IMG/VR virus record: IMGVR_UViG_3300049460_000196
Coordinates: 32,001-96,000 of that record
Source of the DNA: a virus
Length of the DNA: 64,000 nt
Strand: one strand, 5' to 3'
Shown: positions 1 through 64,000 of the stretch, one piece after another
Layout of the letters: each line of letters begins with the position of its first letter
How positions within the stretch are numbered: position 1 is the first letter of the stretch
Made by a program: the position numbers and the translations under genes
The notes under the pieces: generated by a model
Told to the model about the DNA's origin: nothing
Databases searched by the model: none
The model's input: the letters and a program-made list of their open reading frames with translations, nothing else

Positions 1-1094
1 TCCAGCTTACGCGAGTTCAGCTTGTCGCCCATGCCGGACATCAGGTCGTCAAAGACGTCGCCTTCGATGATCTTACGGGTGGCGCGGTTCACATAGATCA
101 GGTTGTTCACCGTGATATCGTTCACGTTAGCGTAACGACGACGCAGTGCCGAGGTCAGGCCCAGTTCTTCCAGCTTTGCCTTGGCGTTGGCGATCATGGA
201 TTTGGTCACAAGCGCGGTCGGGCGCTTGTACTTGCTGCCGTGGACTTTGTCTTCGAACTTGGCGACGGCCACTTCCAGGTCGACGCCGTCGGTCAGGTCT
301 TCAACCAGCGTACCGATCACGTCGTTGCGGAATTTGGCCAGCGCACCGTGCAAACCCTTGGTTTTCTGCCAGGCGAACAGGCGTTTGCCATCGGCGTCCA
401 GCTTCAGGTATTCTTTTTGCAGCTTCGCGAACTGGTCGAGCAGCGGTTTCTTTTCGGCGCCCTTGTACAGGGAGTTGCTATTGACCAGATCTTGCACGGC
501 CGAAACAGCGTCAGGCGCCAGCTCTGCCAGGCCGCGAGCAAACACGTCGCGGTGAGCGCGCAGATCACCCAGACGGCTTTCACGGCTTGGGGTGCTGTTC
601 TTCGGCACGTGGTAGGCCGCAGGAATGTTCACGAAGAAGTGTTCCCACGTTTTCACGCCGTCGGTCAGTTGTTCGAAGTTCTTGTCGGTGCCGGCGGTGC
701 GCTCTTCGTGCAGGAAGTAATCCGCAATTGCGCGTGGCTCGATGGCGCCGGTCAGTTCGCCTGCTTCGTTTTTCACAGCGGCGTTTTTGATCAGTTTGGA
801 CATCGCATCCACGACTGCCTGGTATTCAGGCTCGTTCTTGACCACGATGTCCCACAGGCTCACGACCTTGTTGTCGATGATCGCTACCACATCGCCGACG
901 GCGCGGATGAACTGCTTGCAGCACGAACAGTCGTGCGAGGTACGTTCGCGGTAATGCGGATTGGAACCGGTTGGGAAGCTGTTCAGGTAAGTGTCCCACA
1001 GCTCGTCTTTCTCGACGGCTACGCGGAACATCTCATATTTTTGCATGGCCGCAAATTGCGTTGCCACGGCTGTTTTTAATGCGTGAAAGTGCAT
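1..1094 (-). CDS. Conserved phage hypothetical protein (runs off left edge)
   Basis: Manual translation from ATG at 1094: MHFHALKTAVATQFAAMQKYEMFRVAVEKDELWDTYLNSFPTGSNPHYRERTSHDCSCCKQFI; SD-like GAAGGAG upstream; absent from the ORF track because it has no stop in the window. Confidence 0.85.
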   Translation of the reverse strand, partial: MHFHALKTAVATQFAAMQKYEMFRVAVEKDELWDTYLNSFPTGSNPHYRERTSHDCSCCKQFIRAVGDVVAIIDNKVVSLWDIVVKNEPEYQAVVDAMSKLIKNAAVKNEAGELTGAIEPRAIADYFLHEERTAGTDKNFEQLTDGVKTWEHFFVNIPAAYHVPKNSTPSRESRLGDLRAHRDVFARGLAELAPDAVSAVQDLVNSNSLYKGAEKKPLLDQFAKLQKEYLKLDADGKRLFAWQKTKGLHGALAKFRNDVIGTLVEDLTDGVDLEVAVAKFEDKVHGSKYKRPTALVTKSMIANAKAKLEELGLTSALRRRYANVNDITVNNLIYVNRATRKIIEGDVFDDLMSGMGDKLNSRKL

Positions 1095-1186
1095 TCCCGT
1101 TTCTCCTTCGTTTTAAAGTAACGCAATTATACACAAAATTTCATTAGTGTGGCACAATTTTTCAAATATTTTTGCCATGTGGTATT

Positions 1187-1534
1187 TCATAGCACATAGA
1201 CGCGCTTGCCATGAAAACTTACCCACTGCACGTCATGCACTGGAGCAAGAGTTCGCCTGTTAACAAATGAATCGTACTTATATGGATCATACGTGATTTG
1301 CTCTTTGAACACCAGAAGGGGCGTGGTATCAACTATGGTCCCCACTATACCAGCATGAACATTCTTTCGACGTTCAGCCAACACTCGTTTGCGACCGGCC
1401 ATCGATACCTTGCAAGTACAGTCGGTCAAGGTCAACATGTTGGTATGGCGAATGACTTTACCTTTCATCTCGCCTTCTAGTGCTTTGACGGACCAGACCT
1501 TCTTGTGAAGGTTGTAATAGACGAATACTTTCAC
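1187..1534 (-). CDS. Phage hypothetical protein
   Basis: 115 aa ORF overlapping the stop of the upstream gene. Confidence 0.75.
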   Translation of the reverse strand: MKVFVYYNLHKKVWSVKALEGEMKGKVIRHTNMLTLTDCTCKVSMAGRKRVLAERRKNVHAGIVGTIVDTTPLLVFKEQITYDPYKYDSFVNRRTLAPVHDVQWVSFHGKRVYVL

Positions 1535-2043
1535 ACGCGGTTTTGCCAGCTGCGCATCAACTCATACACGAGAAGTTGTGTGGACGTCGTGACTTCACGT
1601 GATTTGGTAAGGTCTTGTTCAACCAACATTTCCAAGCTTACGTATTCTGGTGGACGAGTGTTACGCAGTTCGGCATCGAACCATTGCATCATGAATTCGT
1701 TAACGGCTTCTTTGAGAATGAATGGGCGCTCAGCCGCTCGTTTGCGTTGTTCAATCCGCCATTCATTTTGTCGTTCCAAAACTTCACCCAATGGCGTATC
1801 TGGATATTTGCGCCATGGTGCAGGAACCTGACCCTTTACTTGATTGTCAAGTTCAGCCAATTGATCCTCGTTGCTGGGATCAGGCAGTTTGTGCAGGAGA
1901 TTGTCTTGACGATGGCGGTTGCGACGATGCGCTTTTGCCTTGCGCAAAGGGATGCCAGTACGTGATGACTTGTTGTTTTCGCCGTATGTGTTACGACGAT
2001 CTTTCTTGAGACTGAGACGTTTCTTTTCTTGTGGTGTTTTCAT
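1531..2043 (-). CDS. Basic hypothetical protein
   Basis: 170 aa, Lys/Arg-rich N-terminus (KKRLSLKKDRRNTYGENNKSSR), SD upstream, directly after tRNA-Leu. Confidence 0.75.
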   Translation of the reverse strand: MKTPQEKKRLSLKKDRRNTYGENNKSSRTGIPLRKAKAHRRNRHRQDNLLHKLPDPSNEDQLAELDNQVKGQVPAPWRKYPDTPLGEVLERQNEWRIEQRKRAAERPFILKEAVNEFMMQWFDAELRNTRPPEYVSLEMLVEQDLTKSREVTTSTQLLVYELMRSWQNRV

Positions 2044-2056
2044 ACGTCACCTATCG

Positions 2057-2144
2057 TGGTCCGGGAAGCGGGATTCGAACCCGCAATCCTCTAAGGGCGG
2101 GAGATTTTAAGTCTCCAGTGTATAGCCATTTCCACCATTCCCGG
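2057..2144 (-). tRNA. tRNA-Leu(TAA)
   Basis: Cloverleaf; GGAGA-CT TAA AA-TCTCC; long variable arm; CCA encoded. Confidence 0.92.
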
Positions 2145-2146
2145 AT

Positions 2147-2374
2147 TTACCATTTACCTACTGGACATTTTTCATTCTTAAGCCAAGTTTTGGCATGAAC
2201 AAAACAACCACATTTCATACATGATGCAGTTGGCTTAAACAGCTCGGGACACGCACGACAAATATCCATACGTGCTTCTCGATCTGGAGCATCTAACTTC
2301 AGCTCGATGATTTTTTGTTCAGCGACATCTTTGACTTCTTCAACGCGCTTTTTCAGTTTGTCGATGAATGACAT
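2147..2374 (-). CDS. Small Cys-rich protein (DUF6171-like)
   Basis: CRAC...CMKCGC...CPVGKW motif. Confidence 0.65.
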   Translation of the reverse strand: MSFIDKLKKRVEEVKDVAEQKIIELKLDAPDREARMDICRACPELFKPTASCMKCGCFVHAKTWLKNEKCPVGKW

Positions 2375-2375
2375 A

Positions 2376-2963
2376 TTACAACCAGTTTACTACATATTGG
2401 ACTGGACCAGTACGCATTGCCATACCAGGCAAGTTCATTACTTGGCAGTGCTTCATTTCCCAGTCTCCAATGCGATCGTAGCCGCCATCAGCACTGTTTT
2501 GGACCAAGCAAGGGAAGGTGACGTCTGTCAGGAAATCATCCCGGTATACAATAGCAGCAGGCTTTCTGACTTCCATGGTAGCTTTGGTGACATGCAGACG
2601 CTGATCGAAGTCATAGAATTCATTAAACTTGATTGTGCGAACTTCACGTGTTTCCCAACCAGCTTCCTGGCTTTCGATCCAGGCCTCGTTTGACTCGAGT
2701 TCATCATCGTCGTCATACTTCACGTAGACGTCTTTCACCACTTGATTCCATGCACTCAAGTCTTCAATCTTACACAGGAAGGCCGTCAGCTCTTCAAGAT
2801 TGTTGGCCACGATATAGTAGCCACCACGAGCTGGTAAAATGGTAGACGGTTCTGAGGCTATCCGTCCAAACTCACTCAACGGAAGTTGTTCGGTATCAGC
2901 TTGCCATTTCTTATAAGCGGCAAGCTCTTGAGCACGATATTCTCCATCAGTCATGTCTACCAT
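2376..2963 (-). CDS. Hypothetical protein
   Basis: 195 aa ORF tiling with neighbours. Confidence 0.7.
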   Translation of the reverse strand: MVDMTDGEYRAQELAAYKKWQADTEQLPLSEFGRIASEPSTILPARGGYYIVANNLEELTAFLCKIEDLSAWNQVVKDVYVKYDDDDELESNEAWIESQEAGWETREVRTIKFNEFYDFDQRLHVTKATMEVRKPAAIVYRDDFLTDVTFPCLVQNSADGGYDRIGDWEMKHCQVMNLPGMAMRTGPVQYVVNWL

Positions 2964-2970
2964 CTTTCAA

Positions 2971-3354
2971 TTAATGCGCGGCTGCTGCCAGGGTTGCTTT
3001 GTAGAAGCTGGCAGTCTCGTGGAAGTGATGCGACCACTGCCATTCGTTCTTGAAGTACGCCTTGAATGCATCGCGATCCAGCACCAGCGAATCCTCAACG
3101 CCATATGACAGCATTTCCAGAATGTCGGAGTATTCAGCGCTGTGATCTTGTGGGGCGGTTATATGAATGGTAACTTCGGCAAAGTTACCAGCGGCGATCT
3201 GGTTACGGATACGGGTGAACTCGCTCAGCAGAACTGCTTCGTAGTCTGCTTTGGCTTCCGCATATGCGGCCAGGTGTTTTGCCTGACCTTCTTTGATTGC
3301 TTCGATGATATCGAGGCGTTTGACCGACAGTTGTTGTTGACGCAGGGTAATCAT
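2971..3354 (-). CDS. Hypothetical protein
   Basis: 127 aa ORF with SD AAGGA. Confidence 0.75.
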   Translation of the reverse strand: MITLRQQQLSVKRLDIIEAIKEGQAKHLAAYAEAKADYEAVLLSEFTRIRNQIAAGNFAEVTIHITAPQDHSAEYSDILEMLSYGVEDSLVLDRDAFKAYFKNEWQWSHHFHETASFYKATLAAAAH

Positions 3355-3363
3355 ATGGTTTCC

Positions 3364-3783
3364 TTACCAGTAGTGTGTAGGCTTAAATGGTATGGTATTT
3401 TTGTGCGCCTTACTAGTTTTCTGCCAGTATGGTTTATCATCTTTTACCGGTCGAATATGAATCTTGAATCCATCAATTCCATGCAGGCACAAAAGGGTAG
3501 CATCGACATCTGAATACAGCCGGAATATGAACGTATACTTGGCTTCATCTCTTTTGAAATTATGCGTCAGATTCAAATCATGAAGATAATATCGGTCAGT
3601 CGGCAATATCCCTTTCATCGCATCAGCTATTGCATGTATGACCTGAGAATCATACATGCGAATATATGGATATGTGGGATGGATATGTGACCGTACATAA
3701 GTGATGATGGCAAGATGCTTATTGGGGCATGAATTCCATTTTTGAGAAATCTTGGCTTTCGTCAGCAGTTCATTGATGTTCAT
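3364..3783 (-). CDS. Hypothetical protein
   Basis: 139 aa ORF tiling in operon. Confidence 0.6.
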   Translation of the reverse strand: MNINELLTKAKISQKWNSCPNKHLAIITYVRSHIHPTYPYIRMYDSQVIHAIADAMKGILPTDRYYLHDLNLTHNFKRDEAKYTFIFRLYSDVDATLLCLHGIDGFKIHIRPVKDDKPYWQKTSKAHKNTIPFKPTHYW

Positions 3784-4153
3784 GGTGCTTTGAGCTAATC
3801 GTTATATCTCCTGGAAGCACAAGTCGTATGAGGACTTCAGCTGCCTCATCTTCGACCTGCATCACCATTATGGATTCGCCCTGCTTGTTGCCCACTGCTT
3901 TCCATTCCATGCCAATTTCAAACCATGCTTCGCCCAACTGTTCAATTGCCAATTGATTTACTTTACGTCGCAGCAGACCAGGAGTACCAGATTTGGTGAA
4001 GGTCAGGAAACGAGTGTGCTCAGTTACGGGTGGTTGGCCCGGCTTTGCCTTCGTGGCGAATGGCATGCCATGCGTTGCAAGAGCATCCTGCATCTCATCA
4101 TCTGTTATTGAATTGATGCGCTCCATAGCATGCTTGAAAAACGCCTGGTTCAT
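3770..4153 (-). CDS. Hypothetical protein
   Basis: 127 aa ORF tiling in operon. Confidence 0.65.
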   Translation of the reverse strand: MNQAFFKHAMERINSITDDEMQDALATHGMPFATKAKPGQPPVTEHTRFLTFTKSGTPGLLRRKVNQLAIEQLGEAWFEIGMEWKAVGNKQGESIMVMQVEDEAAEVLIRLVLPGDITISSKHHEHQ

Positions 4154-4485
4154 TATCCTGGACCAAAGCTGTTGGTATGGCCTGGTGGGAGATGGCCATT
4201 GCTTGATGGTGCGACAATACCGCTTGGCCGCGCCAATTGCATCCGTTCATGTTTCTGATCACGAAGATGCTGATTCAACTCTTGCAATTCAATCAATATT
4301 CGACGGTTGATATCAACCAGGTCTTCCGATATTAATTGCATTTCGCGATCGTGATTTCTCATAGTATTGGGGCAAGTGGTAAGGTGCAGGATTCCCATAC
4401 GCACCAAGCACAGAAGGCAAGGAGGATGGTAGTGATGATGGAGAGTTTGAGTTTAGACATAAGTGTCCGAAAAGTGGTCTTTGAG

Positions 4486-4568
4486 TTGACGCCTACAAAT
4501 GAACCGGATTCGAACCGATGCACACGCCTCTCAGCGTAGCTCTGCCAACTGAGCTTACCAACCGTCAA
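4486..4568 (-). ncRNA. Anticodon-less tRNA mimic
   Basis: D arm GCTC-AGTTGGCA-GAGC and T arm ATCGG-TTCGAAT-CCGGT; anticodon stem ACGCT/GGCGT capped by a GAGA tetraloop; no CCA. Confidence 0.6.
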
Positions 4569-4719
4569 GCATCACATCCGTAATTATTGGCATGGCTTCG
4601 TCTAGAATTCCGCCATGTTTTCACTAGTTCAATTAATGCTGCCCGTCAAGCGTCAACTCAAAAACAACTGGCACCATAATACGCATATGGTGCCAATCTT
4701 TCAAGCTAGTGTTGCCAGC

Positions 4720-5106
4720 TTATTTGGCGAGTTTCTCGAACTCCAGACGTGCGGCCACTTCGGCGTCGTGCAGGTTGGAGCGAGCTTGTTTGACCTGCAT
4801 GGACGCGCCAACGATGGCTTCCATCTGCGCCTGGGTGAGTATAACGAACGGCCAATTCTCCAGCGTATAATCGCCAGCCGCTGTCATTCGAGTTTTTGCA
4901 TGACCTTCGTCGTTGTGCATCAGAGCCGAATGAACTTCTTCGGCGTTTTTGCAAAAGCGAGGGTTGTAGTAATAGAACGACATACCAGCAGGGGCGGTGA
5001 TAGTGGTGGTGCCTTCACCGATTTCGTTGCTGGCTACAGTGAACTGATTATCTTGGAAAATTCGTTGCATGTTGATCTCCTTGTAATGAACATATGGTAC
5101 GTTCAT
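4720..5106 (-). CDS. Hypothetical protein
   Basis: ORF; probable start at MQRIFQ behind SD AAGGAG. Confidence 0.7.
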   Translation of the reverse strand: MNVPYVHYKEINMQRIFQDNQFTVASNEIGEGTTTITAPAGMSFYYYNPRFCKNAEEVHSALMHNDEGHAKTRMTAAGDYTLENWPFVILTQAQMEAIVGASMQVKQARSNLHDAEVAARLEFEKLAK

Positions 5107-5129
5107 TCGCCAAAGAGATCAAGGCAAAG

Positions 5130-5336
5130 TCATTGCGCCTTTACGTCTGTGGCGTCATGGATCGTCGTACTAAGGTCATGAATAGTAGAACAGTTACCAC
5201 ACTTGATAAAAACTGCTGGTTTGAATTCCACGACCTCGTCTGACACGTCATGGCCCTTCGGATCAATCTGGAAGGTGAATTGATTGTTGCAGCCACAGTT
5301 TCCACATATGACGTGTAGTCTAGCGTTAGCCATCAA
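5130..5336 (-). CDS. Small zinc-ribbon protein
   Basis: CGNCGC...CGNC motifs. Confidence 0.7.
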   Translation of the reverse strand: MMANARLHVICGNCGCNNQFTFQIDPKGHDVSDEVVEFKPAVFIKCGNCSTIHDLSTTIHDATDVKAQ

Positions 5337-5781
5337 GTTCTACCATGGGAAAAGAAATGAAGCGACACATGATCGCTGGGCCAAATGCGAAACGACTGGA
5401 ACTAGTGACCACCGCTATCCGTTTGAATGGGGTCGCATTGGCAATCATCATCCCAAGCCGATTCGACAACCAAACAATGATATGATTGGTTTCCACACAA
5501 TCACGAACCGATACCAGCAATGTGTCCTGGCGTGTTTCTTGCGCATGTTCAATGATCAGATCAAACAAGGTATGGAATTCACTTGCCGTGTAATCGCAAT
5601 GCTGAGAAAAATCCAAGCGCACTGCATGATGTACTTTGTCAAGCAACAAATCCCATACCTGATTGGCTACCGTCATGCCATCGCATTGAATGATGGGATT
5701 GAACACGGGCACGTTGGTGCTCGCCACGGCCATGACAAGGTCGTCGATTGTGACTTGGAGTGTGGGATGCCGGATCATCAC
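5326..5781 (-). CDS. Hypothetical protein
   Basis: 151 aa ORF tiling in operon. Confidence 0.55.
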   Translation of the reverse strand: MMIRHPTLQVTIDDLVMAVASTNVPVFNPIIQCDGMTVANQVWDLLLDKVHHAVRLDFSQHCDYTASEFHTLFDLIIEHAQETRQDTLLVSVRDCVETNHIIVWLSNRLGMMIANATPFKRIAVVTSSSRFAFGPAIMCRFISFPMVELDG

Positions 5782-6314
5782 AGATTCATGTGGATCATAC
5801 GGTTGGTCAGCGGGGTTGGCACGCCATCGAAGACGATTTTGTGTTTGGAGATGAACACGAAACTGCCGCCATTTTGCACAATGCGCATCAGGCTAGGCCA
5901 CATCGCATAGTTGACTTTGAACGTCGCATCGTGGATGTCGAGGATCAACGTGTGCTCTGGTTGCATGATGGTCACGACTTCATCCAGCTCGTGCAGGAAC
6001 TCGTCATCCGTTTGGAAGCAGTTCAGGACTGGGTTGGCACGACCCAGTATTTCGCGAGTGAACCAAAGGGCGCCGCAGCCAGGTTTGGTCTGAATGGCCA
6101 CGCCGATGAACTGATTGGGCGACATTTGTTTGAACGCCTGCTCCAGGGTTGTGCGAATTTCCGAGCCCTTGTTCATGTTATCGATATTCTCACGGAAGCG
6201 AGTATTGCGGATGCCATACTGTTGGGAGGGATTCACGTCAAACTCCTGAATTTGTAATACCACAATATTACAAGCAAGTGAACGAAAAATCAACAAGAAG
6301 GTGGCCTGAGCCAC
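5778..6314 (-). CDS. Hypothetical protein (start uncertain)
   Basis: ORF coupled to downstream gene. Confidence 0.5.
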   Translation of the reverse strand: MAQATFLLIFRSLACNIVVLQIQEFDVNPSQQYGIRNTRFRENIDNMNKGSEIRTTLEQAFKQMSPNQFIGVAIQTKPGCGALWFTREILGRANPVLNCFQTDDEFLHELDEVVTIMQPEHTLILDIHDATFKVNYAMWPSLMRIVQNGGSFVFISKHKIVFDGVPTPLTNRMIHMNL

Positions 6315-6321
6315 CTTTTTA

Positions 6322-6741
6322 CTACAGACGGAAGATTTCGTTCAACCAGTCACGTGCTTCCGTGGACTCGTTGATCTTGTATGGGCCATGGATACGAGCG
6401 AAGCAGCCACGGCTATCAACTTTTTTCTGCATGTTGTCCTTGACCCAGTTAACATAGATGCGGTAAAGGTCTTCATCCAGGGCAGTGACGATGCCGATGG
6501 CCATAATGACCACTTTGTCAGAGCCCATGCCGTTCATGCGTTTGATGGCAATGCGGTCGCCTACTTGGATCTTGCTGTAACGATCGATTGATTTTTCATC
6601 CAAGGCACCTTTGATGCCGGGGCGGGATGGTTTGAGGCGGTCATCCATTTCCCAGTAACCACGAGAAATGAACTTTTCGGAGAGATCGAGATTTTGGTCG
6701 TCATTGGAAGACGCACCGACTACGAAGTATTGACGGGCCAT
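6322..6741 (-). CDS. Stand-alone domain resembling McrB-type N-terminal (PUA/EVE-like) modules
   Basis: YFVVGA...GYW...IQVGDRIAIK...IMAIGIV...VNWV pattern. Confidence 0.5.
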   Translation of the reverse strand: MARQYFVVGASSNDDQNLDLSEKFISRGYWEMDDRLKPSRPGIKGALDEKSIDRYSKIQVGDRIAIKRMNGMGSDKVVIMAIGIVTALDEDLYRIYVNWVKDNMQKKVDSRGCFARIHGPYKINESTEARDWLNEIFRL

Positions 6742-6816
6742 AGATGATCCTTTGTGTTACGTTGTGGTAAAAAGCGACCTAACGGTTCGCGACACAATTA
6801 TAACACAAAAGATCTT

Positions 6817-7374
6817 TTATGCTTCGCTCAAATACTTGTATGGGACACAGTCAACCAACCACACGCCGTTAGTTGACAAGTAGAAGGTGTGGCCATTTTC
6901 GACCATGCGATGAGCATCGACCTTATACATGAACAGTTCACCATGCCGTGTGCCGACATTGCTGGCAGTTTCCTGATTGGAACTGAGATGCACATAGTGG
7001 CGAGTTTTTGGAATCAAACCCATCTTGTTGATTTCAGATACGAACTTGGTTGCGGTGCCATGATACAGCGTATCTGGAGGTTCCGCGACATCGAACGTGA
7101 GGTCAACTTGTGGTGTTGAGTGGCCTTGATTGCAGCGAATTTGCAGTGTGTGTTGTTCACCGCGCATCGAGTAACGAGTCTTGGTGTCGCTGGCCACAAT
7201 TTGCAGCAGCTCTTCCATGGTAAGCGGGTGTTTATCCGCTGCCATCTTCGACAGCAGGGTATCAACATAGACCCAGCCCTGGATGTCCAGGATAATGTTG
7301 AGTTTTTCAGGAAAATGACGCAGGACGCCACTCATGTACACACTGAATTTTTCTAGTTCTTTTTGACTACGCAT
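6817..7374 (-). CDS. kptA: RNA 2'-phosphotransferase (Tpt1/KptA)
   Basis: Motifs LRH, DTKTRY, IRCNQGHS, LYHGT, RHYVHLS, NGVWL. Confidence 0.95.
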   Translation of the reverse strand: MRSQKELEKFSVYMSGVLRHFPEKLNIILDIQGWVYVDTLLSKMAADKHPLTMEELLQIVASDTKTRYSMRGEQHTLQIRCNQGHSTPQVDLTFDVAEPPDTLYHGTATKFVSEINKMGLIPKTRHYVHLSSNQETASNVGTRHGELFMYKVDAHRMVENGHTFYLSTNGVWLVDCVPYKYLSEA

Positions 7375-7387
7375 GATATTTCCATTT

Positions 7388-7490
7388 AACAGAATCGTTG
7401 CCCACTAACCATTGGAGCAGTCAGAGCCGGCTTTCACCAAGCCCCGACAGGAGTCGAACCTGCGATATTTTATTTGCTGTAACGATTCTA
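7388..7490 (-). ncRNA. Y-RNA(YrlA)-like permuted tRNA mimic, ACAGCAA family 1
   Basis: Closing stem AGAATCGTT/AACGATTCT, ACAGCAA, then T arm, closed acceptor hairpin, D-like arm. Confidence 0.75.
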
Positions 7491-7495
7491 TGAAT

Positions 7496-7624
7496 AACAG
7501 GATGGTGGTTTTTGCTGCTCTTACGAGCGATGCTGTCCTAACTTAGACTACAGCCCACAGGCCGACGGGATTCGATACCCGCACACACACCTTGAAATAG
7601 CGGTAAATTGCTGTGACCATCCTA
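7496..7624 (-). ncRNA. Y-RNA-like permuted tRNA mimic, ACAGCAA family 2
   Basis: AGGATGGT-C-ACAGCAA...T arm, acceptor hairpin, D arm...ACCATCCTGTT. Confidence 0.72.
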
Positions 7625-7673
7625 CAAACTTTAGACCACATGGTAGCACGTTTTTGCCACCATGCAACCTTTA

Positions 7674-7994
7674 TTACTTCCAGATGTTAACCGTGATTTC
7701 AACTACTGGATCCGTACAGTCACGATATGGCTTCAAGGGCAAATACCAGTCCTCGCAGTCGCCAAAGCTATATTTGCTCGACGTCCGCTGCACGAGTTTA
7801 TCCTCAAGCGCGTCTTTGACCAGATGATCGATGTAGCCATATTCTGATCCATAGGCATCTTCGAATTTCTCTATTCGGCGAGTGCTTACTTCTTGCACAT
7901 GACGACTATACTCTTCTTCGATGCCAGTTTCGTAATCGGTCAGGTATGTTACCTCAGTGAAACGCAGTATTTTGTGAACCATGTTATCAAGCAA
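7674..7994 (-). CDS. Hypothetical protein
   Basis: 106 aa ORF. Confidence 0.65.
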   Translation of the reverse strand: MLDNMVHKILRFTEVTYLTDYETGIEEEYSRHVQEVSTRRIEKFEDAYGSEYGYIDHLVKDALEDKLVQRTSSKYSFGDCEDWYLPLKPYRDCTDPVVEITVNIWK

Positions 7995-8181
7995 TGCTGA
8001 GCAATACCCTGGTTACCGATTGTGCGATTTCGGCAGTGCTCATGCCAACAGTGGTGACGTTTTGTTCGCCAGCATGGGCCAGATGATAGACCGAACGATA
8101 GATCAGGTCACGTTCATCTTCCGTTTTAGCAGCGGACAGGGCGGAGCGGTATTCGTGGATTTGTTTGGCCGAGATAGTCAT
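7987..8181 (-). CDS. Hypothetical protein
   Basis: 64 aa ORF with SD. Confidence 0.6.
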   Translation of the reverse strand: MTISAKQIHEYRSALSAAKTEDERDLIYRSVYHLAHAGEQNVTTVGMSTAEIAQSVTRVLLSIA

Positions 8182-8234
8182 GTTGTTCCTTGTTGTTTTT
8201 ATTCATGAAAAGGGCCCACCGAAGTGAGCCCTTG

Positions 8235-8376
8235 CGGGTTGTTTTGCCTTTAGGCCAGTGCATTAGACCACTCTGCCATCCTTGGGACGAAGCCTGAGGA
8301 GTGGGATTCGAACCCACGAAGTAAGCCTTGGCGAGGCTCCTTGCCGGCTTGTGTATTGTTTGCTGTACACAACCCA
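8235..8376 (-). ncRNA. Y-RNA-like permuted tRNA mimic, ACAGCAA family 3
   Basis: GGGTTGT...ACAGCAA; T arm GTGGG-TTCGAAT-CCCAC precedes Ser-type D arm TGGCAGAGTGGTCTAATGCA; closes with ACAACCC. Confidence 0.78.
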
Positions 8377-8381
8377 AAATT

Positions 8382-8530
8382 AACAGGATCGCGATGGATT
8401 GAACCATCTTTTAGTCGGGCGCGTCTACCGGTTTCGCCACAGACGAAAGATTTCGCTTTCGCCCGGGAGGGCTCGAACCTCCATGCCTTGCGGCACCTGA
8501 TTTCCGTTTAGTGTTGCTGCATCGATCCTA
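8382..8530 (-). ncRNA. Y-RNA-like permuted tRNA mimic, ACAGCAA family 4
   Basis: AGGATCG-AT-GCAGCAA; variable arm and T arm precede Leu-type D arm TGGCGAAACCGGTAGACGC; closes with CGATCCTGTT. Confidence 0.78.
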
Positions 8531-8549
8531 AAACTTGTTACTTGTCTGT

Positions 8550-8578
8550 ATTAGAACACGGCGTTTCTGGAGTGTCAA
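8550..8578 (-). promoter_or_regulatory. Sigma70-like promoter for the Y-like RNAs
   Basis: TTGACA-17 nt-TCTAAT. Confidence 0.65.
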
Positions 8579-8752
8579 CCTGTGCGACAACTGGTTTTTC
8601 ATCTTTGTTATCATCTTTCTTACCAAAGATAGCATCCCAACCAGTACGATACTTGTCGCTTGATGGTTTCGTCACCAGTGCTTCGCCAGTCACATCATTA
8701 TAGTGCATGTCAGTTCCTTAAAACCCATATGATACATGACGATCTCGTGTCG

Positions 8753-9286
8753 TCAATATGTATCAAATACCAGATGTATTCGTGTTTGATCACTGGCATT
8801 TACTGCGGTGTGCATTTCATTTGTCTTAAAACGATACAAACGCCCCACCGTTACCATACGTTCAATCTTATCGGCATTTACGAAAAAGCATCTGGGATTA
8901 GTATCGATGGGAATATGATACCGGAACTCTTCAACATCACGATGCAATGTATAGCAAGTCTTTGGTTGCAAATACATGAAGCGAATACGCCCAATATTCA
9001 CATTGTCAATTACCGCTTGTGCTTTCACGGCATCAATCACAGTTTCCATATAGGTGCCATGGAAGTGTTGATTCAATATCGCGAAGTCATGTGTGAACCG
9101 ATCAAAGACATTCAAGTCGTAGTTAAACAGCGGGCCTACACTTGAGAACCATCCTGAATCAGTTTGGGAATGTGTTACTGATAATTGCTGCCAGGTTTGG
9201 AATTCTGGCAGCAATGTAATATCTGGAATCGTACTTTTGATTCGTTGAGCAGCAAAAGTATTGGGGGTGGCGGTGATTGATTTCAT
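8753..9286 (-). CDS. Asp/Asn beta-hydroxylase-like 2OG-Fe(II) oxygenase
   Basis: GRIRFM...LHRD...RYHIPI.TN...HTAVN...RIHLV. Confidence 0.8.
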   Translation of the reverse strand: MKSITATPNTFAAQRIKSTIPDITLLPEFQTWQQLSVTHSQTDSGWFSSVGPLFNYDLNVFDRFTHDFAILNQHFHGTYMETVIDAVKAQAVIDNVNIGRIRFMYLQPKTCYTLHRDVEEFRYHIPIDTNPRCFFVNADKIERMVTVGRLYRFKTNEMHTAVNASDQTRIHLVFDTY

Positions 9287-9307
9287 ACGGGTATTTACCC
9301 GCTGGTA

Positions 9308-9565
9308 CTATTGCATTACCAGAACCTCGAAACCCAACTGCATCTTGTTCAACTCTGCAATCACATACGTGACGTAATCGAAATTTGGAACATTACGCAT
9401 TTGCGCCACCCGGGCGGCATCATCTGCGAATTTTACCAAACTATTGGCATCGCCGTCACTTACCTCATCAGGTATAGCCACCAAGACAAATTGTGGCGCA
9501 CGGCCCACCATTATGATACGCCGTACTGGCGTAATAGTGGCTTGGGGAATGTCTTTCAATTTCAT
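9308..9565 (-). CDS. Hypothetical protein
   Basis: 85 aa ORF. Confidence 0.6.
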   Translation of the reverse strand: MKLKDIPQATITPVRRIIMVGRAPQFVLVAIPDEVSDGDANSLVKFADDAARVAQMRNVPNFDYVTYVIAELNKMQLGFEVLVMQ

Positions 9566-9618
9566 TTTATCTTTCCGGCATTCAGGAAATCACATATTAC
9601 ATGGCACCAACCCAAAAA

Positions 9619-10224
9619 TCAAGTCTTAAATGAAAGATCATGTTCGACCTGTCTTGTCGCCCAAGCTCGTTCACTGCAATGAAAGCATTGACCACATGCT
9701 GGAATTGAGTCATGTTTCGGGCACGACCGAGTCAATTCCAATAATTCAGATAAGCCCAATGTCTCGTACAGGTAAATGGTTGCACGCTTATCGAAGGTAA
9801 CAAATGGAGTGGCATAACCACGATACTTATTATCCATCGCAGTTAAGGGACGAGATGGAGCTGGCCCCGTGTAATCCCAGTCAAACGGATTCTGGGTTAC
9901 ACCTGTGTACAGCCAATCCATAGTTTCCATCGTTTGATAGATGTCACGACGCAGCTTATTGTCGATCAACACGAACTCATGTTCACGAGACTTCAACTCT
10001 ACGTTGAATTGATTTTCTAACCAACCCAACGTATTGCTGATACTTGCATTCTTGAGACCATTACGGAAAACTGTATAGATCTTATCAGGCACCAACCCAT
10101 TTGCCAACAGTAGATACATGAGGATCACACTGTCAGCGCCACCGGAATACGAAATACCCGTTTGTCCTTCATGGATGGGTATTATCACATTCCGGTATGG
10201 AGTTGGATAAATGACTTCGCGCAT
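9619..10224 (-). CDS. QueC-like PP-loop ATPase
   Basis: SYSGGADS PP-loop and C-terminal TRSC...CGQCFHCSER zinc motif. Confidence 0.75.
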   Translation of the reverse strand: MREVIYPTPYRNVIIPIHEGQTGISYSGGADSVILMYLLLANGLVPDKIYTVFRNGLKNASISNTLGWLENQFNVELKSREHEFVLIDNKLRRDIYQTMETMDWLYTGVTQNPFDWDYTGPAPSRPLTAMDNKYRGYATPFVTFDKRATIYLYETLGLSELLELTRSCPKHDSIPACGQCFHCSERAWATRQVEHDLSFKT

Positions 10225-11819
10225 TACGATTTGATACCTTTACTTTGCACCGATTCTTGGTCAACCTCTTCCAAGAATGTGAAAGACGAACTCGCACTCA
10301 ATTCATCCAACAGTGGTTTAATATCGCTACCGGTGGCTTCCTTCGTTGCCAGGAAGAAGTAGATGGGTGGCGACACGAAGGTAATACCTGGGCATTCCAG
10401 CGTAACTCGGAACCACATTTGTTTCACCAGTACACCAACTCCCAAATCTGCATTTGGGTCAATACGAATTTGAACCACGCCCGTGTTAGTCACGAATGAT
10501 TTACTCATGATTGCTTCGATGGACTCGTTACCATACGATAACGAGAAGACTGCATTTTCGCCATTGGCTTGTGCCAACGTACTGGCCGGCATCAACATCT
10601 TGATGTCAACAAACATGCTATCATCCATTCCCAACACTTCAACACCCAGATATTGAATATTGTCATCTGGTAATGAGCTAGTATCTGGACGGTGCAAAAG
10701 CTTATTCTCAGCTTGCGACACATTGGTTTGCAAAATCAACGCATTCAATGTTGCGTCGTCGATGATGGCTTTGGTAACATCAGCTGACAATGGAGCACTT
10801 GAACGCAAACTATACAAGACACTTGCGACACCACTAACAAAAGCTGCCGAGAACGACGAACCAGTATTGGTGCTATATTGATTCGTTGTATTGATAGTTG
10901 GCACCGCAACCATGTCACCTGGTGCATATATGTCAATCTTTTTATTCACGCCATATACGTTGTAGAGCGCACGATCATCTTTCGAACTGGCGGCTACCGT
11001 AAACACACCTGGAATACCAGCTGGGGTAACATCGTCAATGTTGAGATCACTATTGCCAGCCGCAGCTACCACCGTGATACCAGCAGCCAAGAGGGCTGCG
11101 ATCTTTTCATCCAAGTAGGCACTACGCGGAATAGCCCAGCTCAGATTGACTACCTTTGGCACTGTTAGGGTGCTTGTGTGGTGAGATAAGATGGCGTCAA
11201 AGATGTCACCCAATTCACCAAGGGTTGGTTTGCGATCTTTGCTGCTGATCTTAACATTGCTGATTGTTGCGTGTGGATTCATACCCAATGTCGCACCTGC
11301 CACCAATGCCGCGATGGCGGTGCCGTGACCCAAGTCATCAGTGCCATCAGTATAGAAAGGCACGGAGAACAAGTCTTCAATAGCTGTATTGGCAAATTCA
11401 GCATGGGTGGCATCGATACCACTGTCCACGATGATCACTTCGACGGGACGTTGAGGTGTGATGTCGGCAAAATATGGATTAGGGATGAATGGACGATATC
11501 GATTTGCGATGCGATTTTCTGCCCATTTGTTAACTGTGTCATCAGCCAACATCTTGATAGGAGCATCAAATGGCTCCATCACTTCGCCTGCTTTGATGCG
11601 TGGAACTGGATCTGCTTCTTCCTCGGTGACCCAGGTACCGTCATCTTTACGGACGTGGAATTGAATGGCGTCGCCTTCAGTTTCCACTGTATCGATCCCA
11701 TCAAATTGTAGAGCAAGATTGATTAAGCCAATGTTTACTTTGTCAATAGATACTTCTCCGGTCATTGCCAGAAAAGCTGCTTCACGTTCCGATGTTTTGA
11801 ATGTGAGTTTTAAGAACAT
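10224..11819 (-). CDS. S8 subtilisin-like serine peptidase
   Basis: IVDSGID, GHGT, AAGN, GSSFSA catalytic motifs; start placed at MFLKLT behind GAGG. Confidence 0.88.
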   Translation of the reverse strand: MFLKLTFKTSEREAAFLAMTGEVSIDKVNIGLINLALQFDGIDTVETEGDAIQFHVRKDDGTWVTEEEADPVPRIKAGEVMEPFDAPIKMLADDTVNKWAENRIANRYRPFIPNPYFADITPQRPVEVIIVDSGIDATHAEFANTAIEDLFSVPFYTDGTDDLGHGTAIAALVAGATLGMNPHATISNVKISSKDRKPTLGELGDIFDAILSHHTSTLTVPKVVNLSWAIPRSAYLDEKIAALLAAGITVVAAAGNSDLNIDDVTPAGIPGVFTVAASSKDDRALYNVYGVNKKIDIYAPGDMVAVPTINTTNQYSTNTGSSFSAAFVSGVASVLYSLRSSAPLSADVTKAIIDDATLNALILQTNVSQAENKLLHRPDTSSLPDDNIQYLGVEVLGMDDSMFVDIKMLMPASTLAQANGENAVFSLSYGNESIEAIMSKSFVTNTGVVQIRIDPNADLGVGVLVKQMWFRVTLECPGITFVSPPIYFFLATKEATGSDIKPLLDELSASSSFTFLEEVDQESVQSKGIKS

Positions 11820-11820
11820 G

Positions 11821-12762
11821 TTATTCCTCTTTATTAATTTGGGCAAGCGCATGGCGCTCGCGTAGAACTTCCGTGATCTCTTCTGGAAGCTCCAATAAAC
11901 TATCGTATTCTGGATACTTACTGTGATGCGGTAATCTGAAAAACTTTTCAAATGCCCAGCCATCACCAGTCATATTGGCAAAATGTTCTTTCACCAATTC
12001 AAACCCTGTATACTTCTGTTGCTGTGGAATAACACTCAAACCCAATCTGTGCATACCGGTCACCTTCGCGATGTAGCGAAGTGCGATATCGGTTGGCATA
12101 TCGGGCTGAAACAGCATGAAAGGTAAGGCGATGTCAAGTGTATATCCAAGGAAATTTCCTACCAAAGGATATTTATTGATTTCAGCAAACGTCATCCAGA
12201 CACTATGACTGCGATTGGAAATGAACTCCCATTTGCCATCTCTTATACATGGTGGATTGCCGCCGCAAATAATAGCTGATGGAGCAAACCGTTCAATCAG
12301 CATTTCGTAGAAACGGCAATGGGCAGATAGCTGTGGCGATGGACAGTTGTATTTGACCACATAGGATGGAAGGTCGCGGCCCAGAAAACTCAATATGTTG
12401 AAGTCAACCAGCGTGTACTTGAATCTATGTGTTGTGCAAAAGGTGATGGCGGAAGAAACGTCATGGATATTCAGGTCATCACGAAATTGCATAATCACAA
12501 TGGTGAATTTCACATTAGCTCGTCGCAGCAAAAGGCATGCCGCCTGACTGTCAATCCCACCACTCAAGGCAACATATATGTTTGGCCCCAAAGATGCGGA
12601 AACGCTTGCTATTGACGCCTGCTGACGAGCCAGGAGTTCGGAAGGGATATAAGCACCAGTAAGTATATCAAATTGAGCGCCAGCTGACATCCGCCAAACC
12701 AGTTTGTTGACTGGTTCGACCGTGGGGGACAACCATTTTTCATGAAAAATACCTGGGGTCAT
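11821..12762 (-). CDS. PP-loop (adenine nucleotide alpha-hydrolase) protein
   Basis: IYVALSGGIDSQ motif. Confidence 0.7.
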   Translation of the reverse strand: MTPGIFHEKWLSPTVEPVNKLVWRMSAGAQFDILTGAYIPSELLARQQASIASVSASLGPNIYVALSGGIDSQAACLLLRRANVKFTIVIMQFRDDLNIHDVSSAITFCTTHRFKYTLVDFNILSFLGRDLPSYVVKYNCPSPQLSAHCRFYEMLIERFAPSAIICGGNPPCIRDGKWEFISNRSHSVWMTFAEINKYPLVGNFLGYTLDIALPFMLFQPDMPTDIALRYIAKVTGMHRLGLSVIPQQQKYTGFELVKEHFANMTGDGWAFEKFFRLPHHSKYPEYDSLLELPEEITEVLRERHALAQINKEE

Positions 12763-12809
12763 TATGATATTTATAATACTTTATTAGCATATTATTGTAC
12801 TAATGCAAC

Positions 12810-13472
12810 ATGATAAATATGAATATGATAAATCTCAATAACTTTAAGGGCATTATTGACTGGCCCACCTTTGGTTTCCTGCATAATGACAACATGCTGA
12901 GTGACGAAGATTTCGCACTCTTGAACGCATATGACTTCCGCAATTGCCAATTACCAGCAGCTGAAGGCAATCGACGAATGAAACAATTCTGGTTGAATCA
13001 ACCGTTCGACGAAAGTGATCCGGTTGAAATGCTGATCAAGCGATTGCTGACTCAACTCAATAGTTGGGACGTACTAAAAAAGTTGATTGAAGATTCTTTG
13101 GCGGCAAACAATCTGGTACCAAGTGATGTCTGGAATGGCACTATCGAGGACGTCGAATCACATTATCTGGGTGTCTTCTGTGCATTCAATGAAGACTCAG
13201 ATGCCTATTACCTGAAGCCACATCGAGACTCTCGCCCAGTAATGCAGCTTTACATCAGCCCAGATGGAGCACCGGTTGGTACACGTTTTCATGTGATGGA
13301 AGATCACAGTATAATGAAACAATTACCATTCAAGGCCAATACGGGATATTTTCAGCTACCATTGAAGCGCGGGGTTCATAGTGCCATGGGTGCGGACGGA
13401 GTCACGCGGCGGTCATTGCTGTTCGGTTGGAACATGATGTATAGCAATAATCTACACCATCGAAATATATGA
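12810..13472 (+). CDS. 2OG-Fe(II) oxygenase-like protein
   Basis: PHRD...GTRF...HS...RRSL; TAAATA late-promoter motif at start. Confidence 0.65.
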   Translation: MINMNMINLNNFKGIIDWPTFGFLHNDNMLSDEDFALLNAYDFRNCQLPAAEGNRRMKQFWLNQPFDESDPVEMLIKRLLTQLNSWDVLKKLIEDSLAANNLVPSDVWNGTIEDVESHYLGVFCAFNEDSDAYYLKPHRDSRPVMQLYISPDGAPVGTRFHVMEDHSIMKQLPFKANTGYFQLPLKRGVHSAMGADGVTRRSLLFGWNMMYSNNLHHRNI

Positions 13473-13551
13473 AGAAAGCCCGGAATTTGCTGAGTGGTTA
13501 ACCAGTCATGCGATCCAGTTCAAAACTGAGGTACCGTTCAAGAACCATCTA

Positions 13552-13779
13552 TTGGGAGTCACATATTATGCTGATTTTGTTTTTGACCATCTGAAGTTGA
13601 TTATTGAACTTGATGGTCGGCAACATCACCAAACTGTTGAATATGATTCCCGACGAGATGCGTATATTACCGCCAACTACGGGCTAAATGTGATTCGCAT
13701 AACTGCAAAGGAATATTTCAATAAAACAAGGGTCTCAGAGATTGAGACCCTTTTGATGCTACGCGGGGCAGGTCATTAG
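13552..13779 (+). pseudogene. DUF559/Vsr-like endonuclease fragment
   Basis: YYADF...LIIELDGRQH...RDAY...VIRI; frame extends upstream without a Met. Confidence 0.6.
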
Positions 13780-13780
13780 A

Positions 13781-13859
13781 CCGTCCGAGGGGATTCGAAC
13801 CCCTATTCCCAGCTCCAATTACGCTTCATGAGGTAGAAGCTCACGGCGGCTACAGACGG
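13781..13859 (-). tRNA. Atypical tRNA-Arg(TCT), D-loop displaced into the variable region, no CCA
   Basis: Acceptor CCGTCTG/CGGACGG, loop CT TCT AC, canonical T arm; TAATTGGA follows the anticodon arm. Confidence 0.6.
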
Positions 13860-13898
13860 TCTAATGACCCGCTCCCGATGTGGGAACAGGTCGGAGGA

Positions 13899-14231
13899 TT
13901 ACGATCCCAGGCGTTGATCCTTGTAGCACTCTGGGCAGTACGGAATATGACGAGTCTTGCCAGTCACAGCCAGATGATACGGATCGGCCACCACGTCATC
14001 AGTCGTGACGCTATGTGTTTTGCAGTGATGGGCAGTTGGCAGAGTATCGCCGCGGATAACTTTAGCCACCGTACCTGGGGTGACCAGATATTGTTCACGT
14101 GGGCCACCGTTAACGATGAAGTTACCGATTTTGGAATTTTCGAACAGGCCGAAGCCTTTGATTTTCAGATGGGTCTTGCCGATGACGTACTCGTAAGTTT
14201 TTTCGTCGACAGTAATTTTGCGATAAGACAT
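13899..14231 (-). CDS. Hypothetical protein with C-terminal CxxC
   Basis: 110 aa ORF with SD GAGG. Confidence 0.7.
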   Translation of the reverse strand: MSYRKITVDEKTYEYVIGKTHLKIKGFGLFENSKIGNFIVNGGPREQYLVTPGTVAKVIRGDTLPTAHHCKTHSVTTDDVVADPYHLAVTGKTRHIPYCPECYKDQRLGS

Positions 14232-14268
14232 TGTGATACCTCACTAAAAAGTGGTTGGGGTGAAACAT

Positions 14269-14348
14269 TGGTGCGCTTGTGTGGACTTGAACCACAGTGC
14301 GGGTGCAGCAAAAAACCGCCCCTGTTCTACCAGTTGAACTACAATCGC
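14269..14348 (-). tRNA. tRNA-like RNA with aberrant anticodon arm
   Basis: Normal D and T arms and CCA; anticodon region GGGGCGG-TTTTTT-GCTGCACC. Confidence 0.5.
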
Positions 14349-14384
14349 CATATACAACAAAAGCCGCTTGCGCGGCTTAGTTAT

Positions 14385-15273
14385 TTAGTACCACTGAGAT
14401 TACATGGTCCTCGTTGACGCTTCGAACATTATTAGCCAGGATTGCGTCCCAACCTTCTTTCGATATCCACTAGAGCCCCTTTCGGGTAATCTAGTACGCC
14501 AACATCATCGCCGTTTTAAGTCAGGCAGTAGACTTGACACAGGGTGCTATTCTACGACTTTCCATCCGTTGACATTCGACTGCCATTAGAGCTTGCGGGC
14601 CCTACGAACTTCTTTTCATAAACCAACTAGGCCTTGCGAGCTTCGCTGAACTTGATTAACTTTCGTCTCAAGTATTAGATGATTTTCACACCCTGCCGAG
14701 GTAGACTTTGCATTTTGTATAAGTAAACGGTTTGATCGTTCGCTCTTTCTCCAATGAAAGTGCCATTTCTGGCGTGCAACTCACTGCGACGTGCTACCTC
14801 AGCTGCTCCAAAGTCTTTTGGACTCCAGAATACAACACGCCACGTATCTTTCGCCTCGCGGGCTACCGGATCGTCTTTCTCGACTAATGTCCACACCCTT
14901 GCGGATAGTCCACCAACCGATAAAACTGCATCATACCTCTTGGGTGCGACCCCTCGAAACATAACACTACCTTTCCCCGTACAAGATGGCAAGTTGGATT
15001 TGTGATGAGACTCGGCTCCCGCCATGTTCTCCCTCAACTGATGTTCCCTAACGAGCAAGCCCGCTAGGCATCTAAGCCAAGGTTCTTTCCATCACTCTTG
15101 CGTCCCAATTATCTCCAGGATAACCTGAAGTGCTTCCTTTCGGAAGCCGGGTCGGCTTGCATAACAGAACCACTTGCATGGCGCGGCTGCGTGAGCTTGA
15201 CCGCTTTCCCCGGGTTGCCCCGGCTCTTCCTTCCAATATACGGCAAGCCGTATACCGTGGAGCTATGCCCCCA
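14385..15273 (-). ncRNA. Large structured ncRNA, GOLLD-like
   Basis: ~890 nt with no convincing ORF and many GNRA-capped hairpins; segments GTGTTGTATT...CAAAAG, GACTTAAAA and terminal GTAATCTCAG match my recollection of GOLLD; next to tRNAs. Confidence 0.6.
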
Positions 15274-15277
15274 AAAC

Positions 15278-15567
15278 TTGTTTTACTCATAAATTCTACA
15301 AATACCCATTAAAGGAACGGCTGATACTAATGGAGCGACCATTATAAGGTTGCGAACCTCGCAGTGAACAAGTCACCGGCATATCAACTATGCGTTAGTA
15401 TCGTCAGGCAGCCGCACTGGCTGTTACTCCCTATTGTCCACCCGCACACGGAACAATCAACTACCGCGGTCAGGTCGCGTGCCATCAGGCAGTAGGTAAT
15501 TGACGGCTAGGATTTACACCTAGTACGTTCCATTAATGAATACTCAGAAAACACATGAGTAAAACAA
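15278..15567 (-). ncRNA. ~290 nt structured ncRNA upstream of the GOLLD-like RNA
   Basis: 13 bp closing stem TTGTTTTACTCAT/ATGAGTAAAACAA plus nested stems; TTGACG-17-TAGAAT promoter at ~15644-15672. Confidence 0.55.
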
Positions 15568-15735
15568 ATTGCTTAAATTGTCCAAGAACATTTTGTTACG
15601 TTGCTTTGTAACCAGTGCTGCGTTGTGCATCACCACAGAACGTATTCTAAAGAAGCCATTTACATCCGTCAATACTTTTTTAGAAATAATTTACTTCTTT
15701 TTGCCAACTTATCAAAACACTAGTAACCACGAGCA

Positions 15736-16101
15736 TTAGTCCATGCCTGGATCTGGTGGCCTGTTGGGATCAGCATAGAACACATGGCGATCTTCAGCAA
15801 ATTTCCAAGCCTGAACATTACACACTAGACGAAGCATTACTACATCCGCAGGTGCCAAATCTTCTATGATGTAATAGTGGGTGTTGATACTGCGTGGATC
15901 AACACCTGCTAACTGGACACGTTGCTCGCGCCACAGTTTGCGAATATCATCCACACTCCAGTGGTCTAACCGATCACCCAGATAGCACGTTGAGTAGGCA
16001 TAATACCAGCGATCAGGAAACAGCCCGTCAAGGATTTCATGCAAACGCACGCACTCCACATAGGTGTGCTTGGCAGTGACACGGTTGTTGAGTAATGACA
16101 T
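15736..16101 (-). CDS. Hypothetical protein
   Basis: 121 aa ORF. Confidence 0.6.
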   Translation of the reverse strand: MSLLNNRVTAKHTYVECVRLHEILDGLFPDRWYYAYSTCYLGDRLDHWSVDDIRKLWREQRVQLAGVDPRSINTHYYIIEDLAPADVVMLRLVCNVQAWKFAEDRHVFYADPNRPPDPGMD

Positions 16102-16299
16102 CAGCCCAGCTTATTGTAGGCCATGAACAGTTCAGCGGCCAGCTCACATGCAGCCAAGATCAGGATGAAGATGCTCTCGTCAAAACTGACGAGACTTTTG
16201 GTGTTCATGTAGAGGTAGACGAATGCGAACAACATATTATTCTTATTCTTATCGTGTGAAGATGTTCAAGGGCCACTATGGGTGTGGCCCTTCTCAAAA

Positions 16300-16692
16300 T
16301 TATTCAAATTCCTGGTAGCATACAACCCGCTGCACAACACCATCGATAAACACAACAGCATCATCGCCATGTTTTGCTTTCCACAGTTGGGCGAAAGCAT
16401 CAAGGCTCAGATTGGTGGCATTGCGGGCATTATGAATATGAGTTGCATGCGACAAACTCAAAGTGCGTTCATGTATCCAGTCACGGGTGATGGGCAATTC
16501 CACTAACCCATTGACTTGCTGTTTCAGCTCAAGAAAATGAACTTGATACGCATCACCAAGAACATATTGTTTGATGCATGCCACCAGTTGCGGATTGTGC
16601 CGAAACGCTTTCCCTGCCTGCTTATGTCGGGTCAACTCACTAATCAATACGGGCACTACTTCATTAGGTATACGTTTTTGCTCAGTATTCAT
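16300..16692 (-). CDS. Hypothetical protein
   Basis: Start moved to MNTEQK to avoid overlap with the RNase P RNA. Confidence 0.6.
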   Translation of the reverse strand: MNTEQKRIPNEVVPVLISELTRHKQAGKAFRHNPQLVACIKQYVLGDAYQVHFLELKQQVNGLVELPITRDWIHERTLSLSHATHIHNARNATNLSLDAFAQLWKAKHGDDAVVFIDGVVQRVVCYQEFE

Positions 16693-16694
16693 GG

Positions 16695-17053
16695 TTTCCA
16701 ACGCCTCATAGCCGGGGTTCTGGTTCTCTTCCATCATTCATCTATGAGCATTACTGCTCATCCTCGCCGCCTTTCAAAACGGGTCATAGGTGCTACAACC
16801 CAGGCACTCGTCAGGTGGAGTCAACATGCCCTGTTTGTATTGCTGCGGAATCGTTGTGGTACAAGCGAAGCTTTTCCGTTCCCTATCTGATATCGAGTCG
16901 TTCAACACGGAGAACGGGGCACCGCAGAAGACACTTAGGCACATATATCAGTCAGTTTATCATTACTAGCTTCTCCCAACAGAGCGATAGCCCTACCTTG
17001 TGCAGCCCCGAACTTCCTCAAGCTTTCGCCTGCGATGGATCGAGCGTTGGAAA
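16695..17053 (-). ncRNA. rnpB: RNase P RNA
   Basis: P1 TTTCCAACGC/GCGTTGGAAA; CR-I GAGGAAGTTCGGGGC; CR-IV/V AGATGAATGAT...CAGAACCCCGGCTAT. Confidence 0.88.
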
Positions 17054-17159
17054 CTGTCGCCAGTATAAATGCTTTCCAGATTCGTATCAAGGATTATTTG
17101 ACGCCATGTGAAAACTTGATTACAAGGCTTTCGATAAATACTGTTTTAATGAGGTATTC

Positions 17160-17624
17160 ATGCGAGCTATCGAAATCTTCCAAAATTCAGTATTGAACGA
17201 ATCAGTTACTGAACAAATAATCGCCAAAGCACAGTCATTTGTTAATGCGGTAAAACGCATGAGTGGTATGGAGACCGCAATGGTGCAAGCTAATAGCTAT
17301 CAGCAAGAATTGTTGAATATTTTTGAGAACTGCGTAGATGCCGAAGATCTCAAAATGAAGATTCAGCAACTTGGTCAAACCATCACGATGTCACAAGTAC
17401 ATGAAGGTGTGGGATCCAAGATTGCCAAGGCATCACTGTTGACTCTGGCTGGTGTTGGTGCGGTAGTATGTGCCAAACTGGTCGGCATCTACAATCAAAT
17501 GGGCCAACCAGATGTTATTGACGGCAGTCATTTGAACATGGTTGGAGGTGTACTGTTTGGTGTTATTCCAGCCGTGTTATGTGCGATGCTGGCTATCTTT
17601 ATCGCCCTTGACAGCCGGGCTTGA
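17160..17624 (+). CDS. Late membrane protein
   Basis: TAAATA upstream, SD GAGG, two hydrophobic C-terminal segments. Confidence 0.7.
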   Translation: MRAIEIFQNSVLNESVTEQIIAKAQSFVNAVKRMSGMETAMVQANSYQQELLNIFENCVDAEDLKMKIQQLGQTITMSQVHEGVGSKIAKASLLTLAGVGAVVCAKLVGIYNQMGQPDVIDGSHLNMVGGVLFGVIPAVLCAMLAIFIALDSRA

Positions 17625-17737
17625 TGGCAAACAACCAATAAAATCAGGACACACTTGTTCTTCTTTTGGTGGATGAGTGGCCGAAAAATTAGTGCGGAAG
17701 ATCATTGGTCGTCCGCACTTGATGCAAGTATAACCCA

Positions 17738-18112
17738 TTAAATGGATACCGCCAACAGGTCAGTGGCCACAACATGTGGCGGCACGTTTGCACGTACATG
17801 ATGCTGAATCAACAGCATACCAATGTATTTGTCGAAGTTGCCGTCATCCGCGTCGTCTACCCAGCCGTTGTAAGGATACGTGGTTTCGTCGTATCCCTCT
17901 TCACCTTCCTGAAACTTCACTAATTCACTTACTGGCGTGGGATCGTCAATCTTCAGACTCAGCTTGTACTTAAAGTCACCGTCCTGATAGTCCAGCATCT
18001 TGTAGTCGTACTCCAATGCATCATCACGAAGCATCTGATACATCCAATCTGGCAAGTCATAGCCACGGATAGTGTGAATATAAGCTGGGCTGTGATCAGT
18101 TATTGCCAACAT
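17738..18112 (-). CDS. Hypothetical protein
   Basis: 124 aa acidic ORF. Confidence 0.65.
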   Translation of the reverse strand: MLAITDHSPAYIHTIRGYDLPDWMYQMLRDDALEYDYKMLDYQDGDFKYKLSLKIDDPTPVSELVKFQEGEEGYDETTYPYNGWVDDADDGNFDKYIGMLLIQHHVRANVPPHVVATDLLAVSI

Positions 18113-18115
18113 GAA

Positions 18116-18724
18116 TTATCCTTCAGATATTAAGCGCTTGATGGTCGCTGTGACCAATTGTGGATCGGCCTTCATTTGACGCATAACTTGCCCCATGAGC
18201 GAGCCGATTGCTTTGTCCTTACCAGACTTAAATTCCTGGACTGCCTTGGCATTCTGCGCCAAGACTGTTTTTACAATCGCATCCAGTTCACTCGTATCTG
18301 CCTCATCCAGTGCCGTAGAGGTCACCAAAACGTCTTCCAGCAAAAGTCCGATGTTGGACGTCAGCAGCACATCTTTCAGCAGCAAACGCGCCTGGTCTTT
18401 GCGAATCAGGTTTTTGTCGAGGAGCTGGGCAATTGCGAACAACGAACGCCCAGCACCATAGTGGTATTCTGGAATGTCGGTCAAGACCAAACCTGATTGA
18501 CTCAGTTGGCCTGACACGTCGTTGATCATGAACTTGTGGAAAACATCCAGATCAGAACTGAGGGTGAAACTTGCCGCATCTTTGCCGTGGAGATTAGCCA
18601 TGACAGCACGGTACATGAGTTCCTGATCTTTCATCACATTGATGTTTTGGTACAGTTTCAGCACCTCGGTATCATCAATGTGGGCAATACTGGCCACAAC
18701 AGCGGCAATTTCTAATTGTTTCAT
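18116..18724 (-). CDS. GatB/YqeY-domain protein
   Basis: C-terminal ELDAIVKTVLAQNAKAVQEFKSGKDKAIGSLMGQVMR; start moved to MKQLE, after the upstream RNA. Confidence 0.8.
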   Translation of the reverse strand: MKQLEIAAVVASIAHIDDTEVLKLYQNINVMKDQELMYRAVMANLHGKDAASFTLSSDLDVFHKFMINDVSGQLSQSGLVLTDIPEYHYGAGRSLFAIAQLLDKNLIRKDQARLLLKDVLLTSNIGLLLEDVLVTSTALDEADTSELDAIVKTVLAQNAKAVQEFKSGKDKAIGSLMGQVMRQMKADPQLVTATIKRLISEG

Positions 18725-18737
18725 ATACGTTAAATTC

Positions 18738-18968
18738 TGGTGGACGCGACGGGACTTGAACCCGCGTATTTCCTTGTACCCGGGCATTACTCCGGGATCT
18801 AACACAACTTGGAAAATCCGCTTCCCTTGCTGTTTATCGCCACCTGTTGCCAGGCCGCTATAGGTGCGGGGTAAAACCATGCGTTATGCCAGACTTGCGA
18901 CTTGGAACCCATTTTATTGGAACCCCTGCCTATTTTTAGGAGTGCATCGCCCTCTTTGCTACGCGCCC
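18738..18968 (-). ncRNA. Ala-acceptor tRNA-like RNA with ~160 nt in place of the anticodon loop (mini-tmRNA-like)
   Basis: GGGCGCG/CGCGTCC-A-CCA with G3-U70, D arm, T arm, long insert between TCCT and AGGA. Confidence 0.65.
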
Positions 18969-19145
18969 ATGTTCATATGGTATTGCCAGTTTACCGGGAA
19001 GTCAAGCGATCTATTACCGCCCAAGCTTTTAGCCGATCAATCTCGAGTGAAATTTCAAGATCCGTGTAACCTTCCAGTTCCATCACGGTGGCGATGTAGA
19101 AATATGGATCAGGCTGTAACGAAGCCCAGATTTTCTTGAGCCAAT

Positions 19146-19370
19146 TCATGATATCAACACTGCATTGGTGGAGATAACTTCGTTAATCAGTTCACGCTGT
19201 TTATCAGCCAAAGCCAAGGGAAACATGGGCGAATCGTATTGCTTCTGGGTTAAGTTGAAGGTTAGCTCAGCGGTCATCAACACACCAACACCCAACCCTT
19301 CCTGAAATTCTTTGGTGGCCCCGTTTACCACTACGGATAGCTTGTAGACTCGCTTGATCGTTTCGGTCAT
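19146..19370 (-). CDS. Hypothetical protein
   Basis: 74 aa, SD AGGAG. Confidence 0.65.
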   Translation of the reverse strand: MTETIKRVYKLSVVVNGATKEFQEGLGVGVLMTAELTFNLTQKQYDSPMFPLALADKQRELINEVISTNAVLIS

Positions 19371-19379
19371 AGCCAGCTC

Positions 19380-19628
19380 CTAGTGAACAGTGTTGTTGCC
19401 AGGCATTACCAGCGCATGATTGTTCCGGTACAGCAAGCCAGCATGAATCATATTCACTTCTTCCACAAACGCACGGATCTTTTCAGGCGATACCATGTCC
19501 TCTTCATGCGACTTGATATCTAGGACAAAAACTTCGACATCAAAGTCTGGTTTAGGCGGAAGAACTTCAGTCCGCTCACTCATGAATTTTTTCAACAGGT
19601 CACGCCATTCCAATTTCTTGTCGTCCAT
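19380..19628 (-). CDS. Hypothetical protein
   Basis: 82 aa, SD AAGGAG. Confidence 0.65.
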   Translation of the reverse strand: MDDKKLEWRDLLKKFMSERTEVLPPKPDFDVEVFVLDIKSHEEDMVSPEKIRAFVEEVNMIHAGLLYRNNHALVMPGNNTVH

Positions 19629-19682
19629 GATTGCTCCTTTTCTGATGTTTCATTTTACACGCAAGTGAACAATCATGCAAGC

Positions 19683-20057
19683 CTATTCTGGGAGATCGCT
19701 TGGGTGCATGCCATAGAGGTCAGCTACTGGTTCACGTAAGACAGTTTTGAGGTTGGCAACCAAATCTTCCAGATAAGCGAGGCGAGCTTCCAACTCGCTC
19801 TTTTGCTCTTTGTGCATGGCATGAGCAGTTGCATAAGTGTAGTCATCAGCATACGATAAACTACCGTAACCAGAAAGACTGTAACCAATCAATTGTGCGA
19901 ACTGATTTTGATCATCTTTGTCAACATCATCCATACAGGCGATGTCATTGAGGTTGATCACGTTGGTGTCAACTAACTGACGAATGATCTTATTGGCTTT
20001 GAAGCGAAGGGTGCCGTGCTGGTCGAGTTCCAGCGGCTGAATTGGATGTTTGGACAT
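19683..20057 (-). CDS. Phage hypothetical protein
   Basis: MSKHPIQPL...GTLRFKAN...QFAQLIGYSLSGY. Confidence 0.75.
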   Translation of the reverse strand: MSKHPIQPLELDQHGTLRFKANKIIRQLVDTNVINLNDIACMDDVDKDDQNQFAQLIGYSLSGYGSLSYADDYTYATAHAMHKEQKSELEARLAYLEDLVANLKTVLREPVADLYGMHPSDLPE

Positions 20058-20062
20058 GTTTT

Positions 20063-20134
20063 TGGTCCCTCGTACTGGAGTCGAACCAGTCAAGCACGCT
20101 TAGGAGGCACGCTGCTCAATCCCTGAGACGAGAG
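20063..20134 (-). tRNA. Compact tRNA-Arg(CCT)
   Basis: Acceptor CTCTCGT/ACGAGGG, 5-nt D loop, 6-bp anticodon stem, CT CCT AA, CCA. Confidence 0.75.
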
Positions 20135-20214
20135 GTAATGGTTAAGATATTGCCACTCTACTGGCAATACTTGATGCACACAATAATCTAAATACCAGTC
20201 ATTGGAGACATTAT

Positions 20215-20757
20215 ATGAAAATTCTTATCACAGGTGCAAGTCGGGGTATTGGTCTTGCCACAGCGTCTTTGCTGACGTCTATGGGGCATACCGTGATTGA
20301 TGCTAGTCGGAGTACCGGCCATGACATTCGTCGCCCACAATCATTCTTGAATCTACTGCGCGACTGCGATGTATTCATCAACAACGCATATTCATTCCAG
20401 GCACATTTCGCACAAACGGAAGTGCTATATGGCGCATATGATCTCTGGAAGGATACCAATAAACACATCATCAGTATTGGATCAAACTCAGCAGATGGCA
20501 TTAAGAATCATCCGCACCTATACGCCGTAGCCAAACATGCGTTGGATAAAGCATCCGAGCAATTGGCCAACACTGGATCGAAATGCCGTGTGACCAATGT
20601 GAGGTTTGGATTAGTTGACACCCAAATGAGTGCCAGTATTGTGGGATATCCTGGGCAGCGTCGTATCACTCCCCAGGAAGCCGCAGAGACGATTGTGTGG
20701 GCTACGAATCAGCCAAGTGGATTGCTGATGAAAACCACTACAGTGCAACCGTGTTGA
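20215..20757 (+). CDS. SDR-family NAD(P)-dependent oxidoreductase
   Basis: ITGASRGIG, NNA, YAVAK motifs; CTAAATA upstream. Confidence 0.9.
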   Translation: MKILITGASRGIGLATASLLTSMGHTVIDASRSTGHDIRRPQSFLNLLRDCDVFINNAYSFQAHFAQTEVLYGAYDLWKDTNKHIISIGSNSADGIKNHPHLYAVAKHALDKASEQLANTGSKCRVTNVRFGLVDTQMSASIVGYPGQRRITPQEAAETIVWATNQPSGLLMKTTTVQPC

Positions 20758-21129
20758 ATTACTGACGTGGCATTTTGCTGGTTTTGGTAGGCCAGGCAGC
20801 GGGATTACGGGCGGTATTGTACTTCTGTTCAGGAGCTGATTCGCGGATCATATTGATCGTCGTTGTCAGTGGAGATTCATGGCCGGGGGCAAACAACTTG
20901 CTAACTTTTACAACAACCGAGTTAATAAAGTTTTGTTTGGAAGTGTTTGGCATGATGGTCATCCAGCTAGTTAAGATAACGCAGTATAGTACCAAATGAA
21001 CAAAAGATCAACTTCTATTTGAAGACAGCCACCAACCCTGATCACAAAGTTGGTGCTGCGGAGAATCAGACCACCATCCAGAATAAACCAGATAGCCTGG
21101 GGAACGAGTGCTCCCGGGTCATTGAATTT

Positions 21130-21207
21130 TGGTGGTGATAGGCGGGATCGAACCGCCGACCTGCGGGTTATGAATCCGCCGCTCTAACCAGTCTGAGCTA
21201 TATCACC
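21130..21207 (-). tRNA. tRNA-Met(CAT)
   Basis: Cloverleaf, TT CAT AA, CCA. Confidence 0.88.
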
Positions 21208-21209
21208 TT

Positions 21210-21294
21210 TGGTGTCCTGGGCGGGACTCGAACCCGCACGCCTTTCGGCACCACCCCCTCAAAGTGGCGAGTCTACCAATTTCTCCACCAGGAC
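21210..21294 (-). tRNA. tRNA-Leu(GAG)
   Basis: Cloverleaf with long variable arm, CCA. Confidence 0.9.
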
Positions 21295-21339
21295 ATTTTG
21301 TATTGCATGTATTATAGAACCTATTTACTAGTCTTGCAA

Positions 21340-21735
21340 CTACAGCCGTTTGAAAATTCCTTCCAGGGCCTGATATTCAGTACCCTTCAGATCTTTTGTT
21401 GCCTTATTGGCTGCACGAATTGCTGAACGGCTACTCTTAACCTGATTGATCAACTCTGCCAATACCTTCGGATCCAAGCATTCAAATTCATGAAGAGCCA
21501 TGATACGGCTGCACCCATATTTACCCGTGAAAGAAGTGGTAACATGCAGATGCACGGCATCCAGATTTGCATTATAGCCAGCGAGGAAAATCCGGAAGAC
21601 GACATCGTGATTCTTTTTCGTTCTCGCAAGCAGGTATGGGCTCCATTGTGTTGGCTCAGTGACGGCGAGGTTCAACATATTGGCTTTCGCGACAAAGCGA
21701 TTCGCAACATCTTGTTGCACAGGATTGAGAATCAT
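21340..21735 (-). CDS. Hypothetical protein, paralog of the next gene
   Basis: Shares RF..KA, EFE..DPK.LA, SR.A.RAA.KA with 21744-22199. Confidence 0.7.
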   Translation of the reverse strand: MILNPVQQDVANRFVAKANMLNLAVTEPTQWSPYLLARTKKNHDVVFRIFLAGYNANLDAVHLHVTTSFTGKYGCSRIMALHEFECLDPKVLAELINQVKSSRSAIRAANKATKDLKGTEYQALEGIFKRL

Positions 21736-21743
21736 GTTGTACC

Positions 21744-22199
21744 TTAAATCAGCTTATTGATCAAGTCGTTGATCTTCACACCTTCAGCGCCGATGGCAAC
21801 CTGTAGGGCTTTCTTGGCTGCACGGTGAGCCGTACGACTGTCAGTGATTTGTTGGTGGAGCGCAGCCAAAGCCTTGGGATCAATGCGCTCAAATTCTTCA
21901 ATCGTGATGTACTTGATCGACTCATGGATGCCCGAAATACTTGATTGGACATGCTGGGTGATCTTTGGGCCGTTCGCACTCAATGGATCAGCACTCACAT
22001 TGAATTGGAACAGGATAGAACGGTTCTTGGCATGCCGGGCTTCGTGCGTCCAAGTATTCCACCAATTCATGGTTGATGTTGGATTACGAAAATCCAGAAC
22101 GAAGCCAATGTGTTCAGCTTTAAGGATAAAGCGATCGGCTAGTGCCTGCATGGCGGGATGAATGTTCATGTGAATACAAAAAGATTGACAATACCACAT
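21744..22199 (-). CDS. Hypothetical protein (probable start MNIHP)
   Basis: Paralog of 21340-21735. Confidence 0.65.
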   Translation of the reverse strand: MWYCQSFCIHMNIHPAMQALADRFILKAEHIGFVLDFRNPTSTMNWWNTWTHEARHAKNRSILFQFNVSADPLSANGPKITQHVQSSISGIHESIKYITIEEFERIDPKALAALHQQITDSRTAHRAAKKALQVAIGAEGVKINDLINKLI

Positions 22200-22242
22200 G
22201 GTACTGCCAATCTGGCAACTACTCTACTGGGGAGTTTTCACA

Positions 22243-22476
22243 TTATTGGAAAACTTTGGTGACGATCAGCATACGACCTGGATACTTGACCGAGCGAGTG
22301 GCGCCATCCAGATAGACTTTGCCATTTTTGATCTCAGTTACTTCCTTGATCTCGATGTCATACGACGTTGCGATTTTACCCAACACAACGCCACGGACGA
22401 CTTTGTCGCCAACCTTGTAGTCGTTACCCAGCATGTCTTTGGCTTCGGTACCGAGGAAATCGCTCTGGATGGTCAT
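22243..22476 (-). CDS. Small SH3-like phage protein
   Basis: KDMLGNDYKVGDKVV motif. Confidence 0.65.
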   Translation of the reverse strand: MTIQSDFLGTEAKDMLGNDYKVGDKVVRGVVLGKIATSYDIEIKEVTEIKNGKVYLDGATRSVKYPGRMLIVTKVFQ

Positions 22477-22539
22477 CTGCTACTCCGTGTTCGTTTATCT
22501 TGTTCCTATTATAGGCGTAGATGAACAAACAATCAAGTA

Positions 22540-22752
22540 TTAGTCACGTTTGTTTGCCAGTTCGTTCAACTGTTTGCTGAGGTCGGCGTCGGTTTCGGCG
22601 GTGATCACGCCCAGCTTAACCATGTTGTTCATGGTACCACGATACACTTCAAACTCGCGGTTATCGAACGACTCAACCATCACGTGCTCGCGACCAGTGT
22701 CGCTGTCGAAGGTGTCGTAGTTGTGTTTGATCTGCGCGTTGATGATATACAT
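22540..22752 (-). CDS. Hypothetical protein
   Basis: 70 aa, SD AGGAG, promoter upstream. Confidence 0.7.
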   Translation of the reverse strand: MYIINAQIKHNYDTFDSDTGREHVMVESFDNREFEVYRGTMNNMVKLGVITAETDADLSKQLNELANKRD

Positions 22753-22817
22753 GGTCGCTCCTGCATTTGTGTAGAATCACATTATAGACGCAGATGAACA
22801 GAAAATCAAGTAATATT

Positions 22818-23095
22818 TGGTGGACCAGAGCGGAATTGAACCGCCACGACGTCGCGAACGTCTTTCCCAGTGCGGAGGACTTGTACTCACCTGAGTAGCC
22901 CAGCGAAGCACCAATACATGATGCTTTGGTGGACTATGGGGACTCGAACCCCCTCTCCCTGGCCCGTAATGATCAGCCTCGTGGGGCTTGTCCCACAATC
23001 TCCGCCATTAGATGTAGCGGTGCTGAATCACGCTTCTGAAGCTACTCGCTTGAAGCCGATCATTACGAGCGACTGTTGCCAGTCACCCAGCTGGT
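22818..23095 (-). ncRNA. Tandem Ala-acceptor tRNA-like RNAs
   Basis: Two T arms, each followed by ...GTCC-A-CCA (ends at 22818 and 22927); 15 bp stem in the upstream unit; D arms atypical. Confidence 0.5.
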
Positions 23096-23380
23096 TTAAT
23101 GGTCTTTGCAGTGACTCAGGTCGCCACGTGATGGCTTTGCACCAGCACGATGTTGTTTCGACCAGTCGTAATCTGCACCCGCGGAGGTAGCACCAGCTTT
23201 ACCAACGCTGTTTGGGTTCTCGGATACCATAGTCACGAAACGAATCTTACCCGTTTCTTCACCTTCGCGGCGCAGAGCAGCCTGAAACTCCAGTGGCTCT
23301 GCCAACAGTACGGTATCAAACACGCGGGATTTTGCTTCCAGGCCGTCTTCGTGAACTTCCGACCAATAAATCATAAACAT
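23096..23380 (-). CDS. Hypothetical protein
   Basis: 94 aa, MVSENPNSVGK.G...YDWSK motif, SD GAGG. Confidence 0.7.
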   Translation of the reverse strand: MFMIYWSEVHEDGLEAKSRVFDTVLLAEPLEFQAALRREGEETGKIRFVTMVSENPNSVGKAGATSAGADYDWSKQHRAGAKPSRGDLSHCKDH

Positions 23381-23496
23381 TTTACTTCCTCTCTCTTTTC
23401 ATCTTTATATTTACAAGAGAGTATATGGTAAAATGGCCACATTTTCAACTGTTATTTCAGATGGGTGGGGAAAGTTGACTTTCCCCAGTTTACGCA

Positions 23497-24144
23497 CTAT
23501 GCAGCCTCACGCTCCAATTCGGCCATAGCCGTCTGGTATTCGTCATCGCTGTAGTAATGATTGCCCAGAACGTCTATCCAAACATTGGTAGTAGCATACT
23601 GATTGTTGTCGCAGAATTGAGCATCGACTTTGAATTGTTCACCATCAACCGAATAGGTTTTCGGTACAGTCACGTTATTGCAATAACGATCGACATGAAG
23701 GAACATTTGAGACAAGCGGGCATGACTTGCGACACGCGCTTTGGTGATGTCGCGAGTGAACTCAGTTACCTTCGCATCAACGGCATAAATGGGCTCCACG
23801 CCTTTATGATAAAACTTGACCAAGTATGCAGTCTTGGCTGGCTCGTAACGGAGTCGAGCATCGCGTCCGAGAACTTTCGTTTGACGAAACATGGTGGACA
23901 CACATTCGATAACCTCTGGTTTGAATCCTTCAGGGCCCACCAGTTTAACGTTCATCAAAAGCTCGCCTTTGTATTGGAGCCCGACCATATTATGACCGTG
24001 GGTATCAAGCAGCTTGCGAACGGCTTTGGCATGATGCTTGGTGCCCGTATATAGCGTCAATAGCGTATTGGGTTTGAACCCACGCTCCATCAATGCTGTA
24101 ACGGCCCGAACTGGATCTGAATCTACAATACGATGCGAAATCAT
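23497..24144 (-). CDS. Hypothetical protein
   Basis: 215 aa ORF. Confidence 0.7.
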   Translation of the reverse strand: MISHRIVDSDPVRAVTALMERGFKPNTLLTLYTGTKHHAKAVRKLLDTHGHNMVGLQYKGELLMNVKLVGPEGFKPEVIECVSTMFRQTKVLGRDARLRYEPAKTAYLVKFYHKGVEPIYAVDAKVTEFTRDITKARVASHARLSQMFLHVDRYCNNVTVPKTYSVDGEQFKVDAQFCDNNQYATTNVWIDVLGNHYYSDDEYQTAMAELEREAA

Positions 24145-24205
24145 GTGCTTCCCCGGTGCGTTAAAAAAAACACACTATACTGTAATTAATACAATGTTCA
24201 AAGCT

Positions 24206-24508
24206 CTACACTACTAAAACATCAATGAAGGCAGTTGGGGTATTGGTGGGTTCAGGAGGAAAGACGGCGGCCCATTGTGCGGCATAGCGCTCAATAGATT
24301 CGCCTAGAATGAATTTATAGCCAACCACACAACCATCACCAGTAAACGCATTCAGCGTCGTGATCAGGAGTTCATTGGTTGGTGTTTCTTCGTAGTCATC
24401 ACTCAATGAATATGAGTCGATGTTGTGTGATTCGAGCCATGACTTTGCTTCCGGGTAATCACCGAACCAGAGTCCGTAAATGGCAATGCCCGTGTATGCA
24501 ACTGTCAT
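24206..24508 (-). CDS. Hypothetical protein
   Basis: 100 aa ORF. Confidence 0.6.
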   Translation of the reverse strand: MTVAYTGIAIYGLWFGDYPEAKSWLESHNIDSYSLSDDYEETPTNELLITTLNAFTGDGCVVGYKFILGESIERYAAQWAAVFPPEPTNTPTAFIDVLVV

Positions 24509-24519
24509 AGTCTTTTATG

Positions 24520-24555
24520 TGGTAGGGAGAGGGGGACTTGAACCCCCACGCCACT
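24520..24555 (-). pseudogene. 3' half of a split tRNA-Leu
   Basis: GGCGT-GGGGG-TTCAAGT-CCCCC-TCTCCCT-A-CCA with no adjacent 5' half. Confidence 0.8.
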
Positions 24556-24557
24556 AT

Positions 24558-24642
24558 TGGTACCCTGAGCCGGAATCGAACCGGCACGCCTCACGGCGCT
24601 TGATTTTGAGTCAAGTGCGTCTACCAGTTCCGCCATCAGGGC
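24558..24642 (-). tRNA. tRNA-Leu(CAA), carried inside the split tRNA
   Basis: Canonical type II cloverleaf, CT CAA AA, CCA. Confidence 0.92.
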
Positions 24643-25091
24643 TCATTCTGTTTATATTGACTGCGTTTCTTACCAGTAAGAGCTTGAGCAATTTTCGCTC
24701 TATGTTCGGGAGATTTTGGCTTCCCTGCATTACCCTTACCAGCTTTACGTGCTTGCTCTACACCTCTACTCTGTGAGGCACATGCAGCTTCGTATCCATT
24801 CTTAGCGACATTCTGTTCCCAAAGCGTCATACCCGTATGGTCTACACGATCAATATAATTGTCTTTGTGCGTACCCCAATACAAATGATTGGGGTTACTG
24901 CATTTTTCATTATTGCAAGCATGACACAACAAAGTTGTGTGAGTTTCGGGTATGGTAGTTCCCAAAGTTGCTGCCAACAATCCGCGAAATTCAACTGATT
25001 TGCCACCACGTTCAACACATGGAAGTTCAAGAGCTAAATGACTACGGCGTTCTTCTCTACTCAGAAGCATATGGTCGATGATATTCATCAT
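24636..25091 (-). CDS. HNH/His-Cys-box-like homing endonuclease with NUMOD3
   Basis: LCHACNNEKCSNPNHLYWGTHKDN; KSPEHRAKIAQALTGKK; CTAAATA just upstream; stop overlaps tRNA 5' end. Confidence 0.85.
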   Translation of the reverse strand: MMNIIDHMLLSREERRSHLALELPCVERGGKSVEFRGLLAATLGTTIPETHTTLLCHACNNEKCSNPNHLYWGTHKDNYIDRVDHTGMTLWEQNVAKNGYEAACASQSRGVEQARKAGKGNAGKPKSPEHRAKIAQALTGKKRSQYKQNEP

Positions 25092-25106
25092 CTATTTAGT
25101 AAACAC

Positions 25107-25139
25107 GGCTGCTGTGTCTACCAATTCCACCATCCCCCA
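25107..25139 (-). pseudogene. 5' half of the split tRNA-Leu
   Basis: GGGGGA-TG-GTGGAATTGGTAGACAC-A-GCAGC; pairs with the acceptor strand at 24524-24530. Confidence 0.8.
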
Positions 25140-25152
25140 TAAGCGTATATTT

Positions 25153-25237
25153 TGGTGCCCAGAGCCGGAATCGAACCGGCACGCCTTGCGGCAGCGGATT
25201 TTGAGTCCGCCAAGTCTACCAGTTTCATCATCTGGGC
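25153..25237 (-). tRNA. tRNA-Leu(CAA)
   Basis: Type II cloverleaf, CCA. Confidence 0.92.
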
Positions 25238-25310
25238 GACAAAATATAAGTTCACGTGCTGCTAGTGCTCCGCATTATACATATCGGAGCCCAGTATGCC
25301 AAATGTTTTT

Positions 25311-25389
25311 TGGTGGATGCGGTGGGCATCGAACCCACAAAGCCCAAGATTTTAAGTCCCGGAGGTATGCCATTTCCCGTCACGCATCC
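25311..25389 (-). tRNA. tRNA-Leu(TAA), short variable region
   Basis: CT TAA AA loop, 6-nt variable region, CCA. Confidence 0.8.
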
Positions 25390-25415
25390 ATGGGATGACG
25401 CACGTCATCCATGTA

Positions 25416-25814
25416 TTACAGATACAGCCTGGTGTTCCAGTCGTTGTACTGGTCACCATCATAGGTGGTATTCCACCTAAACGAACGTTTAACCAGCTTC
25501 TTGTCCCACGTATATTCCACGCGATCAAAACTGTATTCAAACGAACTTACTACCGACTCGCCATCAACCAATACTGCTTGGCCATAGCGAACCTTATTGA
25601 GCATCTGATCAGGCTCAAAGAAAATTGTTCTCACTTCGTTATGCCAATCCGCAGGCACATAAAGGTCAATCAACTTCTGGACATTCTCAAATGTTGCATC
25701 CCATTGTTCAGGTATGCGAATGGTCTCCATGGCCATGTGTGTGCCATTCCAAGCCGCATACCGTATCTCAACGGACGGTTTGATTCTATATTGGGGAAGG
25801 GTTATGGGAAACAT
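25416..25814 (-). CDS. Hypothetical protein, paralog of the next gene
   Basis: ITLP.Y..KPSV and Q...K..Y.QA.L shared with 25822-26235. Confidence 0.7.
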   Translation of the reverse strand: MFPITLPQYRIKPSVEIRYAAWNGTHMAMETIRIPEQWDATFENVQKLIDLYVPADWHNEVRTIFFEPDQMLNKVRYGQAVLVDGESVVSSFEYSFDRVEYTWDKKLVKRSFRWNTTYDGDQYNDWNTRLYL

Positions 25815-25821
25815 CGTCTAT

Positions 25822-26235
25822 TTACCGAACATAGAAATACTTGGCATGATCTTCACCATTTGCACCAGTTCGACGTGAGCGTTTGGTGATCTTACCTGCA
25901 ACTCCCTTATTCATCGCAACATCAACTTGTTCATACGAGTATGACTCAACGTGCATAACCAGATCACCATCGTCGCTCAAATAGGCTTGATCATATTGAA
26001 GCTTGGGAATCAACTGGTCAGAAATGAAGGCCACATACGATACGGTATCATGAAATTGTGGAGGAACATGCTTGTGCATGAATGCTACTGCATTGTCGCG
26101 TGTTGGCGCAAGCTCAACGTCCTCGGACACCAGGATAGCCATGTTGCCACGAGTGTGCGACAAGCCATCGTCATACACCAGAAAAACGCTTGGCTTGTAG
26201 GCATACTTGGGTAAAGTGATCGACAAATCCATCAA
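25822..26235 (-). CDS. Hypothetical protein
   Basis: Paralog of 25416-25814. Confidence 0.7.
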   Translation of the reverse strand: MMDLSITLPKYAYKPSVFLVYDDGLSHTRGNMAILVSEDVELAPTRDNAVAFMHKHVPPQFHDTVSYVAFISDQLIPKLQYDQAYLSDDGDLVMHVESYSYEQVDVAMNKGVAGKITKRSRRTGANGEDHAKYFYVR

Positions 26236-26609
26236 ACACCCTTTGCGATGTCAGGATGTTTTGCCAGCAAAGTAGCCAACAGTTCTTTCTCTGCCGCCTC
26301 GTCTTTGGCTTTCTTCTTCAGTGCCTTTTCCTTACGGGTGAGATCAGCTTTTGCTTTACGTTGACGTTCTGCTTCTTCTTCCTTAGCAATAATATCCACG
26401 TAGTCGCGAACAGTTTTCTTGATGAAAGCTGCTTCGTCTGCTGGACGTTCAATGATCGAAAAGTTCATACGATGCGATGCACCATACAGCTTGTTATAGG
26501 TATCTTCGTCAACTTCAGTCCACTCAGTGATTGAATTTACGATCTGATCGCAATCATCACCATAATTATAGTAGAAGTCGCGAGTGGTTATAATGGCAAT
26601 TTTTCTCAT
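26232..26609 (-). CDS. Hypothetical protein with coiled-coil C-terminus
   Basis: 125 aa ORF. Confidence 0.75.
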   Translation of the reverse strand: MRKIAIITTRDFYYNYGDDCDQIVNSITEWTEVDEDTYNKLYGASHRMNFSIIERPADEAAFIKKTVRDYVDIIAKEEEAERQRKAKADLTRKEKALKKKAKDEAAEKELLATLLAKHPDIAKGV

Positions 26610-26625
26610 TTGCTCTTGTTATTGT

Positions 26626-26696
26626 TGGACCCACCTGCTGGGCTCGAACCAGCCTCACAGAGGTCGGAGCTCTGTGGCGTCTCCCTACGAGGTGAG
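26626..26696 (-). tRNA. Compact tRNA-Arg(CCG)
   Basis: Mini D arm CGT-AGGGAG-ACG, 7-bp anticodon stem, CT CCG AC, CCA. Confidence 0.72.
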
Positions 26697-26703
26697 TTAT
26701 GTT

Positions 26704-26787
26704 TGGTCTCGGTGACAGGAGTCGAACCTGCAAAAGCCTGGGGTCTAGACCCAGTAGGTGTACCTGATTTCCATGAGCCACACCGAG
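26704..26787 (-). tRNA. Atypical tRNA-Leu(TAG)
   Basis: Loop TC TAG AC, expanded acceptor-D connector, short variable region, CCA. Confidence 0.7.
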
Positions 26788-26796
26788 GTAATTCTA

Positions 26797-27045
26797 TTAT
26801 TCAACTATTTGATTTGCAGCCATCGTGGCATCGATTTTTCGTTGTTGATCCTGATCATATAATCGAACAAAAATTAGTTCAATACGTTGACTCCATTGCT
26901 GATCACGAATTTCCTTTTCAGTCTTCTCCGCTGAAGCAATGGCGAGATCAACAGCACGATCATCTGGAAAAATATGGACCACAGATGACGAAGCAAAATC
27001 ACCACCATTGACATGCTTGGTTATAATCAATACCGGACAAGTCAT
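26797..27045 (-). CDS. Hypothetical protein
   Basis: 82 aa ORF. Confidence 0.55.
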   Translation of the reverse strand: MTCPVLIITKHVNGGDFASSSVVHIFPDDRAVDLAIASAEKTEKEIRDQQWSQRIELIFVRLYDQDQQRKIDATMAANQIVE

Positions 27046-27224
27046 TTTCGTTTTTGTTGTTGATAAGCCAGGGTCATCACGTGTGTGATTTCGTCATCGT
27101 CGGTGTGATATACCTCACTACCATCTGCATACTTGACTTTACAATATTTCTTGCGGGAATCAAGTAAGTGGAGATCACCATACTCAACTGAAAGCATGAT
27201 GCGATTGCTCGTGATTTCAATCAT
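27042..27224 (-). CDS. Hypothetical protein
   Basis: 60 aa ORF, ATGA-coupled. Confidence 0.6.
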   Translation of the reverse strand: MIEITSNRIMLSVEYGDLHLLDSRKKYCKVKYADGSEVYHTDDDEITHVMTLAYQQQKRK

Positions 27225-27427
27225 ACCGGATAGCGGATGACTTCACCTGCCGCCAAGGCTTTAACTTGCTCAGCCAACTGTTCTTGAATCAGCAACAGCT
27301 CTGCTTTTGTGGTGATGTGTTTTTTGCTGTCGTCAGCAAAGATCACCATACAATCAACATTTTCTGGATGATCGTAATTGTAGTCTACCGACTTGATGTA
27401 CAGCGGATATTTGTCCATGTAAGCCAT
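27221..27427 (-). CDS. Hypothetical protein
   Basis: 68 aa, SD GAGGAG. Confidence 0.65.
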   Translation of the reverse strand: MAYMDKYPLYIKSVDYNYDHPENVDCMVIFADDSKKHITTKAELLLIQEQLAEQVKALAAGEVIRYPV

Positions 27428-27489
27428 TCAAATGCTCCTCGAAAGCATTATGGTAACAAGACAAATACTTGATGTCTAATTATGAATTC

Positions 27490-27565
27490 TGGTGCTGATG
27501 AAGGGGATCGAACCCTTGACCTCTTCCTTACCGAGAAAGTGCTCTTCCAACTGAGCTACATCAGC
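27490..27565 (-). tRNA. tRNA-Thr(GGT)
   Basis: Cloverleaf, TC GGT AA, CCA. Confidence 0.88.
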
Positions 27566-27596
27566 GTTGAAGGGACGGGAAGAACTCCCGTCCCTT

Positions 27597-28166
27597 TTAG
27601 TTACCTGGCAACAGGCGACTTTTCTTCTGCACACCAGCCAGCAAAAATTCCATCTGGTCAGCCAGGATGTTGCGGTTACGCATGATCAATCCTTCGTTAC
27701 GGTCAGGTACGTATGGTACGTACAAGAGTGGCATTTTTGCTTCTTCAGGAGTACGGTCAGCTTTACGACTGTTGCATGGCTCGCAAGCCGCAACAATGTT
27801 CTGCCATGTGAATGGACCACCACGCGAGTCTGGCATGATGTGTTCCATGCGCAGGTCATCTTTATGGAACTGACCACCGCAGTAAGCACAGGTGTGACGG
27901 TCACGAAGAACCAGAGCATCCTTGCTCAAAGCAATCGACAAGCGGTGACGCTGATCGCTCTTGCCCTTTACTGCGATAATGGTTGGCACTCGCATGGTGG
28001 ACTGGTCACCATCACGATTGTGACCTCCGCGCAGAGTGATCTGCTCATCGCCCATTTCCCAAAGAATCTTACCCAGCGATTGCAGGTAAGCGTAGTGTTC
28101 AATATCTGACCACTGGGTTGGCGTACCATACGCATCCAGTGTCAATATCCGTATCCGATCCAACAT
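27597..28166 (-). CDS. HNH endonuclease (McrA-like)
   Basis: RDRHTCAYCG...EHIMPDSRGG..TWQNIVAACEPCNSRKADRTP. Confidence 0.9.
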   Translation of the reverse strand: MLDRIRILTLDAYGTPTQWSDIEHYAYLQSLGKILWEMGDEQITLRGGHNRDGDQSTMRVPTIIAVKGKSDQRHRLSIALSKDALVLRDRHTCAYCGGQFHKDDLRMEHIMPDSRGGPFTWQNIVAACEPCNSRKADRTPEEAKMPLLYVPYVPDRNEGLIMRNRNILADQMEFLLAGVQKKSRLLPGN

Positions 28167-28248
28167 ATCGTACCTCCTTTCAGTTATCAGTTATTTAATC
28201 AAACAAAAGGCCCAGGAATTCCTGGGCCTTTTCAATTGTGTGTATCGC

Positions 28249-28653
28249 TTAGAGTGCAAGTAAGGGTGGTAAACCTATTCCTGCTCGCAACCTCTGACAA
28301 TCTGGATTCGGCGTACCATCATCCATCCAGACTGGAAATTCCCTACATACTGATGGACGGTTGGTGTAAATTGCACAACCGATACCACCGACACCAATCT
28401 CACCCTGGAGTGCAGAGCAGCGACCATTACCACATTCAGTACCAGTCATGCACGCCATGAAATCATTGACCTTAGATGTCAATGCAACGGGCACCGTACC
28501 ACCAACATCAGTCGTTTCACCCTGGTAGAATGAAACCCGGTAATGGGAGCAGCAAATGCCGCAAGTCAAGCATGGATTGTCTGGGCCGTCAGGCATGTCA
28601 ATAAAGACCTTGCCGTCATCCTGAACCCTGGATATTTGTTTGATCGTTTCCAT
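28249..28653 (-). CDS. YkgJ-family cysteine-cluster protein
   Basis: NPCLTCGICC...RC.AL.G...CAIY.NRPSVCREF. Confidence 0.85.
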   Translation of the reverse strand: METIKQISRVQDDGKVFIDMPDGPDNPCLTCGICCSHYRVSFYQGETTDVGGTVPVALTSKVNDFMACMTGTECGNGRCSALQGEIGVGGIGCAIYTNRPSVCREFPVWMDDGTPNPDCQRLRAGIGLPPLLAL

Positions 28654-28663
28654 GACGGCCTCG

Positions 28664-28966
28664 TCAGACCTTAATAGCAATGTTGACGTTATCCATTTCC
28701 ATAAGACCCTGGTGATACACATCTTCGCTATCGATGTACAGGCGAATTTCTTGGTTGTTCATGTTTGTGTCAACTTCCATCCACCAAGCTTCTTGGTCGC
28801 GTGGTGGATAACCAAATACACGAACAATCTCATGACTGATTTGCAGAATGTTGTGGGTATAAAAGTTGAAGCGGAAACCGAATTTGGATTTCTTGGGCTT
28901 GAATTCGTGCATGGCAACCTCGTGATTAGAAGTTGCCAGTTTAACTGGCAGAATGCTATTTTGCAA
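28664..28966 (-). CDS. Hypothetical protein
   Basis: 100 aa ORF. Confidence 0.55.
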   Translation of the reverse strand: MQNSILPVKLATSNHEVAMHEFKPKKSKFGFRFNFYTHNILQISHEIVRVFGYPPRDQEAWWMEVDTNMNNQEIRLYIDSEDVYHQGLMEMDNVNIAIKV

Positions 28967-28986
28967 ACGGCATTCTTCAGGTATAC

Positions 28987-29547
28987 TTAGATATATGCCG
29001 AACGAATCTGATCGTACAATTCAGCTTTGGCCTTTTGCTTACCGATTGGTCCAAGCTTGTTGATGGTGCGCAGATATGCGTTGAATGGCTGCAATACCGA
29101 TTCATATTTGTCTTCCACGTCCGGGCCTGGATTCGTCAATGCTTCAATGAGGACGGACAATACGGCATCTGCACCAGTGCCAACATGGTTGATCAAGGCA
29201 GTCATTACCGTATTTGGAGTTACACCCGCCATATCACCAACATAATCGGAAACGTTATCTGGGTTTGCAACCAAGAAGTCATACATTGAATCGCAGTAGT
29301 CTTTCATGAACGCTGGCAGATCAATACCGAACGACTCAAAAGTTCTCGGCTCAAAATTCTTTCGATCACCACGACGTTCAGCTGCTGCTTGTTTGTTACG
29401 GGTTCTGATGTTTTCAATCTCGCGGAATGCCGCATCGCGTGCTTTCGCATTTACTTCAGGACTGAATTCATCACTGTATTGCCACAAGCTCGAGAGCTTT
29501 GGGACTGGTTCAGCTTCCATTAATTGTTTGATTTCGTTGAATCGCAT
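28987..29547 (-). CDS. Late hypothetical protein
   Basis: MRFNEIKQLME start, TAAATA upstream. Confidence 0.7.
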   Translation of the reverse strand: MRFNEIKQLMEAEPVPKLSSLWQYSDEFSPEVNAKARDAAFREIENIRTRNKQAAAERRGDRKNFEPRTFESFGIDLPAFMKDYCDSMYDFLVANPDNVSDYVGDMAGVTPNTVMTALINHVGTGADAVLSVLIEALTNPGPDVEDKYESVLQPFNAYLRTINKLGPIGKQKAKAELYDQIRSAYI

Positions 29548-29582
29548 AAGATACTCCCATTAAGAGAGTATTTATCTTGTGG

Positions 29583-29658
29583 TGGTGCCCATTACCAGAA
29601 TCGAACTGATGGCCTCCTGATTACGAAACAGGCACTCTTCCAACTGAGCTAAATGGGC
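29583..29658 (-). tRNA. tRNA-Thr(CGT)
   Basis: Cloverleaf, TT CGT AA, CCA. Confidence 0.85.
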
Positions 29659-29659
29659 T

Positions 29660-29980
29660 TTAAACTTTGGCGCGAGCTACAAAGAGCTGCATGGCTTTCT
29701 GAATATCAATGCTGTACAGGTTAGGCCCAATCAACTCACTCATTGGTAAGTTGCGGCCAGGAGCCCGGTAGGCTTTGATCTGATGTACGTTATTGGCACT
29801 GAGGAATTGAATCAACTCAGCCAACAATCGACGAGTGATTACACCGTGAAGACCAGTCACCCAGACTACATGGGGTGTTTCCCACATGAGCGTACAAATG
29901 GCGTCATATGGTGCATACGGGTCGGTGGATGACTCGTTGAAGAATCGAACTTGCGAGGTTACCGTAGTGTGTCGAATCAT
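29660..29980 (-). CDS. Hypothetical protein
   Basis: 106 aa ORF. Confidence 0.65.
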   Translation of the reverse strand: MIRHTTVTSQVRFFNESSTDPYAPYDAICTLMWETPHVVWVTGLHGVITRRLLAELIQFLSANNVHQIKAYRAPGRNLPMSELIGPNLYSIDIQKAMQLFVARAKV

Positions 29981-30024
29981 ATTTCACCATAAATGTATTC
30001 CTGTATTTATGGTGAATCTATGGT

Positions 30025-30300
30025 TCATTTACTACATGTAATTGGCTGAACTGGATTGCCACGGAAACCTGGTTGATACACTTGCACCAAGGCCACGCCA
30101 CCAGCACCATTACTGGTATTCGACTTTTCCTGCGAAGCAACAGCAAACACGAAGCCACTCAAGCATACCGTGTTGACTGTTACCGTTGCATTGTTGTTAG
30201 TCTTAGTTGATACCGACTCTGGGCGAAACACAGGAGCAACGGCATCAGCCGCAAATGCGGTACTGGCGAGCAACAGGGTAGTGAGGATTACTTTTTTCAT
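30025..30300 (-). CDS. Small secreted protein
   Basis: Signal peptide MKKVILTTLLLASTAFA; two Cys. Confidence 0.75.
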   Translation of the reverse strand: MKKVILTTLLLASTAFAADAVAPVFRPESVSTKTNNNATVTVNTVCLSGFVFAVASQEKSNTSNGAGGVALVQVYQPGFRGNPVQPITCSK

Positions 30301-30312
30301 ATTTGATATTAT

Positions 30313-31065
30313 TGGGGGCGGGTGGAGGACTCGAACCTCCGACAACGTCCTTACAAGGGAATTGAGGGTTATGCTGTGACTATCCTGATCAGGATCGTGC
30401 CTTTCGGCTTCTACAGCTAAATAAGGTCGCGAGATTGCAGTCTCCACCTTTCTAACGCTTTCAAGGAGCATCAGCATGGATATTTATCCGCCAACTTTTC
30501 TTTATATAAAACAACACGCAATTACTGGCAAACTTTACTTTGGCAAAACCGCAAAGGACCCAGAAACTTATTTGGGATCAGGCACTTATTGGCGCAAGCA
30601 TATCAAAAAACATGGAACAGAACATGTCATTACTGTGTGGTATTGTTTGTTTTATGACACGACAACAATAAGTGAATTTGCATTATCATTTTCGGCAATG
30701 CACAACATTGTTGAATCTACAGATTGGGCAAATCTTAGGCCTGAAAATGGTCTAGATGGTAACCTTCCTGGAAATGTCCCGTGGAATGTCGGACTAGAAG
30801 CACACAATAAAGGCACAACCAGTCCAAACAAAGGGCGAACTTTGTCAGTTCGTTCTCAAGAACATAAAGACAAAATATCAGCAAGCTTAACTGGTAAAAC
30901 CAAGTCTAGTAAACCTCAACCCAATCGAAAAGCACGGGTACATGTAAAACACGACACCGTAATCTGCCCTCATTGCGGAAAAACTGGCGGAAGTAATATA
31001 ATGGGTAGGTGGCATTTTTCTAATTGTCCAGCTAAGACGTGCTCTACCAACTGAGCTAACCCGCC
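30313..31065 (-). tRNA. tRNA-Thr(TGT) interrupted by a ~680 nt insertion
   Basis: 5' half 31035-31065 (GGCGGGT..CGTCT) and 3' half 30313-30357 (CT TGT AA GGACG..ACCCGCC-C-CCA) are complementary. Confidence 0.8.
30476..31054 (+). CDS. GIY-YIG (Seg-like) homing endonuclease with NUMOD3
   Basis: FLYIKQH..TGKLYFGKT..Y.GSG; RSQEHKDKISASLTGK; CPHCGK; CTAAATA upstream. Confidence 0.88.
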   Translation: MDIYPPTFLYIKQHAITGKLYFGKTAKDPETYLGSGTYWRKHIKKHGTEHVITVWYCLFYDTTTISEFALSFSAMHNIVESTDWANLRPENGLDGNLPGNVPWNVGLEAHNKGTTSPNKGRTLSVRSQEHKDKISASLTGKTKSSKPQPNRKARVHVKHDTVICPHCGKTGGSNIMGRWHFSNCPAKTCSTN

Positions 31066-31075
31066 CAAAAACTGT

Positions 31076-31447
31076 TTAGCAGCCTGCCGCAGGGCCGCGA
31101 TGTGCCATGCCGTAGGCAATGTGATCGGAATTACTACCCGCCTCTGCAAGCATTTTGGCCATGCGAGCGCGAGTCATATCATCTTCGAGACGTTTAGCTT
31201 CAGCTTCAGTCTGGATGGCAAGTTGCAGGTGATTGCCGATGATGTTCAGCTTTTCTTGAGTAATGCCGGTCGGTTTACTGACTTCCAGATAACCACGGAG
31301 CCAGTAAACGAAATCGCGAGAATTCATTGGAGTTAATCCTTGTTGTTGTTCAATAGCTAGACGTCGAATCCCGTCTACCAGTGCCTGTAATAAGACTTGT
31401 TTGCTCATCATGTGGCAACTATACAACAACAAGGTGGTACCATGCAA
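31076..31447 (-). CDS. Hypothetical protein (start uncertain)
   Basis: DFVYWLRGYLE motif. Confidence 0.6.
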   Translation of the reverse strand: MHGTTLLLYSCHMMSKQVLLQALVDGIRRLAIEQQQGLTPMNSRDFVYWLRGYLEVSKPTGITQEKLNIIGNHLQLAIQTEAEAKRLEDDMTRARMAKMLAEAGSNSDHIAYGMAHRGPAAGC

Positions 31448-31449
31448 GC

Positions 31450-31911
31450 TTACATGATATCCAGATAATCAAACCGTTCGTCAGGAGACATTGGCGCTTC
31501 TTCGCTCAACATCTTGGGATTGAACGCCTTCAGGAAAGCCTGAATGTCGGCTTGGGAAATGCTTGTGATCTCGTCGTAAACCTTGTACTGCCATTCCACG
31601 AGTTCACGCTCGGAGAGGCGATCAGGCATGACCACAACGTCGCAAGCATCGAAGCTCGACGCTGGGTTGCTCCAACCGAAGTCGTTTATCCTAGGACGAA
31701 TCTCGGCGAGAACGCTCGCAACATCGGACAGCTTAACGTTGCAGACCACAAGCTCGGTATGCGAACCTTTTGGACGCCAGCTTTGAGGCACTTCTCCGGT
31801 GCCGTCCCAATCCTCAACACCCTTGTTGATCCAGTACTGACCCGTTATCGCGATTTGAACCAGCATCGAGTGCTCCTTAAGATTGGAAGATCGTGGTGCC
31901 GTACAGTTCAT
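31450..31911 (-). CDS. Hypothetical protein (probable start MLVQ)
   Basis: ORF with SD AAGGAG. Confidence 0.7.
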   Translation of the reverse strand: MNCTAPRSSNLKEHSMLVQIAITGQYWINKGVEDWDGTGEVPQSWRPKGSHTELVVCNVKLSDVASVLAEIRPRINDFGWSNPASSFDACDVVVMPDRLSERELVEWQYKVYDEITSISQADIQAFLKAFNPKMLSEEAPMSPDERFDYLDIM

Positions 31912-32242
31912 CGATGGTAAGGAAATCTACCACTGGCCGTCGGCCATTAACGAAGCCAAAAATCAGGCTGATGTATTTGAAACCGTTGACCAGTTCGCGG
32001 TTCACGTCGACCGTGCATGGGTAACCAGCAGCACGAAACTTAGCTGCCAAGCGTTTCGCTGGCAACAGCTCGGATTTGTAGGGGTCAATCGTCAGGCGAG
32101 TAAAACCACCTTGCACAATCGACACATCACTTTTGTCGAACGTGTAACCAGCTGTTTGCATGAGTGCGACCATGTTGTTGATCGTCTTCTGTGCTTTTTT
32201 GCTTGGCTGTTTCATCTTCTGCTCCGCTTGTCTGTTTACCAT
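31877..32242 (-). CDS. Hypothetical protein (probable start MKQP)
   Basis: ORF with SD GGAG. Confidence 0.65.
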   Translation of the reverse strand: MVNRQAEQKMKQPSKKAQKTINNMVALMQTAGYTFDKSDVSIVQGGFTRLTIDPYKSELLPAKRLAAKFRAAGYPCTVDVNRELVNGFKYISLIFGFVNGRRPVVDFLTIDELYGTTIFQS

Positions 32243-32295
32243 GTTCCTATTATAGGTTCATTTGAAACATGAATCAAGCAAAAGATGAAAATATT

Positions 32296-32374
32296 TGGTA
32301 GCTGTGGTCGGCCTCGAACCGACAGAACCCTTTGTTTTGAGCAAAGGAGGTATTCCAATTCCCTTCACACAGCC
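32296..32374 (-). tRNA. tRNA-Leu(CAA), short variable region
   Basis: CT CAA AA, CCA. Confidence 0.8.
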
Positions 32375-32380
32375 ATTGTT

Positions 32381-32455
32381 TGGTGGAGCTAGTGGGACTC
32401 GAACCCACGACCTACGACATGCCATGCCGCCGCTCTCCCTCTGAGCTATAACCCC
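32381..32455 (-). tRNA. tRNA-Ala(GGC)
   Basis: G3-U70, AT GGC AT, CCA. Confidence 0.9.
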
Positions 32456-32461
32456 ATTGTT

Positions 32462-32545
32462 TGGTCCCCTGGGCGAGATTCGAACTCGCAAAAGCCTGCC
32501 TTCTGACGACAGTAGGTGTACCAGATTTCCACTAGCCACCAGGGG
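32462..32545 (-). tRNA. Atypical tRNA-Leu(CAG)
   Basis: Same architecture as 26704-26787; GT CAG AA. Confidence 0.72.
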
Positions 32546-32554
32546 TAAAAATAC

Positions 32555-32727
32555 GTATTAGGGAAGGCAGGTTGGATTCAGGGATTGCCGCCCCTTGCAC
32601 CAACTTTCGGACTTGGCCCATTAGCCGCACAGACAGGGAACGTCGACTCCCCTATCCAGCATCCGACACTACCGTTCGACTTCCACATCAGTGCCTGTTC
32701 CTACCAGGTTGCTGCCTTCTCTAATAC
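32555..32727 (-). ncRNA. Unknown structured RNA inside the tRNA array
   Basis: 16 bp closing stem GTATTAGAGAAGGCAG/CTGCCTTCCCTAATAC with internal hairpins. Confidence 0.55.
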
Positions 32728-32756
32728 ATACTTGGTATTTCATACTTGAAAAACTT

Positions 32757-32834
32757 TGGTGGATATGGGGAGACTCGAACTCCCACACGACGGTCTCTGA
32801 AACCGCCAGGTATACCAATTCCCTTCACATATCC
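32757..32834 (-). tRNA. tRNA-Leu(CAG), short variable region
   Basis: TT CAG AG, CCA. Confidence 0.8.
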
Positions 32835-32836
32835 TT

Positions 32837-32912
32837 TGGTGCTGTTAGTTGGACTCGAACCAACCACCTCATACCTACCAAGTATGTGCTCTGCCAGATG
32901 AGCTATAACAGC
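32837..32912 (-). tRNA. tRNA-Thr(GGT)
   Basis: Cloverleaf, CCA. Confidence 0.9.
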
Positions 32913-32913
32913 A

Positions 32914-32989
32914 TGGACCCACCAACACGACTCGAACGTGCGACCTCCTGAGTCGAAATCAGGCGCTCTTCCAACTGAGCTACGGTGGG
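32914..32989 (-). tRNA. tRNA-Arg(TCG)
   Basis: Cloverleaf with A20, TT TCG AC, CCA. Confidence 0.9.
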
Positions 32990-32990
32990 A

Positions 32991-33275
32991 TTAACTTTTG
33001 AACACGGAGTCTAACCACCAATGTGGGAACAAACCGTCCTCATACAACTCTTGCTTGAACAACGTGCCCAAGCACATATCCTCTTTCCACATTTTCACAT
33101 GGACATTCAGATACATTTTACCAACAGCATAACCATTATTGCCTGACACTGGTGTGCCAAATGATTCGCCGTTAAACAACTCCAACATAGCGTCATCGCT
33201 ATGATCTAACACATGATCCCAGTGACGAGAAAAGACTCTGTACACTTCGCACATGCGTTTGAACTTCTTACTCAC
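32991..33275 (-). CDS. Hypothetical protein
   Basis: 94 aa ORF, GTG start. Confidence 0.6.
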   Translation of the reverse strand: MSKKFKRMCEVYRVFSRHWDHVLDHSDDAMLELFNGESFGTPVSGNNGYAVGKMYLNVHVKMWKEDMCLGTLFKQELYEDGLFPHWWLDSVFKS

Positions 33276-33381
33276 ACCGTTGATGGTTAGCTTTGGCTGA
33301 CCTTTGTTGCGTTTAGCTGTGACATGGCATCCTCCAGGGTTATTATTCGATTTCTATAGTCACGACGAAAGACGATGAGTC

Positions 33382-33495
33382 TTAGATTGCCAGTGCTGCC
33401 AGGCGCAAGGTGGTCGTGGTTGCCAAACCCAGAGTCAGAGCGGTTGCGGTAACGGTTAGCGATAAGTCAGCTTTTACGTAAGTGCGGTTGCTCAT
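33382..33495 (-). CDS. Thr/Leu/Ala-rich micro-ORF (candidate leader peptide)
   Basis: SD GGAG; MSNRTYVKADLSLTVTATALTLGLATTTTLRLAALAI. Confidence 0.55.
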   Translation of the reverse strand: MSNRTYVKADLSLTVTATALTLGLATTTTLRLAALAI

Positions 33496-33517
33496 ATGAG
33501 ACTCCATGGGTTAAAAG

Positions 33518-33593
33518 TGGTGGTGATGAAGGGATTCGAACCCCCGGTCCTCTCCGTATGAAGGAGTTGCTTTACCAACTAAGCTACATCACC
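33518..33593 (-). tRNA. tRNA with CAT anticodon (Met or Ile2)
   Basis: TT CAT AC, CCA. Confidence 0.85.
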
Positions 33594-33884
33594 GTATTGA
33601 TTGTATTGCATAAACCAAGCTGGGCAGCGTTGCCCGCAAAGTCCATTCAAATTCAGGTCTTGTTTGATTCAAGCTTATTATATCACCCAAAGGAAATACT
33701 CGACCGTCTGGGTGCAAATAAGTGAATCGCATTTTGTTTGGATACCATTGGTAGAAAGTAGCTGGGCAAACCTTTGGATCATCCCTTGGGATCAGTATGC
33801 CAGTCACACCGCAGTCGCACAGGCGATGCGTCATAACTGCTGCAACTATCTTCTTAAATGTCTCTACCGTCATGGTATCATGTT

Positions 33885-33961
33885 TGGTTGCGGATGGGTG
33901 GATTCGAACCACCGACGTAGAGGTTATGAGCCTCCTCTTCTGACCACTGAATTACACCGCA
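33885..33961 (-). tRNA. tRNA with CAT anticodon (fMet-like, bulged acceptor)
   Basis: CT CAT AA, CCA. Confidence 0.75.
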
Positions 33962-34051
33962 TTTGTTTGATCGACCCTCTTGCGAGGATGGCACTTTCTA
34001 CAGCAGCCACTCCGTCTGTGAGCTTACGCTCGATCACTAAGCCGAAACCTG

Positions 34052-34360
34052 TTATCGTTTGACCAACTTACCGTCAACGACTTTAAATTCTTCATCTTCG
34101 AGTGGATGTGGCTCATCCACTTTGCTATCTGGGGTTGCCAATGCAGGATTGAGAACCTTTACTGTCTCCCAGAGCTTCCAGTCTATCGAATCAATTTTGG
34201 TTTGCATCTGTGCCAACTTATCGTTGATGCCCTGGAGGCCATATGCCATCACACGAAACATCTCAAGTTGAACTTCAATTTGCAAACGCTGCAATATTAC
34301 GGGATCTTCTGAATCCAAAGCATTCCGGTAACTCTTTACTGTATTTTCTATATCGCTCAT
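34052..34360 (-). CDS. Hypothetical protein
   Basis: 102 aa ORF with promoter upstream. Confidence 0.7.
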   Translation of the reverse strand: MSDIENTVKSYRNALDSEDPVILQRLQIEVQLEMFRVMAYGLQGINDKLAQMQTKIDSIDWKLWETVKVLNPALATPDSKVDEPHPLEDEEFKVVDGKLVKR

Positions 34361-34428
34361 ATGTCTCTCGCAGGATCAAGTCCTTTCTTGTTATTATACG
34401 GACAAGAGACAACAGTGCAATATATGAT

Positions 34429-34505
34429 TGGTGGACAAGACCAGGAATCGAACCCGGCTTCCTCCGCCCTACTTCCAAGGCGACTGATTAGCGGATCACT
34501 TGCCC
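34429..34505 (-). tRNA. Ala-acceptor tRNA-like RNA with irregular anticodon arm
   Basis: GGGCAAG/CTTGTCC (G3-U70), T arm, CCA; loop region TTGGAAGTAG. Confidence 0.55.
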
Positions 34506-34511
34506 AATGAC

Positions 34512-34587
34512 TGGTTGTTGAGAACGGGATCGAACCGTTGACCTGAGGTTTATCGAACCCCTGCTCTACCGACTGAGCTACTCAACA
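34512..34587 (-). tRNA. tRNA-Ile(GAT)
   Basis: TC GAT AA, CCA. Confidence 0.85.
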
Positions 34588-34593
34588 TCATAT

Positions 34594-34657
34594 AACTGGA
34601 TGCCATTCTTTGGTTTTCGGAAAAGGAAAATTTAGAAAGGTTTGCTGTTGGCATCCA
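34594..34657 (-). ncRNA. ACAGCAA family 5 (short, pyrimidine-rich loop)
   Basis: TGGATGCC-A-ACAGCAA...GGCATCCAGTT. Confidence 0.65.
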
Positions 34658-34724
34658 AAACTTGGTAGGATAAGTCAAGTATTCCCTTTGGCGGGGAACG
34701 TAGTTTATCAAACTTATCCAAAAC

Positions 34725-34809
34725 TGGTACCCTGGGCGAGACTCGAACTCGCAAACCTTACGGCACATGGACCTGAACCATGCGTGTCTTCCAATTCCAC
34801 CACCAGGGC
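34725..34809 (-). tRNA. tRNA-Leu(CAG)
   Basis: Type II cloverleaf, CCA. Confidence 0.9.
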
Positions 34810-34824
34810 ATTACTGTATTACTA

Positions 34825-35027
34825 TCAAGTCGCGTGCTGCTACGCCAAAGGAGAGCTGCCCATACGCCGCCCAAGACGACTTTTGGCTACATGCTTCTAT
34901 CAACATTTATCCCTGCCACATCACCATTCTATACCACCACTAGGGTTCGGCATTATGGCATTTCGCGGCTCGGGTGCTTCGCTCCACTCATTAAGGATGG
35001 CTGCTTCTAAGCCAACCACAAGCTTGA
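34825..35027 (-). ncRNA. 23S rRNA GTPase-associated-centre (H43-H44, L11-binding) mimic
   Basis: GTTGGCTTAGAAGCAGCCATC matches 23S helix 43; GCGTAGCAGC resembles the helix 44 loop; closed by TCAAG/CTTGA. Confidence 0.75.
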
Positions 35028-35063
35028 CTCAAGTACCTGACTGGCTGTCAGGATTTGGAGAAA

Positions 35064-35139
35064 TGGTAGTTCCTGACGGGTTCGAACCATCGACATCCAC
35101 TTTGTAAGAGTGGCGCTCTACCAGCTGAGCTAAGGAACC
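35064..35139 (-). tRNA. tRNA-Val(TAC)
   Basis: Cloverleaf, CCA. Confidence 0.92.
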
Positions 35140-35141
35140 AT

Positions 35142-35217
35142 TGGGGTGAAGGATGGGGATCGAACCCACGACGACCGGAATCACAATCCGGGACTCTACC
35201 ACTGAGCTACCTACACC
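35142..35217 (-). tRNA. tRNA-His(GTG)
   Basis: G-1, C73, CCA. Confidence 0.92.
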
Positions 35218-35227
35218 ATTGAAACTG

Positions 35228-35896
35228 TTACGGAAACTTCATCTTTCGACCAAGCTTCCAATTTCGAGAAAGCCACAAATCAATGTCTTCTCGATTTATC
35301 TTTATCGTGCGCTTTTCTATTTCAGAAAATATCCACATAGTGCCATACTGCGAGTTACCAGTACCGCGTGCGCTTTTTGATACGTTATCTCCAATTTTCT
35401 TCTTGGTTTCTTCGGTATGATTTTTACCTTTAAAACTGGGAGGCGGCGTGCCTGGTAAATTGGCTATGCCTGCTGATGATCTATTGGTTTTTGTTTGTTT
35501 TGCCCATTCGGGGTCATTATCTCTCAACCATTGCTGCCTTTGTTGACTGATCTTATTCTTGGCAGTTTGACGACATGAATCGGCATTAATGATATTGTTA
35601 GGCCAACTGCTACCACCTAAAGATATGTTCATACACATCGGATCAGTTAGCATTTCGGCACACACCAATTCTGCTTCGCGTTCTCTCAACCACTCCCTAC
35701 TGAAGTAATGCTCGAGAATCGCACATACGTGATTTTCCTTACCGTGAACATTAACTGATCGCCCAAGCAGTTTGCCAGAACCAATATAACCGTCATTCAG
35801 GTCATAAGTGCTGTGCATACCCAAGTAATATTTTCCAGTCACAATGCACGTGGTGCGATATATGTAATGATACTGTCTGTTGGTCATATCCGCCAT
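35228..35896 (-). CDS. GIY-YIG (Seg-like) homing endonuclease with NUMOD3
   Basis: HYIYRTTC.VTGKYYLGMHST...YIGSG; FKGKNHTEETKKKI. Confidence 0.9.
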   Translation of the reverse strand: MADMTNRQYHYIYRTTCIVTGKYYLGMHSTYDLNDGYIGSGKLLGRSVNVHGKENHVCAILEHYFSREWLREREAELVCAEMLTDPMCMNISLGGSSWPNNIINADSCRQTAKNKISQQRQQWLRDNDPEWAKQTKTNRSSAGIANLPGTPPPSFKGKNHTEETKKKIGDNVSKSARGTGNSQYGTMWIFSEIEKRTIKINREDIDLWLSRNWKLGRKMKFP

Positions 35897-35933
35897 TGTA
35901 TATGACCATTGATATGGTGCAATAAAGTATTAA

Positions 35934-36007
35934 GGGGTGGCCACCGAGAATTGAACTCGAGTAAACGGGATCACAACCCGCGTCATTAACCACTATGATA
36001 TGGCCAC
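35934..36007 (-). tRNA. tRNA-His(GTG), second copy lacking G-1 and full CCA
   Basis: Cloverleaf, TT GTG AT. Confidence 0.8.
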
Positions 36008-36080
36008 ACCTTAATACTCTAAAGTGACGGTTACGAGCTCCGTCAATCGCTCTATATTGCGCTCGCTTTCTACTACTGTT

Positions 36081-36154
36081 TGGCAGGCCATGAGGGAATC
36101 GAACCCCCGTCCTTGGTTTTGGAGACCAGTACACTACCGTTGTGCTAATGACCT
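36081..36154 (-). tRNA. tRNA-Trp(CCA)
   Basis: Cloverleaf, CCA. Confidence 0.9.
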
Positions 36155-36160
36155 AATGTA

Positions 36161-36243
36161 TGGCAGGAGCTGTGGGACTCGAACCCACGTGGATTTCTCG
36201 ACGGCTTTGGAGACCGTTGCAATCGCCGCTATGCGAAACTCCT
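36161..36243 (-). tRNA. tRNA-Trp(CCA), long variable region
   Basis: CT CCA AA; 12-nt variable region. Confidence 0.82.
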
Positions 36244-36325
36244 GTTGAAACTAATTGTACCTGAGCCTCGAATTCCACGACGCCAGTCTATCCTTCAGGT
36301 ACGTTTTGACGTATTGCTTGGCAGC

Positions 36326-36658
36326 TTACGCTGCTTTGTCTGGATATTGCTCATCCAGAATATCGATGTAATACAGTGGGCTCATGCCAGGTTCCAGGAA
36401 ATGGACCTTGCTGAAGCCGTTTGCTTCATCGATCATGCTATCTTGTGGCTGGATGGCGCCGGCATACTTACGGAAGCCTGGCTTGTTCATCATCTTGCCT
36501 GTTGCTGGATCAATGGAACCCCATTCAGTCCAGTCTGTTTTACTACGACCATCAATCGGTTCAACGAAGTAGCGTTTGCCAGTACGTTGCGAGTTGACGA
36601 TAAAACGACCAGTGTCGTCTGTGTTGGTAAGGAACCGTTTAAGGAAGTCGGCATTCAT
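36326..36658 (-). CDS. Phage hypothetical protein
   Basis: MNADFLKRFLTNTDDTGRFIV.SQRTGKRYFVEPI. Confidence 0.75.
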   Translation of the reverse strand: MNADFLKRFLTNTDDTGRFIVNSQRTGKRYFVEPIDGRSKTDWTEWGSIDPATGKMMNKPGFRKYAGAIQPQDSMIDEANGFSKVHFLEPGMSPLYYIDILDEQYPDKAA

Positions 36659-36711
36659 GTTATTATTCTCGGGTTGATTTAAAATCTCCGAGACATTGTC
36701 ATCGGAGCAGC

Positions 36712-36738
36712 TTAGATTGTGATGACAAAGTGGTACAT
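36712..36738 (-). CDS. Micro-ORF MYHFVITI (candidate leader)
   Basis: SD GGAGG; ORF segment TTGTCATC pairs with downstream GATGACAA. Confidence 0.45.
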   Translation of the reverse strand: MYHFVITI

Positions 36739-36769
36739 GATAGCCTCCATGGCTGGTTAATAAAATGTT

Positions 36770-36846
36770 TGGAGCGGATAGCGAGGTTCGAACTCGCGAC
36801 ATTCACGTTGGCAACGTGATGCTCTACCAGACTGAGCTATATCCGC
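36770..36846 (-). tRNA. tRNA-Gly(GCC)
   Basis: Cloverleaf, U73, CCA. Confidence 0.92.
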
Positions 36847-36852
36847 ATTGTT

Positions 36853-36927
36853 TGGCGACGCCTAGGGGGATCGAACCCCTGACCTTCGGATGGACAATCC
36901 ACTGCTCTTCCGCTGAGCTAAGGCGCC
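36853..36927 (-). tRNA. tRNA-Asp(GTC)
   Basis: TT GTC CA, G73, CCA. Confidence 0.85.
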
Positions 36928-36980
36928 AATTTGTTAGGAAATTTCCTTAAAGATGATTTGCATTCATGTTTAAAGAAACT

Positions 36981-37056
36981 TGGTGGACGCGGTGGGGTTC
37001 GAACCCACGACCTTCGGATTAAGAGTCCGTTACTCTACCAGCTGAGTTACACGTCC
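36981..37056 (-). tRNA. tRNA-Lys(CTT)
   Basis: Cloverleaf, CCA. Confidence 0.92.
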
Positions 37057-37062
37057 GTACTG

Positions 37063-37138
37063 TGGTGGAAGTGGAGGGACTCGAACCCCCGTCGCACCGG
37101 TTAAGAGCCGGGCCTCTAGCCTGTTGAGTTACACTTCC
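37063..37138 (-). tRNA. tRNA-Lys(CTT)
   Basis: Cloverleaf, CCA. Confidence 0.88.
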
Positions 37139-37151
37139 AAGTGTATTTGAT

Positions 37152-37239
37152 TGGTGGGAGCAGTGGGGATCGAACCCACTCTGGACTTTCGTCTCGCCGG
37201 ATTAAAAGTCCGGTGCCTACCCAATTCGGCATTACTCCC
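37152..37239 (-). tRNA. tRNA-Lys(TTT) with long variable arm
   Basis: CT TTT AA; variable hairpin GAC-GAAA-GTC. Confidence 0.82.
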
Positions 37240-37249
37240 TGTGAAACAA

Positions 37250-37324
37250 TGGTAGGGCCGCAGGAGCTCGAATCCTGTTTGTCTGGTTAAAAGCCAGATA
37301 CTTCACCATTAAAGTTTCAACCCC
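37250..37324 (-). tRNA. tRNA-Lys(TTT)
   Basis: CT TTT AA, CCA. Confidence 0.85.
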
Positions 37325-37395
37325 TTTGATTTGACGTGGCACACGTCGATCTCGGGGGTGGCAGGAGCAATCCAATCAAACAACTACACTTGGAA

Positions 37396-37440
37396 TTACT
37401 TAGTCACCCCCGAAAGTTTGCCAGATTTGTCACTTTCCAT
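37396..37440 (-). CDS. Lys-containing micro-ORF MESDKSGKLSGVTK (candidate leader)
   Basis: SD AAAGGAG; 3' part TCGGGGGTGAC pairs with GCCACCCCCGA at 37342-37352. Confidence 0.55.
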   Translation of the reverse strand: MESDKSGKLSGVTK

Positions 37441-37470
37441 GACAGGCTCCTTTCAGAAATGTAATTTGGA

Positions 37471-37593
37471 TATTGCGATTTACCAGGTATCCCAATGACG
37501 AGACCAATCGCTCCAACAGGCTGGAGTTCCAGATGATGCGCATTCAACTCGCGTTGACCATACGTGCCACTCACGGCATAACACCTCGCAATA
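37471..37593 (-). ncRNA. Unknown structured RNA
   Basis: Closing stem TATTGCGA/TCGCAATA with internal hairpins. Confidence 0.4.
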
Positions 37594-37598
37594 AAACT

Positions 37599-37674
37599 TG
37601 GTGGAGGATATCGGGATCGAACCGATGACCTTTAGCTTGCAAAGCTACTGCTCTCCCAGCTGAGCTAATCCCCC
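37599..37674 (-). tRNA. tRNA-Ala(TGC)
   Basis: Canonical, G3-U70. Confidence 0.93.
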
Positions 37675-37764
37675 AGGGTGGCAATGTTTGTACCGGTATG
37701 GCAAACATCACCCGCACATGCCGACTAGAACCTTTTCAGGGGATGAGGACATGAACGTTTAACT

Positions 37765-37841
37765 TGGTCTCCAGTGCAAGATTCGAACTTGCGCCCCATG
37801 GTCCCAAACCACGTGGATTAACCTGACTTTCCTAACCGGAG
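37765..37841 (-). tRNA. tRNA-Pro(TGG)
   Basis: TT TGG GA, CCA. Confidence 0.88.
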
Positions 37842-37850
37842 ATAAAAACT

Positions 37851-37890
37851 TGGTATCTAGTACTGGTCTCGAACCAGTGACCTCATCGAT
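37851..37890 (-). pseudogene. 3' half (nt 37-76) of a split tRNA, probably Val(GAC)
   Basis: AT-CGATG-AGGTC-T arm-ACTAGAT-A-CCA. Confidence 0.85.
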
Positions 37891-38148
37891 TTAATCGATT
37901 GTACCGTTGACTTTTATTTGTACAAGATCGCTAAACATTTTAGAGATCCCACTCAACTCATTCAAATAATCTTCCGTCAACTTATCGTCTTCGGTTAATT
38001 CAACTTTTAAATTAAGTTCAGCTCTTTGTTCTTGTACTTGTTTGTGAATAAGTGCAGTGGCCACTTGCAATGTGTCGATTGGTAAACTACTCGCCAACAT
38101 AGCTACTGCATTCCGAAGTGCCAATATTTGTACTTGAGTTGATGACAT
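37891..38148 (-). CDS. Hypothetical protein (cassette cargo)
   Basis: 85 aa, SD AAGGAG; stop lies exactly at the insertion junction. Confidence 0.7.
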   Translation of the reverse strand: MSSTQVQILALRNAVAMLASSLPIDTLQVATALIHKQVQEQRAELNLKVELTEDDKLTEDYLNELSGISKMFSDLVQIKVNGTID

Positions 38149-38207
38149 ATGATTCTCCTTTAGAACAAACAGGATGCACATGTTTTTGTCATACCGCAAT
38201 ATTATTC

Positions 38208-38282
38208 TGGTACTCACGGAAGGAATTGAACCTTCGACCCTCTCCACGTCAAGGAGGCATTCTACCACTGAACTACGTGAGC
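38208..38282 (-). tRNA. tRNA-Val(GAC), carried in the cassette
   Basis: TT GAC GT loop, CCA. Confidence 0.88.
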
Positions 38283-38283
38283 A

Positions 38284-38637
38284 TTATCTTTTCTTGTTAC
38301 CCCAGGTAGGGGTCTGTCTGTGGCAGTTTGGACACAGAAATCTCAAATTATCTGGATGATTGTTGGTCTTTACCCCATCCATATGGTCGATATCCAAACT
38401 AAGTGGTTTACCGCACCAGTCACTTACTGCACAACATGAACAGGCATAACCGTCGCGTTCCGTTAAGAACTTGATCATCGCCGGGCTATTATAATGAACA
38501 GCACCTTGCAATATTTTCGGTTTGGTAACCGATATCCAGGTAAATGCGTGTTGGCATTTGTTCGAGCAGTATTTGCCATTAAATGCTGGCGGTTTATACT
38601 TTGTTGGTTTACCACAATTGATACATGATCTTTCCAT
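38284..38637 (-). CDS. HNH endonuclease
   Basis: CINCG..YCSNKC; LDIDHMDGVKTNNHPDNLRFLCPNCH; TATAAATA upstream. Confidence 0.9.
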   Translation of the reverse strand: MERSCINCGKPTKYKPPAFNGKYCSNKCQHAFTWISVTKPKILQGAVHYNSPAMIKFLTERDGYACSCCAVSDWCGKPLSLDIDHMDGVKTNNHPDNLRFLCPNCHRQTPTWGNKKR

Positions 38638-38675
38638 ATAAGCACCTTTTCAGGTATTTATAAGAGCGATCTGGT

Positions 38676-38710
38676 TCAACGATGTGCTCTACCAACTGAG
38701 CTAACTAGAT
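38676..38710 (-). pseudogene. 5' half (nt 1-35) of the split tRNA
   Basis: ATCTAGT-TA-D arm-CATCG-TT-GA; pairs with the 3' half at 37851. Confidence 0.85.
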
Positions 38711-38719
38711 ATTGAAACT

Positions 38720-38794
38720 TGGCAGCGAATCTAGGGCTCGAACCTAGGACCTTGAGATTCAAAATCTCCTGCTCTACCTCTGAGCTAATCCGCA
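38720..38794 (-). tRNA. tRNA-Gln(TTG)
   Basis: Cloverleaf, G73, CCA. Confidence 0.88.
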
Positions 38795-38803
38795 ACTGAA
38801 ACT

Positions 38804-38883
38804 TGGCGACCTAGATGGGTATCGAACCCACCTGAATATCTTCCGTGACAGGGAAGTGACCACTCCATGCAGTCCCCTAGGCC
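38804..38883 (-). tRNA. tRNA-Asp(GTC)
   Basis: CT GTC AC, CCA. Confidence 0.85.
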
Positions 38884-38900
38884 ATATTACTAATTGTCAA

Positions 38901-38972
38901 TGGTCCCTCGTGATGGAGTCGAACCACCCTATTAGCGTTCGTAGCGCCAATGCCGTATCCCACGGACGAGAG
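38901..38972 (-). tRNA. Compact tRNA-Arg(ACG)
   Basis: Same architecture as 20063-20134; CT ACG AA. Confidence 0.75.
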
Positions 38973-38984
38973 AAATATTCTTAG

Positions 38985-39070
38985 TTGCGGGCCCTGGATT
39001 TGAACCAGGACAAGCATTAGATGTCTCGGGATTATGAGCCCCGCGTGTTACCAGGTTACACTAACCCGCG
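38985..39070 (-). tRNA. Initiator tRNA-fMet(CAT) with long variable region, no CCA
   Basis: C1-A72 mismatch, G-rich anticodon stem, 17-nt variable region. Confidence 0.75.
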
Positions 39071-39100
39071 ACTAAGAATACTTGGTATTACATACTTGAA

Positions 39101-39179
39101 TGGTGCGTCAGGCAGGGTTCGAACCTGCATGTGTCCAGTTACCTTTCGCCTGGTTCGTAGCCAAGGGGGATACTGACGC
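39101..39179 (-). tRNA. Atypical tRNA-Arg(ACG), D-loop displaced into the variable region
   Basis: GCGTCAG-TA-TCCCC-CTTGG-CT ACG AA-CCAGG-CGAAAGGTAACTGGACACAT-T arm-CTGACGC-A-CCA. Confidence 0.68.
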
Positions 39180-39181
39180 TT

Positions 39182-39256
39182 TGGTAGTTCCTGTTGGGAT
39201 CGAACCAACGACCTTCGCCTTGTAAGGGCGCTGCGCTACCTCTGCGCCAAGGAACC
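39182..39256 (-). tRNA. tRNA-Val(TAC)
   Basis: Cloverleaf, CCA. Confidence 0.9.
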
Positions 39257-39272
39257 ATTGCATTGTTGATTG

Positions 39273-39349
39273 TGGTCGCTTCTGATAGTATCGACGTATC
39301 GTCTACCCCTCTTCACGGGGCCGCTAGTACCATTCTCAGCTAAGAAGCA
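39273..39349 (-). tRNA. tRNA-Phe(GAA), divergent T loop
   Basis: GT GAA GA loop; T loop GTCGATA. Confidence 0.65.
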
Positions 39350-39382
39350 AGTTTTTATCAACAACGATTTACTACAAAAATC

Positions 39383-39457
39383 TGGCAGGGAATGTTGGGC
39401 TTGAACCAACGACCTTCGGATTCAGAATCCGCTGCTCTACCTCTGAGCTAATCCCCA
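39383..39457 (-). tRNA. tRNA-Gln(CTG)
   Basis: Cloverleaf, CCA. Confidence 0.88.
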
Positions 39458-39474
39458 ACTGTGTACTACTAAAC

Positions 39475-39549
39475 TGGTGCCCCAGGATGGAATCGAACCA
39501 CCGCACGCTGCTTACAAAACAGCACCTCTACCATTAAGGATACAAGGGC
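39475..39549 (-). tRNA. tRNA-Thr(TGT)
   Basis: TT TGT AA, CCA. Confidence 0.85.
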
Positions 39550-39562
39550 GTAATATCGTTTG

Positions 39563-39647
39563 CTCCGAGAGCTGGATTCGAACCAGCGGCGGCCTTTACG
39601 GCGACGGATTAACAGTCCGGTCTCTGCTACCACTCGAGTACCTCGGA
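39563..39647 (-). tRNA. tRNA-Asn(GTT) with long variable arm, no CCA
   Basis: CT GTT AA; variable hairpin GCC-GTAAA-GGC. Confidence 0.8.
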
Positions 39648-39675
39648 GCAAACAATACTACCTATAAATCATATG

Positions 39676-39748
39676 CTGTCAAGACTGGGCTCGAACCAGT
39701 GACCCGATGATTAACAGTCATCTGCTCTACCAACTGAGCTACATGACA
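39676..39748 (-). tRNA. tRNA-Asn(GTT), no CCA
   Basis: Canonical cloverleaf. Confidence 0.88.
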
Positions 39749-39766
39749 GCATATGATTCATAAACT

Positions 39767-39844
39767 TGGTGGTGTTGGGCGGCCTCGAACCGCCAAGCAA
39801 CAGGATCTCGACCTGTTAGGTATACCAATTCCCTTCACAACACC
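39767..39844 (-). tRNA. tRNA-Leu(GAG), short variable region
   Basis: TC GAG AT loop, CCA. Confidence 0.75.
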
Positions 39845-39845
39845 T

Positions 39846-39922
39846 TGGTAGTCCCTGTTGGATTTGAACCAACGACCTATGCGTTATCAACACATTGCTC
39901 TAACCAGCTGAGCTAAGGAACC
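39846..39922 (-). tRNA. tRNA-Ile(GAT)
   Basis: Cloverleaf, CCA. Confidence 0.92.
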
Positions 39923-39930
39923 TTCGTATT

Positions 39931-39990
39931 AACGGGATGACTTTTGGTTTCTGTTTTCAAAAGAAGTTTTTAGTTGCTGTACGCATCCCA
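39931..39990 (-). ncRNA. ACAGCAA family 6 (short)
   Basis: GGGATG-CGT-ACAGCAA...CATCCCGTT. Confidence 0.6.
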
Positions 39991-40012
39991 TAAGTCTTGC
40001 GACTCATTTTCT

Positions 40013-40088
40013 TGGCTAGGGTTGATGGACTCGAACCACCGACATACGGGATCAAAACCCGCTGTTCTACCAACTGAACTAAACCCCA
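40013..40088 (-). tRNA. tRNA-Gln(TTG)
   Basis: Cloverleaf, CCA. Confidence 0.9.
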
Positions 40089-40099
40089 ACTGTAAACCA

Positions 40100-40174
40100 T
40101 GGTCGTTGATATTGGTATCGAACCAATCTCTATGCCTTATCAAGACATTGCTAATCCATCTCAGCTAATCAACG
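40100..40174 (-). tRNA. tRNA-Ile(GAT)
   Basis: TT GAT AA, CCA. Confidence 0.85.
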
Positions 40175-40184
40175 ATTTAATACT

Positions 40185-40261
40185 TGGCGGAACAGACGGG
40201 GCTCGAACCCGCGACCTTCGCCGTGACAGGGCGACGCTCTAACCAACTGAGCTACTGCTCC
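40185..40261 (-). tRNA. tRNA-Asp(GTC)
   Basis: Canonical cloverleaf. Confidence 0.93.
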
Positions 40262-40305
40262 AACGACATGCAGGGCAGTTTTGCCTCACATCATGTTATG
40301 AAATC

Positions 40306-40376
40306 TGGTGGACCGTACGGGACTCGAACCCGTGATAGAGCATTGCAAGTGCCCCGCCAACCCCTGAAGACAGCCC
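40306..40376 (-). tRNA. Compact tRNA-Ala(TGC)
   Basis: G3-U70, reduced D arm, 6-bp anticodon stem, CCA. Confidence 0.7.
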
Positions 40377-40396
40377 AGAAATCTTATTACTAAACT

Positions 40397-40472
40397 TGGT
40401 GCAGTCAACTGGTATCGAACCAGTATCCCCGGACTTTCAAACCGTCGCATAGACCATCTTTGCTATGACTGC
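40397..40472 (-). tRNA. tRNA-Phe(GAA)
   Basis: TT GAA AG, CCA. Confidence 0.8.
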
Positions 40473-40502
40473 ATGAAACTTGATTGCTCAAGTTCTAAAA
40501 CT

Positions 40503-40577
40503 TGGTGCCCCCGGTTGGTATCGAACCAACCTCTACGACTTTTCAGGCCGTCGCTAATCCATCTCAGCTACAGGGGC
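40503..40577 (-). tRNA. tRNA-Phe(GAA)
   Basis: CT GAA AA, CCA. Confidence 0.88.
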
Positions 40578-40604
40578 ATATTCACATTATTCAAATTCAC
40601 TATG

Positions 40605-40678
40605 TCAGATGTGAAGGGATCGAACCTTCGACCTCATGGTCCCAAACCACGCGCTCTCCCTGGCTGAGCTAACACCTG
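40605..40678 (-). tRNA. tRNA-Pro(TGG), no CCA; first tRNA of the array
   Basis: Canonical cloverleaf. Confidence 0.88.
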
Positions 40679-40874
40679 ACATAATAAACTTGAATAATGT
40701 GTGTAAATGAATGTCGATGAACTGATCTTCATTTACACACATGAACTTGATTTTACTATCCGCGTTATCGCCGCGTGTTCATCCCAAGTTCCGCCCATTT
40801 GACTCTCTTTTAAGTGTGAGCCGAGGATCTCGTTCCCTCATTTTCACTGTACTGCTTGCTGCTTTTCGTGTCCC

Positions 40875-40913
40875 AAAACAAAAAACCCCGGGACTTTTCA
40901 GTTTCCCGGGGTT
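40875..40913 (-). terminator. Intrinsic terminator (attenuator) before the tRNA array
   Basis: AACCCCGGGA-loop-TCCCGGGGTT followed by TTTTGTTTT. Confidence 0.85.
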
Positions 40914-40932
40914 CTGTGGAGGAGCTTAGACT

Positions 40933-41079
40933 TTACATCTTCGCTCGTCCCTTAATCCCGGGCACGGTAATATTAAACAACTTCGCATCAATCGCCAGCG
41001 GCCAGACAGCCATACGCACGGTCGCTGGAAGGCGGCGTGTCGCTTGCTGTTTAGGTTGATGGAAATTGAAGGCGTTCAT
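40933..41079 (-). CDS. 48 aa candidate attenuator leader peptide
   Basis: MNAFNFHQPKQQATRRLPATVRMAVWPLAIDAKLFNITVPGIKGRAKM; stop 20 nt before the terminator; contains CCCGGGA complementary to the terminator arms. Confidence 0.7.
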   Translation of the reverse strand: MNAFNFHQPKQQATRRLPATVRMAVWPLAIDAKLFNITVPGIKGRAKM

Positions 41080-41207
41080 TTTAATTTACTCGTTTCTCTC
41101 GAAAAGTTTATGCAGGGAACAACATTGCTCTCTGCTTCATATCTATTTAGTTAAGTGACTCAAATCCCTGCACAAAAGCACAGAAAACTGAGGTTTTAAC
41201 AAATAGC

Positions 41208-41342
41208 AACAAGTTTTAAGCCGTTCACTGTGGAAATTCGCATCCCACGTAATCGCCGCTGTACTATCCCCGCCGCCCCAGCACTACAAGAGCGCCTCAA
41301 ATGCGATTCACCGGCAGGAAACATGAAAGCTTAAAACTTGTT
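41208..41342 (-). ncRNA. Unknown structured RNA with its own promoter
   Basis: 14 bp closing stem AACAAGTTTTAAGC/GCTTAAAACTTGTT; TTGACA-17-TAGAGT at ~41359-41387. Confidence 0.55.
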
Positions 41343-41422
41343 ACCACTTAGTTTGTAACACTCTACAGCATAATTTATAAATGTCAAGAATTATTTTTGC
41401 CTTCTTGTCATTTATTTTCAGC

Positions 41423-41525
41423 TGTTAGGTTTGCCCCTGTCTGTTACCCAGGACTACTAGGCTATCGACCTGCGAACAAGTCTAAGCGCTCCATCTCGGG
41501 CGGATGATCAGAGGCAAACCTAACA
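41423..41525 (-). ncRNA. Unknown rod-like RNA with its own promoter
   Basis: Stem TGTTAGGTTTGCC/GGCAAACCTAACA; TTGACT-17-TAAAGT at ~41572-41600. Confidence 0.5.
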
Positions 41526-41703
41526 ACTGGCAATTTACTGCGTGCCACTTTGTTGCTGCATCATGTGTTGAACTTTACAGAACTAATTTCGTAAAGTCAA
41601 ACACTTTTTGAAATCTTTTTACAACAACGACATCTTGCTGTTTTGCTGCAACAGAAGCCACTTTACATGGCTTCCTGTGTCTGGTCAAATATGCTTTGAC
41701 TTT

Positions 41704-41950
41704 AACTGGATGGTCCGACGGTCGTTTTTACTGTTTATCGTGGAGTCCTCAGTAACGTAACTGTTGATGTCTTCCCCGGATCTAACCGAGCGTCAATCAA
41801 CCAGCCCTTTATAGTTACTGCCATCGACTACACTATGGCACCTCGCTGCACCATGCGTCTAGTTCACGTCCTACTAGCAAATAGTTGAGTCTCAAGTATT
41901 GCTACAATCTCCCAACACATCATTTTTAGGTGAGTTGCTGTACCCATCCA
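41704..41950 (-). ncRNA. ACAGCAA family 7 (long cargo)
   Basis: TGGATGG-GT-ACAGCAA...CCATCCAGTT. Confidence 0.6.
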
Positions 41951-42019
41951 AGGGTGTCAGATCGTTGATGCTTGCGTGATAGTTGCCTATCCCATGTGGT
42001 CCAACGATCCAACAAATTT

Positions 42020-42335
42020 AACAGGATTAGCTGTTTCCCTTTTCATTTAAGCGCACGTCAGGATCCATATACGCCGAGATGGATTACCATCATCATCTAG
42101 GTTTCTGTCTAGCCCATACAGGGTTCTCGTCCCCGACACAGTGTGAAGAACAGGTGGTTTTCACAACCCATTCGATCTTGTCACACGCACAGTTCTCCTC
42201 GTCCTCAACAATCCGCTTCAAAGCCACAGACAACTTCCGGCTCCACGAACTTTCCCACGCTGTCATAGTAGTTGAGGTGGAAAACAACACTTTTAAAGTT
42301 GGCTTTTTTAGTGTGTTTTGCTGTATCTAATCCTA
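42020..42335 (-). ncRNA. ACAGCAA family 8 (long cargo)
   Basis: AGGATTAG-AT-ACAGCAA...CTAATCCTGTT; TTGCAT-17-TATATT promoter upstream. Confidence 0.6.
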
Positions 42336-42424
42336 CCAGCGATTTCCGGATTAACGTTGTCGCCAGGTCACTAATATAACGTACTGGTACTCGTGATGCA
42401 ATAACTTTTTGAATTCTTTTTGAA

Positions 42425-42907
42425 TTATTCGGTCTGGCTCTCGTAAGGCATCTTGCCAGCTGCCAGACGGCGCATGATGTGGCGCATTTCAACAGGCTCA
42501 AACATGCGATCTTGCGCGTCCAGTGACGCATCCTTGAATGCAGTCATCTTGTACTCTTTGCCGCCCAGGAAGATACGATTCATAGCTCCCTCTGGGTTAT
42601 TGGGCAAGTAACGATGCCATACCAGTTTAGTGCCAGTGTCGTCACCAGCAACAACCACGAAGGAGCCAGCTGACGACATATAACCGTCGCGCAGGGCGGC
42701 GCCTATTACAATGTGGGTGAGGCCTTGACGCTCACACAGCGCCTTGACAGCAAGCCAGTGCTTTTCCATCACAGACGAACTGAACTGGAAGCTGTCTGGA
42801 TGGCCGTAGAAATAGGAGGTGGGGAAGGTGATGGTTTGGTCACCGATGCCGGTCAATACACGGTTTGGAATTCCGTTCGCATCGTAGGTGATTTTGCGCT
42901 TGGCCAT
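42425..42907 (-). CDS. Hypothetical protein
   Basis: 160 aa, SD GGAG. Confidence 0.75.
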   Translation of the reverse strand: MAKRKITYDANGIPNRVLTGIGDQTITFPTSYFYGHPDSFQFSSSVMEKHWLAVKALCERQGLTHIVIGAALRDGYMSSAGSFVVVAGDDTGTKLVWHRYLPNNPEGAMNRIFLGGKEYKMTAFKDASLDAQDRMFEPVEMRHIMRRLAAGKMPYESQTE

Positions 42908-42965
42908 TCATTGCTCCGTTGTGTTCAGATGTTCCTATTATAGACACAAATGAACAAAGGATCAA

Positions 42966-43889
42966 CTAGAAGGACCAGGTTTGTCCAACCAATTTTGCAA
43001 GCCAGACGTGACATTCACGCGCCAGACCAACCTCCATGGCATCGATCATCTTTTGCATATGAGCATCGCCGTGCTGTTCACGGAAATATGCAAACACATC
43101 AGCTTTGCGGATCAATGAGTAGTATTCGCCGCTTCCAAGATGATTTTTACTGTCTTTCAAGGCCGCAAAGCGCTGAGCCCATTCGCTTACGGGCAATAGC
43201 GAAATCTTACCGGTTATGATATACTGAGCAATTAATTCAGAGAAACAATCAGCTGTATTGTTTAACGCAATCTTACGGGCGCACCTGGTATTTTGCAGCA
43301 CCATCAGGGTTGGTCGCCATGCATCTGGATACATATCGCACTCTTCTGGCGGGCTCTCAAATTCTGCCTGTCGAGCTTTTCCAGTTTCAATTTCATAACG
43401 ATACTGCCGTGGTTGGCCATCTGAGGCTAGCTGACAATATTCGATCATACATTCACGTACTACTTGAAAGACATGACCATTCTCCAGACGGCGACCGATA
43501 GCTTGGTTGGGGCGATAGATTAAGTTCAGATGCCCAATACGATGGGCCAGCATCCATGCTGTGAACGGCATGTAATTGCTTATGCCCGTTATATTATTGC
43601 AATAAATGAGCTGAATACTGTTGGGGGCTTCCTGCTGTTGTTCAAGTTCAGCAGCTTTGAAGAACTCGTGATCAAGGCCCATCATGGCCTTGTTGTTTGC
43701 CAACGGATGAATTTTGAAGCGAAAATCGAAGGGAGTTTTGTTAAACGAACTGAGAATCTTTGCTCTCCCAGAGCTAGATACTATGGGCAGTATGTCGTCA
43801 GTTGTAAGCTGGGCGGAGCTCATCTTACCATCTTCCCGGTAACGAGGAGTGTTTATTTCACCACATACTTGTAAGGACGATATGCTCAT
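42966..43889 (-). CDS. Hypothetical protein
   Basis: 307 aa with PFTAWMLAHRIGH motif. Confidence 0.7.
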   Translation of the reverse strand: MSISSLQVCGEINTPRYREDGKMSSAQLTTDDILPIVSSSGRAKILSSFNKTPFDFRFKIHPLANNKAMMGLDHEFFKAAELEQQQEAPNSIQLIYCNNITGISNYMPFTAWMLAHRIGHLNLIYRPNQAIGRRLENGHVFQVVRECMIEYCQLASDGQPRQYRYEIETGKARQAEFESPPEECDMYPDAWRPTLMVLQNTRCARKIALNNTADCFSELIAQYIITGKISLLPVSEWAQRFAALKDSKNHLGSGEYYSLIRKADVFAYFREQHGDAHMQKMIDAMEVGLARECHVWLAKLVGQTWSF

Positions 43890-43998
43890 AAGCGACTTTC
43901 ATTTAAGATATGCCATTATAGCAAGATCTCATAATCAAGTCAACAAATGAAAAAGCCCCAGGAATTCCTGGGGCTGATGATCCGAAGATCAGTACAGC

Positions 43999-44445
43999 TT
44001 AGAAGCCGTAACGAACGCCGACAGCAACTTGATTGCCGCCCAGAGCGCGGATTTGGCTTTCGGTACGCAGGTAACCGTATTCACCAACAACGCTGACATG
44101 CTTGGTCAGTGGGTAAGCGGCTTCCAGAGCCACTTTCGCACCGTAGCCATTCAGACCCTTGGTTGCATCCAGGTAATTGACACCAGCTTTGGCGGTCACG
44201 ACAGTCGAACCCAGTTTTGCTACCGGATAGCCAACAGCTACACCATAGTTGGTTACACGGTGGGTACCAGTAACATCACGGGTGACCGATGCTTCGCCTT
44301 TCAGCGGGCCAAAGGTTTCACCAACGACAACACCAGCGTTGTTGGTTTCGGTACCGTAGTTACGACCACCAACAGCGGTCAGTTCGGTTGCGGATGCTGC
44401 GGTTGCAGCCAGGATCAGGGCGGTTGCCAGAATAGTTTTAGTCAT
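43999..44445 (-). CDS. Outer-membrane beta-barrel protein
   Basis: Signal peptide, amphipathic strands, C-terminal beta-signal VGVRYGF. Confidence 0.8.
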   Translation of the reverse strand: MTKTILATALILAATAASATELTAVGGRNYGTETNNAGVVVGETFGPLKGEASVTRDVTGTHRVTNYGVAVGYPVAKLGSTVVTAKAGVNYLDATKGLNGYGAKVALEAAYPLTKHVSVVGEYGYLRTESQIRALGGNQVAVGVRYGF

Positions 44446-44572
44446 TTTGTAGTTTCCTATTGTACGGCTGAAGCTAATCTTCAGCACGGCCATCATTGTA
44501 CTGGTCTGGCCCTAATAGTCAAAATAATAATGGCGAGGATCTCCTCGCCATTTTGTTACAGCATGTTACTTA

Positions 44573-46177
44573 TTACTTGAACACAGCAACACTAGCCTTG
44601 ACATTGAGACCAATATCATTGACCTTGTCAACAATCTCACCATCACGGAAGCCAACAATATTGAGTACCTTGTAATAGCCTTTGCTCGCCTGGGTTTGAT
44701 CATGGAAACATTCATGAGTGGTATTCAATTCACCCATCCAATTCTTCGACGGTCCACTGCTAGCCAGGAAGGTAATGCGCTCATCATCCACCTTCATACA
44801 CACCAAAATCGTCTCGTCATGTGGGGCCCACTCACTTGCGGCAGTCTTGATGTCAACCACTCGTTTACCATAAAGAACCATGGTGGCGGGCAAAATGGCC
44901 CAACCCTTACTCCGACGATAATCAGCCATCGAATTGCGAGCTTCATCCACTTCCTGATCTTCACTGACACTTTGGACTAATACGTGACGACCTGGTGGCA
45001 AATTGCATTCTTCCACTATTGGATCCATATCATCAGTCTCAAACACATAGACAGTTGCTCCAACGGGCTTCTGCTCATCAAAGACCGTAGGCGATGGAGT
45101 ATGACCTTCAGCCATTGATTTCACGGAAGCAGACGGCATACCACCAATCATAGCACTATAGACAGCCGCCGCACAACGACGTAACTCTGAACTTGAGAAA
45201 CCACCCATCGACAACGCACCACGCAAAGCCTCAGCACCCTTACCAAGCTGTGTCTGACTAGGCGTCAACTTCACCATCTTCTCTGGTGTCGCAACCATGA
45301 CATCCTCGTCAATTGCCTGACCTTTCCTCATAGCATCTAATGCGGAAAGAATGGCAGTATGTTCTGCTTGTACTTGTGGATCAAAGTAATCACGATAACA
45401 TCCAGAACCAATATCTGAATGTACAACCGGCGGCATTTGACCCGACCGAATCGCATTAGCGGCCATGGCCATCATCGCCGAATCCGGACCATTCCAACGC
45501 TCGTCTGGATCATCATACTCAGGATCATAGTCAGCTGCAAGCTTGGCATAGTTGCCCAAGAATGTATCAATACGGTCAGCCAAATCCTGACCGGCTATTG
45601 ACTCATCAACAATGGCAGCTTCTGGAGCCACAGCACCTGCCATAAAATCTTCATCAGTGGTCTTTGGTAACTTGTCATTGTAGAACGTACCAACACCATC
45701 CATAAACGAACCCACCTTCTCACCCTGCGCATTCAGGGCAATATAGCAACGCGATCCAATACCCACAGGATCACGCTCAATAGTGAAACCATAATGATCG
45801 CACATATGACGGAAGGCAGCAGTGGTATGAGTGGTGGTGAATCGACCAACCTGATAGGTGTTTTCCATGGACTCCTTGACACTCGGCTGCAAATCCTCAA
45901 CAGTTACATTACCTGGTGTAATCTTGGCCTTGTAATGATACCAAATATGATTGAACGTTTCCTCATCAGGAAAGTACATGCAGGTATCCTCAACATCCAA
46001 TGCAACACCATCACGCTTGGCCGCAATATCACGAACTTTATTCGCCAACTCCGCATTGGCAAACTTCAAATACTTGGTGTAACGAACACCAGCATCCTCG
46101 ATAATCTGATTGGCTTCATCCGACTCATAAATGGATGACTCAATCTCACGAAGACTCTCTTGAATTGTTTTATACAT
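44573..46177 (-). CDS. Large acidic late protein (possible virion internal protein)
   Basis: 534 aa; recurring (I/V)xE-S/D sites resemble prohead-protease sites (inference). Confidence 0.65.
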   Translation of the reverse strand: MYKTIQESLREIESSIYESDEANQIIEDAGVRYTKYLKFANAELANKVRDIAAKRDGVALDVEDTCMYFPDEETFNHIWYHYKAKITPGNVTVEDLQPSVKESMENTYQVGRFTTTHTTAAFRHMCDHYGFTIERDPVGIGSRCYIALNAQGEKVGSFMDGVGTFYNDKLPKTTDEDFMAGAVAPEAAIVDESIAGQDLADRIDTFLGNYAKLAADYDPEYDDPDERWNGPDSAMMAMAANAIRSGQMPPVVHSDIGSGCYRDYFDPQVQAEHTAILSALDAMRKGQAIDEDVMVATPEKMVKLTPSQTQLGKGAEALRGALSMGGFSSSELRRCAAAVYSAMIGGMPSASVKSMAEGHTPSPTVFDEQKPVGATVYVFETDDMDPIVEECNLPPGRHVLVQSVSEDQEVDEARNSMADYRRSKGWAILPATMVLYGKRVVDIKTAASEWAPHDETILVCMKVDDERITFLASSGPSKNWMGELNTTHECFHDQTQASKGYYKVLNIVGFRDGEIVDKVNDIGLNVKASVAVFK

Positions 46178-46185
46178 GTTTCCCC

Positions 46186-46677
46186 CTAGAAACCATTATC
46201 TGTGATTTTAGTATGCTCCGGAATACTTGATACAATGAATAACGAATTATCCGTCAGATCACCAACTCTCTTGTAGGTGGGATACTTGGTCAATAGCGAA
46301 CTGACTAGACGACGATACAACGATTGACGGCTAACCTCATCAGCACTAAATGCCAAATACTCAGGCTTCACGGCAATCATAAACTCATCAATGACCCGCA
46401 ACACACAAGCGAATACCTGAGCAGCATTCCCGGTATTGGTAACGCTAGTATCAAACACTTGACCAGATGCAGACTCAACCAATAACTCGAAACGGACATC
46501 CCATCCAGGACCAAACTCAGTCAAGTTCTCATCATCCCGGCTAAACGTAATCTGATACCGCTTATCAGTTACCTGAAACGCAGCAACATGACGCTTCGAT
46601 GTGCTGACCTCCCACGTATACGGAACACGACTGTCAAATAACTCCAAGAGAGAACTATACCTCATAAATATCCCCAA
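46186..46677 (-). CDS. Hypothetical late protein
   Basis: LLELFD..., TNTGNAAQVFA.V, R.SLYRR motifs. Confidence 0.7.
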   Translation of the reverse strand: MGIFMRYSSLLELFDSRVPYTWEVSTSKRHVAAFQVTDKRYQITFSRDDENLTEFGPGWDVRFELLVESASGQVFDTSVTNTGNAAQVFACVLRVIDEFMIAVKPEYLAFSADEVSRQSLYRRLVSSLLTKYPTYKRVGDLTDNSLFIVSSIPEHTKITDNGF

Positions 46678-46705
46678 TTAACAACATACTTAAAAGGGTA
46701 TTTAT

Positions 46706-47215
46706 ATGCGTGGCGATATCGTGGCAATGCTCCACTACGAAGCAAAAGTGAAACCTGAAGTCAAAAAATTGGTCGACAATATAATGAACATGACCACTCA
46801 AGACATCGAAAACGCCCAAGTACCACTGCCCTGGTACAGACAAGCCCTCCTGATCCTGAAAAACAGAACCACAATCCAATCAACTATTACATTCGGGGAA
46901 AATGCAGATCCCTTGGGATGGATCGCAAGATGGCATGACGTGGACTCCGACCTGATGATCGATCGAAATAACACAATTGAAATAAAAACTAATACCCTGG
47001 TATGGTTCCCAGACTCAGGTGGCGTCTGGATCGAATCACTGTTCAGCCAAATAATCGACCCACGACTCTCAACACTACATCAAACCGAAATCCTAACAAA
47101 GAGCCAATACATGATACGATACCGCGAACGACTCAACGGCCTCGTACCAGAATCAATCATCGACCTCACAAACGGTGCCAGCACAGCTCCAAGATTCACT
47201 ATCACACGACACTAA
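46706..47215 (+). CDS. Hypothetical protein
   Basis: 169 aa ORF. Confidence 0.55.
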   Translation: MRGDIVAMLHYEAKVKPEVKKLVDNIMNMTTQDIENAQVPLPWYRQALLILKNRTTIQSTITFGENADPLGWIARWHDVDSDLMIDRNNTIEIKTNTLVWFPDSGGVWIESLFSQIIDPRLSTLHQTEILTKSQYMIRYRERLNGLVPESIIDLTNGASTAPRFTITRH

Positions 47216-47227
47216 ATCGTCACACAA

Positions 47228-47719
47228 TCAACGAACACGAGTCAACATCGCACCTACATCATCCACCGGACCACGCCACAACCATACACGATCCCTGGTA
47301 CTAATGAGACCAGGTAACCCCAACTCCAACACCCGCTTGGTGAAATCAACAAATAAACTAGGCAACCAACTCCACTGATTACCCGGAATACTCTCCCCAA
47401 TACCAGGTAATTCACTCATCTCCTGATACGCTGAAGTGACATTGCATGCACCAAAGGGAATCAAATACTCCTCAGGTCCATAATTACGAGTTACATATAA
47501 TATCTCCCACTCCTGACGAAACCTCTTATCCACTACCATACGCAACTCAATACGAGGAACAGGCAAACCACTTCCATCCTCACAACGATGACGACACCAC
47601 GACCAATCACGATCATCTATCAACTTGTCCCGTCTCGCTATCTCATTCCGTAATCCCTCCAACTCCTGATCACGTATGTCCATCAACTCCTGCATACGAG
47701 CTAATACCCTATCACTCAC
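47228..47719 (-). CDS. Hypothetical protein
   Basis: 163 aa ORF. Confidence 0.65.
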   Translation of the reverse strand: MSDRVLARMQELMDIRDQELEGLRNEIARRDKLIDDRDWSWCRHRCEDGSGLPVPRIELRMVVDKRFRQEWEILYVTRNYGPEEYLIPFGACNVTSAYQEMSELPGIGESIPGNQWSWLPSLFVDFTKRVLELGLPGLISTRDRVWLWRGPVDDVGAMLTRVR

Positions 47720-47892
47720 ACTATACCCCCTTGTAAAAACTTACTCACCTATTGCCATATGATTAATACCTTCATGAGGAAGGAAGAGATCATGAAATAT
47801 GATTCTTGAAGAATTATGTCAGAAATGACACACCTGATGTCGTAAACTCCAGGTAGGTATTTCAAAACTTGATCGATTTCTGCTTGATTTCG

Positions 47893-48318
47893 TCAAGAAT
47901 CACAAAAATGCAGTTTCCTAAATTTCGCGTCAGGCTTGTTATGGCACATGCGAATCGTCCATTCGCCCATAGCGTCTTTCCTTATCAACTTGTGATAACT
48001 TACCTTAATCATATCCCCACCAACTTCCACATAGACGCGATATCGCTCACTCGCGAACTTCTCCATGGCCATACATGCTTCTGTGAACTGAACCAGTCCC
48101 AGGTGTAAGTGCATGAACTCTTCATCCTCCAGCATGGTGTCAGGAAACGACAGTCGGTGGTCGCATTTGAGTTTTTCGTGCCAGGTGCGAGGTGGCTTAG
48201 GATCGAAGATTGAAGGCGATTCTGGCCAGCGGCCATTCGATAAGCGTTTGTATGTCATGTTGATAATGGTACACTGCTGTTCATCTATGTGCAAGCCTAG
48301 TCGTAAAAAAGCCCACAC
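47893..48318 (-). CDS. Hypothetical protein (start uncertain)
   Basis: ORF. Confidence 0.5.
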   Translation of the reverse strand: MWAFLRLGLHIDEQQCTIINMTYKRLSNGRWPESPSIFDPKPPRTWHEKLKCDHRLSFPDTMLEDEEFMHLHLGLVQFTEACMAMEKFASERYRVYVEVGGDMIKVSYHKLIRKDAMGEWTIRMCHNKPDAKFRKLHFCDS

Positions 48319-48357
48319 GATGTGGGCTTACTGGGAGTCATCCAGCAGTCGTTTGAC

Positions 48358-48585
48358 TTACTGGTGACCTCTGGTGACGTCCGTGGCGACATCCAGCATC
48401 TGGAGATCGTGGCCGTATTCTGGACGGATAACATTCATGCCATCGCGAGTCCATTCCACTTCTTTACCATTGACCGTGCCATACACGGAAGTGGCATTGA
48501 AGCCCAGGATTGTCGGCCGGCCACCACCACGAGTTACTACTGGGTGGCCTTGCTGCCAGAGCAAAAGATCGAACGGTGCGTTCAT
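48358..48585 (-). CDS. Hypothetical protein
   Basis: GHPVVTR.G...WTRDG...DL.M. Confidence 0.6.
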   Translation of the reverse strand: MNAPFDLLLWQQGHPVVTRGGGRPTILGFNATSVYGTVNGKEVEWTRDGMNVIRPEYGHDLQMLDVATDVTRGHQ

Positions 48586-48587
48586 GA

Positions 48588-49028
48588 TTAGTTGATCGTC
48601 CGTTTGATTGGATTGACTGGTACTGAGTTTGGTGCATGCGAAGCCTCGTAGGCTTCGCAGCGTTTTGCAAGCTGCGAATAGTAGTCGGCTTTGGCGTTGG
48701 CCTCGCGTTCCATCTTGTAGATGGATTCCAGACTTACCACCAGGCCGGTGCGCTCGCGGAAGTTGGTCTGGATCGCATCCAGCAGCCGAGCTTCAAATCG
48801 CGTGTAGCCTTCTTCCGTGATCTTGAACGCATCGTGTTGGCGTTCGTTTGCCGTCACAGCGTCTGTGATGAAAAATAACCAGCCGTCGTTCGGGTTGATC
48901 GTGCCCGTATAACGAGCGACCATGCCGATGTCGCGGGCATCAACGTGCATGTTGCCCGAAACTTCGTGGTTGTTCAGGTTGAAGAAGGTATCGTGAAAAC
49001 GCTTGGCCAGCTCTTGAATGCGAATCAT
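48588..49028 (-). CDS. Hypothetical protein
   Basis: 146 aa, SD AAGGA. Confidence 0.7.
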   Translation of the reverse strand: MIRIQELAKRFHDTFFNLNNHEVSGNMHVDARDIGMVARYTGTINPNDGWLFFITDAVTANERQHDAFKITEEGYTRFEARLLDAIQTNFRERTGLVVSLESIYKMEREANAKADYYSQLAKRCEAYEASHAPNSVPVNPIKRTIN

Positions 49029-49371
49029 AGCATTGTTCCTTGTTGTTTACCAATAACGCAATGGTAACACCAAATGGTTAAAAAGCAAACAGCTGATATT
49101 CAGTTGTGGTTTGCCACACTAACCAGAACATGACGATTCAATATATCCATTAGTAAACCCACATACGAGCCATATTTTTGACGAGCATGGCTGTGGTTGA
49201 TTGGATAGGCGCGATGAATCAAGCGCACATGGGCGCGATATTGTTCAGCACAGCAATGGCGGAAAATTTCCTTGCTGTCAGCCATAGTGACTCCTGGTAT
49301 GTCGTCTCCGTTGTAGATTGCACGGAACAACAGCAGGATGCGATCGTCATATGGTGACGGCAGGTCAACGT

Positions 49372-50214
49372 TCATTTATGATTCCAATGCAATTTTGTGG
49401 TCAGCAGGTCGAAGAAGTTCCACTCTGGGGCATGAAGGAGGGTGACTTTCTTTTCCAGGCGGTTCACTTCAACGGTATATTGGGTTGCATCGTCAGGCCA
49501 ACATTGCTCGATATTGACGCCGTCTGCCTTGATAGACAGGTCTCGGCCCGGCTTGCGCTTTACTTGGACCTTGATCGTATTCTTGCCACCTACCACCATA
49601 GGGCGAGCACTCATGCTCATTGCGGCCAAGTGTATGATTTCTACAACATCAAGATCTGGTTCAATTATAGCACCACCACTGAATAACGCATAAGCGGTCG
49701 ATCCTGTCGGCGTGGAGATGATTACGCCGTTGCTTTTGTGATTGCCCGCATAAGAGTCGCCCACATGAAGATCGTAGTCCACGATCGAGTCGCTGTAACG
49801 GTCACTAACCACGATTTCATTCATAGCCACATACTCTTTGCCGCAAATGTTCACGGTGAGCAGTGTGCGACGATCTCGCTTGAAAGCTTGTGGATTGCGC
49901 AGCCGTTCAAAGAACTTGTGCGAGTCTTCACGGTCAAGCGGCAACAGGTCAGTGAGGAAGCCCAAGTTGCCAATGTTCACGCCGATGATTGGAATATCCA
50001 GCTCGACTGCTTTCTTGGCTGCAACCAGAACCGTACCATCGCCGCCGATGGGGATCATGACGGTATGGGCTGAATCGGTTACTTGATCGAGATCGCGGAT
50101 TACTTGGAATCCATGAATCTTTGCATGACGTTCGAGGTCATCTGCAATGCGTAGCGAATCTTCGACGCGATTGCCGCCGACTTTTGTTTGTATCAGTATT
50201 GTGGTGAATGTCAT
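49372..50214 (-). CDS. nadK: NAD kinase
   Basis: GGDGT, GNLGFL, NE, STPTGSTAYAL motifs. Confidence 0.95.
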   Translation of the reverse strand: MTFTTILIQTKVGGNRVEDSLRIADDLERHAKIHGFQVIRDLDQVTDSAHTVMIPIGGDGTVLVAAKKAVELDIPIIGVNIGNLGFLTDLLPLDREDSHKFFERLRNPQAFKRDRRTLLTVNICGKEYVAMNEIVVSDRYSDSIVDYDLHVGDSYAGNHKSNGVIISTPTGSTAYALFSGGAIIEPDLDVVEIIHLAAMSMSARPMVVGGKNTIKVQVKRKPGRDLSIKADGVNIEQCWPDDATQYTVEVNRLEKKVTLLHAPEWNFFDLLTTKLHWNHK

Positions 50215-50276
50215 GATGACCTCATAAAAAATCCTTGTTCATTATAACACGAACAAGGATTTGGTTCAATGCCGTT

Positions 50277-50651
50277 TTACCAGTCCCAAGTCCAACGGCC
50301 AATCAGTTCCAACATGGCTTCTTCCATACAGGCATTCACATCGTCTTGTGTGAACTTATGCTTACCTGAGTCTGCCTTATCTTGCAAGCGCTCTATGATG
50401 TCATCAATGCTTTTGGATTGATGACGGTCGATATCAAAATCATCGTACGGCGAATCAAAGATACAGCTTGCATGGTTGAGTGGAACCTCGCTGTCGTCGA
50501 CATCACGCCGCCAGTCGTCTGGAGCCAGCAGGAAAGTGCGCCACCGTTCAGCGAGTGGATGATCTTTATTGGTGATGAAGGTGTACCAATCAGTCTTGAT
50601 TGTTGAAGCAGATTTGACGTATTCGTGAATACGAGTTTCAATTTCGTTCAT
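50277..50651 (-). CDS. Hypothetical protein, paralog of the next gene
   Basis: FI..K..PL..RW..FL.AP.DWR; FDSPYD.F; NAC.EEA. Confidence 0.75.
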   Translation of the reverse strand: MNEIETRIHEYVKSASTIKTDWYTFITNKDHPLAERWRTFLLAPDDWRRDVDDSEVPLNHASCIFDSPYDDFDIDRHQSKSIDDIIERLQDKADSGKHKFTQDDVNACMEEAMLELIGRWTWDW

Positions 50652-50706
50652 GTTATTGTTATTATGGTGAACGTTAAAAAGCCCGGACCAGCCGGGCGCT
50701 TACGGG

Positions 50707-51078
50707 TTACTGATCGTAAAACCAGGAACCCAGATTCTTTTTGATTGCTTCTTCCTTGCAAGCGTTCAGTTCTATCTCCGTGAATTCGCCGTCTTCAACG
50801 AACTCTTCCAGCTTGTCGAAAAGCTCTTTGACAGTCATGGTCTGTTCCAGGTCCATATGGAAGTGATCATACGGGCTGTCGAACTTCTTGTAGGCAGTTG
50901 GCAATGGAACACCGCCGTCGCTGTGTTTTTTGCGCCAATCAGATGGTGCTGCCAGGAACGCTTCCCAACGATCATCCAGCGGTTGTTTCTTGTCGTTGAT
51001 GAACTTTGTCCAATCAGGGACAATAGTCTTGCTCAATGCCACGTAAGTGTTGATGCGTTCCAGAACAGTTTGGGTCAT
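50707..51078 (-). CDS. Hypothetical protein
   Basis: Paralog of 50277-50651. Confidence 0.75.
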   Translation of the reverse strand: MTQTVLERINTYVALSKTIVPDWTKFINDKKQPLDDRWEAFLAAPSDWRKKHSDGGVPLPTAYKKFDSPYDHFHMDLEQTMTVKELFDKLEEFVEDGEFTEIELNACKEEAIKKNLGSWFYDQ

Positions 51079-51129
51079 GTTTTGCTTTCGATAGTCACAA
51101 AAAGGGCCACTTGCGTGGCCCCCAAGGTA

Positions 51130-52704
51130 TTACTGATTTGCGCGAGCGCGGACTTCTTCCAGATCGTATTCTTTCAGGATTTGACCGTTGTACCACACGT
51201 CTTGCATGACTTCGGTGTGATCCTCGGTCATGTCTTCGATACGGATGGTCATGTACTCGCCGACCTTGCTTTGCACCACGGTCAAGCGACCTGCTTTGCT
51301 ACGCTTACCCGAGTCGGTGATTGGATCCTTGAACACGTCGACCCATACGCCGTCAACTTCGGCCGCGCACGTCTTTTCAGCGAACTTGTAGGTATCGCGG
51401 TTGACTTGTTGCAGCAGACCACCACCCTGACCGAAGACCATGTTTTCGATCGAGAAGCCGGCCGATTTCACTGCCATGCAAATGCGCTCGAAATCTTCAG
51501 GTTTCGACAAGCCGTCACCTTGCAGGATGCGGACAACGTTCAGGACTTTGTAGCCCTTGCTGTTGACCGTAACGCCGAAGCCTTCTTCGAAGATCTTCAG
51601 CAGTTCCAGGATGACCGTGACTGCGTCGCCGCTGTCTGGACGAACAACCAGCTTGATGCCTTTGTCCAGGATCTTTTGGCGCAGATCGCCTTTCGCGAAT
51701 TCACGTGCCAGGTTGAAGATGTCGTAGCCGTCGCTGACGATCGAGATCAACGTACCGACACCAAAGCGGCCGAATTCGTCGATGATGTCGTTCACGGTTT
51801 TCAGCTCGCCGTCACGACCACGCATGGTCATGATGCTGTGTTCAGTTGCGAACACGCTGTAGGCCGACATTTCGCTGTTGTAGTACGTGTTCGCGAACAG
51901 CGCACCCGTGATAGTGTCGGTGCCCATTGCACCCGTTGCCAGGTGAGCGGCGCCGCCGATACCAGCCGATACGATGCTCGAAACGCCGCGGGCGCCGAAG
52001 TCGTGGAACATGAACGCAATTGCTTCAGCGATCGACAGATCCGAGGTTTCGCTGATGTACTTCTTCAGGATGTTACGAACGGTCATGGAACGCGACGCAA
52101 CCGTCGTTGGGTACCAGACTGCACGCAGCATCGAGGTCTCGAAGTATGCGACCATCCAGGCGAGTTCTGGGTCGGTGCTTTCGATGGTGACCAGCGCATT
52201 GCGGGAGTCGATCACCATACCTTCTGGCAGAGCGCGGATGCGCAGTGGCAGGTGGCCGCCGTAGACGTTGACCACTTTTTCCCAGTCTGCGCGGGGGAAG
52301 ATTTCTTTGCCGCCGATGATGTGCTTCTCGAAGAACGCTTCAGCCTGATCGATCATTTCCATGGTGATCGGGCGCAGACGTTTGATCCAGATTTGCAGAC
52401 CGAAGAACAGCACTTTCTCCGCAAACGAACGCGGTTCGATGTAGCTGAACGCACCGGTCACGCCCAAACGGCCGTACATTGCTTGGTGGCACAGCTTGTA
52501 CGAGTCAACGTCCAGGATGACGTTGTCTTCAGGCTTTTCGATCGTGCGGGGATCACCCAGCAGTTTCAGATCAGCCCACAGTTTAGCGCGACGGATGGAG
52601 TCGGCGATGAACTGGTCAGCTTGTGCTTTAGCGGCATCCAGGGTGGCTACCGATACGGCTTGTTTGGTATAGCTGGTTTCGATTACGTTGTCTTCAGTTT
52701 TCAT
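51130..52704 (-). CDS. nadV: Nicotinamide phosphoribosyltransferase
   Basis: DSYK, WYPTTVA, HDFGARG, ATEHS, RPDSGD, QGDG, KDPITD.GK.SK.G. Confidence 0.95.
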   Translation of the reverse strand: MKTEDNVIETSYTKQAVSVATLDAAKAQADQFIADSIRRAKLWADLKLLGDPRTIEKPEDNVILDVDSYKLCHQAMYGRLGVTGAFSYIEPRSFAEKVLFFGLQIWIKRLRPITMEMIDQAEAFFEKHIIGGKEIFPRADWEKVVNVYGGHLPLRIRALPEGMVIDSRNALVTIESTDPELAWMVAYFETSMLRAVWYPTTVASRSMTVRNILKKYISETSDLSIAEAIAFMFHDFGARGVSSIVSAGIGGAAHLATGAMGTDTITGALFANTYYNSEMSAYSVFATEHSIMTMRGRDGELKTVNDIIDEFGRFGVGTLISIVSDGYDIFNLAREFAKGDLRQKILDKGIKLVVRPDSGDAVTVILELLKIFEEGFGVTVNSKGYKVLNVVRILQGDGLSKPEDFERICMAVKSAGFSIENMVFGQGGGLLQQVNRDTYKFAEKTCAAEVDGVWVDVFKDPITDSGKRSKAGRLTVVQSKVGEYMTIRIEDMTEDHTEVMQDVWYNGQILKEYDLEEVRARANQ

Positions 52705-52727
52705 GATAATTCCTATCAATGTTAAAA

Positions 52728-52750
52728 CCCGACTGGTCTATCCTGTCGGG
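52728..52750 (-). promoter_or_regulatory. GGATAGACC hairpin in the nadV leader
   Basis: CCCGAC-AGGATAGACCA-GTCGGG. Confidence 0.7.
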
Positions 52751-52812
52751 GGTGCTACGGTTTAAATTAATGCCATATTGTGGCGCAATGGCTTCTACGA
52801 GTCAAGCACTGA

Positions 52813-53961
52813 TTACTGATATTTTTTCAACTGGCTCAGTGCGTACAGGAGCATGTCGTAGTGATCTTCGAAGAACTGGATGCGCGACAGCATGTGAACA
52901 GGAACCCAGATTGCTTCTTTGGCGTCGTCACTGCCTTTTACTTTAGGCAGACCTTTGCCATCGCTTGGCAGCACGATGATTTGTGCAGTAGTGATGACGC
53001 GACCACGGCGGGAACGGTTGACGGCGTCGAAGACTTTTTCTTCCTTGATGCAGCCGCGAATCAGTGCTTCGGGCAGCTTGATCTTGGTTTCTTCGAACAG
53101 TTCACGGATGCCGCATTCGAGCATGCTTGCATCAGCTTTGATCAGCTCGCCCTTCTTGTTCGTGTAGGTCTTGGCGTTGACGAATCCGCCTGGGAATGCC
53201 AACAGGTTTTTGCCTGGATTGGACTTACGGCGGATCAGCAGGACGTGACCATCTTTGAACACGATTGCGTCGCCGGTGTTGAACGTGATCGGATATGGCA
53301 GGTGCTCGAATTGCTTGCGATAGTCCCGGATGTACTTGGCTTCGTCAACCACGTATTGGTAGTTGGTCGAAGTCAGGAAGCGTTCCAGGAAACGCGCAGT
53401 TGCGCTTGGTACAACACCTTTGAACAGGTTCAGATTGCACTTCGGGCTGAAGTACAGTTCGCGGATAGTGGTTGCATCCAGGATTTCCACCAGCGGCATT
53501 TCGATCGGCTCGCCCCACTGCGGGAACATCTTCAGGTAGAAGCTCGAATCGTCTTTGCTGTGGCCGATCAACTTCACGTTGTCGCCGAGCAGCAGCGGCT
53601 GAACTTGTGCTGCGACGTCCATGCCCCAGCCTGCATTGCTGTAACGTTGGTTTTCTACAGAGATGAACTTCAGGCGGTCGTCCAGATCATCGACTGGAAT
53701 GTTGCGAGCGATGCATGCGTCGTGGATGCTTTCGCGGATCACTTCCATGCGTTCGTCTTGCGTGAACGGATTGTCTTCGTCACGCGGTTCGTTCGCAGAA
53801 CCCACTGCCACGATCACACGGTAGGCCAGCGTCATGGCGTGCATGATCGTTTCCAGGTGTGCATTATGGAATGGTTGGAAGCGGCCAATGTAGATGACCG
53901 TGTCATACGCATATTTGATAGCCTGCGCAATAGGCTTGAGGGTTGGTGCTGCGGTTGTCAT
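52813..53961 (-). CDS. nadM: Bifunctional NMN adenylyltransferase / Nudix hydrolase (NadM-Nudix)
   Basis: YIGRFQPFHNAH, NPF, GHSKDDSSFYL; Nudix PGGF...RELFEET, DDAKEAIW, FEDH. Confidence 0.95.
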   Translation of the reverse strand: MTTAAPTLKPIAQAIKYAYDTVIYIGRFQPFHNAHLETIMHAMTLAYRVIVAVGSANEPRDEDNPFTQDERMEVIRESIHDACIARNIPVDDLDDRLKFISVENQRYSNAGWGMDVAAQVQPLLLGDNVKLIGHSKDDSSFYLKMFPQWGEPIEMPLVEILDATTIRELYFSPKCNLNLFKGVVPSATARFLERFLTSTNYQYVVDEAKYIRDYRKQFEHLPYPITFNTGDAIVFKDGHVLLIRRKSNPGKNLLAFPGGFVNAKTYTNKKGELIKADASMLECGIRELFEETKIKLPEALIRGCIKEEKVFDAVNRSRRGRVITTAQIIVLPSDGKGLPKVKGSDDAKEAIWVPVHMLSRIQFFEDHYDMLLYALSQLKKYQ

Positions 53962-53982
53962 GATAATTCCTATCAAGTTATG

Positions 53983-54005
53983 CTCAACTGGTCTATCCGG
54001 TCGAG
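53983..54005 (-). promoter_or_regulatory. GGATAGACC hairpin in the nadM leader
   Basis: CTCGAC-CGGATAGACCA-GTTGAG. Confidence 0.7.
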
Positions 54006-54067
54006 GTACTACTGGTGGGTTTATTGCCACACCGTCATGCTACTGGCTTCAGGCCAGTTACGCAAGA

Positions 54068-54454
54068 TTACTTGGCAATTTGCTCGTCGAGTGCTGCGAC
54101 TTGTGCAAGCAATGCCGTACGTTCTGTGATCAGTTTTTGGTTATCTGCTTCTTCAGCAGCACGGATGCGTTGAGCTTTGAGCTCTGGATCGTGTGCAATG
54201 ACAGTAACTTCTCGCAGGACGATTTCCCCGCCGCTACCCCAGCTCCAGAAGTCTGGATGGGCGATAGCCATATAGATCACATCTTCCAGCATACCGGAAA
54301 ACAGACCAATTTTGGTACCATTGTAGCCACGGTCATCACCCTCGCCAATGACTTCCCAGACGCCAATAGTGTCGAGTGGGATATGCGCGAGGTGCCGCTT
54401 AAAAAAGTTACCGCTGATGAAACTTTGAAGACGCTTGTGCGTGGTAATACTCAT
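54068..54454 (-). CDS. Hypothetical protein
   Basis: GVWEV.GE...FWSWGSGGEI; coiled-coil end. Confidence 0.7.
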   Translation of the reverse strand: MSITTHKRLQSFISGNFFKRHLAHIPLDTIGVWEVIGEGDDRGYNGTKIGLFSGMLEDVIYMAIAHPDFWSWGSGGEIVLREVTVIAHDPELKAQRIRAAEEADNQKLITERTALLAQVAALDEQIAK

Positions 54455-54483
54455 GATTAATATGAATCCCATATTAAAGTTGA

Positions 54484-54507
54484 TAGCGTCGGGTCTATCC
54501 CTTGCTA
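54484..54507 (-). promoter_or_regulatory. GGATAGACC hairpin, third copy
   Basis: TAGCAA-GGGATAGACCC-GACGCTA. Confidence 0.6.
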
Positions 54508-54647
54508 GTTGTATTTAGGATACTGGCTTACCAGATAAAAGTCAAATACTTTATGACTAGTTAACCTACTTGTATATGTCAATAACCGCCGTGTATAGGA
54601 CAAATCTCAAATGAATAAATATTGAAAAATAATCCAGGTGCATTGAT

Positions 54648-55010
54648 ATGAGTTACACTCCTCTTAAGTTGATTGAAAATCTCACAGTTAAAGATATCAA
54701 TCTCACTTCGTCCGTCACTATGACCACAACCGAAGACCCCGTTGTGGTTGACGAATTTCCGATTGGTACTTATCGATCAGCAAAATACGAAACCCAAGTC
54801 AGTGACGGGACCAATTTCCAAATATCCGAAATTAGAGTGTTACACGATGGAGCCCTCGCCTACATGACTGAGTACGGCGTGATCACGAACGCTTCCTTGA
54901 TGGGGACGTTTGTGGTAACTATATCAAATGGATTATTGCAGTTGATGTTCACTCCGGTGGACGCATCAAGCAAAACCATCAAGATTGCTCGATCAACAAT
55001 AACAATCTAA
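54648..55010 (+). CDS. Virion structural protein (YRSAKY domain)
   Basis: YRSAKY..Q...E..VLHDG; TAAATA upstream. Confidence 0.75.
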   Translation: MSYTPLKLIENLTVKDINLTSSVTMTTTEDPVVVDEFPIGTYRSAKYETQVSDGTNFQISEIRVLHDGALAYMTEYGVITNASLMGTFVVTISNGLLQLMFTPVDASSKTIKIARSTITI

Positions 55011-55020
55011 AGGAAACGTT

Positions 55021-56553
55021 ATGTCGATCAATAAAGATCTCGTATTAAAAACCGGGCTTGCTCTCGGTACCACTATCACTAAAGTTAACGGAGTCGCGTT
55101 GACCGACGGCCAATTACTTATTGGCAATTCTGCAACTGGCGCTATGTCAGTTGCCACTCTGGCATCATTAAATGGGGCATCCATCACGAACGGCAATGGC
55201 ACCATTTCGGTGTCCACGAATGCTACCAATCTCAATACAGTTTCAACCATTGTTGCCCGTGATGGCTCTGGTAATTTCTCTGCTGGTACAATTACCGCTG
55301 CACTGACTGGTAATGCTACCTCGGCAACCACAGCAGCGGCACTCACAACCGCCCGCACAATTAATGGTACGGCATTTGACGGTACTGCCAATATCACATT
55401 TACGACTGATGCTACCGCCGAGGGTACCACGAACAAATACTACTTGGATTCGCGTGCGCGTGCTGCAATCTCTGTATCGGGTTCGTTGGCGTACAACTCG
55501 TCCACTGGTGTGCTTTCATACACCACACCAGTAACCACGGTGTTTGGACGTACTGGTGCGATTGTGATGTCGTCAAGTGATGTTACCACGGCACTGGGCT
55601 ATACTCCAGTGAATGCCGCTTTGTTGGGTGCAAACAGTGGTGTCGCAACGCTTGATAGTACGGGCAAATTGACGACTAGCCAGATGCCAGCCGCATTGGT
55701 TGGTGCTGTGGTTTATCAAGGTACATGGAATGCAAATACCAACACACCAACTCTTGCGAGTGGTACTGGCACGAAAGGTCAGTATTACAAGGTATCGGTT
55801 GCGGGCTCTACCAGCATCGATGGTATCACGAACTGGCAAGTCAACGATTCCATTATCTTCGATGGTACAACTTGGGACAAACTCGATGGTGATACGAATG
55901 AAGTATATTCCTTCAACACTCGTACGGGCGCAGTAACTCTGACCTCTGGTGATGTCACCACAGCTCTGGGTTTCACACCATACAATTCAACCAACCCATC
56001 GAACTTCATCACCTCAGCTGGCGCACCTGTTCAAACTGTTGCGGGTCGTACTGGCGCTGTAGTTCTTGCCAATACTGATATCTCGGGGTTGGGTACAATG
56101 TCAACCCATAATGCAACCGCAATTGCTGTTACGGGCGGTACAATCAATGGTACGACTATTGGTGCCACTACGCCATCAACAGGTGCGTTTACGACATTAG
56201 CAGTTATTTCACAAACCCTGAACAGTGTCGCTGCCAAAGCTGCATCGTCAACTGCGGTAACAACCACCTCTGCCACTGCGGTTGATTCATGGCCAGTAGC
56301 TTCGTTCCGCTCAGCTAAGTATGTGATTCAGGTTACGGATACAACAAACTCTGCCTATGAAGCAATCGAGATGTTGGTCATCCATGATGGTACCAACGTG
56401 CATGCTGTGACTTATGGCGACGTATTCACTGGTGCTGCTTCGATGGGGACATTCGATGCCACCATCTCGGCTGGTACTCTGACGCTCACATTTACTGCTC
56501 TGGTGGCATCAACCAAAGCCGTTAAGGTGAGTCGAGACGCGATCGCGGTTTAA
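55021..56553 (+). CDS. Tail-fibre-like protein
   Basis: T/S/G/A-rich; RDGSGNFSAGTITA, GRTGAV repeats, DVTTALGYTP; C-terminal FRSAKY domain. Confidence 0.85.
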   Translation: MSINKDLVLKTGLALGTTITKVNGVALTDGQLLIGNSATGAMSVATLASLNGASITNGNGTISVSTNATNLNTVSTIVARDGSGNFSAGTITAALTGNATSATTAAALTTARTINGTAFDGTANITFTTDATAEGTTNKYYLDSRARAAISVSGSLAYNSSTGVLSYTTPVTTVFGRTGAIVMSSSDVTTALGYTPVNAALLGANSGVATLDSTGKLTTSQMPAALVGAVVYQGTWNANTNTPTLASGTGTKGQYYKVSVAGSTSIDGITNWQVNDSIIFDGTTWDKLDGDTNEVYSFNTRTGAVTLTSGDVTTALGFTPYNSTNPSNFITSAGAPVQTVAGRTGAVVLANTDISGLGTMSTHNATAIAVTGGTINGTTIGATTPSTGAFTTLAVISQTLNSVAAKAASSTAVTTTSATAVDSWPVASFRSAKYVIQVTDTTNSAYEAIEMLVIHDGTNVHAVTYGDVFTGAASMGTFDATISAGTLTLTFTALVASTKAVKVSRDAIAV

Positions 56554-56614
56554 GCCCTCGGTAATGTAATCAAGGGGAGCCGTGCTCCCCTTCTTTGATG
56601 GATAGTGAAATCAA

Positions 56615-57547
56615 ATGGCAACAAATAAAGACTTCTTGGTGAAAAATGGCCTGACGTTAGGTGGCACAATCACTAAGGTAAATGGGGCGGCTCCCACTAA
56701 TGGCCAACTCTTGATTGGTAATACCACCAATTCAAATTTCTCAGTTGGTACACTTACGGTATCAAACGGAGTACTGATTGTCAATGGTGCAGGCACTATT
56801 AGTCTCAGTACCAATGCAACTTCTAATAATACTGCTTCAACTATTGTATCTCGTGATGCCACTGGGAACTTTTCGGCTGGCACGATCACCGCTGCATTGT
56901 CAGGTAATGCGTCGACGGCAACCAAATTACAAGTTAGTCGAAATATGTCTATAACTGGCGATATTGTCCCAGTATCTAACCAAGTTGATTGGAGCACTGA
57001 CTACGTCTTCGATTTACAATTGACTGCTACTGGTGTGGCTGCGGGTACATACAATACGGTAACCCTTGATACCTCGGGCCGGGCAACTGCCGCACAGAAT
57101 GCCAATGGAACAGTGGCACAAAAAATTATTGGCGAAGTCGCACAGGTATCAGGCACCAGTCAGATCGCATATGGTAATACTGCACCGGTATCTACCGCAG
57201 GCACACAGATATGGTCTCAAGCATTTACGCCAAAGTCGGCGACCTCTGATATCGCAATTGAGTTTTCTGGGTTTGTTGACTCAGGTACCAACAATCGCTA
57301 TGTGACGCTTACCTGCTTCCGTGGTACAACCTTAATTGGGCTTACTTCTGCATATATCGCATCTACCAATAGTCCCAATGCGGTTTGTTTGCGATTGATG
57401 GATAATCCAAATACCACATCCAGTGTTACCTATTCTATGCGGATAGGCATATCAACATCTGGCAATACTTGGTATTTGGGTAAAAGTCAGGGCGCCACCT
57501 TTGGTGGTACTAATTGGTCTGGTTGGAGTATTACGGAGATTTATTGA
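56615..57547 (+). CDS. Tail-fibre-like protein
   Basis: N-terminus paralogous to 55021; TGVAAGTY..VT.D..GR.T. Confidence 0.8.
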   Translation: MATNKDFLVKNGLTLGGTITKVNGAAPTNGQLLIGNTTNSNFSVGTLTVSNGVLIVNGAGTISLSTNATSNNTASTIVSRDATGNFSAGTITAALSGNASTATKLQVSRNMSITGDIVPVSNQVDWSTDYVFDLQLTATGVAAGTYNTVTLDTSGRATAAQNANGTVAQKIIGEVAQVSGTSQIAYGNTAPVSTAGTQIWSQAFTPKSATSDIAIEFSGFVDSGTNNRYVTLTCFRGTTLIGLTSAYIASTNSPNAVCLRLMDNPNTTSSVTYSMRIGISTSGNTWYLGKSQGATFGGTNWSGWSITEIY

Positions 57548-58044
57548 TGGATTACATTTTAACACTTAGTCGCAAATTCCCTAACGTTCAAGCAACATGC
57601 TTTGGGGATCCTGAAACATACGATCATATCATTTGGGAAGATGGCGATCCGCTTCCATCTGAAGAAGTCATGCAGACTGCTTGGCTCCAGGTAATGAAGG
57701 ATCTCATGTGGGAATCAATCAAAGGCGAACGCGATCGCCGTAAAGCGGGTGGCGTGAAAGTTGGCAACTATTGGTTCCACTCAGACGATACCTCTCGTAT
57801 TCAACAAATAGCATTGGTCATGTTGGGCGCCAACATTCCCGCAGGCTTGCAATGGAAAACCATGGATGGCACATTCACCACCATGACGCAAACACTGGCG
57901 GGACAAATCTTCGGAGCAATCGTTATGAGTGACCAGAATGTTTTCGCAATTGCGGAACAAAAGAAAGCAGCTATGGAAACTCTTGAAGATCCATTGTCGT
58001 ATGACTATTTGTCTGACTGGCCCATTATTTACGGCGAGCAATAA
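57547..58044 (+). CDS. DUF4376-like tail-fibre assembly protein
   Basis: IK.ERDRRK.GGVKVG..WFHSD..SRIQ...WKTMDG. Confidence 0.8.
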   Translation: MDYILTLSRKFPNVQATCFGDPETYDHIIWEDGDPLPSEEVMQTAWLQVMKDLMWESIKGERDRRKAGGVKVGNYWFHSDDTSRIQQIALVMLGANIPAGLQWKTMDGTFTTMTQTLAGQIFGAIVMSDQNVFAIAEQKKAAMETLEDPLSYDYLSDWPIIYGEQ

Positions 58045-58073
58045 ATACTAAAATTAACCATTTGAGGTGACTC

Positions 58074-58691
58074 ATGTTTTATAAAATAGTATCGTTTTTT
58101 GCCAAGATCATTGGCAAAATCAACTGGGGTGGCAATCGATACAAGATGACCAACGCCGAACTTGAACTGATCCGTAATATGTTGAAAGACAATTACTACA
58201 TCATTTTGACTCGCCACGATGGTCACCTGTCAACCTATGCCATCTCTTTGGCACACAAGTACCTGACTGGTAACTGGGGTCATTACGCTCACGCACTTAT
58301 GAATCTGGAAGGCAATGATGTATCTGCCGACTCAGATTATCGCTTCATTGAAGCTACGGGCAAAGGCGTTCATTACTCGTACTTCATGGATGTATTTGAT
58401 TGCGACTCCGTGGCATTGCTGAAGCCAAAGAGTATGACTATCGAACGTTGGAGTATTGTGATGGAAAAATTGAAGGACAACTTAGGTAAGCCATATGACA
58501 CCATGTTTGACTTGGCAGACGAATCCAAGATGTCATGTGTTGAATTGATCCGTAGCGCACTCATGAGTGAGCCCAACTACGCGGTCGACTATGCAAACTT
58601 CGAGGCAATGATCCAGAAGAGCAGTAACTTGGATCCAAATATGTTCTACGAATGTCCTGACTTCGAGCTTGTTTGGGAGTCACGCCACTAA
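58074..58691 (+). CDS. Permuted papain-like NlpC/P60 (YiiX/YebB-like) enzyme
   Basis: HYAHA...IEA...GV; GKPYD..F...SCVELI. Confidence 0.8.
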   Translation: MFYKIVSFFAKIIGKINWGGNRYKMTNAELELIRNMLKDNYYIILTRHDGHLSTYAISLAHKYLTGNWGHYAHALMNLEGNDVSADSDYRFIEATGKGVHYSYFMDVFDCDSVALLKPKSMTIERWSIVMEKLKDNLGKPYDTMFDLADESKMSCVELIRSALMSEPNYAVDYANFEAMIQKSSNLDPNMFYECPDFELVWESRH

Positions 58692-58715
58692 TAATAAAGC
58701 CCGGAATTCCGGGCT

Positions 58716-59660
58716 TTATGCTGGGATCTTACCAACCACACATATGATGTAATTCATCGCCATATATGGTGGCAAAACAGCGGGCATCGTCACACTGACG
58801 GGCACATTGATAGGTTGTGACGAACCGGTACTGACGATGGTTGGAGCACCACCCGTAAATTGGACGCTTTCGTCAAAAGGCTTTAATGTGGCATTCGCAG
58901 CGTTGGTGCTATATATTCTATTTGCTGGACCGGCAGCAGACGCTAATACCAAGGTATTGTTGGGACTTAGATCTGTGGCTGAGCCAGTATTTACTGGTAT
59001 GTGGATGGTAACCGTGCCAGTAAGTGTCCCAGCCAAAGCATTGTGAGTATGTGATGGTAATTGCGAGGGATCGGTCAGTGTGAAGGTACTCGTTGAATTC
59101 AATGTGGTGCTATTGGTGCCACCAATTGATCCGAACGTATAGGTATCAAGTGGCCCCGTTCCTTGTTGGATTACAACTCGACCACGGAGATCTGGTAATG
59201 AAAATGTAGTTATACCATCTCCACCAAATTGGTTTCCGATCACATTGAATAGAGCTGAATGGTCATTGATCAGTAGTGATTGACCTTGGCACAGCATCCA
59301 GTTGGTAGGAGCAAAATTAAAGGCAATTGCCTTCATTTCCCCAATAAAACTGACAGCATTGAGTGCTTGATCGACATATGACTTGGTGGACGCATGTAGG
59401 GGTGCGGTTGGTAGGCCGCTTAAGGTAAGCGAGCCTGTCATGGTGTCGCCAGCCCGGTTGACAGGAATCAAATTTAAGGCCGTGGTTATGGTTGTGAAAT
59501 TTAACTCGGTTAGCTCAACTATTGATTGATTTCCATCGTCCTTGATGAAAAACATCTTGCCGTCATACGTATTGATAGCTACTTCGCCAAGATGCAAATC
59601 GCTCAATACTGGTTTTTTGTTTTGAACAGCTGACTTCTTTAATACAATACGTATAGCCAT
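58716..59660 (-). CDS. Tail-collar-domain fibre protein
   Basis: IGE..AIAFNFAP.NWMLCQGQ...FGGDGITTFSLPDLRGR. Confidence 0.85.
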   Translation of the reverse strand: MAIRIVLKKSAVQNKKPVLSDLHLGEVAINTYDGKMFFIKDDGNQSIVELTELNFTTITTALNLIPVNRAGDTMTGSLTLSGLPTAPLHASTKSYVDQALNAVSFIGEMKAIAFNFAPTNWMLCQGQSLLINDHSALFNVIGNQFGGDGITTFSLPDLRGRVVIQQGTGPLDTYTFGSIGGTNSTTLNSTSTFTLTDPSQLPSHTHNALAGTLTGTVTIHIPVNTGSATDLSPNNTLVLASAAGPANRIYSTNAANATLKPFDESVQFTGGAPTIVSTGSSQPINVPVSVTMPAVLPPYMAMNYIICVVGKIPA

Positions 59661-59671
59661 ATATTACCTCG

Positions 59672-60160
59672 TTAAATGCAATGCCACCCATCCCCAAATA
59701 CTAGTGTGATACTATATCGTGGTGTCGAGACCACATATGTGGTCTCGCCATCAATTGTCTCGCTGCCATAAGGATGCAATGTGATGGTTTTTGTCTCTGA
59801 GACATTGCCACCCTCGTCCTTGATCACGAAACTTTTATTCTCTATACCTGGTGGCAAGTAGATATCCACCGAACCGTTACGATTGACACCCAGGTAATAT
59901 TGTTGATTAGTAGCAGTGAATTCGGCGGTGGTAATTACGGTACGATTCAAGGAAACGTTTCCTTGTTCAAGCCATACACCAGAACGCATTTGAAATAAAC
60001 TGGGCGAAGATCCATAGCGAATAAAGAGATCGCCATCGTTGCCTGACACTGAATCCTCATCGGGATTACCTGTTCCTTGACGGATTGTTGGGCCGACTTG
60101 TCCTATACGGAAATAGGGCATGATCGTGCCTGCCAATCTCTGAAATACTGATAAACCCAT
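59672..60160 (-). CDS. Structural protein
   Basis: IKDEGG...ITL.P...ETIDG pattern. Confidence 0.7.
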   Translation of the reverse strand: MGLSVFQRLAGTIMPYFRIGQVGPTIRQGTGNPDEDSVSGNDGDLFIRYGSSPSLFQMRSGVWLEQGNVSLNRTVITTAEFTATNQQYYLGVNRNGSVDIYLPPGIENKSFVIKDEGGNVSETKTITLHPYGSETIDGETTYVVSTPRYSITLVFGDGWHCI

Positions 60161-60338
60161 TTACACCCTCGTCATGTTCTTGTTGTTGGTCGTGATACCT
60201 TTTGTGACATTTTAATAACATCCGCGCAACATATCAAAATGATATGGCGAAAAATCGACTTTGGTATTTATGAAACATGGAACCTCAAAATATTCACCTG
60301 CACGCTAAATACGTTTGTTCACTTCCTGAGGTCTTCCC

Positions 60339-61562
60339 ATGTTCATTATTCCTATCCTGGTCATGTTGGTGGCCAGTTATATTGGATACCGTCTGTACCA
60401 ATCACATCTGCAAGATAGTATTCATCCACCAACCAAACCCGAAATCCCAAACGTACCATTTGACAAGTCAGTCAAAGTTCAATTCATCCTCAAACAACGC
60501 GAAACACTCTACGTTGATGAAAAAGAAGGTGATGGTAACTATTCATACGGCGTGCTGCACTCTGGTCTCTACAACAGTGCCAAGTTCATGAACGATATGC
60601 TGCTTGACCAAGGTTATCAGTCTGAAATCATTCACGTATTCGATAACAGTTTTATCGATCGCGAAGTAACACGTTTCCGCCCAAACATTGTCGTCATTGA
60701 AGCCTTCTGGGTGGTTCCAGAAAAGTTCGATGTGCTGGTCAAACTGCATCCGAAAGTTAAATTCATCATTCGCAATCATAGCAAGACTCCATTCTTGGCA
60801 AATGAGGGCATCGCGTTTGACTGGATCATGCGTTACAGCAATACGCCAAACGTCTACGTGAGTTCCAACTCACTCGACACAAACGAAGAAGTAATCGAGC
60901 TGCTCCACAGCATGCACGGCGATTGGTCATACGAAGATGCCGCTGCTCGTTGCCCATTCCTGCCAAACTATTATCCAGTTGAATTCAACACCAAGTTGCA
61001 TGAAGAACGTATCAAGACCCCAGGTGTTATCAACATTGGTTGCTTCGGTGCCATTCGTCCATTGAAGAATCAGATGATTCAAGCAATCGCGGCAATCGCA
61101 TTTGCGGAACGTCATAGCTTGAAATTGCGTTTCCACATTAATGGCAACCGTATCGAAGGCAATGGCAATCAAGTTCTGAAAAATCTGCGTAATCTGTTCA
61201 GCCACCTGGAACATGAACTGGTTGAAAACGCATGGATGCCACATGACAAGTTCATGACTCTGGTGGCAAGCATGGATATGGGCATGCAAGTCAGCTATAC
61301 GGAGACATTTAATATCGTGGCTGCTGATATGATTGCTCAAGGTGTGCCTGTTGTGGTGAGCAAGGAAATTGATTGGGTTGATCCACAATTCTATGCTGAT
61401 CCAAATAGCTGCGATGATATCGTGCGAGTAATGGATCATATCTTTGAATGTGCGCAAACACAGGATAGTTTCAAGATGCTCAAGAGCACATTTGATAACA
61501 TTCACTACTACGACGAAAAGACCATCTATCATTGGAAGACAATGATAGAACAGTTGAAATAA
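60339..61562 (+). CDS. Glycosyltransferase (GT-B-like)
   Basis: GCFGAIRPLKNQ, ETFNIVAAD...GVPVV; N-terminal hydrophobic segment. Confidence 0.8.
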   Translation: MFIIPILVMLVASYIGYRLYQSHLQDSIHPPTKPEIPNVPFDKSVKVQFILKQRETLYVDEKEGDGNYSYGVLHSGLYNSAKFMNDMLLDQGYQSEIIHVFDNSFIDREVTRFRPNIVVIEAFWVVPEKFDVLVKLHPKVKFIIRNHSKTPFLANEGIAFDWIMRYSNTPNVYVSSNSLDTNEEVIELLHSMHGDWSYEDAAARCPFLPNYYPVEFNTKLHEERIKTPGVINIGCFGAIRPLKNQMIQAIAAIAFAERHSLKLRFHINGNRIEGNGNQVLKNLRNLFSHLEHELVENAWMPHDKFMTLVASMDMGMQVSYTETFNIVAADMIAQGVPVVVSKEIDWVDPQFYADPNSCDDIVRVMDHIFECAQTQDSFKMLKSTFDNIHYYDEKTIYHWKTMIEQLK

Positions 61563-61664
61563 AAAACAGGGGGAGCATCTGCTCCCCTTATTCATACAGG
61601 TTAACTTAGTTGTTCATCTGTTAGAAACTCAGATAAATATTGGTCTCTAACATAGGAGACATTT

Positions 61665-63479
61665 ATGGCTAATACAAAGAATTTTGGATTAGACGGCGTT
61701 GCTTCATCCTTGCAATTGGGCAAGGGTGGCCAGCATGTGGTCAGCGAGGGTGGTAAGATTTCCGCCAAGTCTGCTGATGGCACAACTCTGGTTAACGTGC
61801 AAGCTGCTGATCCAGTAGCACCTAGCGACGTAGTCACCAAGCAGGTCCTCGATGCAGTTGATGGTGCTGCAATCAAACTCGGTAACCCTACCGATGCAAG
61901 TCTGGCTGATGGCGCAGTGCCACTCACCAGCACAACAACCGTGGTTAATGCGGTTGATCAACTGAACGAAATCTTGGGTAAACTCGTTCCAGTAGCACCA
62001 ACTAACTTCCCTGCTGGTCAAACACTGACTGTTACTAGCGTGGGTACTACACCATTGCTGGCTTCTGGTTCAGTTCCAGATAATACTTCAGGTGGCACTT
62101 TGCCTGTTGTGGCTGGTGCTTCGGTCACTCGTATTACTGCTGCTACTGTTTCGTCGAACGTAATTGGCGACAACGGTACAACTGGTTTCGTGGGTCCAGG
62201 TGACTCCGGTACCCTGCAAGCTTTGGTAAACAATGCCGTTGCTGATTCACAAGTTATGGCAACTGGCTCACAAAACAAGTCAGGTGTTCTGACCATCAGT
62301 AATGATCAAGCATATCCACTGGCAACTCCTGGTTTCTGGGAGAGCTTCCGTGCGCAAGTCGCAGGTGCTGCTGCAACTCAAGGTTGGAACCGCATCAAGT
62401 TGAATCACACTGGTGCCGGTGCAACCAACGATGTGTACTTTGTTCGTGACAACATTACCGCCAACCCAGTAGTATCGGCTGGTACCGTTGTTGAAGGCAC
62501 GGCTGGTACATTGGCTTACTCGTCAGGTGTTCCACACTATGGCACAGGCGCAAGTTTGACAATTGGTTTCACTGCATCGAATCTGGCTGGTGAGACTTAC
62601 AAGAGTGGCACAATCTTGTCGACAGCGCCAACAACCGCTGGCGCATTCACAACCGTTAATTATGCTGCTGGTTCGGGTGGTCTGCCTGCAATCCTGGCTC
62701 GTCAAACTACTTCGTTCACCGCATCTGGTTTGTCATTGCCAATCGATGGTACCAACTTCCACAACACTACCCAAGTTTCGGCTTTGGCAAGCAATGTGAA
62801 CGGTACAGGTTCGACCACTATTGGTCCAATCGTACTGGTTAAACGTGGTACAACTAGTCGTGTTGACGAACTGTCCTTCCCAGTATCGATTGCTGTCAAC
62901 GGTGGCGTCACTGGTAACGGTTTCCGCGTCGTAATGGGCAACAATGATAATCCGGCTGACGACAAGTCCGGTTTGACTGCCACTGACTGGATCCAAGCAA
63001 ATGCGATTTCAGCATGGGATGCAACTGTAGTGGGCGGTGTTCTGAAAAATGACACCACGAACTACACAACTGGTTATCTGCCAGTTGGTCCTAACCTGTC
63101 AACCCAAAATGCAAGTCAGTACATCACTATCGCCGTGCGTCGTACTGCTGTGTCGAAGTTTGATATCGCGGTAACTGGTTCATATGCGGGTATGTGGGTT
63201 AAACTGCCAGGCGTAACTGATAGCAAGACTACAAGTGCAAATGGTTGGTACTCGATGTCAACTCTGTACGGTGGTGCTGGTTTCCCAGGTGATACTGGTG
63301 GTGCTAACGGTTCGTTGGGTTGCGCTTTGGGTGCGGTTGCAAGCGGTAGTGGTTCGTTCACTTGCACATTCGGTACTCTGAGTTCCACCTCATCCGCAAA
63401 TAACCTGATCTTGGTTCGCATCAAGCTGAACGCTGGTCAGAGTATTTCGGCATTGAGCTTTGTTCCAGCCACACGCTAA
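61665..63479 (+). CDS. Virion structural protein
   Basis: 604 aa, G/T/S/A-rich; TAAATA and SD upstream. Confidence 0.75.
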   Translation: MANTKNFGLDGVASSLQLGKGGQHVVSEGGKISAKSADGTTLVNVQAADPVAPSDVVTKQVLDAVDGAAIKLGNPTDASLADGAVPLTSTTTVVNAVDQLNEILGKLVPVAPTNFPAGQTLTVTSVGTTPLLASGSVPDNTSGGTLPVVAGASVTRITAATVSSNVIGDNGTTGFVGPGDSGTLQALVNNAVADSQVMATGSQNKSGVLTISNDQAYPLATPGFWESFRAQVAGAAATQGWNRIKLNHTGAGATNDVYFVRDNITANPVVSAGTVVEGTAGTLAYSSGVPHYGTGASLTIGFTASNLAGETYKSGTILSTAPTTAGAFTTVNYAAGSGGLPAILARQTTSFTASGLSLPIDGTNFHNTTQVSALASNVNGTGSTTIGPIVLVKRGTTSRVDELSFPVSIAVNGGVTGNGFRVVMGNNDNPADDKSGLTATDWIQANAISAWDATVVGGVLKNDTTNYTTGYLPVGPNLSTQNASQYITIAVRRTAVSKFDIAVTGSYAGMWVKLPGVTDSKTTSANGWYSMSTLYGGAGFPGDTGGANGSLGCALGAVASGSGSFTCTFGTLSSTSSANNLILVRIKLNAGQSISALSFVPATR

Positions 63480-63490
63480 GGAGATAATAT

Positions 63491-64000
63491 ATGTCAATTC
63501 TTGATACATCAAAAGTAGACTTCTTGTGGAAGAAGGTTATCTACGGCGTTGGTAAAACTGACGGCTCCGGTGCTAAGTCGGGTTCAAATGAAACAGTGGC
63601 AAGCCCACTGCCAGTATTTGCTAGTCAAATCTGGGCACAAGCTAGCAACATTCCTGCTTCGCCACCAGCATCGACTGGTGGCGTGGTTCAAGTGTACACG
63701 GGTGCTGCCCGTATTGCTGCAACCAAGGATGCAACTTCGACCCTGAACGTAACCTGGATTTCTGGTCTTACCGACTGGATCCCAGCAACATTCAGTGCGA
63801 ACTACAGCGTGAAAGTTTATGCTGGTGATCCACAGACGACTGGTGTTCAGATCTTCCCAGACACCAACAATGAAGAGTATGTGTTCGACTACGCTTCCGG
63901 TACTCTGCATTTCCCTAACACGGTTCCAGCAGGCGTTGTTGCTAACGGCGTGTACTTGGTTGGTTATCGTTATGTTGGTACCAAAGGTCTGACTGGTGCT
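63491..64000 (+). CDS. Virion structural protein (runs off right edge)
   Basis: MSILDTSKVDFLWKKVIYGVGKTD...; SD AAGGAG. Confidence 0.75.
   Translation, partial: MSILDTSKVDFLWKKVIYGVGKTDGSGAKSGSNETVASPLPVFASQIWAQASNIPASPPASTGGVVQVYTGAARIAATKDATSTLNVTWISGLTDWIPATFSANYSVKVYAGDPQTTGVQIFPDTNNEEYVFDYASGTLHFPNTVPAGVVANGVYLVGYRYVGTKGLTGA

Follow-up and report, generated by a model that had tools for sequence, protein, structure and literature searches.

A phage-borne, self-closed copy of the 23S rRNA GTPase-associated center among tRNA genes

What is a copy of a piece of the ribosome doing among the tRNA genes of a phage? The question is raised by a 203-nt element on the minus strand (34825-35027, first to last base of its closing stem) of the window, the whole 64,000-nt stretch that we analyzed, which comes from an IMG/VR virus record of 113 kb with an estimated completeness of 27%. 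ARAGORN predicts 51 tRNA genes in the window, all on the minus strand, and the element fills part of the 254-nt gap between those for tRNA-Val and tRNA-Leu. [quoted passage not shown] Here, we ask whether this description holds, how widespread the RNA is and which ligand its conserved nucleotides point to. Throughout, nucleotides are numbered by their E. coli 23S equivalents.

Architecture of the element and its likeness to 23S rRNA

The strings on which the original description was built all lie on the minus strand: GTTGGCTTAGAAGCAGCCATC at 35015-34995, CTTAATGAG from 34995, its first C being the last base of GTTGGCTTAGAAGCAGCCATC, and GCGTAGCAGCAC at 34845-34834. The extra sequence between them, put at about 130 nt, measures ~139 nt from GAGUG to GCGUA. 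The closing stem is indeed present, with tRNA-Val and tRNA-Leu flanking it on the minus strand, and its exact ends are the boundaries that had been proposed for the element. As listed in Table 1, the element runs from the closing stem through the H43 hairpin, a 5-nt mini-hairpin, GAGUG, an insert with a basal helix, (C)UUUG, the GCGUANNAGC hairpin and AC back to the closing stem, which has nine pairs and one bulged C (35027-35018 with 34833-34825). This order of parts lines up with that of 53 other unique members of the family described below. Between tRNA-Val and the closing stem there is also a small hairpin, CCUGAC-AGCCA-GUCAGG, at 35036-35052 (minus strand).

Table 1. Window coordinates of the element, its parts and the flanking tRNA genes
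Feature	Position	Strand	Evidence
Whole GAC-mimic RNA	34825..35027	-	cmsearch with family model R1 matches 34823-35027; pair list
Closing stem, 5' strand UCAAG(C)UUGU, in place of the top of H42	35018..35027	-	pairs with 34825-34833
H43 hairpin (1058-1080 equivalents), GGUUGGCUUAGAAGCAGCCAUCC	34995..35017	-	Rfam LSU_rRNA_bacteria positions 1099-1121
H43 loop, UUAGAAGCA	35002-35010	-	A1067 equivalent at 35008
Junction mini-hairpin J31 (1082-1086 equivalent), UUAAU	34990..34994	-	family comparison
Lower H44, 5' strand GAGU (G1087, A1088, G1089 and U1090 equivalents)	34986..34989	-	pairs with AC
Accessory domain, 136 nt, inserted between 1090 and 1091; basal helix GGAG(C)/(G)CUCC	34850..34985	-	
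Single-stranded linker UUUG, insert to upper H44	34846..34849	-	conserved in family
Upper H44 hairpin, GCGUAGCAGC (1091-1100 equivalents)	34836..34845	-	A1095 equivalent at 34841
Lower H44, 3' strand AC (A1101 and C1102 equivalents)	34834..34835	-	pair list
Closing stem, 3' strand GCGACUUGA	34825..34833	-	pairs with 35018-35027
tRNA-Val(UAC), 36 nt upstream of element	35064..35139	-	ARAGORN; Rfam tRNA 66.7 bits
tRNA-Leu(CAG), 15 nt downstream of element	34725..34809	-	ARAGORN; Rfam tRNA 47.8 bits

The likeness to rRNA is strong over a short stretch. A blastn comparison with a true 23S gene gives 21/21 identity at H43 and, for this one gene, no similarity beyond these 21 nt. The Rfam scan that had been proposed as a check returned the same helix: in an 801-nt search, the bacterial LSU model matched 34995-35017 at its positions 1099-1121 with 13.6 bits (E 0.087), and Rfam 15, scanned at gathering cutoffs and at E up to 10, offered no family besides this 23-nt match. 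We rejected a 23S gene or gene fragment (RF02541), since 13.6 bits over 23 nt compare with a gathering threshold of 50 bits and the similarity does not continue into the neighboring helices H41-42 and H45.

The element displays the three-way junction of the bacterial GAC (top of H42, H43 and H44; E. coli 1051-1108, the 58-nt uL11/thiostrepton fragment), with an identical H43 loop, a 5-nt mini-hairpin containing two adenines, and an H44 hexaloop GUANNA closed by GC/GC. Its tertiary partners are those of the GAC as well: U1060 with A1088, G1071 with 1091:1100 and C1072 with 1092:1099. It differs from rRNA in being a free-standing 203-nt gene rather than part of a 2.9-kb molecule; in having an arbitrary, covarying stem for H42; in its 136-nt insert at 1090/1091 followed by UUUG; and in carrying A1101 for U1101, lacking the 1057:1081 pair, closing its mini-hairpin with U.U and having U.G for G1056.A1103. 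Nucleotides 1067, 1068 and 1070 are, moreover, free to vary across the mimic family. The stand-alone copy of H43 and H44 with an insertion is thus borne out, all parts being located and the family model matching from end to end, and we regard it as confirmed that the element is a self-closed copy of the 23S GAC.

Leaders of ribosomal protein operons (L10, L1, L20, S15) likewise reproduce the rRNA site of a ribosomal protein off the ribosome, but they are cis-acting 5' leaders of that protein's own mRNA and mimic few determinants. The element copies a whole domain including its tertiary contacts, and is predicted to act in trans as a stable RNA; it lies in a phage tRNA array and has no ribosomal protein gene nearby. 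A leader such as L10_leader was rejected in view of the tRNA flanks, the lack of any leader match at E up to 10 and the absence of a uL11 gene from the record. Full-text literature searches returned no published description of such an RNA. The family therefore appears uncatalogued, in that we could find neither an Rfam family nor a paper for it.

A covarying RNA family and its genomic context

Homologs of the element occur in unannotated gaps of complete cultured-phage genomes, where they were found by blastn against deposited phage genomes. The carriers are Pseudomonas phages pf16, UNO-G1W1, Milchi and Astolliot, Aeromonas phage 4_4572, Xanthomonas phages XacN1 and XbC2, Serratia phage BF, Erwinia phages and Cronobacter phage GAP32. 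We also screened IMG/VR with two patterns. The 5' pattern (H43 plus GAGUGK) is found at 71 loci, all but two of which are the same element; the 19-nt 3' pattern, CUUUGGCGUANNAGCACRC, is found at at least 96 additional loci. With the family defined by covariance model R1 and alignments A1, A2 and A4, the model gives 96 matches at E <1e-5 in 96 listed 3'-motif loci, with L088, L128, L168 and L171 unmatched. After removal of duplicates, viral contigs hold at least 110 distinct elements of 92-435 nt with one common architecture. Each complete 460-530-kb carrier has one copy, and a few phages have two or three, standing in tandem or close together (L140, 3845-4085 and 4098-4335; L161, 1120-1234 and 2175-2363; G068:C1, 156388-157564).

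About 20 further full-length members lie on contigs of bacterial isolates or MAGs. One of these (79.6 bits), in Thiobacillus denitrificans DSM 12475 (NZ_AQWL01000017.1; L200, 3500-3647, minus strand), is on a 41-kb scaffold, 4 nt upstream of a same-strand array of 11 tRNAs, and this scaffold is probably a prophage or phage contig. Roughly half of the matches of the 19-nt 3' motif in bacterial genomes were dismissed as chance, for example three in L218 that are signal-peptide coding sequence; the covariance model separates true members from such matches. The family is thus a large one, consisting of mainly phage-borne genes for what is probably a stable non-coding RNA.

Is the window's copy a functional member of this family or a decayed scrap of rRNA? 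Model R1 was built from 19 compact members (seed A2) that do not include the window element, and yet it matches the element over model positions 1-154 with 68.4 bits (E 2.4e-20), the sole significant match in 64 kb. A second match at 57221-57292 (minus strand; CUUUGGCGUAAAUGC; 8.2 bits, E 0.45) covers the 3' half only and overlaps an opposite-strand ORF (56615-57547), and we treated it as chance. We then measured covariation in an alignment of 47 members over a core of 24 pairs, drawn from the closing stem, the lower and upper parts of both H43 and H44, the 1082:1086 pair and the insert's basal helix. Pairing is found in 90.6% of core cells; sliding the partners by 1-3 columns lowers this to 36-55% and shuffling to 70%. 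Changes on both sides are seen in 17 of the 24 pairs. The covariation score of 0.536 (0.150 in shuffles) was reached by none of 500 shuffles.

Individual helices bear this out. In the closing stem, sequence conservation is confined to the two innermost pairs and all eight counted pairs show compensatory changes, unlike H42 in 33 true 23S genes, which is conserved in sequence. Both the lower and the upper stem of H43 covary, the upper one changing from GGC/GCC to AGC/GCU, GGA/UCC or GGG/CCC, and the basal helix of the insert covaries in four of its five pairs. G1087:C1102 and U1090:A1101 are paired in all members; in upper H44, the element keeps G1091:C1100 and C1092:G1099, and one member (L041) has A:U at 1091:1100. 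Covariation among phage homologs, whose absence the first-pass annotation had said would imply a decayed rRNA fragment, is therefore strong and excludes such a fragment; together with the match to the family model and the blastn result against 23S, it shows that the element is not decayed rRNA scrap. That the family might nevertheless be a functionless relic of some captured 23S rRNA gene, for which the 21 nt identical to H43 could be cited, is hardly credible: there is no other 23S similarity, the closing stem is unlike H42 in sequence yet paired and covarying, rRNA has neither A1101 nor the UUUG linker nor the fixed insertion site, and the fold is kept in more than 100 diverse members.

Thermodynamic folding by itself was set aside as uninformative. 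The predicted free energy is no better than that of shuffled sequences (z -0.63 for the 254-nt spacer and -1.04 for 122 nt of the insert) and the minimum free energy structure mispairs the core, as is expected for a fold held together by tertiary contacts.

The genomic context raises a different possibility, namely that the element serves the tRNA array in cis, for instance as a signal for processing, spacing or stability, and that its likeness to the GAC is incidental. A tRNA lies no more than 300 nt away from 51 of the 110 elements listed; it shares the element's strand in all 51 cases and in many is only 1-16 nt away, and in pf16, 4_4572, UNO-G1W1 and Milchi the element lies between or beside same-strand tRNA genes. 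At the window locus, the element is co-oriented with the tRNAs 36 nt upstream and 15 nt downstream, and we found nothing above chance in the way of a promoter or terminator of the element's own. These features would suit a cis signal. However, for 42 of the 110 unique elements listed, the fetched locus (median 8 kb) contains no tRNA at all. In XacN1, XbC2, Kaldavass and BF, the element stands between protein genes, and in XacN1 and the XbC2/BF/Kaldavass group the closing stem is followed by a terminator hairpin or U-run, so that it can form its own transcription unit. A processing signal, furthermore, would need neither invariant GAC tertiary nucleotides nor covariation at 1082:1086. We consequently hold a purely cis role to be very improbable.

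Judging from its position, the window's copy would be transcribed together with the tRNA array. Its 3' end would be released by RNase P cutting at the 5' end of tRNA-Leu, and its 5' end by 3' trimming of tRNA-Val.

In the loci examined, no protein gene consistently accompanies the element, its neighbors being tRNAs or unrelated small ORFs. Outside dense tRNA arrays, in XacN1 and BF, it is near genes for RNA or translation maintenance: directly upstream in XacN1 is a 2'-5' RNA ligase (ORF260; L270, 5607-6257), and BF has a peptidyl-tRNA hydrolase 4 kb upstream (BF_0391; L269, 247-678) and scattered tRNAs.

The window itself holds another large structured RNA, a full-length GOLLD (Rfam RF02032) at 14391-14843 (minus strand, 203.1 bits). 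GOLLD, ROOL and other large structured phage RNAs resemble the element in being phage-borne and often beside tRNAs, but they share with it no similarity or Rfam match, and the element differs in having an obvious structural model in the GAC. ARAGORN also calls a permuted tmRNA at 22538-23017 (minus strand; tag peptide ASLKCIVVP), which is doubtful because no Rfam tmRNA family reaches its gathering score. Three Rfam tRNA matches of 47-52 bits that ARAGORN does not call (33889-33960, 37253-37324 and 39478-39549, all minus strand) could represent extra or atypical tRNA genes. At 10224-11966, the minus strand encodes a 580-aa peptidase of the subtilase family (Peptidase_S8, E 6e-22).

Conserved and relaxed nucleotides of the GAC fold

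Because the mimic family and true rRNA share a fold, they can be compared nucleotide by nucleotide. In 61 Pseudomonadota genomes, model R1 finds the true 23S GAC in 40 (66-nt matches, 44-56 bits) and a stand-alone element only in the seed genome. For an unbiased sample of the 5' half, we used 58 unique members that, among the matches listed, had been ascertained by their 3' half alone. G1059, U1060, G1071, C1079, A1084, G1087, A1088, G1089 and U1090 are invariant across all 58, and C1072 is present in 56 of them; A1085 is likewise invariant in the family. By contrast, 22-31% of the members vary at 1067 (A in 43, G in 12, U in 2, C in 1), 1068 (G in 40, A in 18) and 1070 (A in 45, G in 13), all three of which are invariant in 33 true 23S genes; the UUAGAAGCA loop occurs in 33 of 33 of these. 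Compared with true 23S, constraint on A1067-A1070 is thus relaxed and constraint on the fold is kept. In H44, the 54 unique members found with the 5' pattern keep G1093, U1094, A1098 and mostly A1095 in the loop, although the 3' locator itself required G1093, U1094, R1095 and A1098; 1096 and 1097 vary freely.

The invariant positions are those that build the GAC. In published descriptions of the GAC, C1072 contacts C1092:G1099, G1071 contacts G1091:C1100 and A1070 contacts A1096, and the 1082:1086 mini-hairpin, with its two stacked adenines, is closed by U-A in E. coli and by C-G in Haloarcula marismortui (PMC2952862). In the family, too, this pair covaries, with U:A in 28 members, C:G in 11 and A:U in 9. 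The window element itself has all the fold builders (U1060, A1088, G1071, C1072, G1091:C1100, C1092:G1099, A1084 and A1085; roles as in PMC2952862). [quoted passage not shown] These interface positions are conserved or covarying in the family, the 1090/1091 insertion point lies outside the published list, and the element has all the listed positions except 1081, which is deleted together with 1057.

The family also has signatures of its own that are absent from rRNA: the fixed insertion at 1090/1091, the UUUG linker, A1101 and an arbitrary closing stem in place of H42. A1101, which replaces the U1101 of rRNA, gives U1090-A1101 as a Watson-Crick pair. The CUUUG linker is nearly invariant in the 54 unique 5'-pattern members, with UUUA, CCUG, CAUUG and UUAG/UUAA as variants. 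The insertion point is constant in the 110 members listed, with inserts of ~27 to ~350 nt that open with a covarying helix, the first pair of which uses the G after U1090. In the compact members L057 and L055, the insert is only a 20-30-nt hairpin, and subfamilies have insert modules such as CGAAG...GGAUAGUAG or a CACCCCG-GNRA-CGGUAAGG hairpin. The element shares GGARCGAAGYACC, GUGGYAUAG and GGAUAGNA with L016, L021, L053 and L134; for these five elements together, RNAalifold predicts 49 pairs overall, 16 of them compensatory, with an imperfect alignment of the element's insert. A sarcin-ricin loop was considered for the insert and rejected, since the GAA...AGUA pair and GNRA hairpin of some subfamilies are not in the sarcin-ricin arrangement and in this copy AGAA is present and the hairpin absent.

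This copy departs from the consensus in the lower part of H43, where it has two pairs instead of three (1057:1081, 1058:1080 and 1059:1079), the 1057:1081 pair being missing, and in its UUAAU mini-hairpin, closed by U.U rather than by a Watson-Crick-type 1082:1086 pair (U1082 matches E. coli, whereas the nucleotide opposite it, 1086, is also U). The whole 1057:1081 pair is deleted in a subgroup that, besides the element, includes L024, L041, L049, L050, L076, L101, L121, L135 and L155, which makes the element a variant within the family rather than an outsider. In most of this subgroup, the non-canonical G/A1056.A1103 becomes U.G, C-G or U-A; the element's G at 1103 pairs with U, as against G.A or A.A in rRNA and most members. 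In its H43 and H44 loops, the canonical A1067 and A1095 are both retained. A sister subfamily, which comprises L084, L141, L163, L125, L115, L153, L159, L174, L137 and L167, has an additional hairpin inserted into H43 after A1077/U1078, at a site within the L11 interface list, and the loops of several of these hairpins are alike (AAUCAGCAC, GAUCAGCGC, CUUGAGCAC).

Candidate ligands and roles in infection

What could such an RNA be for? The element would act off the ribosome, presenting the GAC fold to some ligand whose usual place of contact with this fold is the 50S subunit. We estimate a probability of roughly 0.55 that the RNA serves large phages as a dedicated decoy of the uL11/GTPase-factor docking site. 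Such a decoy would reprogram or protect host translation during infection, either by stripping or trapping uL11, with silencing of the RelA alarm of the stringent response, or by soaking up a host's or competitor's toxin directed against this site of the rRNA.

The first-pass annotation had named uL11, RelA and an rRNA-directed toxin as possible targets. Since the positions of the fold and of the uL11 C-domain interface are invariant and A1067, G1068 and A1070 vary, a ligand that recognizes the fold, or uL11, is favored over a translation factor or antibiotic. This pattern of conservation argues against thiostrepton, or a factor reading A1067, as general ligand and is compatible with uL11; we found no support for RelA binding to a free GAC. 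Host uL11 thus emerges as the most likely single ligand, to be bound through its C-terminal domain and so sequestered, a tentative assignment to which we would give slightly less than an even chance. It is favored because the isolated rRNA domain binds L11 (PMC1802607), the family conserves interface and fold nucleotides, the insertion point is outside the interface, the positions used by thiostrepton and factors drift, and the phages are without uL11. Neither this record nor four complete 410-530-kb carriers encode a uL11, and any that is bound must therefore be the host's. In infected cells, the RNA would then be a sink for uL11, which could lower the occupancy of ribosomes by uL11 and blunt uL11-dependent signaling such as RelA activation; alternatively, a uL11-RNA particle might form whose accessory domain brings a second activity.

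Several observations weigh against uL11. The element lacks 1081 and has a U.U mini-hairpin, so that its own uL11 site is altered, and the second hairpin of the sister subfamily, at ~1077/1078, is within the L11 interface list. With about one uL11 per ribosome, titration would call for a very high level of an RNA made from a single-copy gene, and exchange of ribosome-bound uL11 may be too slow. The free energies given above, no better than those of shuffles, also count on this side.

A toxin is the other target that a decoy could have. The element might be a decoy or competitive inhibitor of an enzyme that attacks the host GAC, such as an ADP-ribosyltransferase, nuclease or methyltransferase, during infection or in bacterial competition; free RNA would absorb the toxin and ribosomes would keep translating phage messages. 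A GAC-directed toxin does exist, since Tre23 ADP-ribosylates H44 of 23S rRNA at ~1095-1098 (PMC8661411). G1093, U1094, A1098 and mostly A1095 are kept in the H44 loop, as such a reading would have it, though the 3' locator required G1093, U1094, R1095 and A1098. The element's place among tRNA genes fits as well; in other phages, tRNAs are reported to replace or outcompete the targets of anti-translation defenses. The window also holds two adjacent minus-strand genes, 51130-52719 (NAPRTase and NAMPT_N) and 52813-54030 (cytidylyltransferase-like/NUDIX, NMNAT type), that we take to be a NAMPT and NMNAT-type pair for NAD+ salvage, as used by phages against NAD-depleting defenses. NAD+ salvage genes are typical of phages that counter host defenses. 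However, no anti-phage system targeting the GAC is known or came up in our literature searches, and an enzyme reading a site would be expected to hold 1096/1097, in the stretch targeted by Tre23, and 1067-1070, all of which vary. Moreover, a fragment cannot replace damaged rRNA, so that protection would need stoichiometric or tight-binding capture. We consider a role as toxin decoy unlikely, though it ranks second after uL11.

The variable insert suggests a third possibility, in which the GAC module, with or without uL11, would be a docking handle and the insert would carry the real activity, for instance by binding a phage protein, a translational GTPase or RelA. Inserts that reach ~350 nt at a fixed point, and modules that are conserved within subfamilies, including the motifs that the element shares with four relatives, speak for such a scaffold. 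Yet the 20-30-nt hairpins of L057 and L055 imply that the core alone must suffice for some function, and no protein gene travels consistently with the element; a scaffold thus seems quite unlikely.

A decoy of the uL11/GTPase-factor docking site would have parallels in small stable RNAs that imitate the nucleic-acid ligand of a host protein. 6S RNA mimics open promoter DNA, and bacterial and phage Y RNAs mimic tRNA (PMC4201824), the Y-RNA-like mimics being, like the element, phage-borne and among tRNAs. There is no relation in sequence or structure, and the element, whose partner is only proposed, imitates an rRNA domain.

The occurrence of the family in cultured phages of Pseudomonas, Aeromonas, Xanthomonas, Cronobacter, Serratia and Erwinia makes its function directly testable. 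If the element is a decoy, it would represent an undescribed viral way to manipulate translation, by imitating a piece of the ribosome rather than by supplying tRNAs or proteins, and would be the first rRNA-domain mimic known to act in trans, as well as the founder of a new class of viral non-coding RNA. Its more than 100 natural variants of the GAC would then separate what the fold and the uL11 surface need from what factors and antibiotics contact. The family also suggests that hosts may attack the GAC by a class of mechanism yet to be discovered.

Follow-up and report, generated by a model that had tools for sequence, protein, structure and literature searches.

The amino-acid operon attenuators (trpL, hisL, pheL, thrL and leuL), the translation-attenuation leaders of ermC and cat, and the arfA message, whose features are textbook knowledge, are the systems to which the locus described here is compared. 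The attenuators resemble it in having a short ORF led by a Shine-Dalgarno sequence (SD) upstream, with cognate codons and an overlap with a helix that depends on the ribosome; the ermC and cat leaders, in that RNA is refolded by a stalled or moving ribosome and transcription termination is not involved; and arfA, in that a stop codon is removed by RNA processing (RNase III in the arfA mRNA; RNase P would do so in the fused members of the family described below). In the current view, phage tRNAs either are passive supplements or serve as decoys that counter tRNA-cleaving defences, PrrC-type defences destroy tRNA-Lys, and we know of no regulation specific to one phage tRNA. The target of the PARIS effector AriB is also tRNA-Lys, and phage T5 escapes it with a tRNA-Lys of its own (PMC11464382); PMC10264068 deals with anticodon nucleases and phage tRNAs.

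The DNA analysed here (the window, 64,000 nucleotides) comprises bases 32001–96000 of the 113-kb IMG/VR record IMGVR_UViG_3300049460_000196; the completeness of the record was estimated by CheckV at 27%, from which its source is taken to be a megaphage. A short SD-led ORF in front of four tRNA-Lys genes is read as the megaphage copy of a widespread phage leader ORF that is dedicated to tRNA-Lys and acts as a Lys-tRNA-sensing, structure-remodelling switch; the probability of this reading is put at about 0.5.

Micro-ORF, hairpins and tRNA genes of the window

The window contains approximately 54 tRNA genes, every one of them on the minus strand, together with a tmRNA and a GOLLD RNA. The tmRNA (22538–23017, minus strand; ARAGORN) lies inside the tRNA region and bears on the non-stop explanation considered below; the GOLLD RNA (14391–14843, minus strand; Rfam RF02032, 203 bits vs gathering score 150) adjoins tRNA-Arg(UCU) (13779–13867). 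Two further tRNA-like genes (33889–33960 and 39478–39549, minus strand) were scored by Infernal at 51.8 and 50 bits and were not called by ARAGORN; an HNH-endonuclease-like ORF with a C-terminal CPNCH motif (38284–38637, minus strand) is placed between tRNA-Gln and tRNA-Val in the array. At the head of the array (41078–40877, minus strand) there are a promoter-like site (41387–41360), an ORF of ca. 48 codons and a terminator consisting of a stem and a U-tract (ca. 40912–40877); with its terminator, this element is unlike the Lys leader.

The Lys leader sits in a spacer of 274 nt (37325–37598) that is bounded upstream by tRNA-Ala(UGC) (37599–37674, minus strand; ARAGORN; Infernal 63.8 bits) and downstream by the Lys tRNA block. 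The order of the block given by a first-pass annotation, made from the letters alone, was upheld: tRNA-Lys(UUU) (37250–37324), tRNA-Lys(UUU) with a long variable arm (37152–37239), tRNA-Lys(CUU) (37063–37138) and tRNA-Lys(CUU) (36981–37056), all on the minus strand. The last three were obtained with both ARAGORN and Infernal, and the first with Infernal only (47.2 bits vs gathering score 29), because its folded acceptor stem contains three G.U pairs, G1.U72 included. In other phages (L313, L316, L339 and others), a tRNA body of the type of this first gene is fused straight to the mini-ORF. The pair G1.U72 atop the acceptor stem recurs in many phage tRNA-Lys(UUU) genes (e.g. 37250–37324, minus strand, L313, L316, L041 and L204), and the genes that have it carry discriminator A and an encoded CCA.

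The strong SD and the frame with AAA, AAA and AAG codons that had been noted ahead of the block were both confirmed on the minus strand. The SD (AAAGGAG, 37453–37447) is placed 6 nt 5' of the ATG; the ORF (37440–37396) consists of 14 codons plus TAA (MESDKSGKLSGVTK), with the start ATG at 37440–37438 and the stop TAA at 37398–37396. Lys is encoded by codon 5 (AAA, 37428–37426), codon 8 (AAA, 37419–37417) and codon 14 (AAG, 37401–37399); the first two are the invariant pair of the family and the last is an additional third. SD sequences are used by many genes of the window phage, and the layout AAGGAG-6 nt-ATG also heads a nearby 85-aa gene at 38148. On shuffling of the 274-nt spacer (20,000 times), an SD (at least 5 nt) with an ATG was produced in 5.3% of the cases, and an SD with an ATG and an ORF of 8–20 codons with at least three Lys in none (0/20,000); the arrangement is not due to chance. 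Folding placed the AUG in a 5-bp hairpin (UGUCA, 7 nt, UGACA; 37428–37444, minus strand); as a family feature it has weak support, the family profile showing conserved positions −5 to −1 with no clear compensatory changes.

The first-pass annotation had also paired the 3' half of the ORF with sequence just downstream. The pairing stands, as an 11-bp stem with one U.G pair, the 5' arm of which (37405–37415, minus strand) lies within ORF codons 9–12; its partner, the 3' arm (37350–37360, minus strand), is not just downstream, being separated by a loop of 44 nt. A second hairpin (37333–37347, minus strand; 6 bp, 3-nt loop) has no U-tract behind it. The upstream half of the spacer (37456–37598, minus strand) forms a closed multi-branch domain in the minimum free energy fold (z = −2.3 for the whole spacer) and is the most variable part of the spacer in the relatives from runs X2 and X8. 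No promoter-like site was found in 37325–37598; a search with Infernal against Rfam 15, including T-box and other curated cis-regulatory families, gave nothing in the same interval beyond chance-level rows, and no repeats of the spacer were found within the 113-kb record.

The leader family in other contigs

Comparison of the spacer and of the array with cultured phages by DNA similarity gave tRNA matches or chance AT-rich matches only; exact and peptide-degenerate patterns of the window ORF gave zero matches in viral contigs. The 21 matches of a stem-only pattern had no other similarity and were set aside as chance. Three related megaphage records (G001–G003) were reached through a neighbouring protein; their tRNA arrays are reshuffled, their Lys blocks were located via the tRNAs, and the spacer has no DNA match in any of the three. 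In G003 the spacer before the Lys tRNAs contains an antisense ORF instead; in G001 (complete, 524 kb) a spacer of ca. 350 nt before the Lys block contains an SD-led ORF of 14 codons that shares K-S-x-K-L-x-G-V with the window ORF.

A degenerate pattern derived from the window and G001 ORFs was scanned over viral and metagenome contigs and gave 129 sites, 92 of them within ordinary long ORFs and 37 in short ones; tRNA-Lys(UUU) came next after 12 of these 37, and another tRNA type after none (0/37). In the fused copies of this 12-member set the tRNA starts 29 nt past the A of the ATG, and the final sense codons of the ORF are the 5' strand of the acceptor stem; examples of the fused form are L040, L041, L105, L247, L196, L204, L235 and L280. 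A pattern of SD, ATG and octapeptide, applied to viral contigs, gave at least 101 short ORFs in at least 101 contigs, a set in which SD, ATG and parts of the peptide are imposed by the search, as they are in all samples other than the tRNA-pattern and core-only ones. Among the matches listed, 98 of 101 mini-ORFs were followed by tRNA-Lys(UUU), 95 of them at an offset of 28–30 nt, two at 38 nt, where 9 nt are inserted, and a single one at 86 nt, and no other tRNA type was seen; of the three without a called tRNA, two are at contig ends and one has a tRNA-like fold that ARAGORN does not call. With the tRNA beginning 28–30 nt after the ATG, the ORF reads into the tRNA. The question that had been attached to the micro-ORF at the outset, whether homologs elsewhere are followed by Lys tRNAs, was thus answered in the affirmative: every callable downstream tRNA was tRNA-Lys(UUU) (98/101 among the matches listed; 12/12 in the smaller set).

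The members are diverse. At least 63 distinct peptides were counted among the matches listed, and among 75 distinct units in the same matches the tRNA bodies behind the leader have at least 34 distinct 5' 25-mers. A conserved 14-nt motif (TATAAAAACACATT) stands directly after the tRNA-Lys CCA in 48 of the 75 fused units (e.g. L196, L204, L291 and L299).

A less biased sample was taken with a pattern for the anticodon arm and T-loop of tRNA-Lys(UUU) (120 loci, 1437 distinct tRNAs). An ORF of the SDKSDK type was carried by 4/122 sampled tRNA-Lys(UUU), and one more (L247) had a variant rich in Lys and Arg that forms a link to the G001 ORF. ATG ORFs with a strong SD that read into the tRNA were found at 8/122 tRNA-Lys(UUU) vs 4/1315 other tRNAs (odds ratio 23, p = 8e-7). 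A core-only pattern, with neither SD nor ATG required, gave eight matches on binned prokaryote genomes; three of the eight lie in tRNA arrays, and all three of those have SD, ATG and tRNA-Lys(UUU). The samples free of pattern bias give few members, namely 4–5 of 122 tRNA-Lys(UUU) and the three array matches. No leader copy was found in the cultured-phage collection searched; in Vibrio phage VH7D only a weak-SD, TTG-start frame was found upstream of tRNA-Lys, and it was not counted as a member. In two viral contigs (L210 and L281) a different SD-led ATG frame lies 22–28 nt before tRNA-Lys(UUU), starts with M-G, has one Lys codon and is inside a small palindrome; this frame may be another leader type.

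The family octapeptide is M-x-S-D-K-S-[D/G/E]-K, in which codons 5 and 8 encode Lys; the eight residues at the N-terminus of the window ORF (M-E-S-D-K-S-G-K) recur unchanged in fused members. The SD of the family (GGAG core) is placed 6–8 nt 5' of the ATG, a range into which the 6 nt of the window fits, and the G+C-rich helix starts 5 nt past the second Lys codon, 28–30 nt past the A of the ATG. The end of the ORF is not conserved (8–19 codons), and the insertions seen in the leader are 9 nt long. Pairing between leader and trailer in the fused members was no better than in shuffles (−9.6 vs −9.3 kcal/mol).

In the fused family the core AGTGACAAGAGTG, which is a direct 9-nt repeat, is nearly invariant, synonymous positions included (AGT 58/59, AAG 59/59), and the near invariance of the third codon positions implies a constraint at the nucleotide level beside, or instead of, a coding constraint. 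On this basis, the leader could be a signal that acts at the nucleotide level 5' of tRNA-Lys, for example an RNA structure or a site for processing or protein binding, in which the frame is incidental or secondary; the conservation of the non-coding positions −5 to −1 (CTGTC) is in line with it, as are the repeat and the fixed synonymous positions of the core. Against it stand the deeper lineages (the window, L397, L359, L349, G001, L105 and L247), which differ in their nucleotides and all share the SD, ATG and frame, together with a pair of Lys codons spaced two codons apart and the 5-nt gap to the helix; the persistence of SD, ATG, frame and both Lys codons despite changed nucleotides is seen in the window, G001, L105, L247 and L397. 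Both Lys codons are kept in every lineage, and the neighbouring positions vary. The dipeptide K-S is preserved through the switch AAG AGT to AAA TCT, counted as four base changes (window, L397, L359 and L349), which also speaks for coding, and the exclusive association with tRNA-Lys among the matches listed is not explained by a generic processing site. A purely nucleotide-level signal is considered unlikely, with a real share of probability left to it.

The hairpin form in megaphages and a possible mechanism

When the window was compared with fused members by offset and alignment, the hairpin was found to correspond to an acceptor-like minihelix (37353–37411, minus strand) with a 7-bp stem (GGGGGUG/CACCCCC). 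The 5' strand of the helix starts at 37411, at an offset of 29 nt from the A of the ATG, just where the fused members have tRNA +1; a D-arm-like stretch survives in the 44-nt interior and aligns to the D-arm region of the fused tRNA-Lys. No tRNA match was obtained over the 59-nt hairpin 37411–37353 (Infernal, RF00005, E up to 10). The first intact tRNA-Lys(UUU) of the window is at offset 116 from the ATG, and the helix at 29 is outside any intact tRNA. From these comparisons, the window hairpin is taken to be a decayed tRNA-Lys cut down to an acceptor-like minihelix, the stem of which has been lengthened to 11 bp; this origin as a remnant acceptor stem was absent from the first reading of the locus.

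Similar arrangements were found in two other megaphages. In L397 (424 kb) a 14-codon ORF with a helix at offset 29 (GGGAGUC/GACUCCC) is followed after 11 nt by two tRNA-Lys(UUU), the intact tRNA-Lys(UUU) being at offset 86; in G001 the 3' half of the ORF has an 11-bp pairing just downstream, with a stem sequence unlike that of the window, and then Lys tRNAs CUU/UUU/CUU. The stem differs on both strands (GGGGGUG/CACCCCC in the window, GGGAGUC/GACUCCC in L397 and G001), the interior ranges from 15 to 44 nt, and ORF and helix are kept in all three lineages. In the window and in the two other megaphages, what is left of the fused tRNA is an acceptor-like hairpin before tandem tRNA-Lys genes.

Among close relatives, a contig from run X2 spans 37063–37771 at ca. 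95% identity. The differences listed fall in the hairpin interior (37379–37384), which carries indels in this relative, at 37342 in the small hairpin, where the pair that closes the loop is affected, and in the spacer further upstream (37512–37584), and none of those listed touches SD, ORF or 11-bp stem; this pattern is suggestive of retention of the leader. Runs X8 and X20 cover the locus partially. In a soil metatranscriptome (X13) two records of 151 nt match 37295–37445 and 37147–37292, the flanking coding DNA being without cover, which is a weak hint of transcription of the leader/Lys region.

The loss of the tRNA body, to the point that Infernal returns no match, the absence of a canonical fused unit from the window and the indels in the hairpin interior of the X2 relative would all be expected if the window ORF and hairpin were an evolutionary remnant of a leader–tRNA-Lys unit with no present function. 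A functionless remnant is held to be quite unlikely: three megaphage lineages keep the SD, the ATG, the Lys codons, the stop and a perfect stem of at least 11 bp with compensatory differences at an equal offset, the stem exceeds the 7 bp of an acceptor stem, and the differences listed for X2 spare the ORF, the SD and the 11-bp stem.

Thought very unlikely is a functional product of the mini-ORF, be it a short peptide or, in fused forms, a non-stop message programmed by RNase P cleavage at tRNA +1. The stop codon of the fused form is inside the tRNA (nt 8–10 or later), the N-terminal octapeptide is conserved and the window phage encodes a tmRNA of its own, all of which would suit such a product; the C-terminal part and the length vary freely, eight residues offer little from which to build a folded effector, the stop of the window ORF is in the hairpin loop and not behind an RNase P site, and the exclusivity for tRNA-Lys and the invariant Lys codons are left unexplained. 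A classical trp-type transcription attenuator before the Lys block (leader peptide, alternative hairpins and intrinsic terminator), for which the short SD-led ORF with cognate codons and the three mutually complementary segments of G001 might be cited, can be dismissed with hardly any reservation, because no stem with a U-tract occurs anywhere in 37325–37598 on the minus strand, where neither hairpin is followed by a U-tract, and the fused forms leave no room for a terminator.

The first-pass proposal of a translation-coupled switch for the Lys block therefore survives in part: a Lys-linked element is well supported by the homologs, the enrichment and the pairing kept with compensatory changes in two megaphages, and a classical attenuator, with no terminator present, is not what it is. 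The sign and output of the switch are ones that we only infer, and PrrC, which had been brought in as a link, is context and not evidence.

For the leader ORF as a Lys-tRNA-sensing switch, the geometry allows the following mechanism. Counted from the P site, the mRNA helicase of the ribosome begins unwinding at a distance of about 11 nt. When the A site holds the second Lys codon, the helix would have its first base pair ca. 11 nt from the first P-site base, at the mRNA entrance; a ribosome waiting for Lys-tRNA would thus park before an intact helix, and one supplied with Lys-tRNA would proceed and unwind it. In the fused form, the supplied ribosome would unfold the tRNA-Lys precursor. In the window form, unwinding would free the 3' arm (37360–37350); in the next tRNA-Lys, the 5' strand of the acceptor stem (37324–37318) is partly complementary to this arm and could then pair with it. 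In a fold with a ribosome-sized mask over the 3' half of the ORF, the 3' arm re-paired with the 5' strand of the first tRNA-Lys, a gene with a weak acceptor stem. The same complementarity between 3' arm and tRNA was found in L397; for G001, folding under a mask led to several structures in competition and to no clear switch. The complementarity could reflect descent by tandem duplication. In this manner the supply of Lys-tRNA would feed back on how tRNA-Lys precursors fold and are processed; the least certain step is the sign of the response.

The mini-gene is found joined to a tRNA-Lys in more than a hundred further phage contigs, so that it is probably a ribosome-operated sensor that ties lysine-tRNA production to supply. 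As a broader proposal, advanced tentatively and at somewhat less than even odds, a ribosome-gated tRNA would form a new class of cis-regulation, in which leader codons let the ribosome test the supply and then leave the precursor folded or unwind it, and in which the megaphage hairpin would be a derived relay to a tandem block. If this is true, the ribosome-gated tRNA would be a built-in homeostat or alarm for tRNA-Lys, the target of PrrC-type and PARIS defences; phages would monitor the decoding of codons whose tRNA is a favourite target of defence, and tRNA precursors could be acted on by the ribosome directly. With its ca. 50 nt, the element is fully defined.

Comparison with known systems

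Full-text literature searches turned up no publication that describes a phage tRNA with a leader ORF, and the Lys-leader element is apparently undescribed. The defences that cleave tRNA-Lys (PMC11464382, PMC10264068) give a reason for several divergent phage tRNA-Lys and for possible monitoring of Lys decoding; the two papers describe tRNAs and not a leader ORF. In the cultured phage T5 (locus L408, AY543070 32162–32407), T5.065 is annotated as an ORF of 55 aa whose TAA stands directly against +1 of tRNA-Lys(UUU), and its N-terminal part contains S-D-K-R-L-G-K. It differs in having no N-terminus of the SDKSDK type at the junction and in not reading into the tRNA; the resemblance is at most a loose parallel.

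Towards arfA there is no sequence similarity; the Lys-leader product has 8–19 residues and a variable C-terminus, and the stop of the window ORF is not behind a tRNA 5' end. As for the cognate-codon enrichment by which trpL-type leaders are recognised, 3 Lys were counted in the 14 codons of the putative leader, two of them invariant across lineages. The trpL-type attenuators differ in that the Lys leader is without an intrinsic terminator and has two or three cognate codons, not a run; they control biosynthetic enzymes, whereas the Lys leader precedes tRNAs and mostly reads into the regulated RNA itself. The ermC and cat leaders unmask the ribosome-binding site of a protein gene and sense an antibiotic, whereas the proposed Lys leader would act on a tRNA precursor or minihelix and sense the supply of Lys-tRNA.

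Follow-up and report, generated by a model that had tools for sequence, protein, structure and literature searches.

A tRNA gene interrupted at its anticodon by a 785-nt insert lies in the tRNA array of a phage represented by an IMG/VR virus record, which is a linear, 113-kb metagenome assembly whose completeness is estimated at 27%. The window, meaning the whole stretch of DNA that was analyzed, is a 64-kb part of this record. Proteins of the phage are 45 to 48% identical to their counterparts in phiCbK-like jumbo phages of Caulobacter and Brevundimonas. By ARAGORN, the window has 50 tRNA genes and the entire contig 55, all on the minus strand, in addition to one tmRNA-like call. Three additional tRNAs of the contig, carrying the anticodons CAT, TTT, and TGT, are found by Rfam.

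The 5′ half of the interrupted, or resident, tRNA gene (38676..38710, minus strand) comprises nucleotides 1 to 35, which include the 5′ strand of the acceptor stem (ATCTAGT), the D arm (stem GCTC/GAGC), the 5′ strand of the anticodon stem (CATCG), and the loop nucleotides TTGA. The 3′ half (37851..37890, minus strand) comprises nucleotides 37 to 76, wherein the loop nucleotides AT are followed by the 3′ strand of the anticodon stem (CGATG), an AGGTC variable loop, the T arm (ACTGG/CCAGT), the 3′ strand of the acceptor stem (ACTAGAT), A73, and an encoded CCA. The original prediction had taken these segments, one ending in TTGA and the other starting with ATCGATG, to be the two parts of a single tRNA gene. 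Indeed, both lie on the minus strand at the positions given, and when joined they form a canonical cloverleaf in which the acceptor stem (7/7), the anticodon stem (5/5), and the T stem (5/5) are fully paired, as is the GCTC/GAGC D stem. The 12 base pairs of the acceptor and anticodon stems that connect one half to the other are all Watson–Crick, and the joined sequence carries the conserved nucleotides U8, A14, G18, G19, U33, T54, T55, C56, and A58. Whatever base is placed at position 36, ARAGORN accepts the joined sequence as a tRNA, and this base alone sets the call to Phe, Val, Leu, or Ile. There is no sequence decay in either half, and this pristine state would fit a very recent insertion and equally a retained function.

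A purpose-written split-tRNA finder, run over both strands of the whole 113-kb contig, returned only two convincing split tRNAs, so chance can be excluded as an explanation for the pairing of the halves. These are the case described above (38710..37851) and a tRNA-Thr(UGU) (31065..30317). The placement of the insert exactly at anticodon position 36, as first proposed, is a possible reading of the DNA but not a forced one, because an A is present on both flanks (TTGA|A... and ...TTAA|AT). As was also anticipated, retention of one flanking A yields the anticodon GAA, and thus the same DNA can be read as nucleotides 1 to 36 and 37 to 76 of a GAA tRNA. The array retains two other Phe(GAA) genes.

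The insert that replaces position 36 (785 nt; 37891..38675, minus strand) is almost filled by its genes, with noncoding stretches of 38, 1, and 59 nt that total 98 nt. All of its parts are on the strand of the array, and the predicted contents (an HNH gene, an intact tRNA-Val(GAC), and an 85-amino-acid ORF) were all present. After a 38-nt leader comes the HNH endonuclease gene (117 amino acids; 38284..38637, minus strand), recognized by HNH profiles and by alignment with its homologues. A passenger tRNA-Val(GAC) with the loop TTGACGT (38208..38282, minus strand; called by ARAGORN and scoring 63.3 bits with Rfam) begins 1 nt after the HNH stop codon. The remaining gene, ORF85 (37891..38148, minus strand), is separated from the tRNA by a 59-nt gap that includes its AAGGAG ribosome-binding site, and its TAA stop codon is located at the junction with the 3′ half. 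ORF85 has codon usage that looks coding, and a confident model in the Atlas predicts a helical protein. No relatives or family were found for it in Pfam, IMG/VR, a 5.8-billion-protein index, 1.84 billion representatives, or the Atlas. We treat ORF85 as probable donor or local DNA that belongs to no conserved cassette, rather than as a defined part of a mobile unit.

The HNH protein combines an N-terminal Cys4 zinc ribbon with a C-terminal HNH domain. Its catalytic-type motif, DH(85)...N(97)...CPNCH(106), and the cysteines at positions 66, 69, 102, and 105 are invariant over 28 homologues, and the protein retains 26 of the 26 residues that are invariant in the family. It matches PHROG 10822, annotated 'HNH endonuclease' (E 4.7e-24), and scores 24.2 bits with Pfam HNH_3, slightly below the cut-off of 24.8. 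The codon usage of the gene is atypical when compared with the long genes of the phage. A large protein index holds 173 homologues, the best of which (P0001) is 79% identical and has a read-through tail that, we infer, back-translates to the 5′ end of the same tRNA.

The leader of the HNH gene contains the motif TATAAATA (38655..38662, minus strand), 18 nt upstream of the start codon, which had been interpreted as a late promoter. This interpretation finds little support. The motif occurs three times in 64 kb where 1.4 occurrences are expected, and 16 of 100 shuffled sequences reach three, so it is not enriched in the way expected of a T4-type late promoter, which is used genome-wide ahead of late genes with a gp55-type sigma factor. 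Moreover, the phage is kin to phiCbK-like siphophages, not to T4. The motif is part of a local hairpin, wherein it pairs with the region of the start codon (fold z = -3.9). In several relatives, a hairpin with the arms GTAGAG...CTCTAC-ATG holds ATAAATA in its loop, and its 3′ arm runs up to the HNH start codon; the hairpin of the window differs from this arrangement. In T4, a start site sequestered in a hairpin is released by a late promoter that lies within that hairpin, and the ATAAATA hairpin of the relatives resembles this design. The hairpin motif may be a control element borne by the cassette but does not speak for a late promoter in this phage.

To place the HNH gene among its relatives, 91 loci with HNH homologues were fetched and 101 HNH ORFs, including that of the window, were scored. 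Nearly all of these ORFs (89/101) are in loci with tRNA genes, and in 37 of the 101 a tRNA on the same strand begins at most 30 nt past the end of the HNH gene. Among the full-length homologues, again counting the window, 18 of 29 have a tRNA at the stop codon, and this tRNA is tRNA-Val in 12 of the 18 (five GAC, of which the window is one, and seven TAC). The four closest full-length relatives with a tRNA at the stop codon (L002, L003, L016, and L017; 50 to 52% identity) all resemble the window in that the HNH gene is followed by Val(GAC) within -10 to +7 nt. A further relative (L001, 54% identity) has Val(GAC) 60 nt upstream of its HNH gene and Gly(TCC) downstream. An HNH tree, although weakly resolved, places the window gene in a group wherein 8 of 10 members precede a tRNA-Val. 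The identity of the downstream tRNA clusters on this tree, requiring 14 changes compared with 19.1 in shuffles, and none of 200 shuffles had a value that low.

This synteny and clustering indicate that the nuclease gene and tRNA-Val are inherited together, as is expected of a free-standing homing gene that resides beside its target. Through its linkage to Val and its clustering on the tree, the family thus exhibits the sporadic distribution and the conserved association with a target gene that characterize homing endonucleases. It is an HNH family resident in phage tRNA arrays and syntenic with tRNA-Val. We also considered whether a tRNA 5′ fragment is copied upstream of every HNH gene as portable homology arms. 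Such fragments can be seen by eye in two loci (L016 and L068), but the pattern is not significant over 37 loci and the idea was rejected.

Several observations bear on the identity of the split gene. The anticodon arm is most likely that of a Val(GAC) tRNA, as the original prediction had proposed, a conclusion favored by the loop context TT-GA?-AT, by counts of anticodon arms, and by a scan of IMG/VR, all of which point to C36. Among 462 distinct tRNAs from the contig and the 91 related phage loci, A37-T38 is present in 0 of 114 tRNAs with A36 versus 13 of 99 with C36, and by isotype in 0 of 21 Phe(GAA), 0 of 11 Ile(GAT), and 4 of 7 Val(GAC) tRNAs. In Escherichia coli, the corresponding loops are TTGACAT in valV and valW and TTGAAAA in pheV. 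The HNH-linked Val(GAC) tRNAs of L003 and L016 carry CGTTGACATCG, which is the split arm with C36 restored. In the kin phage CcrBL9, one compensatory pair and position 32 are the only departures of the Val(GAC) tRNA from the split arm and its variable loop. When 2.9 million IMG/VR viral contigs were scanned with the pattern CATCGTTGANATCGATGAGGTC, a 22-nt stretch that spans the arm and the variable loop and leaves position 36 as N, two contigs matched and both have C at N. These are unrelated viral contigs without an HNH gene nearby, and one of the matches, on a contig of 405 kb, is an intact tRNA-Val(GAC).

Position 36 of the split gene is absent as C in the window DNA. Nevertheless, the sequence comparisons make it highly probable that the gene was originally Val(GAC), in which case C36 either would have been lost or would persist, in altered form, as one of the flanking A nucleotides. 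Overall similarity of the joined body was uninformative with regard to isotype, in that its nearest neighbors are Asn, Ile, Lys, Met, and Val tRNAs, the best of them Asn, Ile, Lys, and Met. The anticodon TAA, which ARAGORN proposes in its intron mode with a cut after U33, was rejected because the body lacks a long variable arm. Exact patterns designed to reveal an empty site returned nothing from IMG/VR, whether they represented the 5′ half, the neighboring tRNA-Gln, or the joined arm extended into the D arm and variable loop with the anticodon left as N, and a conserved 604-amino-acid protein revealed no close kin of the phage there. An empty-site allele in a close relative, which had been set beforehand as a test, was found neither in IMG/VR nor in the phage collection.

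The tRNA-Val carried by the insert has diverged from the gene that it interrupts, consistent with the original prediction. The two share 50 of 76 positions, and the anticodon arm of the carried copy differs from the split arm at 5 of 11 core positions. The passenger is also the only GAC tRNA in the contig, when both the ARAGORN calls and the three tRNAs found only by Rfam (CAT, TTT, and TGT) are considered, as had been claimed from the window, in a record whose completeness is estimated at 27%.

The proposal that the insert is not an intron was likewise supported by its lack of an Rfam intron match, by its mere 98 nt of noncoding sequence, and by the absence of the U and G expected at splice sites. 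No Rfam match to a ribozyme or intron, including Intron_gpI, was obtained between positions 37000 and 39500 at E values up to 1. That search is able to pick up group I introns, as shown by its hits in the small tRNA inserts of two related loci (L078 and L083; 209 and 211 nt, the latter scoring 45.5 bits), both of which were also picked up by the split-tRNA finder. A group I intron was rejected on the additional ground that no boundary compatible with a 7-nt loop and a GAN anticodon provides both a U at the end of the 5′ exon and a terminal G. A group II intron was rejected on the evidence of Rfam, the bases at the boundaries, and the predicted folds. A bulge-helix-bulge intron was rejected because the halves, when folded with the ends of the insert, give no 3-4-3 bulge-helix-bulge, and a 'tRNA-shaped intron' was rejected because the ends form only a 5-bp GATCG/CGATT helix and no T-loop. 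Models for RtcB, Rnl2-type, and T4 Rnl1-type RNA ligases had no match in the 113 kb of this 27%-complete record, and the Rnl1 control matched nowhere, so that this negative result says little.

We favor, with some confidence, a model in which a DNA-level insertion placed a free-standing HNH homing gene and its trailing tRNA-Val(GAC) within the anticodon of a resident tRNA-Val(GAC). The HNH protein, whose closest relatives are encoded directly upstream of tRNA-Val in other phage arrays, would cleave this resident gene within its anticodon or adjacent to it. If the donor and recipient arrays shared no flanking homology, the break would be repaired illegitimately, either by end-joining or by copying a stretch of the donor, and not by clean gene conversion. 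The segment acquired in this way would extend from the HNH leader through tRNA-Val into downstream DNA that is now ORF85, and C36 would have been lost during repair. As a result, the resident gene would persist as two dead halves, and Val(GAC) would be decoded by the diverged passenger copy, which presumably resists the nuclease. The fact that HNH-linked tRNA-Val genes of L003 and L016 have the CGTTGACATCG arm indicates that this arm alone is not what confers sensitivity to cleavage. No tRNA halves are seen with the usual members of the HNH family, as expected if their homing proceeds by clean gene conversion, and the locus described here would accordingly represent a rare footprint left where the nuclease cut.

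Other explanations make different assumptions about the resident gene or about the fate of the insert. The resident gene could have been of the Phe(GAA) type or another GAN tRNA, such as Ile(GAU), into which the cassette landed off-target or by unrelated recombination, so that the tRNA-Val is a mere passenger and nothing is complemented. This alternative draws on the fact that exact excision with retention of one flanking A gives a complete, 76-nt GAA tRNA from which nothing is missing, whereas the Val reading needs one base to be lost or changed. In addition, the tRNAs of the phage collection that match the body best are annotated as Ile and Lys, and TTGAAAT is only one base removed from TTGACAT, which means that a Val-directed enzyme might cut it. 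However, the absence of A37-T38 from every A36, Phe(GAA), and Ile(GAT) tRNA counted above, and the GAC anticodon at both IMG/VR occurrences of the exact arm, argue for Val. Likewise, E. coli pheV and the Phe(GAA) tRNAs of L002 and L003 have variable loops of the GTGT type, not AGGTC. We therefore consider a GAN tRNA other than Val(GAC) to be unlikely. Least probable, in our judgment, is that the arrangement represents a chimera of the assembly or a recombination scar with no connection to the HNH gene, produced for example by array shuffling between repeated tRNA sequences, even though the record is a metagenome assembly and the array contains repeats of up to ~22 nt in the D arm. Only D-arm and T-arm sequences of the gene recur elsewhere in the contig, whereas the junctions of the insert fall in the anticodon loop, outside these repeated k-mers. 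Moreover, the halves match over 12 base pairs, unlike those of a random chimera, and the insert begins with a leader typical of the HNH family and maintains the order, also typical of the family, of HNH followed by tRNA-Val.

The insert could also be an intron that acts at the RNA level, wherein proteins such as tRNA-processing nucleases and an RNA ligase cut and rejoin the halves to give a working resident tRNA, as might occur with the 'enigmatic' introns of Lak phages. The flawless halves of both split tRNAs of the contig and the common strand of all parts of the locus are consistent with this possibility. So is the precedent of Lak phages, for which unexplained tRNA introns, one possibly encoding a tRNA, are described (PMC6784885). 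Against it are the lack of any group I or other ribozyme signal from a search that recovers the introns of L078 and L083, boundaries that lack the splice-site U and G expected of a group I intron, and insert ends that fold neither like a tRNA nor as a bulge-helix-bulge. Excision of the internal tRNA-Val would leave the halves on two separate RNAs burdened with ~390 and 320 nt of extra sequence, and the RtcB and Rnl-type ligases that might join them are missing from the 113 kb of a record that is 27% complete. Furthermore, if the gene was Val(GAC), then position 36 is absent and precise joining would create either a 6-nt loop or a GAA anticodon. RNA-level removal of the insert is thus very unlikely, and there is only a slender chance that both array inserts, this one and that of tRNA-Thr(UGU) (31065..30317), are removed in RNA by a ribozyme-free, protein-dependent pathway of cutting and ligation. 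If such removal were true, the inserts would make up a new class of mobile introns in phages, with flawless halves that owe their preservation to selection rather than to the youth of the insertion.

The closest tested system to DNA-level insertion by the HNH cassette is SegB of phage T4, a free-standing GIY-YIG homing endonuclease that is encoded in a tRNA cluster and recognizes a T-psi-C motif (PMC2330249; see also PMC13096335). SegB spreads itself and neighboring tRNA genes without an intron (PMC2330249). The two systems are alike in that an endonuclease gene is embedded in a phage tRNA cluster with no intron. However, SegB is a GIY-YIG rather than an HNH enzyme, and its gene lies between intact tRNA genes, not inside one. 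No split target with both halves present and no spare of the same anticodon are described for SegB. The HNH endonuclease gene mobE, adjacent to nrdB in T-even phages, is also free-standing, homes without an intron, and is propagated by double-strand-break repair with co-conversion of flanking DNA (PMC2790892). As in the window, the HNH gene is found beside its target (PMC2790892), but genes of the mobE type are intergenic and leave the neighboring gene whole, whereas the window cassette interrupts the functional center of the target and carries a replacement.

Group I introns occupy the anticodon loops of bacterial tRNA-Leu(UAA), fMet, Ile, and Arg genes, and some of these contain homing endonuclease ORFs (PMC3984707). 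The window insert shares with them the anticodon-loop position and the presence of an endonuclease ORF, and the inserts of L078 and L083 are of this group I kind. In contrast, the window insert has no detectable core, only 98 nt of noncoding sequence, no splice-site U or G, and a full tRNA and second ORF inside. The 'enigmatic' tRNA introns of Lak megaphages belong to no recognized intron class, may in one instance encode a tRNA, and occur at alleles with and without the insert (Devoto et al. 2019, PMC6784885). The Lak inserts resemble the window insert in interrupting a phage tRNA gene with sequence of no recognized intron class but differ in that, in the text consulted, no endonuclease gene is described for them (PMC6784885). 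HNH genes are also conserved beside or within the tRNA arrays of mycobacteriophages and the L-arrays of cyanobacteria, where they have been proposed to spread the arrays (PMC6409571, PMC8421152). These reports concern neighborhood only, with neither insertion into a tRNA gene nor pairing of a nuclease with a particular tRNA (PMC6409571, PMC8421152). Our literature search found no paper on a nuclease-plus-tRNA cassette in the anticodon of a tRNA gene with the same anticodon.

The window locus appears to be a variant of free-standing, intron-less homing in which the cassette breaks an RNA gene without the benefit of a self-splicing intron and brings a spare. Homing endonuclease genes are thought to survive either in self-splicing introns and inteins or harmlessly between genes. 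The arrangement in the window suggests a third way, which is to enter the functional center of the target while carrying a diverged spare of that target. If the model holds, then these proteins are a candidate family of HNH endonucleases specific for tRNA genes, with a recognition site probably centered on the anticodon arm, and the preserved halves would mark anticodon positions 35 to 37 as the likely point of cleavage. The same process would help to explain how tRNA genes are duplicated, turn over, and spread horizontally in the arrays of jumbo phages.

The array contains five endonuclease genes in total, the HNH gene of the 785-nt insert and four others, and the placement of these others counts in favor of the model, as does the atypical codon usage of the HNH gene. 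One of the four lies between two tRNA-His(GTG) genes, an HNH gene lies between two Leu(CAA) genes, another HNH gene is located ahead of Thr(GGT), and a GIY-YIG-like gene on the opposite strand resides within the perfectly split Thr(TGT). Thus, two of these four genes are flanked by tRNAs of the same anticodon, namely the His pair and the diverged Leu(CAA) pair. When the Leu(CAA) genes are aligned, most positions agree in the part that begins with the variable arm and continues to the 3′ end. The D and anticodon stems differ, and the acceptor stems are distinguished by one compensatory pair.

At the 3′ junction of the 785-nt insert that splits the tRNA with its HNH gene, tRNA-Val(GAC) and 85-amino acid orphan reading frame (ORF85), the palindrome ATCGAT occurs twice, with the stop codon of ORF85 between the two copies (ATCGAT-TAA-ATCGAT; window positions 37885–37905, minus strand). 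The final nine nucleotides of the insert match tRNA positions 28 to 36 at six of nine positions, if a C is assumed at anticodon position 36. The repeat and the 9-nt likeness could be a footprint of repair or could have arisen by chance.

Another tRNA of the array, a tRNA-Thr(TGT) at window positions 30317–31065 (minus strand), is also perfectly split. Its 5′ part (31065..31035) is separated at the 31/32 boundary, by an insert of ~680 nt, from a 3′ part that retains the entire loop CTTGTAA (30357..30317). The insert carries a gene for a GIY-YIG–like homing endonuclease (PHROG 314/655; 30476–31054) on the plus strand, opposite the tRNA, and the 3′ end of this reading frame overlaps the 5′ part of the tRNA. 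Rfam detects no intron in the insert. An unbroken tRNA-Thr(TGT) is also present at 39478–39549.

Endonuclease genes lie beside tRNAs elsewhere on the minus strand of the window. Two diverged tRNA-His(GTG) genes (35142–36007) flank a homing endonuclease gene (35896..35228; PHROG 314, E = 2e-30), and a tRNA-Leu(CAA) gene is located on either side of an HNH gene (25091..24636, within 24558–25237). Between the variable arm and the 3′ end, the two tRNA-Leu(CAA) genes have almost the same sequence; their D and anticodon stems are different, and their acceptor stems differ by a compensatory pair. The arrangement looks like a nuclease-linked tRNA duplication. In the region spanning 27490–28166, a tRNA-Thr(GGT) starts 31 nt past the end of a further HNH gene (28166..27597; PHROG 16726, E = 1e-22).

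Among the 91 phage loci encoding homologues of the HNH protein, a separate clade whose homology is limited to the HNH domain sits within split tRNAs (L044:301–1379, L046:1203–2307, L051:550–1508, and L069 and L079:3642–4712). The 5′-side loop of these tRNAs is CTCTTAA, and the joined anticodon would read CTT or CTA, according to the boundaries chosen. The inserts are ~1 kb long, with ~170 nt of noncoding sequence at the 3′ side that terminates in a conserved AAATGAAA, and Rfam finds no group I match in them. Two other phage arrays contain tRNAs interrupted by short inserts that match Rfam Intron_gpI, one of 209 nt (in L078:741–958, minus strand; 27.8 bits) and one of 211 nt (in L083:986–1205; 45.5 bits). 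Both of these phage tRNA genes thus harbor group I introns.

Upstream of many of the HNH homologues lies a strong hairpin, (G)GTAGAG...ATAAATA...CTCTAC(C), that ends at the ATG (L002:2950–2990, L003:2920–2955, L004:4895–4950, L018:190–228, L040:3918–3966, L068:3910–3948, and L072:2965–3006), with fold z-scores down to −7.4. Its 5′ arm is similar to the 3′ strand of a tRNA D-arm, and the hairpin may be a translational switch borne by the cassette. Short 5′ tRNA fragments are located immediately upstream of the HNH gene in L016 (3940–3975) and L068 (3897–3925), wherein the former is similar to the tRNA-Val of the sister contig L017 and the latter to the tRNA (Ile) downstream of the HNH gene; over all loci, this pattern is without significance.

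Locus L002 also includes a 115-nt tRNA-like gene (2826–2940) whose acceptor, D, and T arms are well formed but whose anticodon region has ~40 surplus nucleotides; ARAGORN does not call this gene. In L069, from a gut-phage contig, a RAGATH-14 RNA (1459–1629; 174 bits) adjoins a tRNA. Within the window, three minus-strand tRNAs are found by Rfam and not by ARAGORN, at 33889–33960, 37253–37324, and 39478–39549, with anticodons CAT, TTT, and TGT, respectively. A full-length GOLLD RNA (RF02032; 14391–14843, minus strand; 203 bits, E = 7e-56) lies at the margin of the stretch rich in tRNA genes.

Follow-up and report, generated by a model that had tools for sequence, protein, structure and literature searches.

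The window analysed here is a stretch of 64,000 nucleotides (47.6% G+C) corresponding to bases 32001–96000 of a 113-kb viral contig from a rhizosphere metagenome, which represents an uncultured phage. A 604-aa tail protein shares 44–48% identity with proteins of the phiCbK-like giant siphophages of Caulobacter and Brevundimonas, and because of this similarity the contig is likely to be part of a larger genome from the broad phiCbK-like lineage. NAD-salvage and tail-fibre genes are also encoded in the contig. ARAGORN identifies 50 tRNA genes in the 64-kb window, all 50 on the minus strand, and Rfam adds three, assigned manually to Met(CAT), Thr(TGT) and Lys(TTT); the minus strand of the window also carries a GOLLD RNA (Rfam) and many small structured RNAs. 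The unit of interest lies behind a strong intrinsic terminator, which is itself preceded by a short open reading frame:

28233..40678, minus strand: tRNA unit downstream of the terminator, with ~41 tRNA genes that together serve 16 amino acids (ARAGORN, Rfam)
40875..40915, minus strand: intrinsic terminator, a CCCCGGG-based stem of 10–12 pairs (stem-loop about 40915–40882) and then TTTTTTGTTTT
40933..41079, minus strand: leader ORF of 48 sense codons plus TAA (ATG at 41079, TAA at 40935–40933)
41080..41105, minus strand: conserved 5' untranslated stretch that includes GAGAGAAACGAG..., a weak ribosome-binding site; homology to the relative's contig X8 stops at 41105

HNH and other small ORFs are scattered between the tRNA genes of this unit, which ends at the next strong minus-strand terminator (stem 28205–28232). 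The tRNAs of the window serve 16 amino acids, with Ser, Tyr, Cys and Glu absent; this is the set that the earlier note had given, and ARAGORN and Rfam together return the same 16. No canonical tRNA for any of the four missing amino acids is found inside the unit by either program, and a permissive Rfam scan of 28000–40700 gives no extra Ser, Tyr, Cys or Glu candidate. An ARAGORN call of Ser(ACT) at 26704–26787 has a poor D arm and anticodon stem and no Rfam counterpart, and was set aside as a poor model. The sole tRNA-Gly of the array has a GCC anticodon and does not read GGG or GGA. Altogether the array can read 83% of the codons in the phage's long ORFs.

The leader ORF lies immediately ahead of the terminator, the stem of which begins 19 nt past the TAA and is predicted at −21 to −25 kcal/mol with a U-run after it; the arrangement is thus as first described, a 48-codon ORF in front of a strong terminator. 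The peptide contains 16 kinds of amino acid and lacks Ser, Tyr, Cys and Glu, so that its set is identical to that of the downstream tRNAs. The codon list also bears out the reported sampling of synonymous codons (all four Pro codons, and both codons each for Asn, Phe, Gln and Lys) and the presence of CCC GGG ATT at codons 40–42. Of the 706 contig ORFs of 35–70 aa, none but the leader lacks all of Ser, Tyr, Cys and Glu, and a Monte Carlo estimate of the probability of an equal amino-acid set is 2e-5 to 9e-5. When the codon list is compared with the anticodons of the array tRNAs, codons 2–40 (the 39 that follow the ATG) can all be decoded by the array; no other of 993 ORFs opens with so long a run, the next best reaching 31 codons, and the expected probability for the leader's 39 is ~6e-4. 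The only codons that the array does not read are GGG41 and GGA44. Gly is not really sampled by the leader, since its two codons are confined to the 3' part and the array's tRNA-Gly reads neither. We use the following segment as the proposed sensing zone:

40975..41076, minus strand: proposed sensing zone, codons 2–35, with 34 of 34 codons decodable by array tRNAs

There are no tandem codon runs in the leader, and most amino acids occur one to three times each; classical attenuators need several tandem codons for sensitivity. The ORF start region can pair with codons 33–38, and the ribosome-binding site is weak (anti-Shine-Dalgarno duplex of only −2.9 kcal/mol); because of this weakness, translation of the ORF is something we infer.

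Exhaustive searching with phmmer and then with a profile recovered eight further peptides of 48–52 aa (within P0002–P0010) that are 52–92% identical to the leader. P0002 is nearly identical, with four replacements, and the others share 52–69% identity with the leader. The nine variants fall into at least two clades with 52–69% identity between them, and eight of the nine are 48 aa long with a common aligned end position. There are two in-frame length changes, a four-codon insertion in P0010 and a net gain of 3 nt at codons 22–23 in the relatives' contigs X2/X3, so that the frame, whose lack of conservation in relatives the earlier note would have taken as a refutation, is conserved there. P0006 has an N-terminal extension that appears to back-translate to sequence similar to the 5' stretch of the window. 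Seventeen of the 48 positions are invariant across the family, which is more positional conservation than composition alone demands, and V39, P40 and G41 (VPG) are present in all nine peptides. The leader matches no family in Pfam, PHROGs or Atlas, and AlphaFold2 run on the alignment predicts neither a fold nor secondary structure (pLDDT 56). The conserved frame and the in-frame indels, together with this lack of a predicted fold or family, indicate that the frame is maintained and that its product is unlike a folded protein; a folded small protein or a ribbon-helix-helix repressor like TrcR was rejected on the same grounds. Resemblances to the beta-strand/Trp-Pro/helix pattern of Arc and to the SecM arrest motif were seen by eye only, and the spacings do not fit. 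Peptide patterns specific to clade 1 have no match in IMG/VR, JGI metagenomes or GTDB genomes, although P0009, a JGI protein, escapes patterns of this kind.

The substitutions within the family are informative. In codons 1–35 of the nine variants (with the insertion counted) there are at least 36 derived residues, and none is Ser, Tyr, Cys or Glu. The probability of this is ~1e-4 under a mutational null, in which the single-nucleotide neighbours of the present codons are considered and 22% of them lead to one of these four amino acids, and 5e-4 to 2e-3 under compositional nulls. No variant has Ser, Tyr, Cys, Glu or Gly in codons 2–35. The exchanges between Asp and Glu, Thr and Ser, and Phe and Tyr are those most readily accepted by proteins, yet across the first 35 codons of the family there are 17 Asp and no Glu, 16 Thr and no Ser, and 26 Phe and no Tyr. 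The array has tRNAs for Asp, Thr and Phe and none for Glu, Ser or Tyr, and we therefore conclude that the constraint tracks tRNA identity and not chemistry. Ser and Glu occur in the family only at positions 38 and 44 respectively, both in relatives; taken with GGG41 and GGA44 of the window, this places all array-foreign codons within the last 11.

Ser and Cys tRNAs are present elsewhere in the contig and provide an internal control. Outside the window, on the same strand and 26–39 kb upstream, there are two Cys, one Met and two Ser tRNAs; there are no Tyr or Glu tRNAs anywhere in the contig, the genome being incomplete. In the Met-Cys-Cys unit the tRNA is immediately preceded by a TTGACC-17-TAGAAT site, and both Ser tRNAs have −10-like sites immediately upstream (read by eye). 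We looked for a leader or terminator before the Met-Cys-Cys unit and both Ser units and found none, only these promoter-like sites. The proposal that the leader reports on any tRNA the phage can replace is therefore wrong as first worded, since the phage can supply Ser and Cys tRNAs and the leader nonetheless excludes both amino acids; for the same reason, the repertoire of the leader matches the unit behind its terminator and not the phage's whole tRNA set.

Several further elements lie between the candidate start of the transcript and the first tRNA gene:

41360..41387, minus strand: sigma-70-like promoter TTGACA-16-TAGAGT (10 of 12 matches), start site near 41352
41208..41342, minus strand: long-stem structured RNA between promoter and leader, with a 14-nt perfect inverted repeat
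40763..40844, minus strand: highly conserved 82-nt spacer block, with two differences in X8 and both flanks replaced there
40697..40742, minus strand: perfect 15-bp hairpin, 18 nt before tRNA-Pro; X2/X3 differ at 40732

Only one other TTGACA-N16 site occurs on the minus strand of 27000–41500, and the promoter is the probable start of the leader-carrying transcript. It is separated from the ATG by 273 nt that include the structured leader RNA, in which the inverted repeat (41329–41342 with 41208–41221) closes ~110 nt; the 496-nt transcript as a whole has a fold z-score of −5.2. Upstream early-type units have a terminator and then a canonical promoter at once (e.g. 43975–43954 and then 43943–43915). 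Between the terminator and tRNA-Pro (minus strand, 40680–40875) no sequence matches the sigma-70 pattern at 9 or more of 12 positions, and a T4-type TATAAATA late promoter is absent from the spacer. The 82-nt block contains no sigma-70-like site and has no second copy in the contig, and its exact 20–22-mers do not occur in IMG/VR or JGI metagenomes. The 15-bp hairpin may be a processing site; by our own reading of the alignment, the X2/X3 change at 40732 converts an A-U pair to G-U on the minus-strand RNA. A contig-wide search turned up neither a recurring promoter motif nor a duplicate of the module, and BLAST against GenBank phages gives matches only to the tRNAs.

Contigs of relatives, taken from four sequencing runs and compared by their differences to the window, show which of these parts travel together; runs in which the share of reads is small are not evidence of habitat. 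The X2/X3 contigs retain 40678–41350 at ~95% identity and then continue into a different tRNA, the first 30 nt of which look Pro-like. In these contigs the stretch 41351–41413, which includes the promoter, is replaced by other letters, and the long-stem element is conserved. In the X8 contig tRNA-Pro has no differences and the ORF with 26 nt upstream of it has ten. There, 82 different letters take the place of the terminator stretch (40845–40929), and the 15-bp hairpin has likewise given way to a different sequence of about equal length; X8 keeps the module from ORF to tRNA and lacks the upstream structured element. An RNA run (X4) contains the handle-RNA region of a relative (see below) and part of a tRNA, which lie outside the ORF and are uninformative on its expression.

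The earlier note had pointed out that codons 40–42 are complementary to the terminator arms. The elements concerned are:

40954..40965, minus strand: candidate antiterminator strand 'seg1' GUGCCCGGGAUU, codons 39–42 (folds, duplex energies)
40918..40950, minus strand: nested hairpin holding the stop codon, between 'seg1' and the terminator 5' arm, which juxtaposes both strands
40868..40878, minus strand: 'seg4' UUUUGGGAC, which can pair with the terminator 3' arm in the read-through RNA

In the 10-nt core of 'seg1', GCCCGGGAUU, eight positions agree with the terminator 3' arm, UCCCGGGGUU. The predicted pairing is short (six G-C pairs plus flanks) and exceeds chance only marginally: the duplex of 'seg1' with the terminator 5' arm has an energy of −14.7 kcal/mol, a value reached by 4.3% of shuffled sequences and by 6.4% of natural 150-nt windows (p about 0.05, range 0.04–0.06). 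The antiterminator domain 40900–40965 folds at −27.8 kcal/mol, and a transcript truncated before the 3' arm forms a CCCGGG:CCCGGG antiterminator helix closed over the nested hairpin. In the full-length RNA a forced antiterminator fold lies 3.9 kcal/mol above the minimum, and in the minimum-energy fold 'seg1' is the alternative partner of 'seg4'. Folding with a ribosome masked at any codon, a check that had been proposed at the outset, leaves the terminator in place in the equilibrium fold, and a terminator/antiterminator switch would therefore have to be kinetic, as in trp. Anti-antiterminator (1:2-type) pairing is not evident. None of the families of Rfam 15, His_leader included, matches at its gathering threshold; the top hit, to His_leader, scores 16.9 bits against a threshold of 49 (E = 9.3).

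Given the parts and geometry of the locus, the conserved ORF and its restricted repertoire, we favour, with modest confidence, the interpretation that this element is a multivalent leader-peptide transcription attenuator heading the phage's main tRNA array. The core of the attenuator reading first put forward has gained support, with the ORF conserved, the repertoire restricted, no promoter detected behind the terminator and a clearer, analogous cassette in phage CcrKarma (described below); the reading as a whole is supported in part only, as Gly is not really sampled and the antiterminator is statistically weak. Transcription would start at the sigma-70-like promoter at 41387 and run into the 48-codon leader. 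With smooth translation the lead ribosome would reach the last codons or the stop, between or over codons 39–42 and the terminator 5' arm; with codons 39–42 masked and unable to pair with the 5' arm, the terminator would form and the transcript would end before tRNA-Pro. A stall in codons 2 to ~35 for lack of a charged tRNA, or a failure of translation, would leave the in-ORF strand free to pair with the 5' arm once this is made, so that no terminator would form and polymerase would enter the array. The new array tRNAs would relieve the shortage, closing a negative feedback loop. Because the first 35 codons are drawn from amino acids that the array supplies, a stall there would report a shortage that the array can cure. 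By standard footprint arguments, once the A site has reached codon 36, a later codon or the stop, the ribosome would cover or straddle codons 39–42, and stalls from codon 36 on would therefore carry no signal. As the antiterminator would also form without translation, termination is expected only under efficient translation. All of this presupposes that the two folds compete while the RNA is being made and that one codon can hold up a ribosome for long enough to matter. On the fuller claim, that one leader monitors ~15 tRNA species at once and gates ~41 tRNA genes by feedback, with the last 11 codons a 'blind zone' that tolerates array-foreign amino acids, we are evenly divided. That host anticodon nucleases act as the trigger is pure conjecture.

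Alternatively, the ORF could encode an ordinary small basic protein with its own function, the hairpin simply ending its unit, the array being transcribed through leakage past the hairpin or from a phage promoter that escaped recognition, and the match in repertoire being a coincidence. The neighbouring early-type units are indeed short promoter–gene–terminator cassettes, the invariant third of the peptide and its tolerance of in-frame indels are also what a protein would show, and a promoter of a non-sigma-70 type could lie concealed in the conserved 82-nt block that follows the terminator. We nevertheless consider this unlikely, as no fold or family can be assigned to the peptide, no promoter-like site follows the terminator, and the acceptance of Asp, Thr and Phe but never of Glu, Ser or Tyr over 36 substitutions is the opposite of normal protein evolution.

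The two remaining explanations leave the peptide out of account altogether. The terminator may be a constitutive partial stop, or one that is overridden by a factor such as a phage antiterminator protein or a put-like RNA (e.g. 41208–41342), and the strongly structured RNA just past the promoter, the statistical weakness of the in-ORF antiterminator pairing and the fact that processive antitermination is common in phages all speak in its favour. It leaves both the conserved frame and the restricted repertoire unexplained, however, and the upstream structured element is missing from X8 even though the ORF-to-tRNA module is kept there; we regard it as rather improbable. It is very improbable that the ORF is an accidental frame in a spacer or in a non-coding RNA, for example a divergent member of the 41700–42340 family of stem-CAGCAA 'handle' RNAs. 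The neighbourhood is rich in small RNA genes, and the ORF contains a CAGCAA at 41049–41044 with a 6-bp flanking stem. The frame has nonetheless survived two in-frame indels and ~40% amino-acid divergence, and the region folds no better than shuffles (z −0.66), such that a structured RNA was rejected here. The seven clean handle-RNA copies in the window have a GGAT-type stem of 6 or 7 bp (7 bp in six of the seven), a spacer of 3–4 nt, CAGCAA, the closing strand and GTTA at once; in the ORF the 6-bp stem is CATCAA, the spacer measures 6 nt and GTTG follows only after 4 nt, a pattern like that of chance matches, and the site was not accepted as a handle RNA.

If the element is the attenuator that we propose, it would be the most multivalent one known, and the phage tRNAs would be made only when host decoding fails. 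This touches on the open question of what purpose the dozens of tRNA genes in large phages serve and at what stage they come into use: the array would be held in reserve and released when decoding slows, possibly through a late mismatch in codon usage, host shut-off or tRNA-cleaving defences. The logic of trp and his attenuation would thereby be extended from amino-acid supply to tRNA supply. A leader written in a restricted alphabet also provides a signature by which other phage sequences can be screened.

We found nothing relevant in the literature on leader-peptide control of phage tRNA genes. The enterobacterial leader-peptide attenuators include trpL, hisL, pheL and leuL and the multivalent leaders of thrL and ilvGMEDA. 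In common with the trpL/hisL type, the element has a short ORF just before an intrinsic terminator and a strand in or near the ORF that can pair with the terminator 5' arm; the proposed logic is also shared, with a ribosome at the stop leading to termination and an upstream stall to readthrough, and in both the leader codons name the commodity that is sensed, here as a restricted repertoire and not as codon runs. It differs in that the unit controlled consists of tRNA genes and not of biosynthetic enzymes, the repertoire is restricted to ~15 amino acids that each occur one to a few times, and the antiterminator is much shorter. Since 1:2-type pairing was not seen, an untranslated leader is predicted to read through and not to super-attenuate. 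In the leaders of antibiotic-resistance genes, both those of the erm/cat type and the vmlR, msrD and lmo0919-type transcription attenuators, drug-bound ribosomes stall at specific peptide motifs. There too a short ORF gauges the progress of the ribosome and a stall opens downstream genes, but the proposed signal here is the supply of particular tRNAs and not a drug, and the cargo is tRNA genes.

The 26-gene tRNA array of the trn operon of Anabaena sp. PCC 7120 is induced under translational stress (PMC8421152), and is similar to our proposal in that an accessory array is kept low and turned on when translation is impaired. Its control is at the promoter, where direct repeats are bound by the ribbon-helix-helix repressor TrcR (PMC10272220), whereas the control proposed here is by transcription attenuation; the paper on the operon makes no mention of a leader, attenuator or terminator (PMC8421152).

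The closest parallel is in Caulobacter phage CcrKarma (JX100811, 51430–51830), a distant relative which belongs broadly to the same phage lineage (see the tail protein above) and contains a cassette of promoter, leader, terminator and tRNA block. Terminators are annotated in this genome directly before three tRNA blocks, and only the terminator of the cassette was annotated by the authors, the other parts having been found here. The promoter is TTGACA-17-TAGGGT with the ATG 7 nt past the −10 hexamer, and the leader mRNA is thus probably leaderless. The 32-codon ORF (L002:4667-4765) contains the run RQFVRQIQVVRNIR, whose 14 residues include 13 from the set F, V, I, Q and R, and which ranks first among 9123 windows. 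A 12-bp partner within the ORF pairs with the terminator 5' arm at −29.6 kcal/mol (matched by 0 of 2000 shuffles), and the tRNA block behind the terminator (Phe-Val-Ile-Ile-Val-Gln-Gln-Arg) supplies the five amino acids of the run. The two leaders have no sequence similarity, and they differ in design: CcrKarma combines runs of five amino acids with a block of eight tRNAs and a highly significant antiterminator, whereas the leader described here is longer at 48 codons, samples 15–16 amino acids, precedes ~41 tRNA genes and has a weak antiterminator, and is more diffuse altogether. The order of the parts, the position of the in-ORF partner strand just 3' of the sensing codons and the tRNA cargo are nonetheless the same, and the CcrKarma cassette therefore makes a leader mechanism credible in this lineage.

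Several RNA elements lie around the 48-codon leader, its terminator and the head of the main tRNA array, one of them (the CAGCAA module) recurring elsewhere in the window:

41706-41955 and 42022-42340, minus strand: CAGCAA module copies, both a short way 5′ of the leader's promoter
39933-39990, 34596-34660 and sites near 8519, 7613 and 7479: further copies of the module
41208-41342, minus strand: RNA element with ~110 nt between the arms of a perfect 14-nt inverted repeat
40763-40844, minus strand: 82-nt conserved block between the terminator and tRNA-Pro
40697-40742, minus strand: perfect 15-bp hairpin, 18 nt 5′ of tRNA-Pro

The 82-nt block is nearly invariant in a relative in which both flanks are wholly replaced; we found no promoter consensus within it and no second copy elsewhere in the contig. 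In the 15-bp hairpin, a substitution in the relatives from A-U to G-U retains pairing on the minus-strand RNA only, and the hairpin may be a processing site. The inverted-repeat element is directly 3′ of the leader's promoter (TTGACA-16-TAGAGT), and it is kept in the X2 and X3 relatives and missing in the X8 relative; comparison with Rfam gave no match. The CAGCAA module, with seven clean copies in the window, consists of a stem, 3-4 nt and CAGCAA, and ends with the closing strand and GTTA. A soil metatranscriptome contig (X4) has ~90% identity to the two copies upstream of the leader's promoter.

Other genes of interest are more distant from the leader, and include the following:

14391-14843, minus strand: full-length GOLLD RNA (Rfam RF02032, 203 bits, E 7e-56)
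22538-23017, minus strand: permuted tmRNA called by ARAGORN, tag ASLKCIVVP
26626-26787, minus strand: two odd tRNA-like genes called by ARAGORN, a 71-nt Arg(CCG) and an 84-nt 'Ser(ACT)'
51130-54030, minus strand: nicotinamide phosphoribosyltransferase and cytidylyltransferase/NUDIX (NadR-like) gene pair
99487-100054, 105637-105731 and 112396-112487 of the whole 113-kb contig (G000:C1), outside the window: Cys, Cys, Met, Ser(TGA) and Ser(GCT) tRNA genes

The five tRNA genes outside the window are separate from the main array, and every one is immediately preceded by a promoter-like site of its own (e.g. TTGACC-17-TAGAAT before tRNA-Met). The Arg(CCG) and 'Ser(ACT)' genes have good acceptor and T arms and aberrant D and anticodon arms, and neither was called by Rfam. 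The tmRNA call is doubtful, since nothing at this locus reaches Rfam's gathering threshold for tmRNA. The GOLLD RNA sits within the phage's tRNA-rich region, and the nicotinamide phosphoribosyltransferase pair looks like a phage NAD-salvage module.

Caulobacter phage CcrKarma (JX100811), a distant relative with a similar cassette, has two more annotated terminators directly 5′ of tRNA blocks:

2266-2495 of the CcrKarma stretch L002: region of one annotated terminator and tRNA block
1364-1468 of L002: region of the other

In CcrKarma, gp083 (45 aa) precedes a Pro-Pro-Lys-Lys-Leu-Leu-Leu-Ser-Ser tRNA block; S, L, P and K make up 51% of its residues, with Thr and Ala also abundant, and gp083 is a candidate leader, albeit a less clean one.
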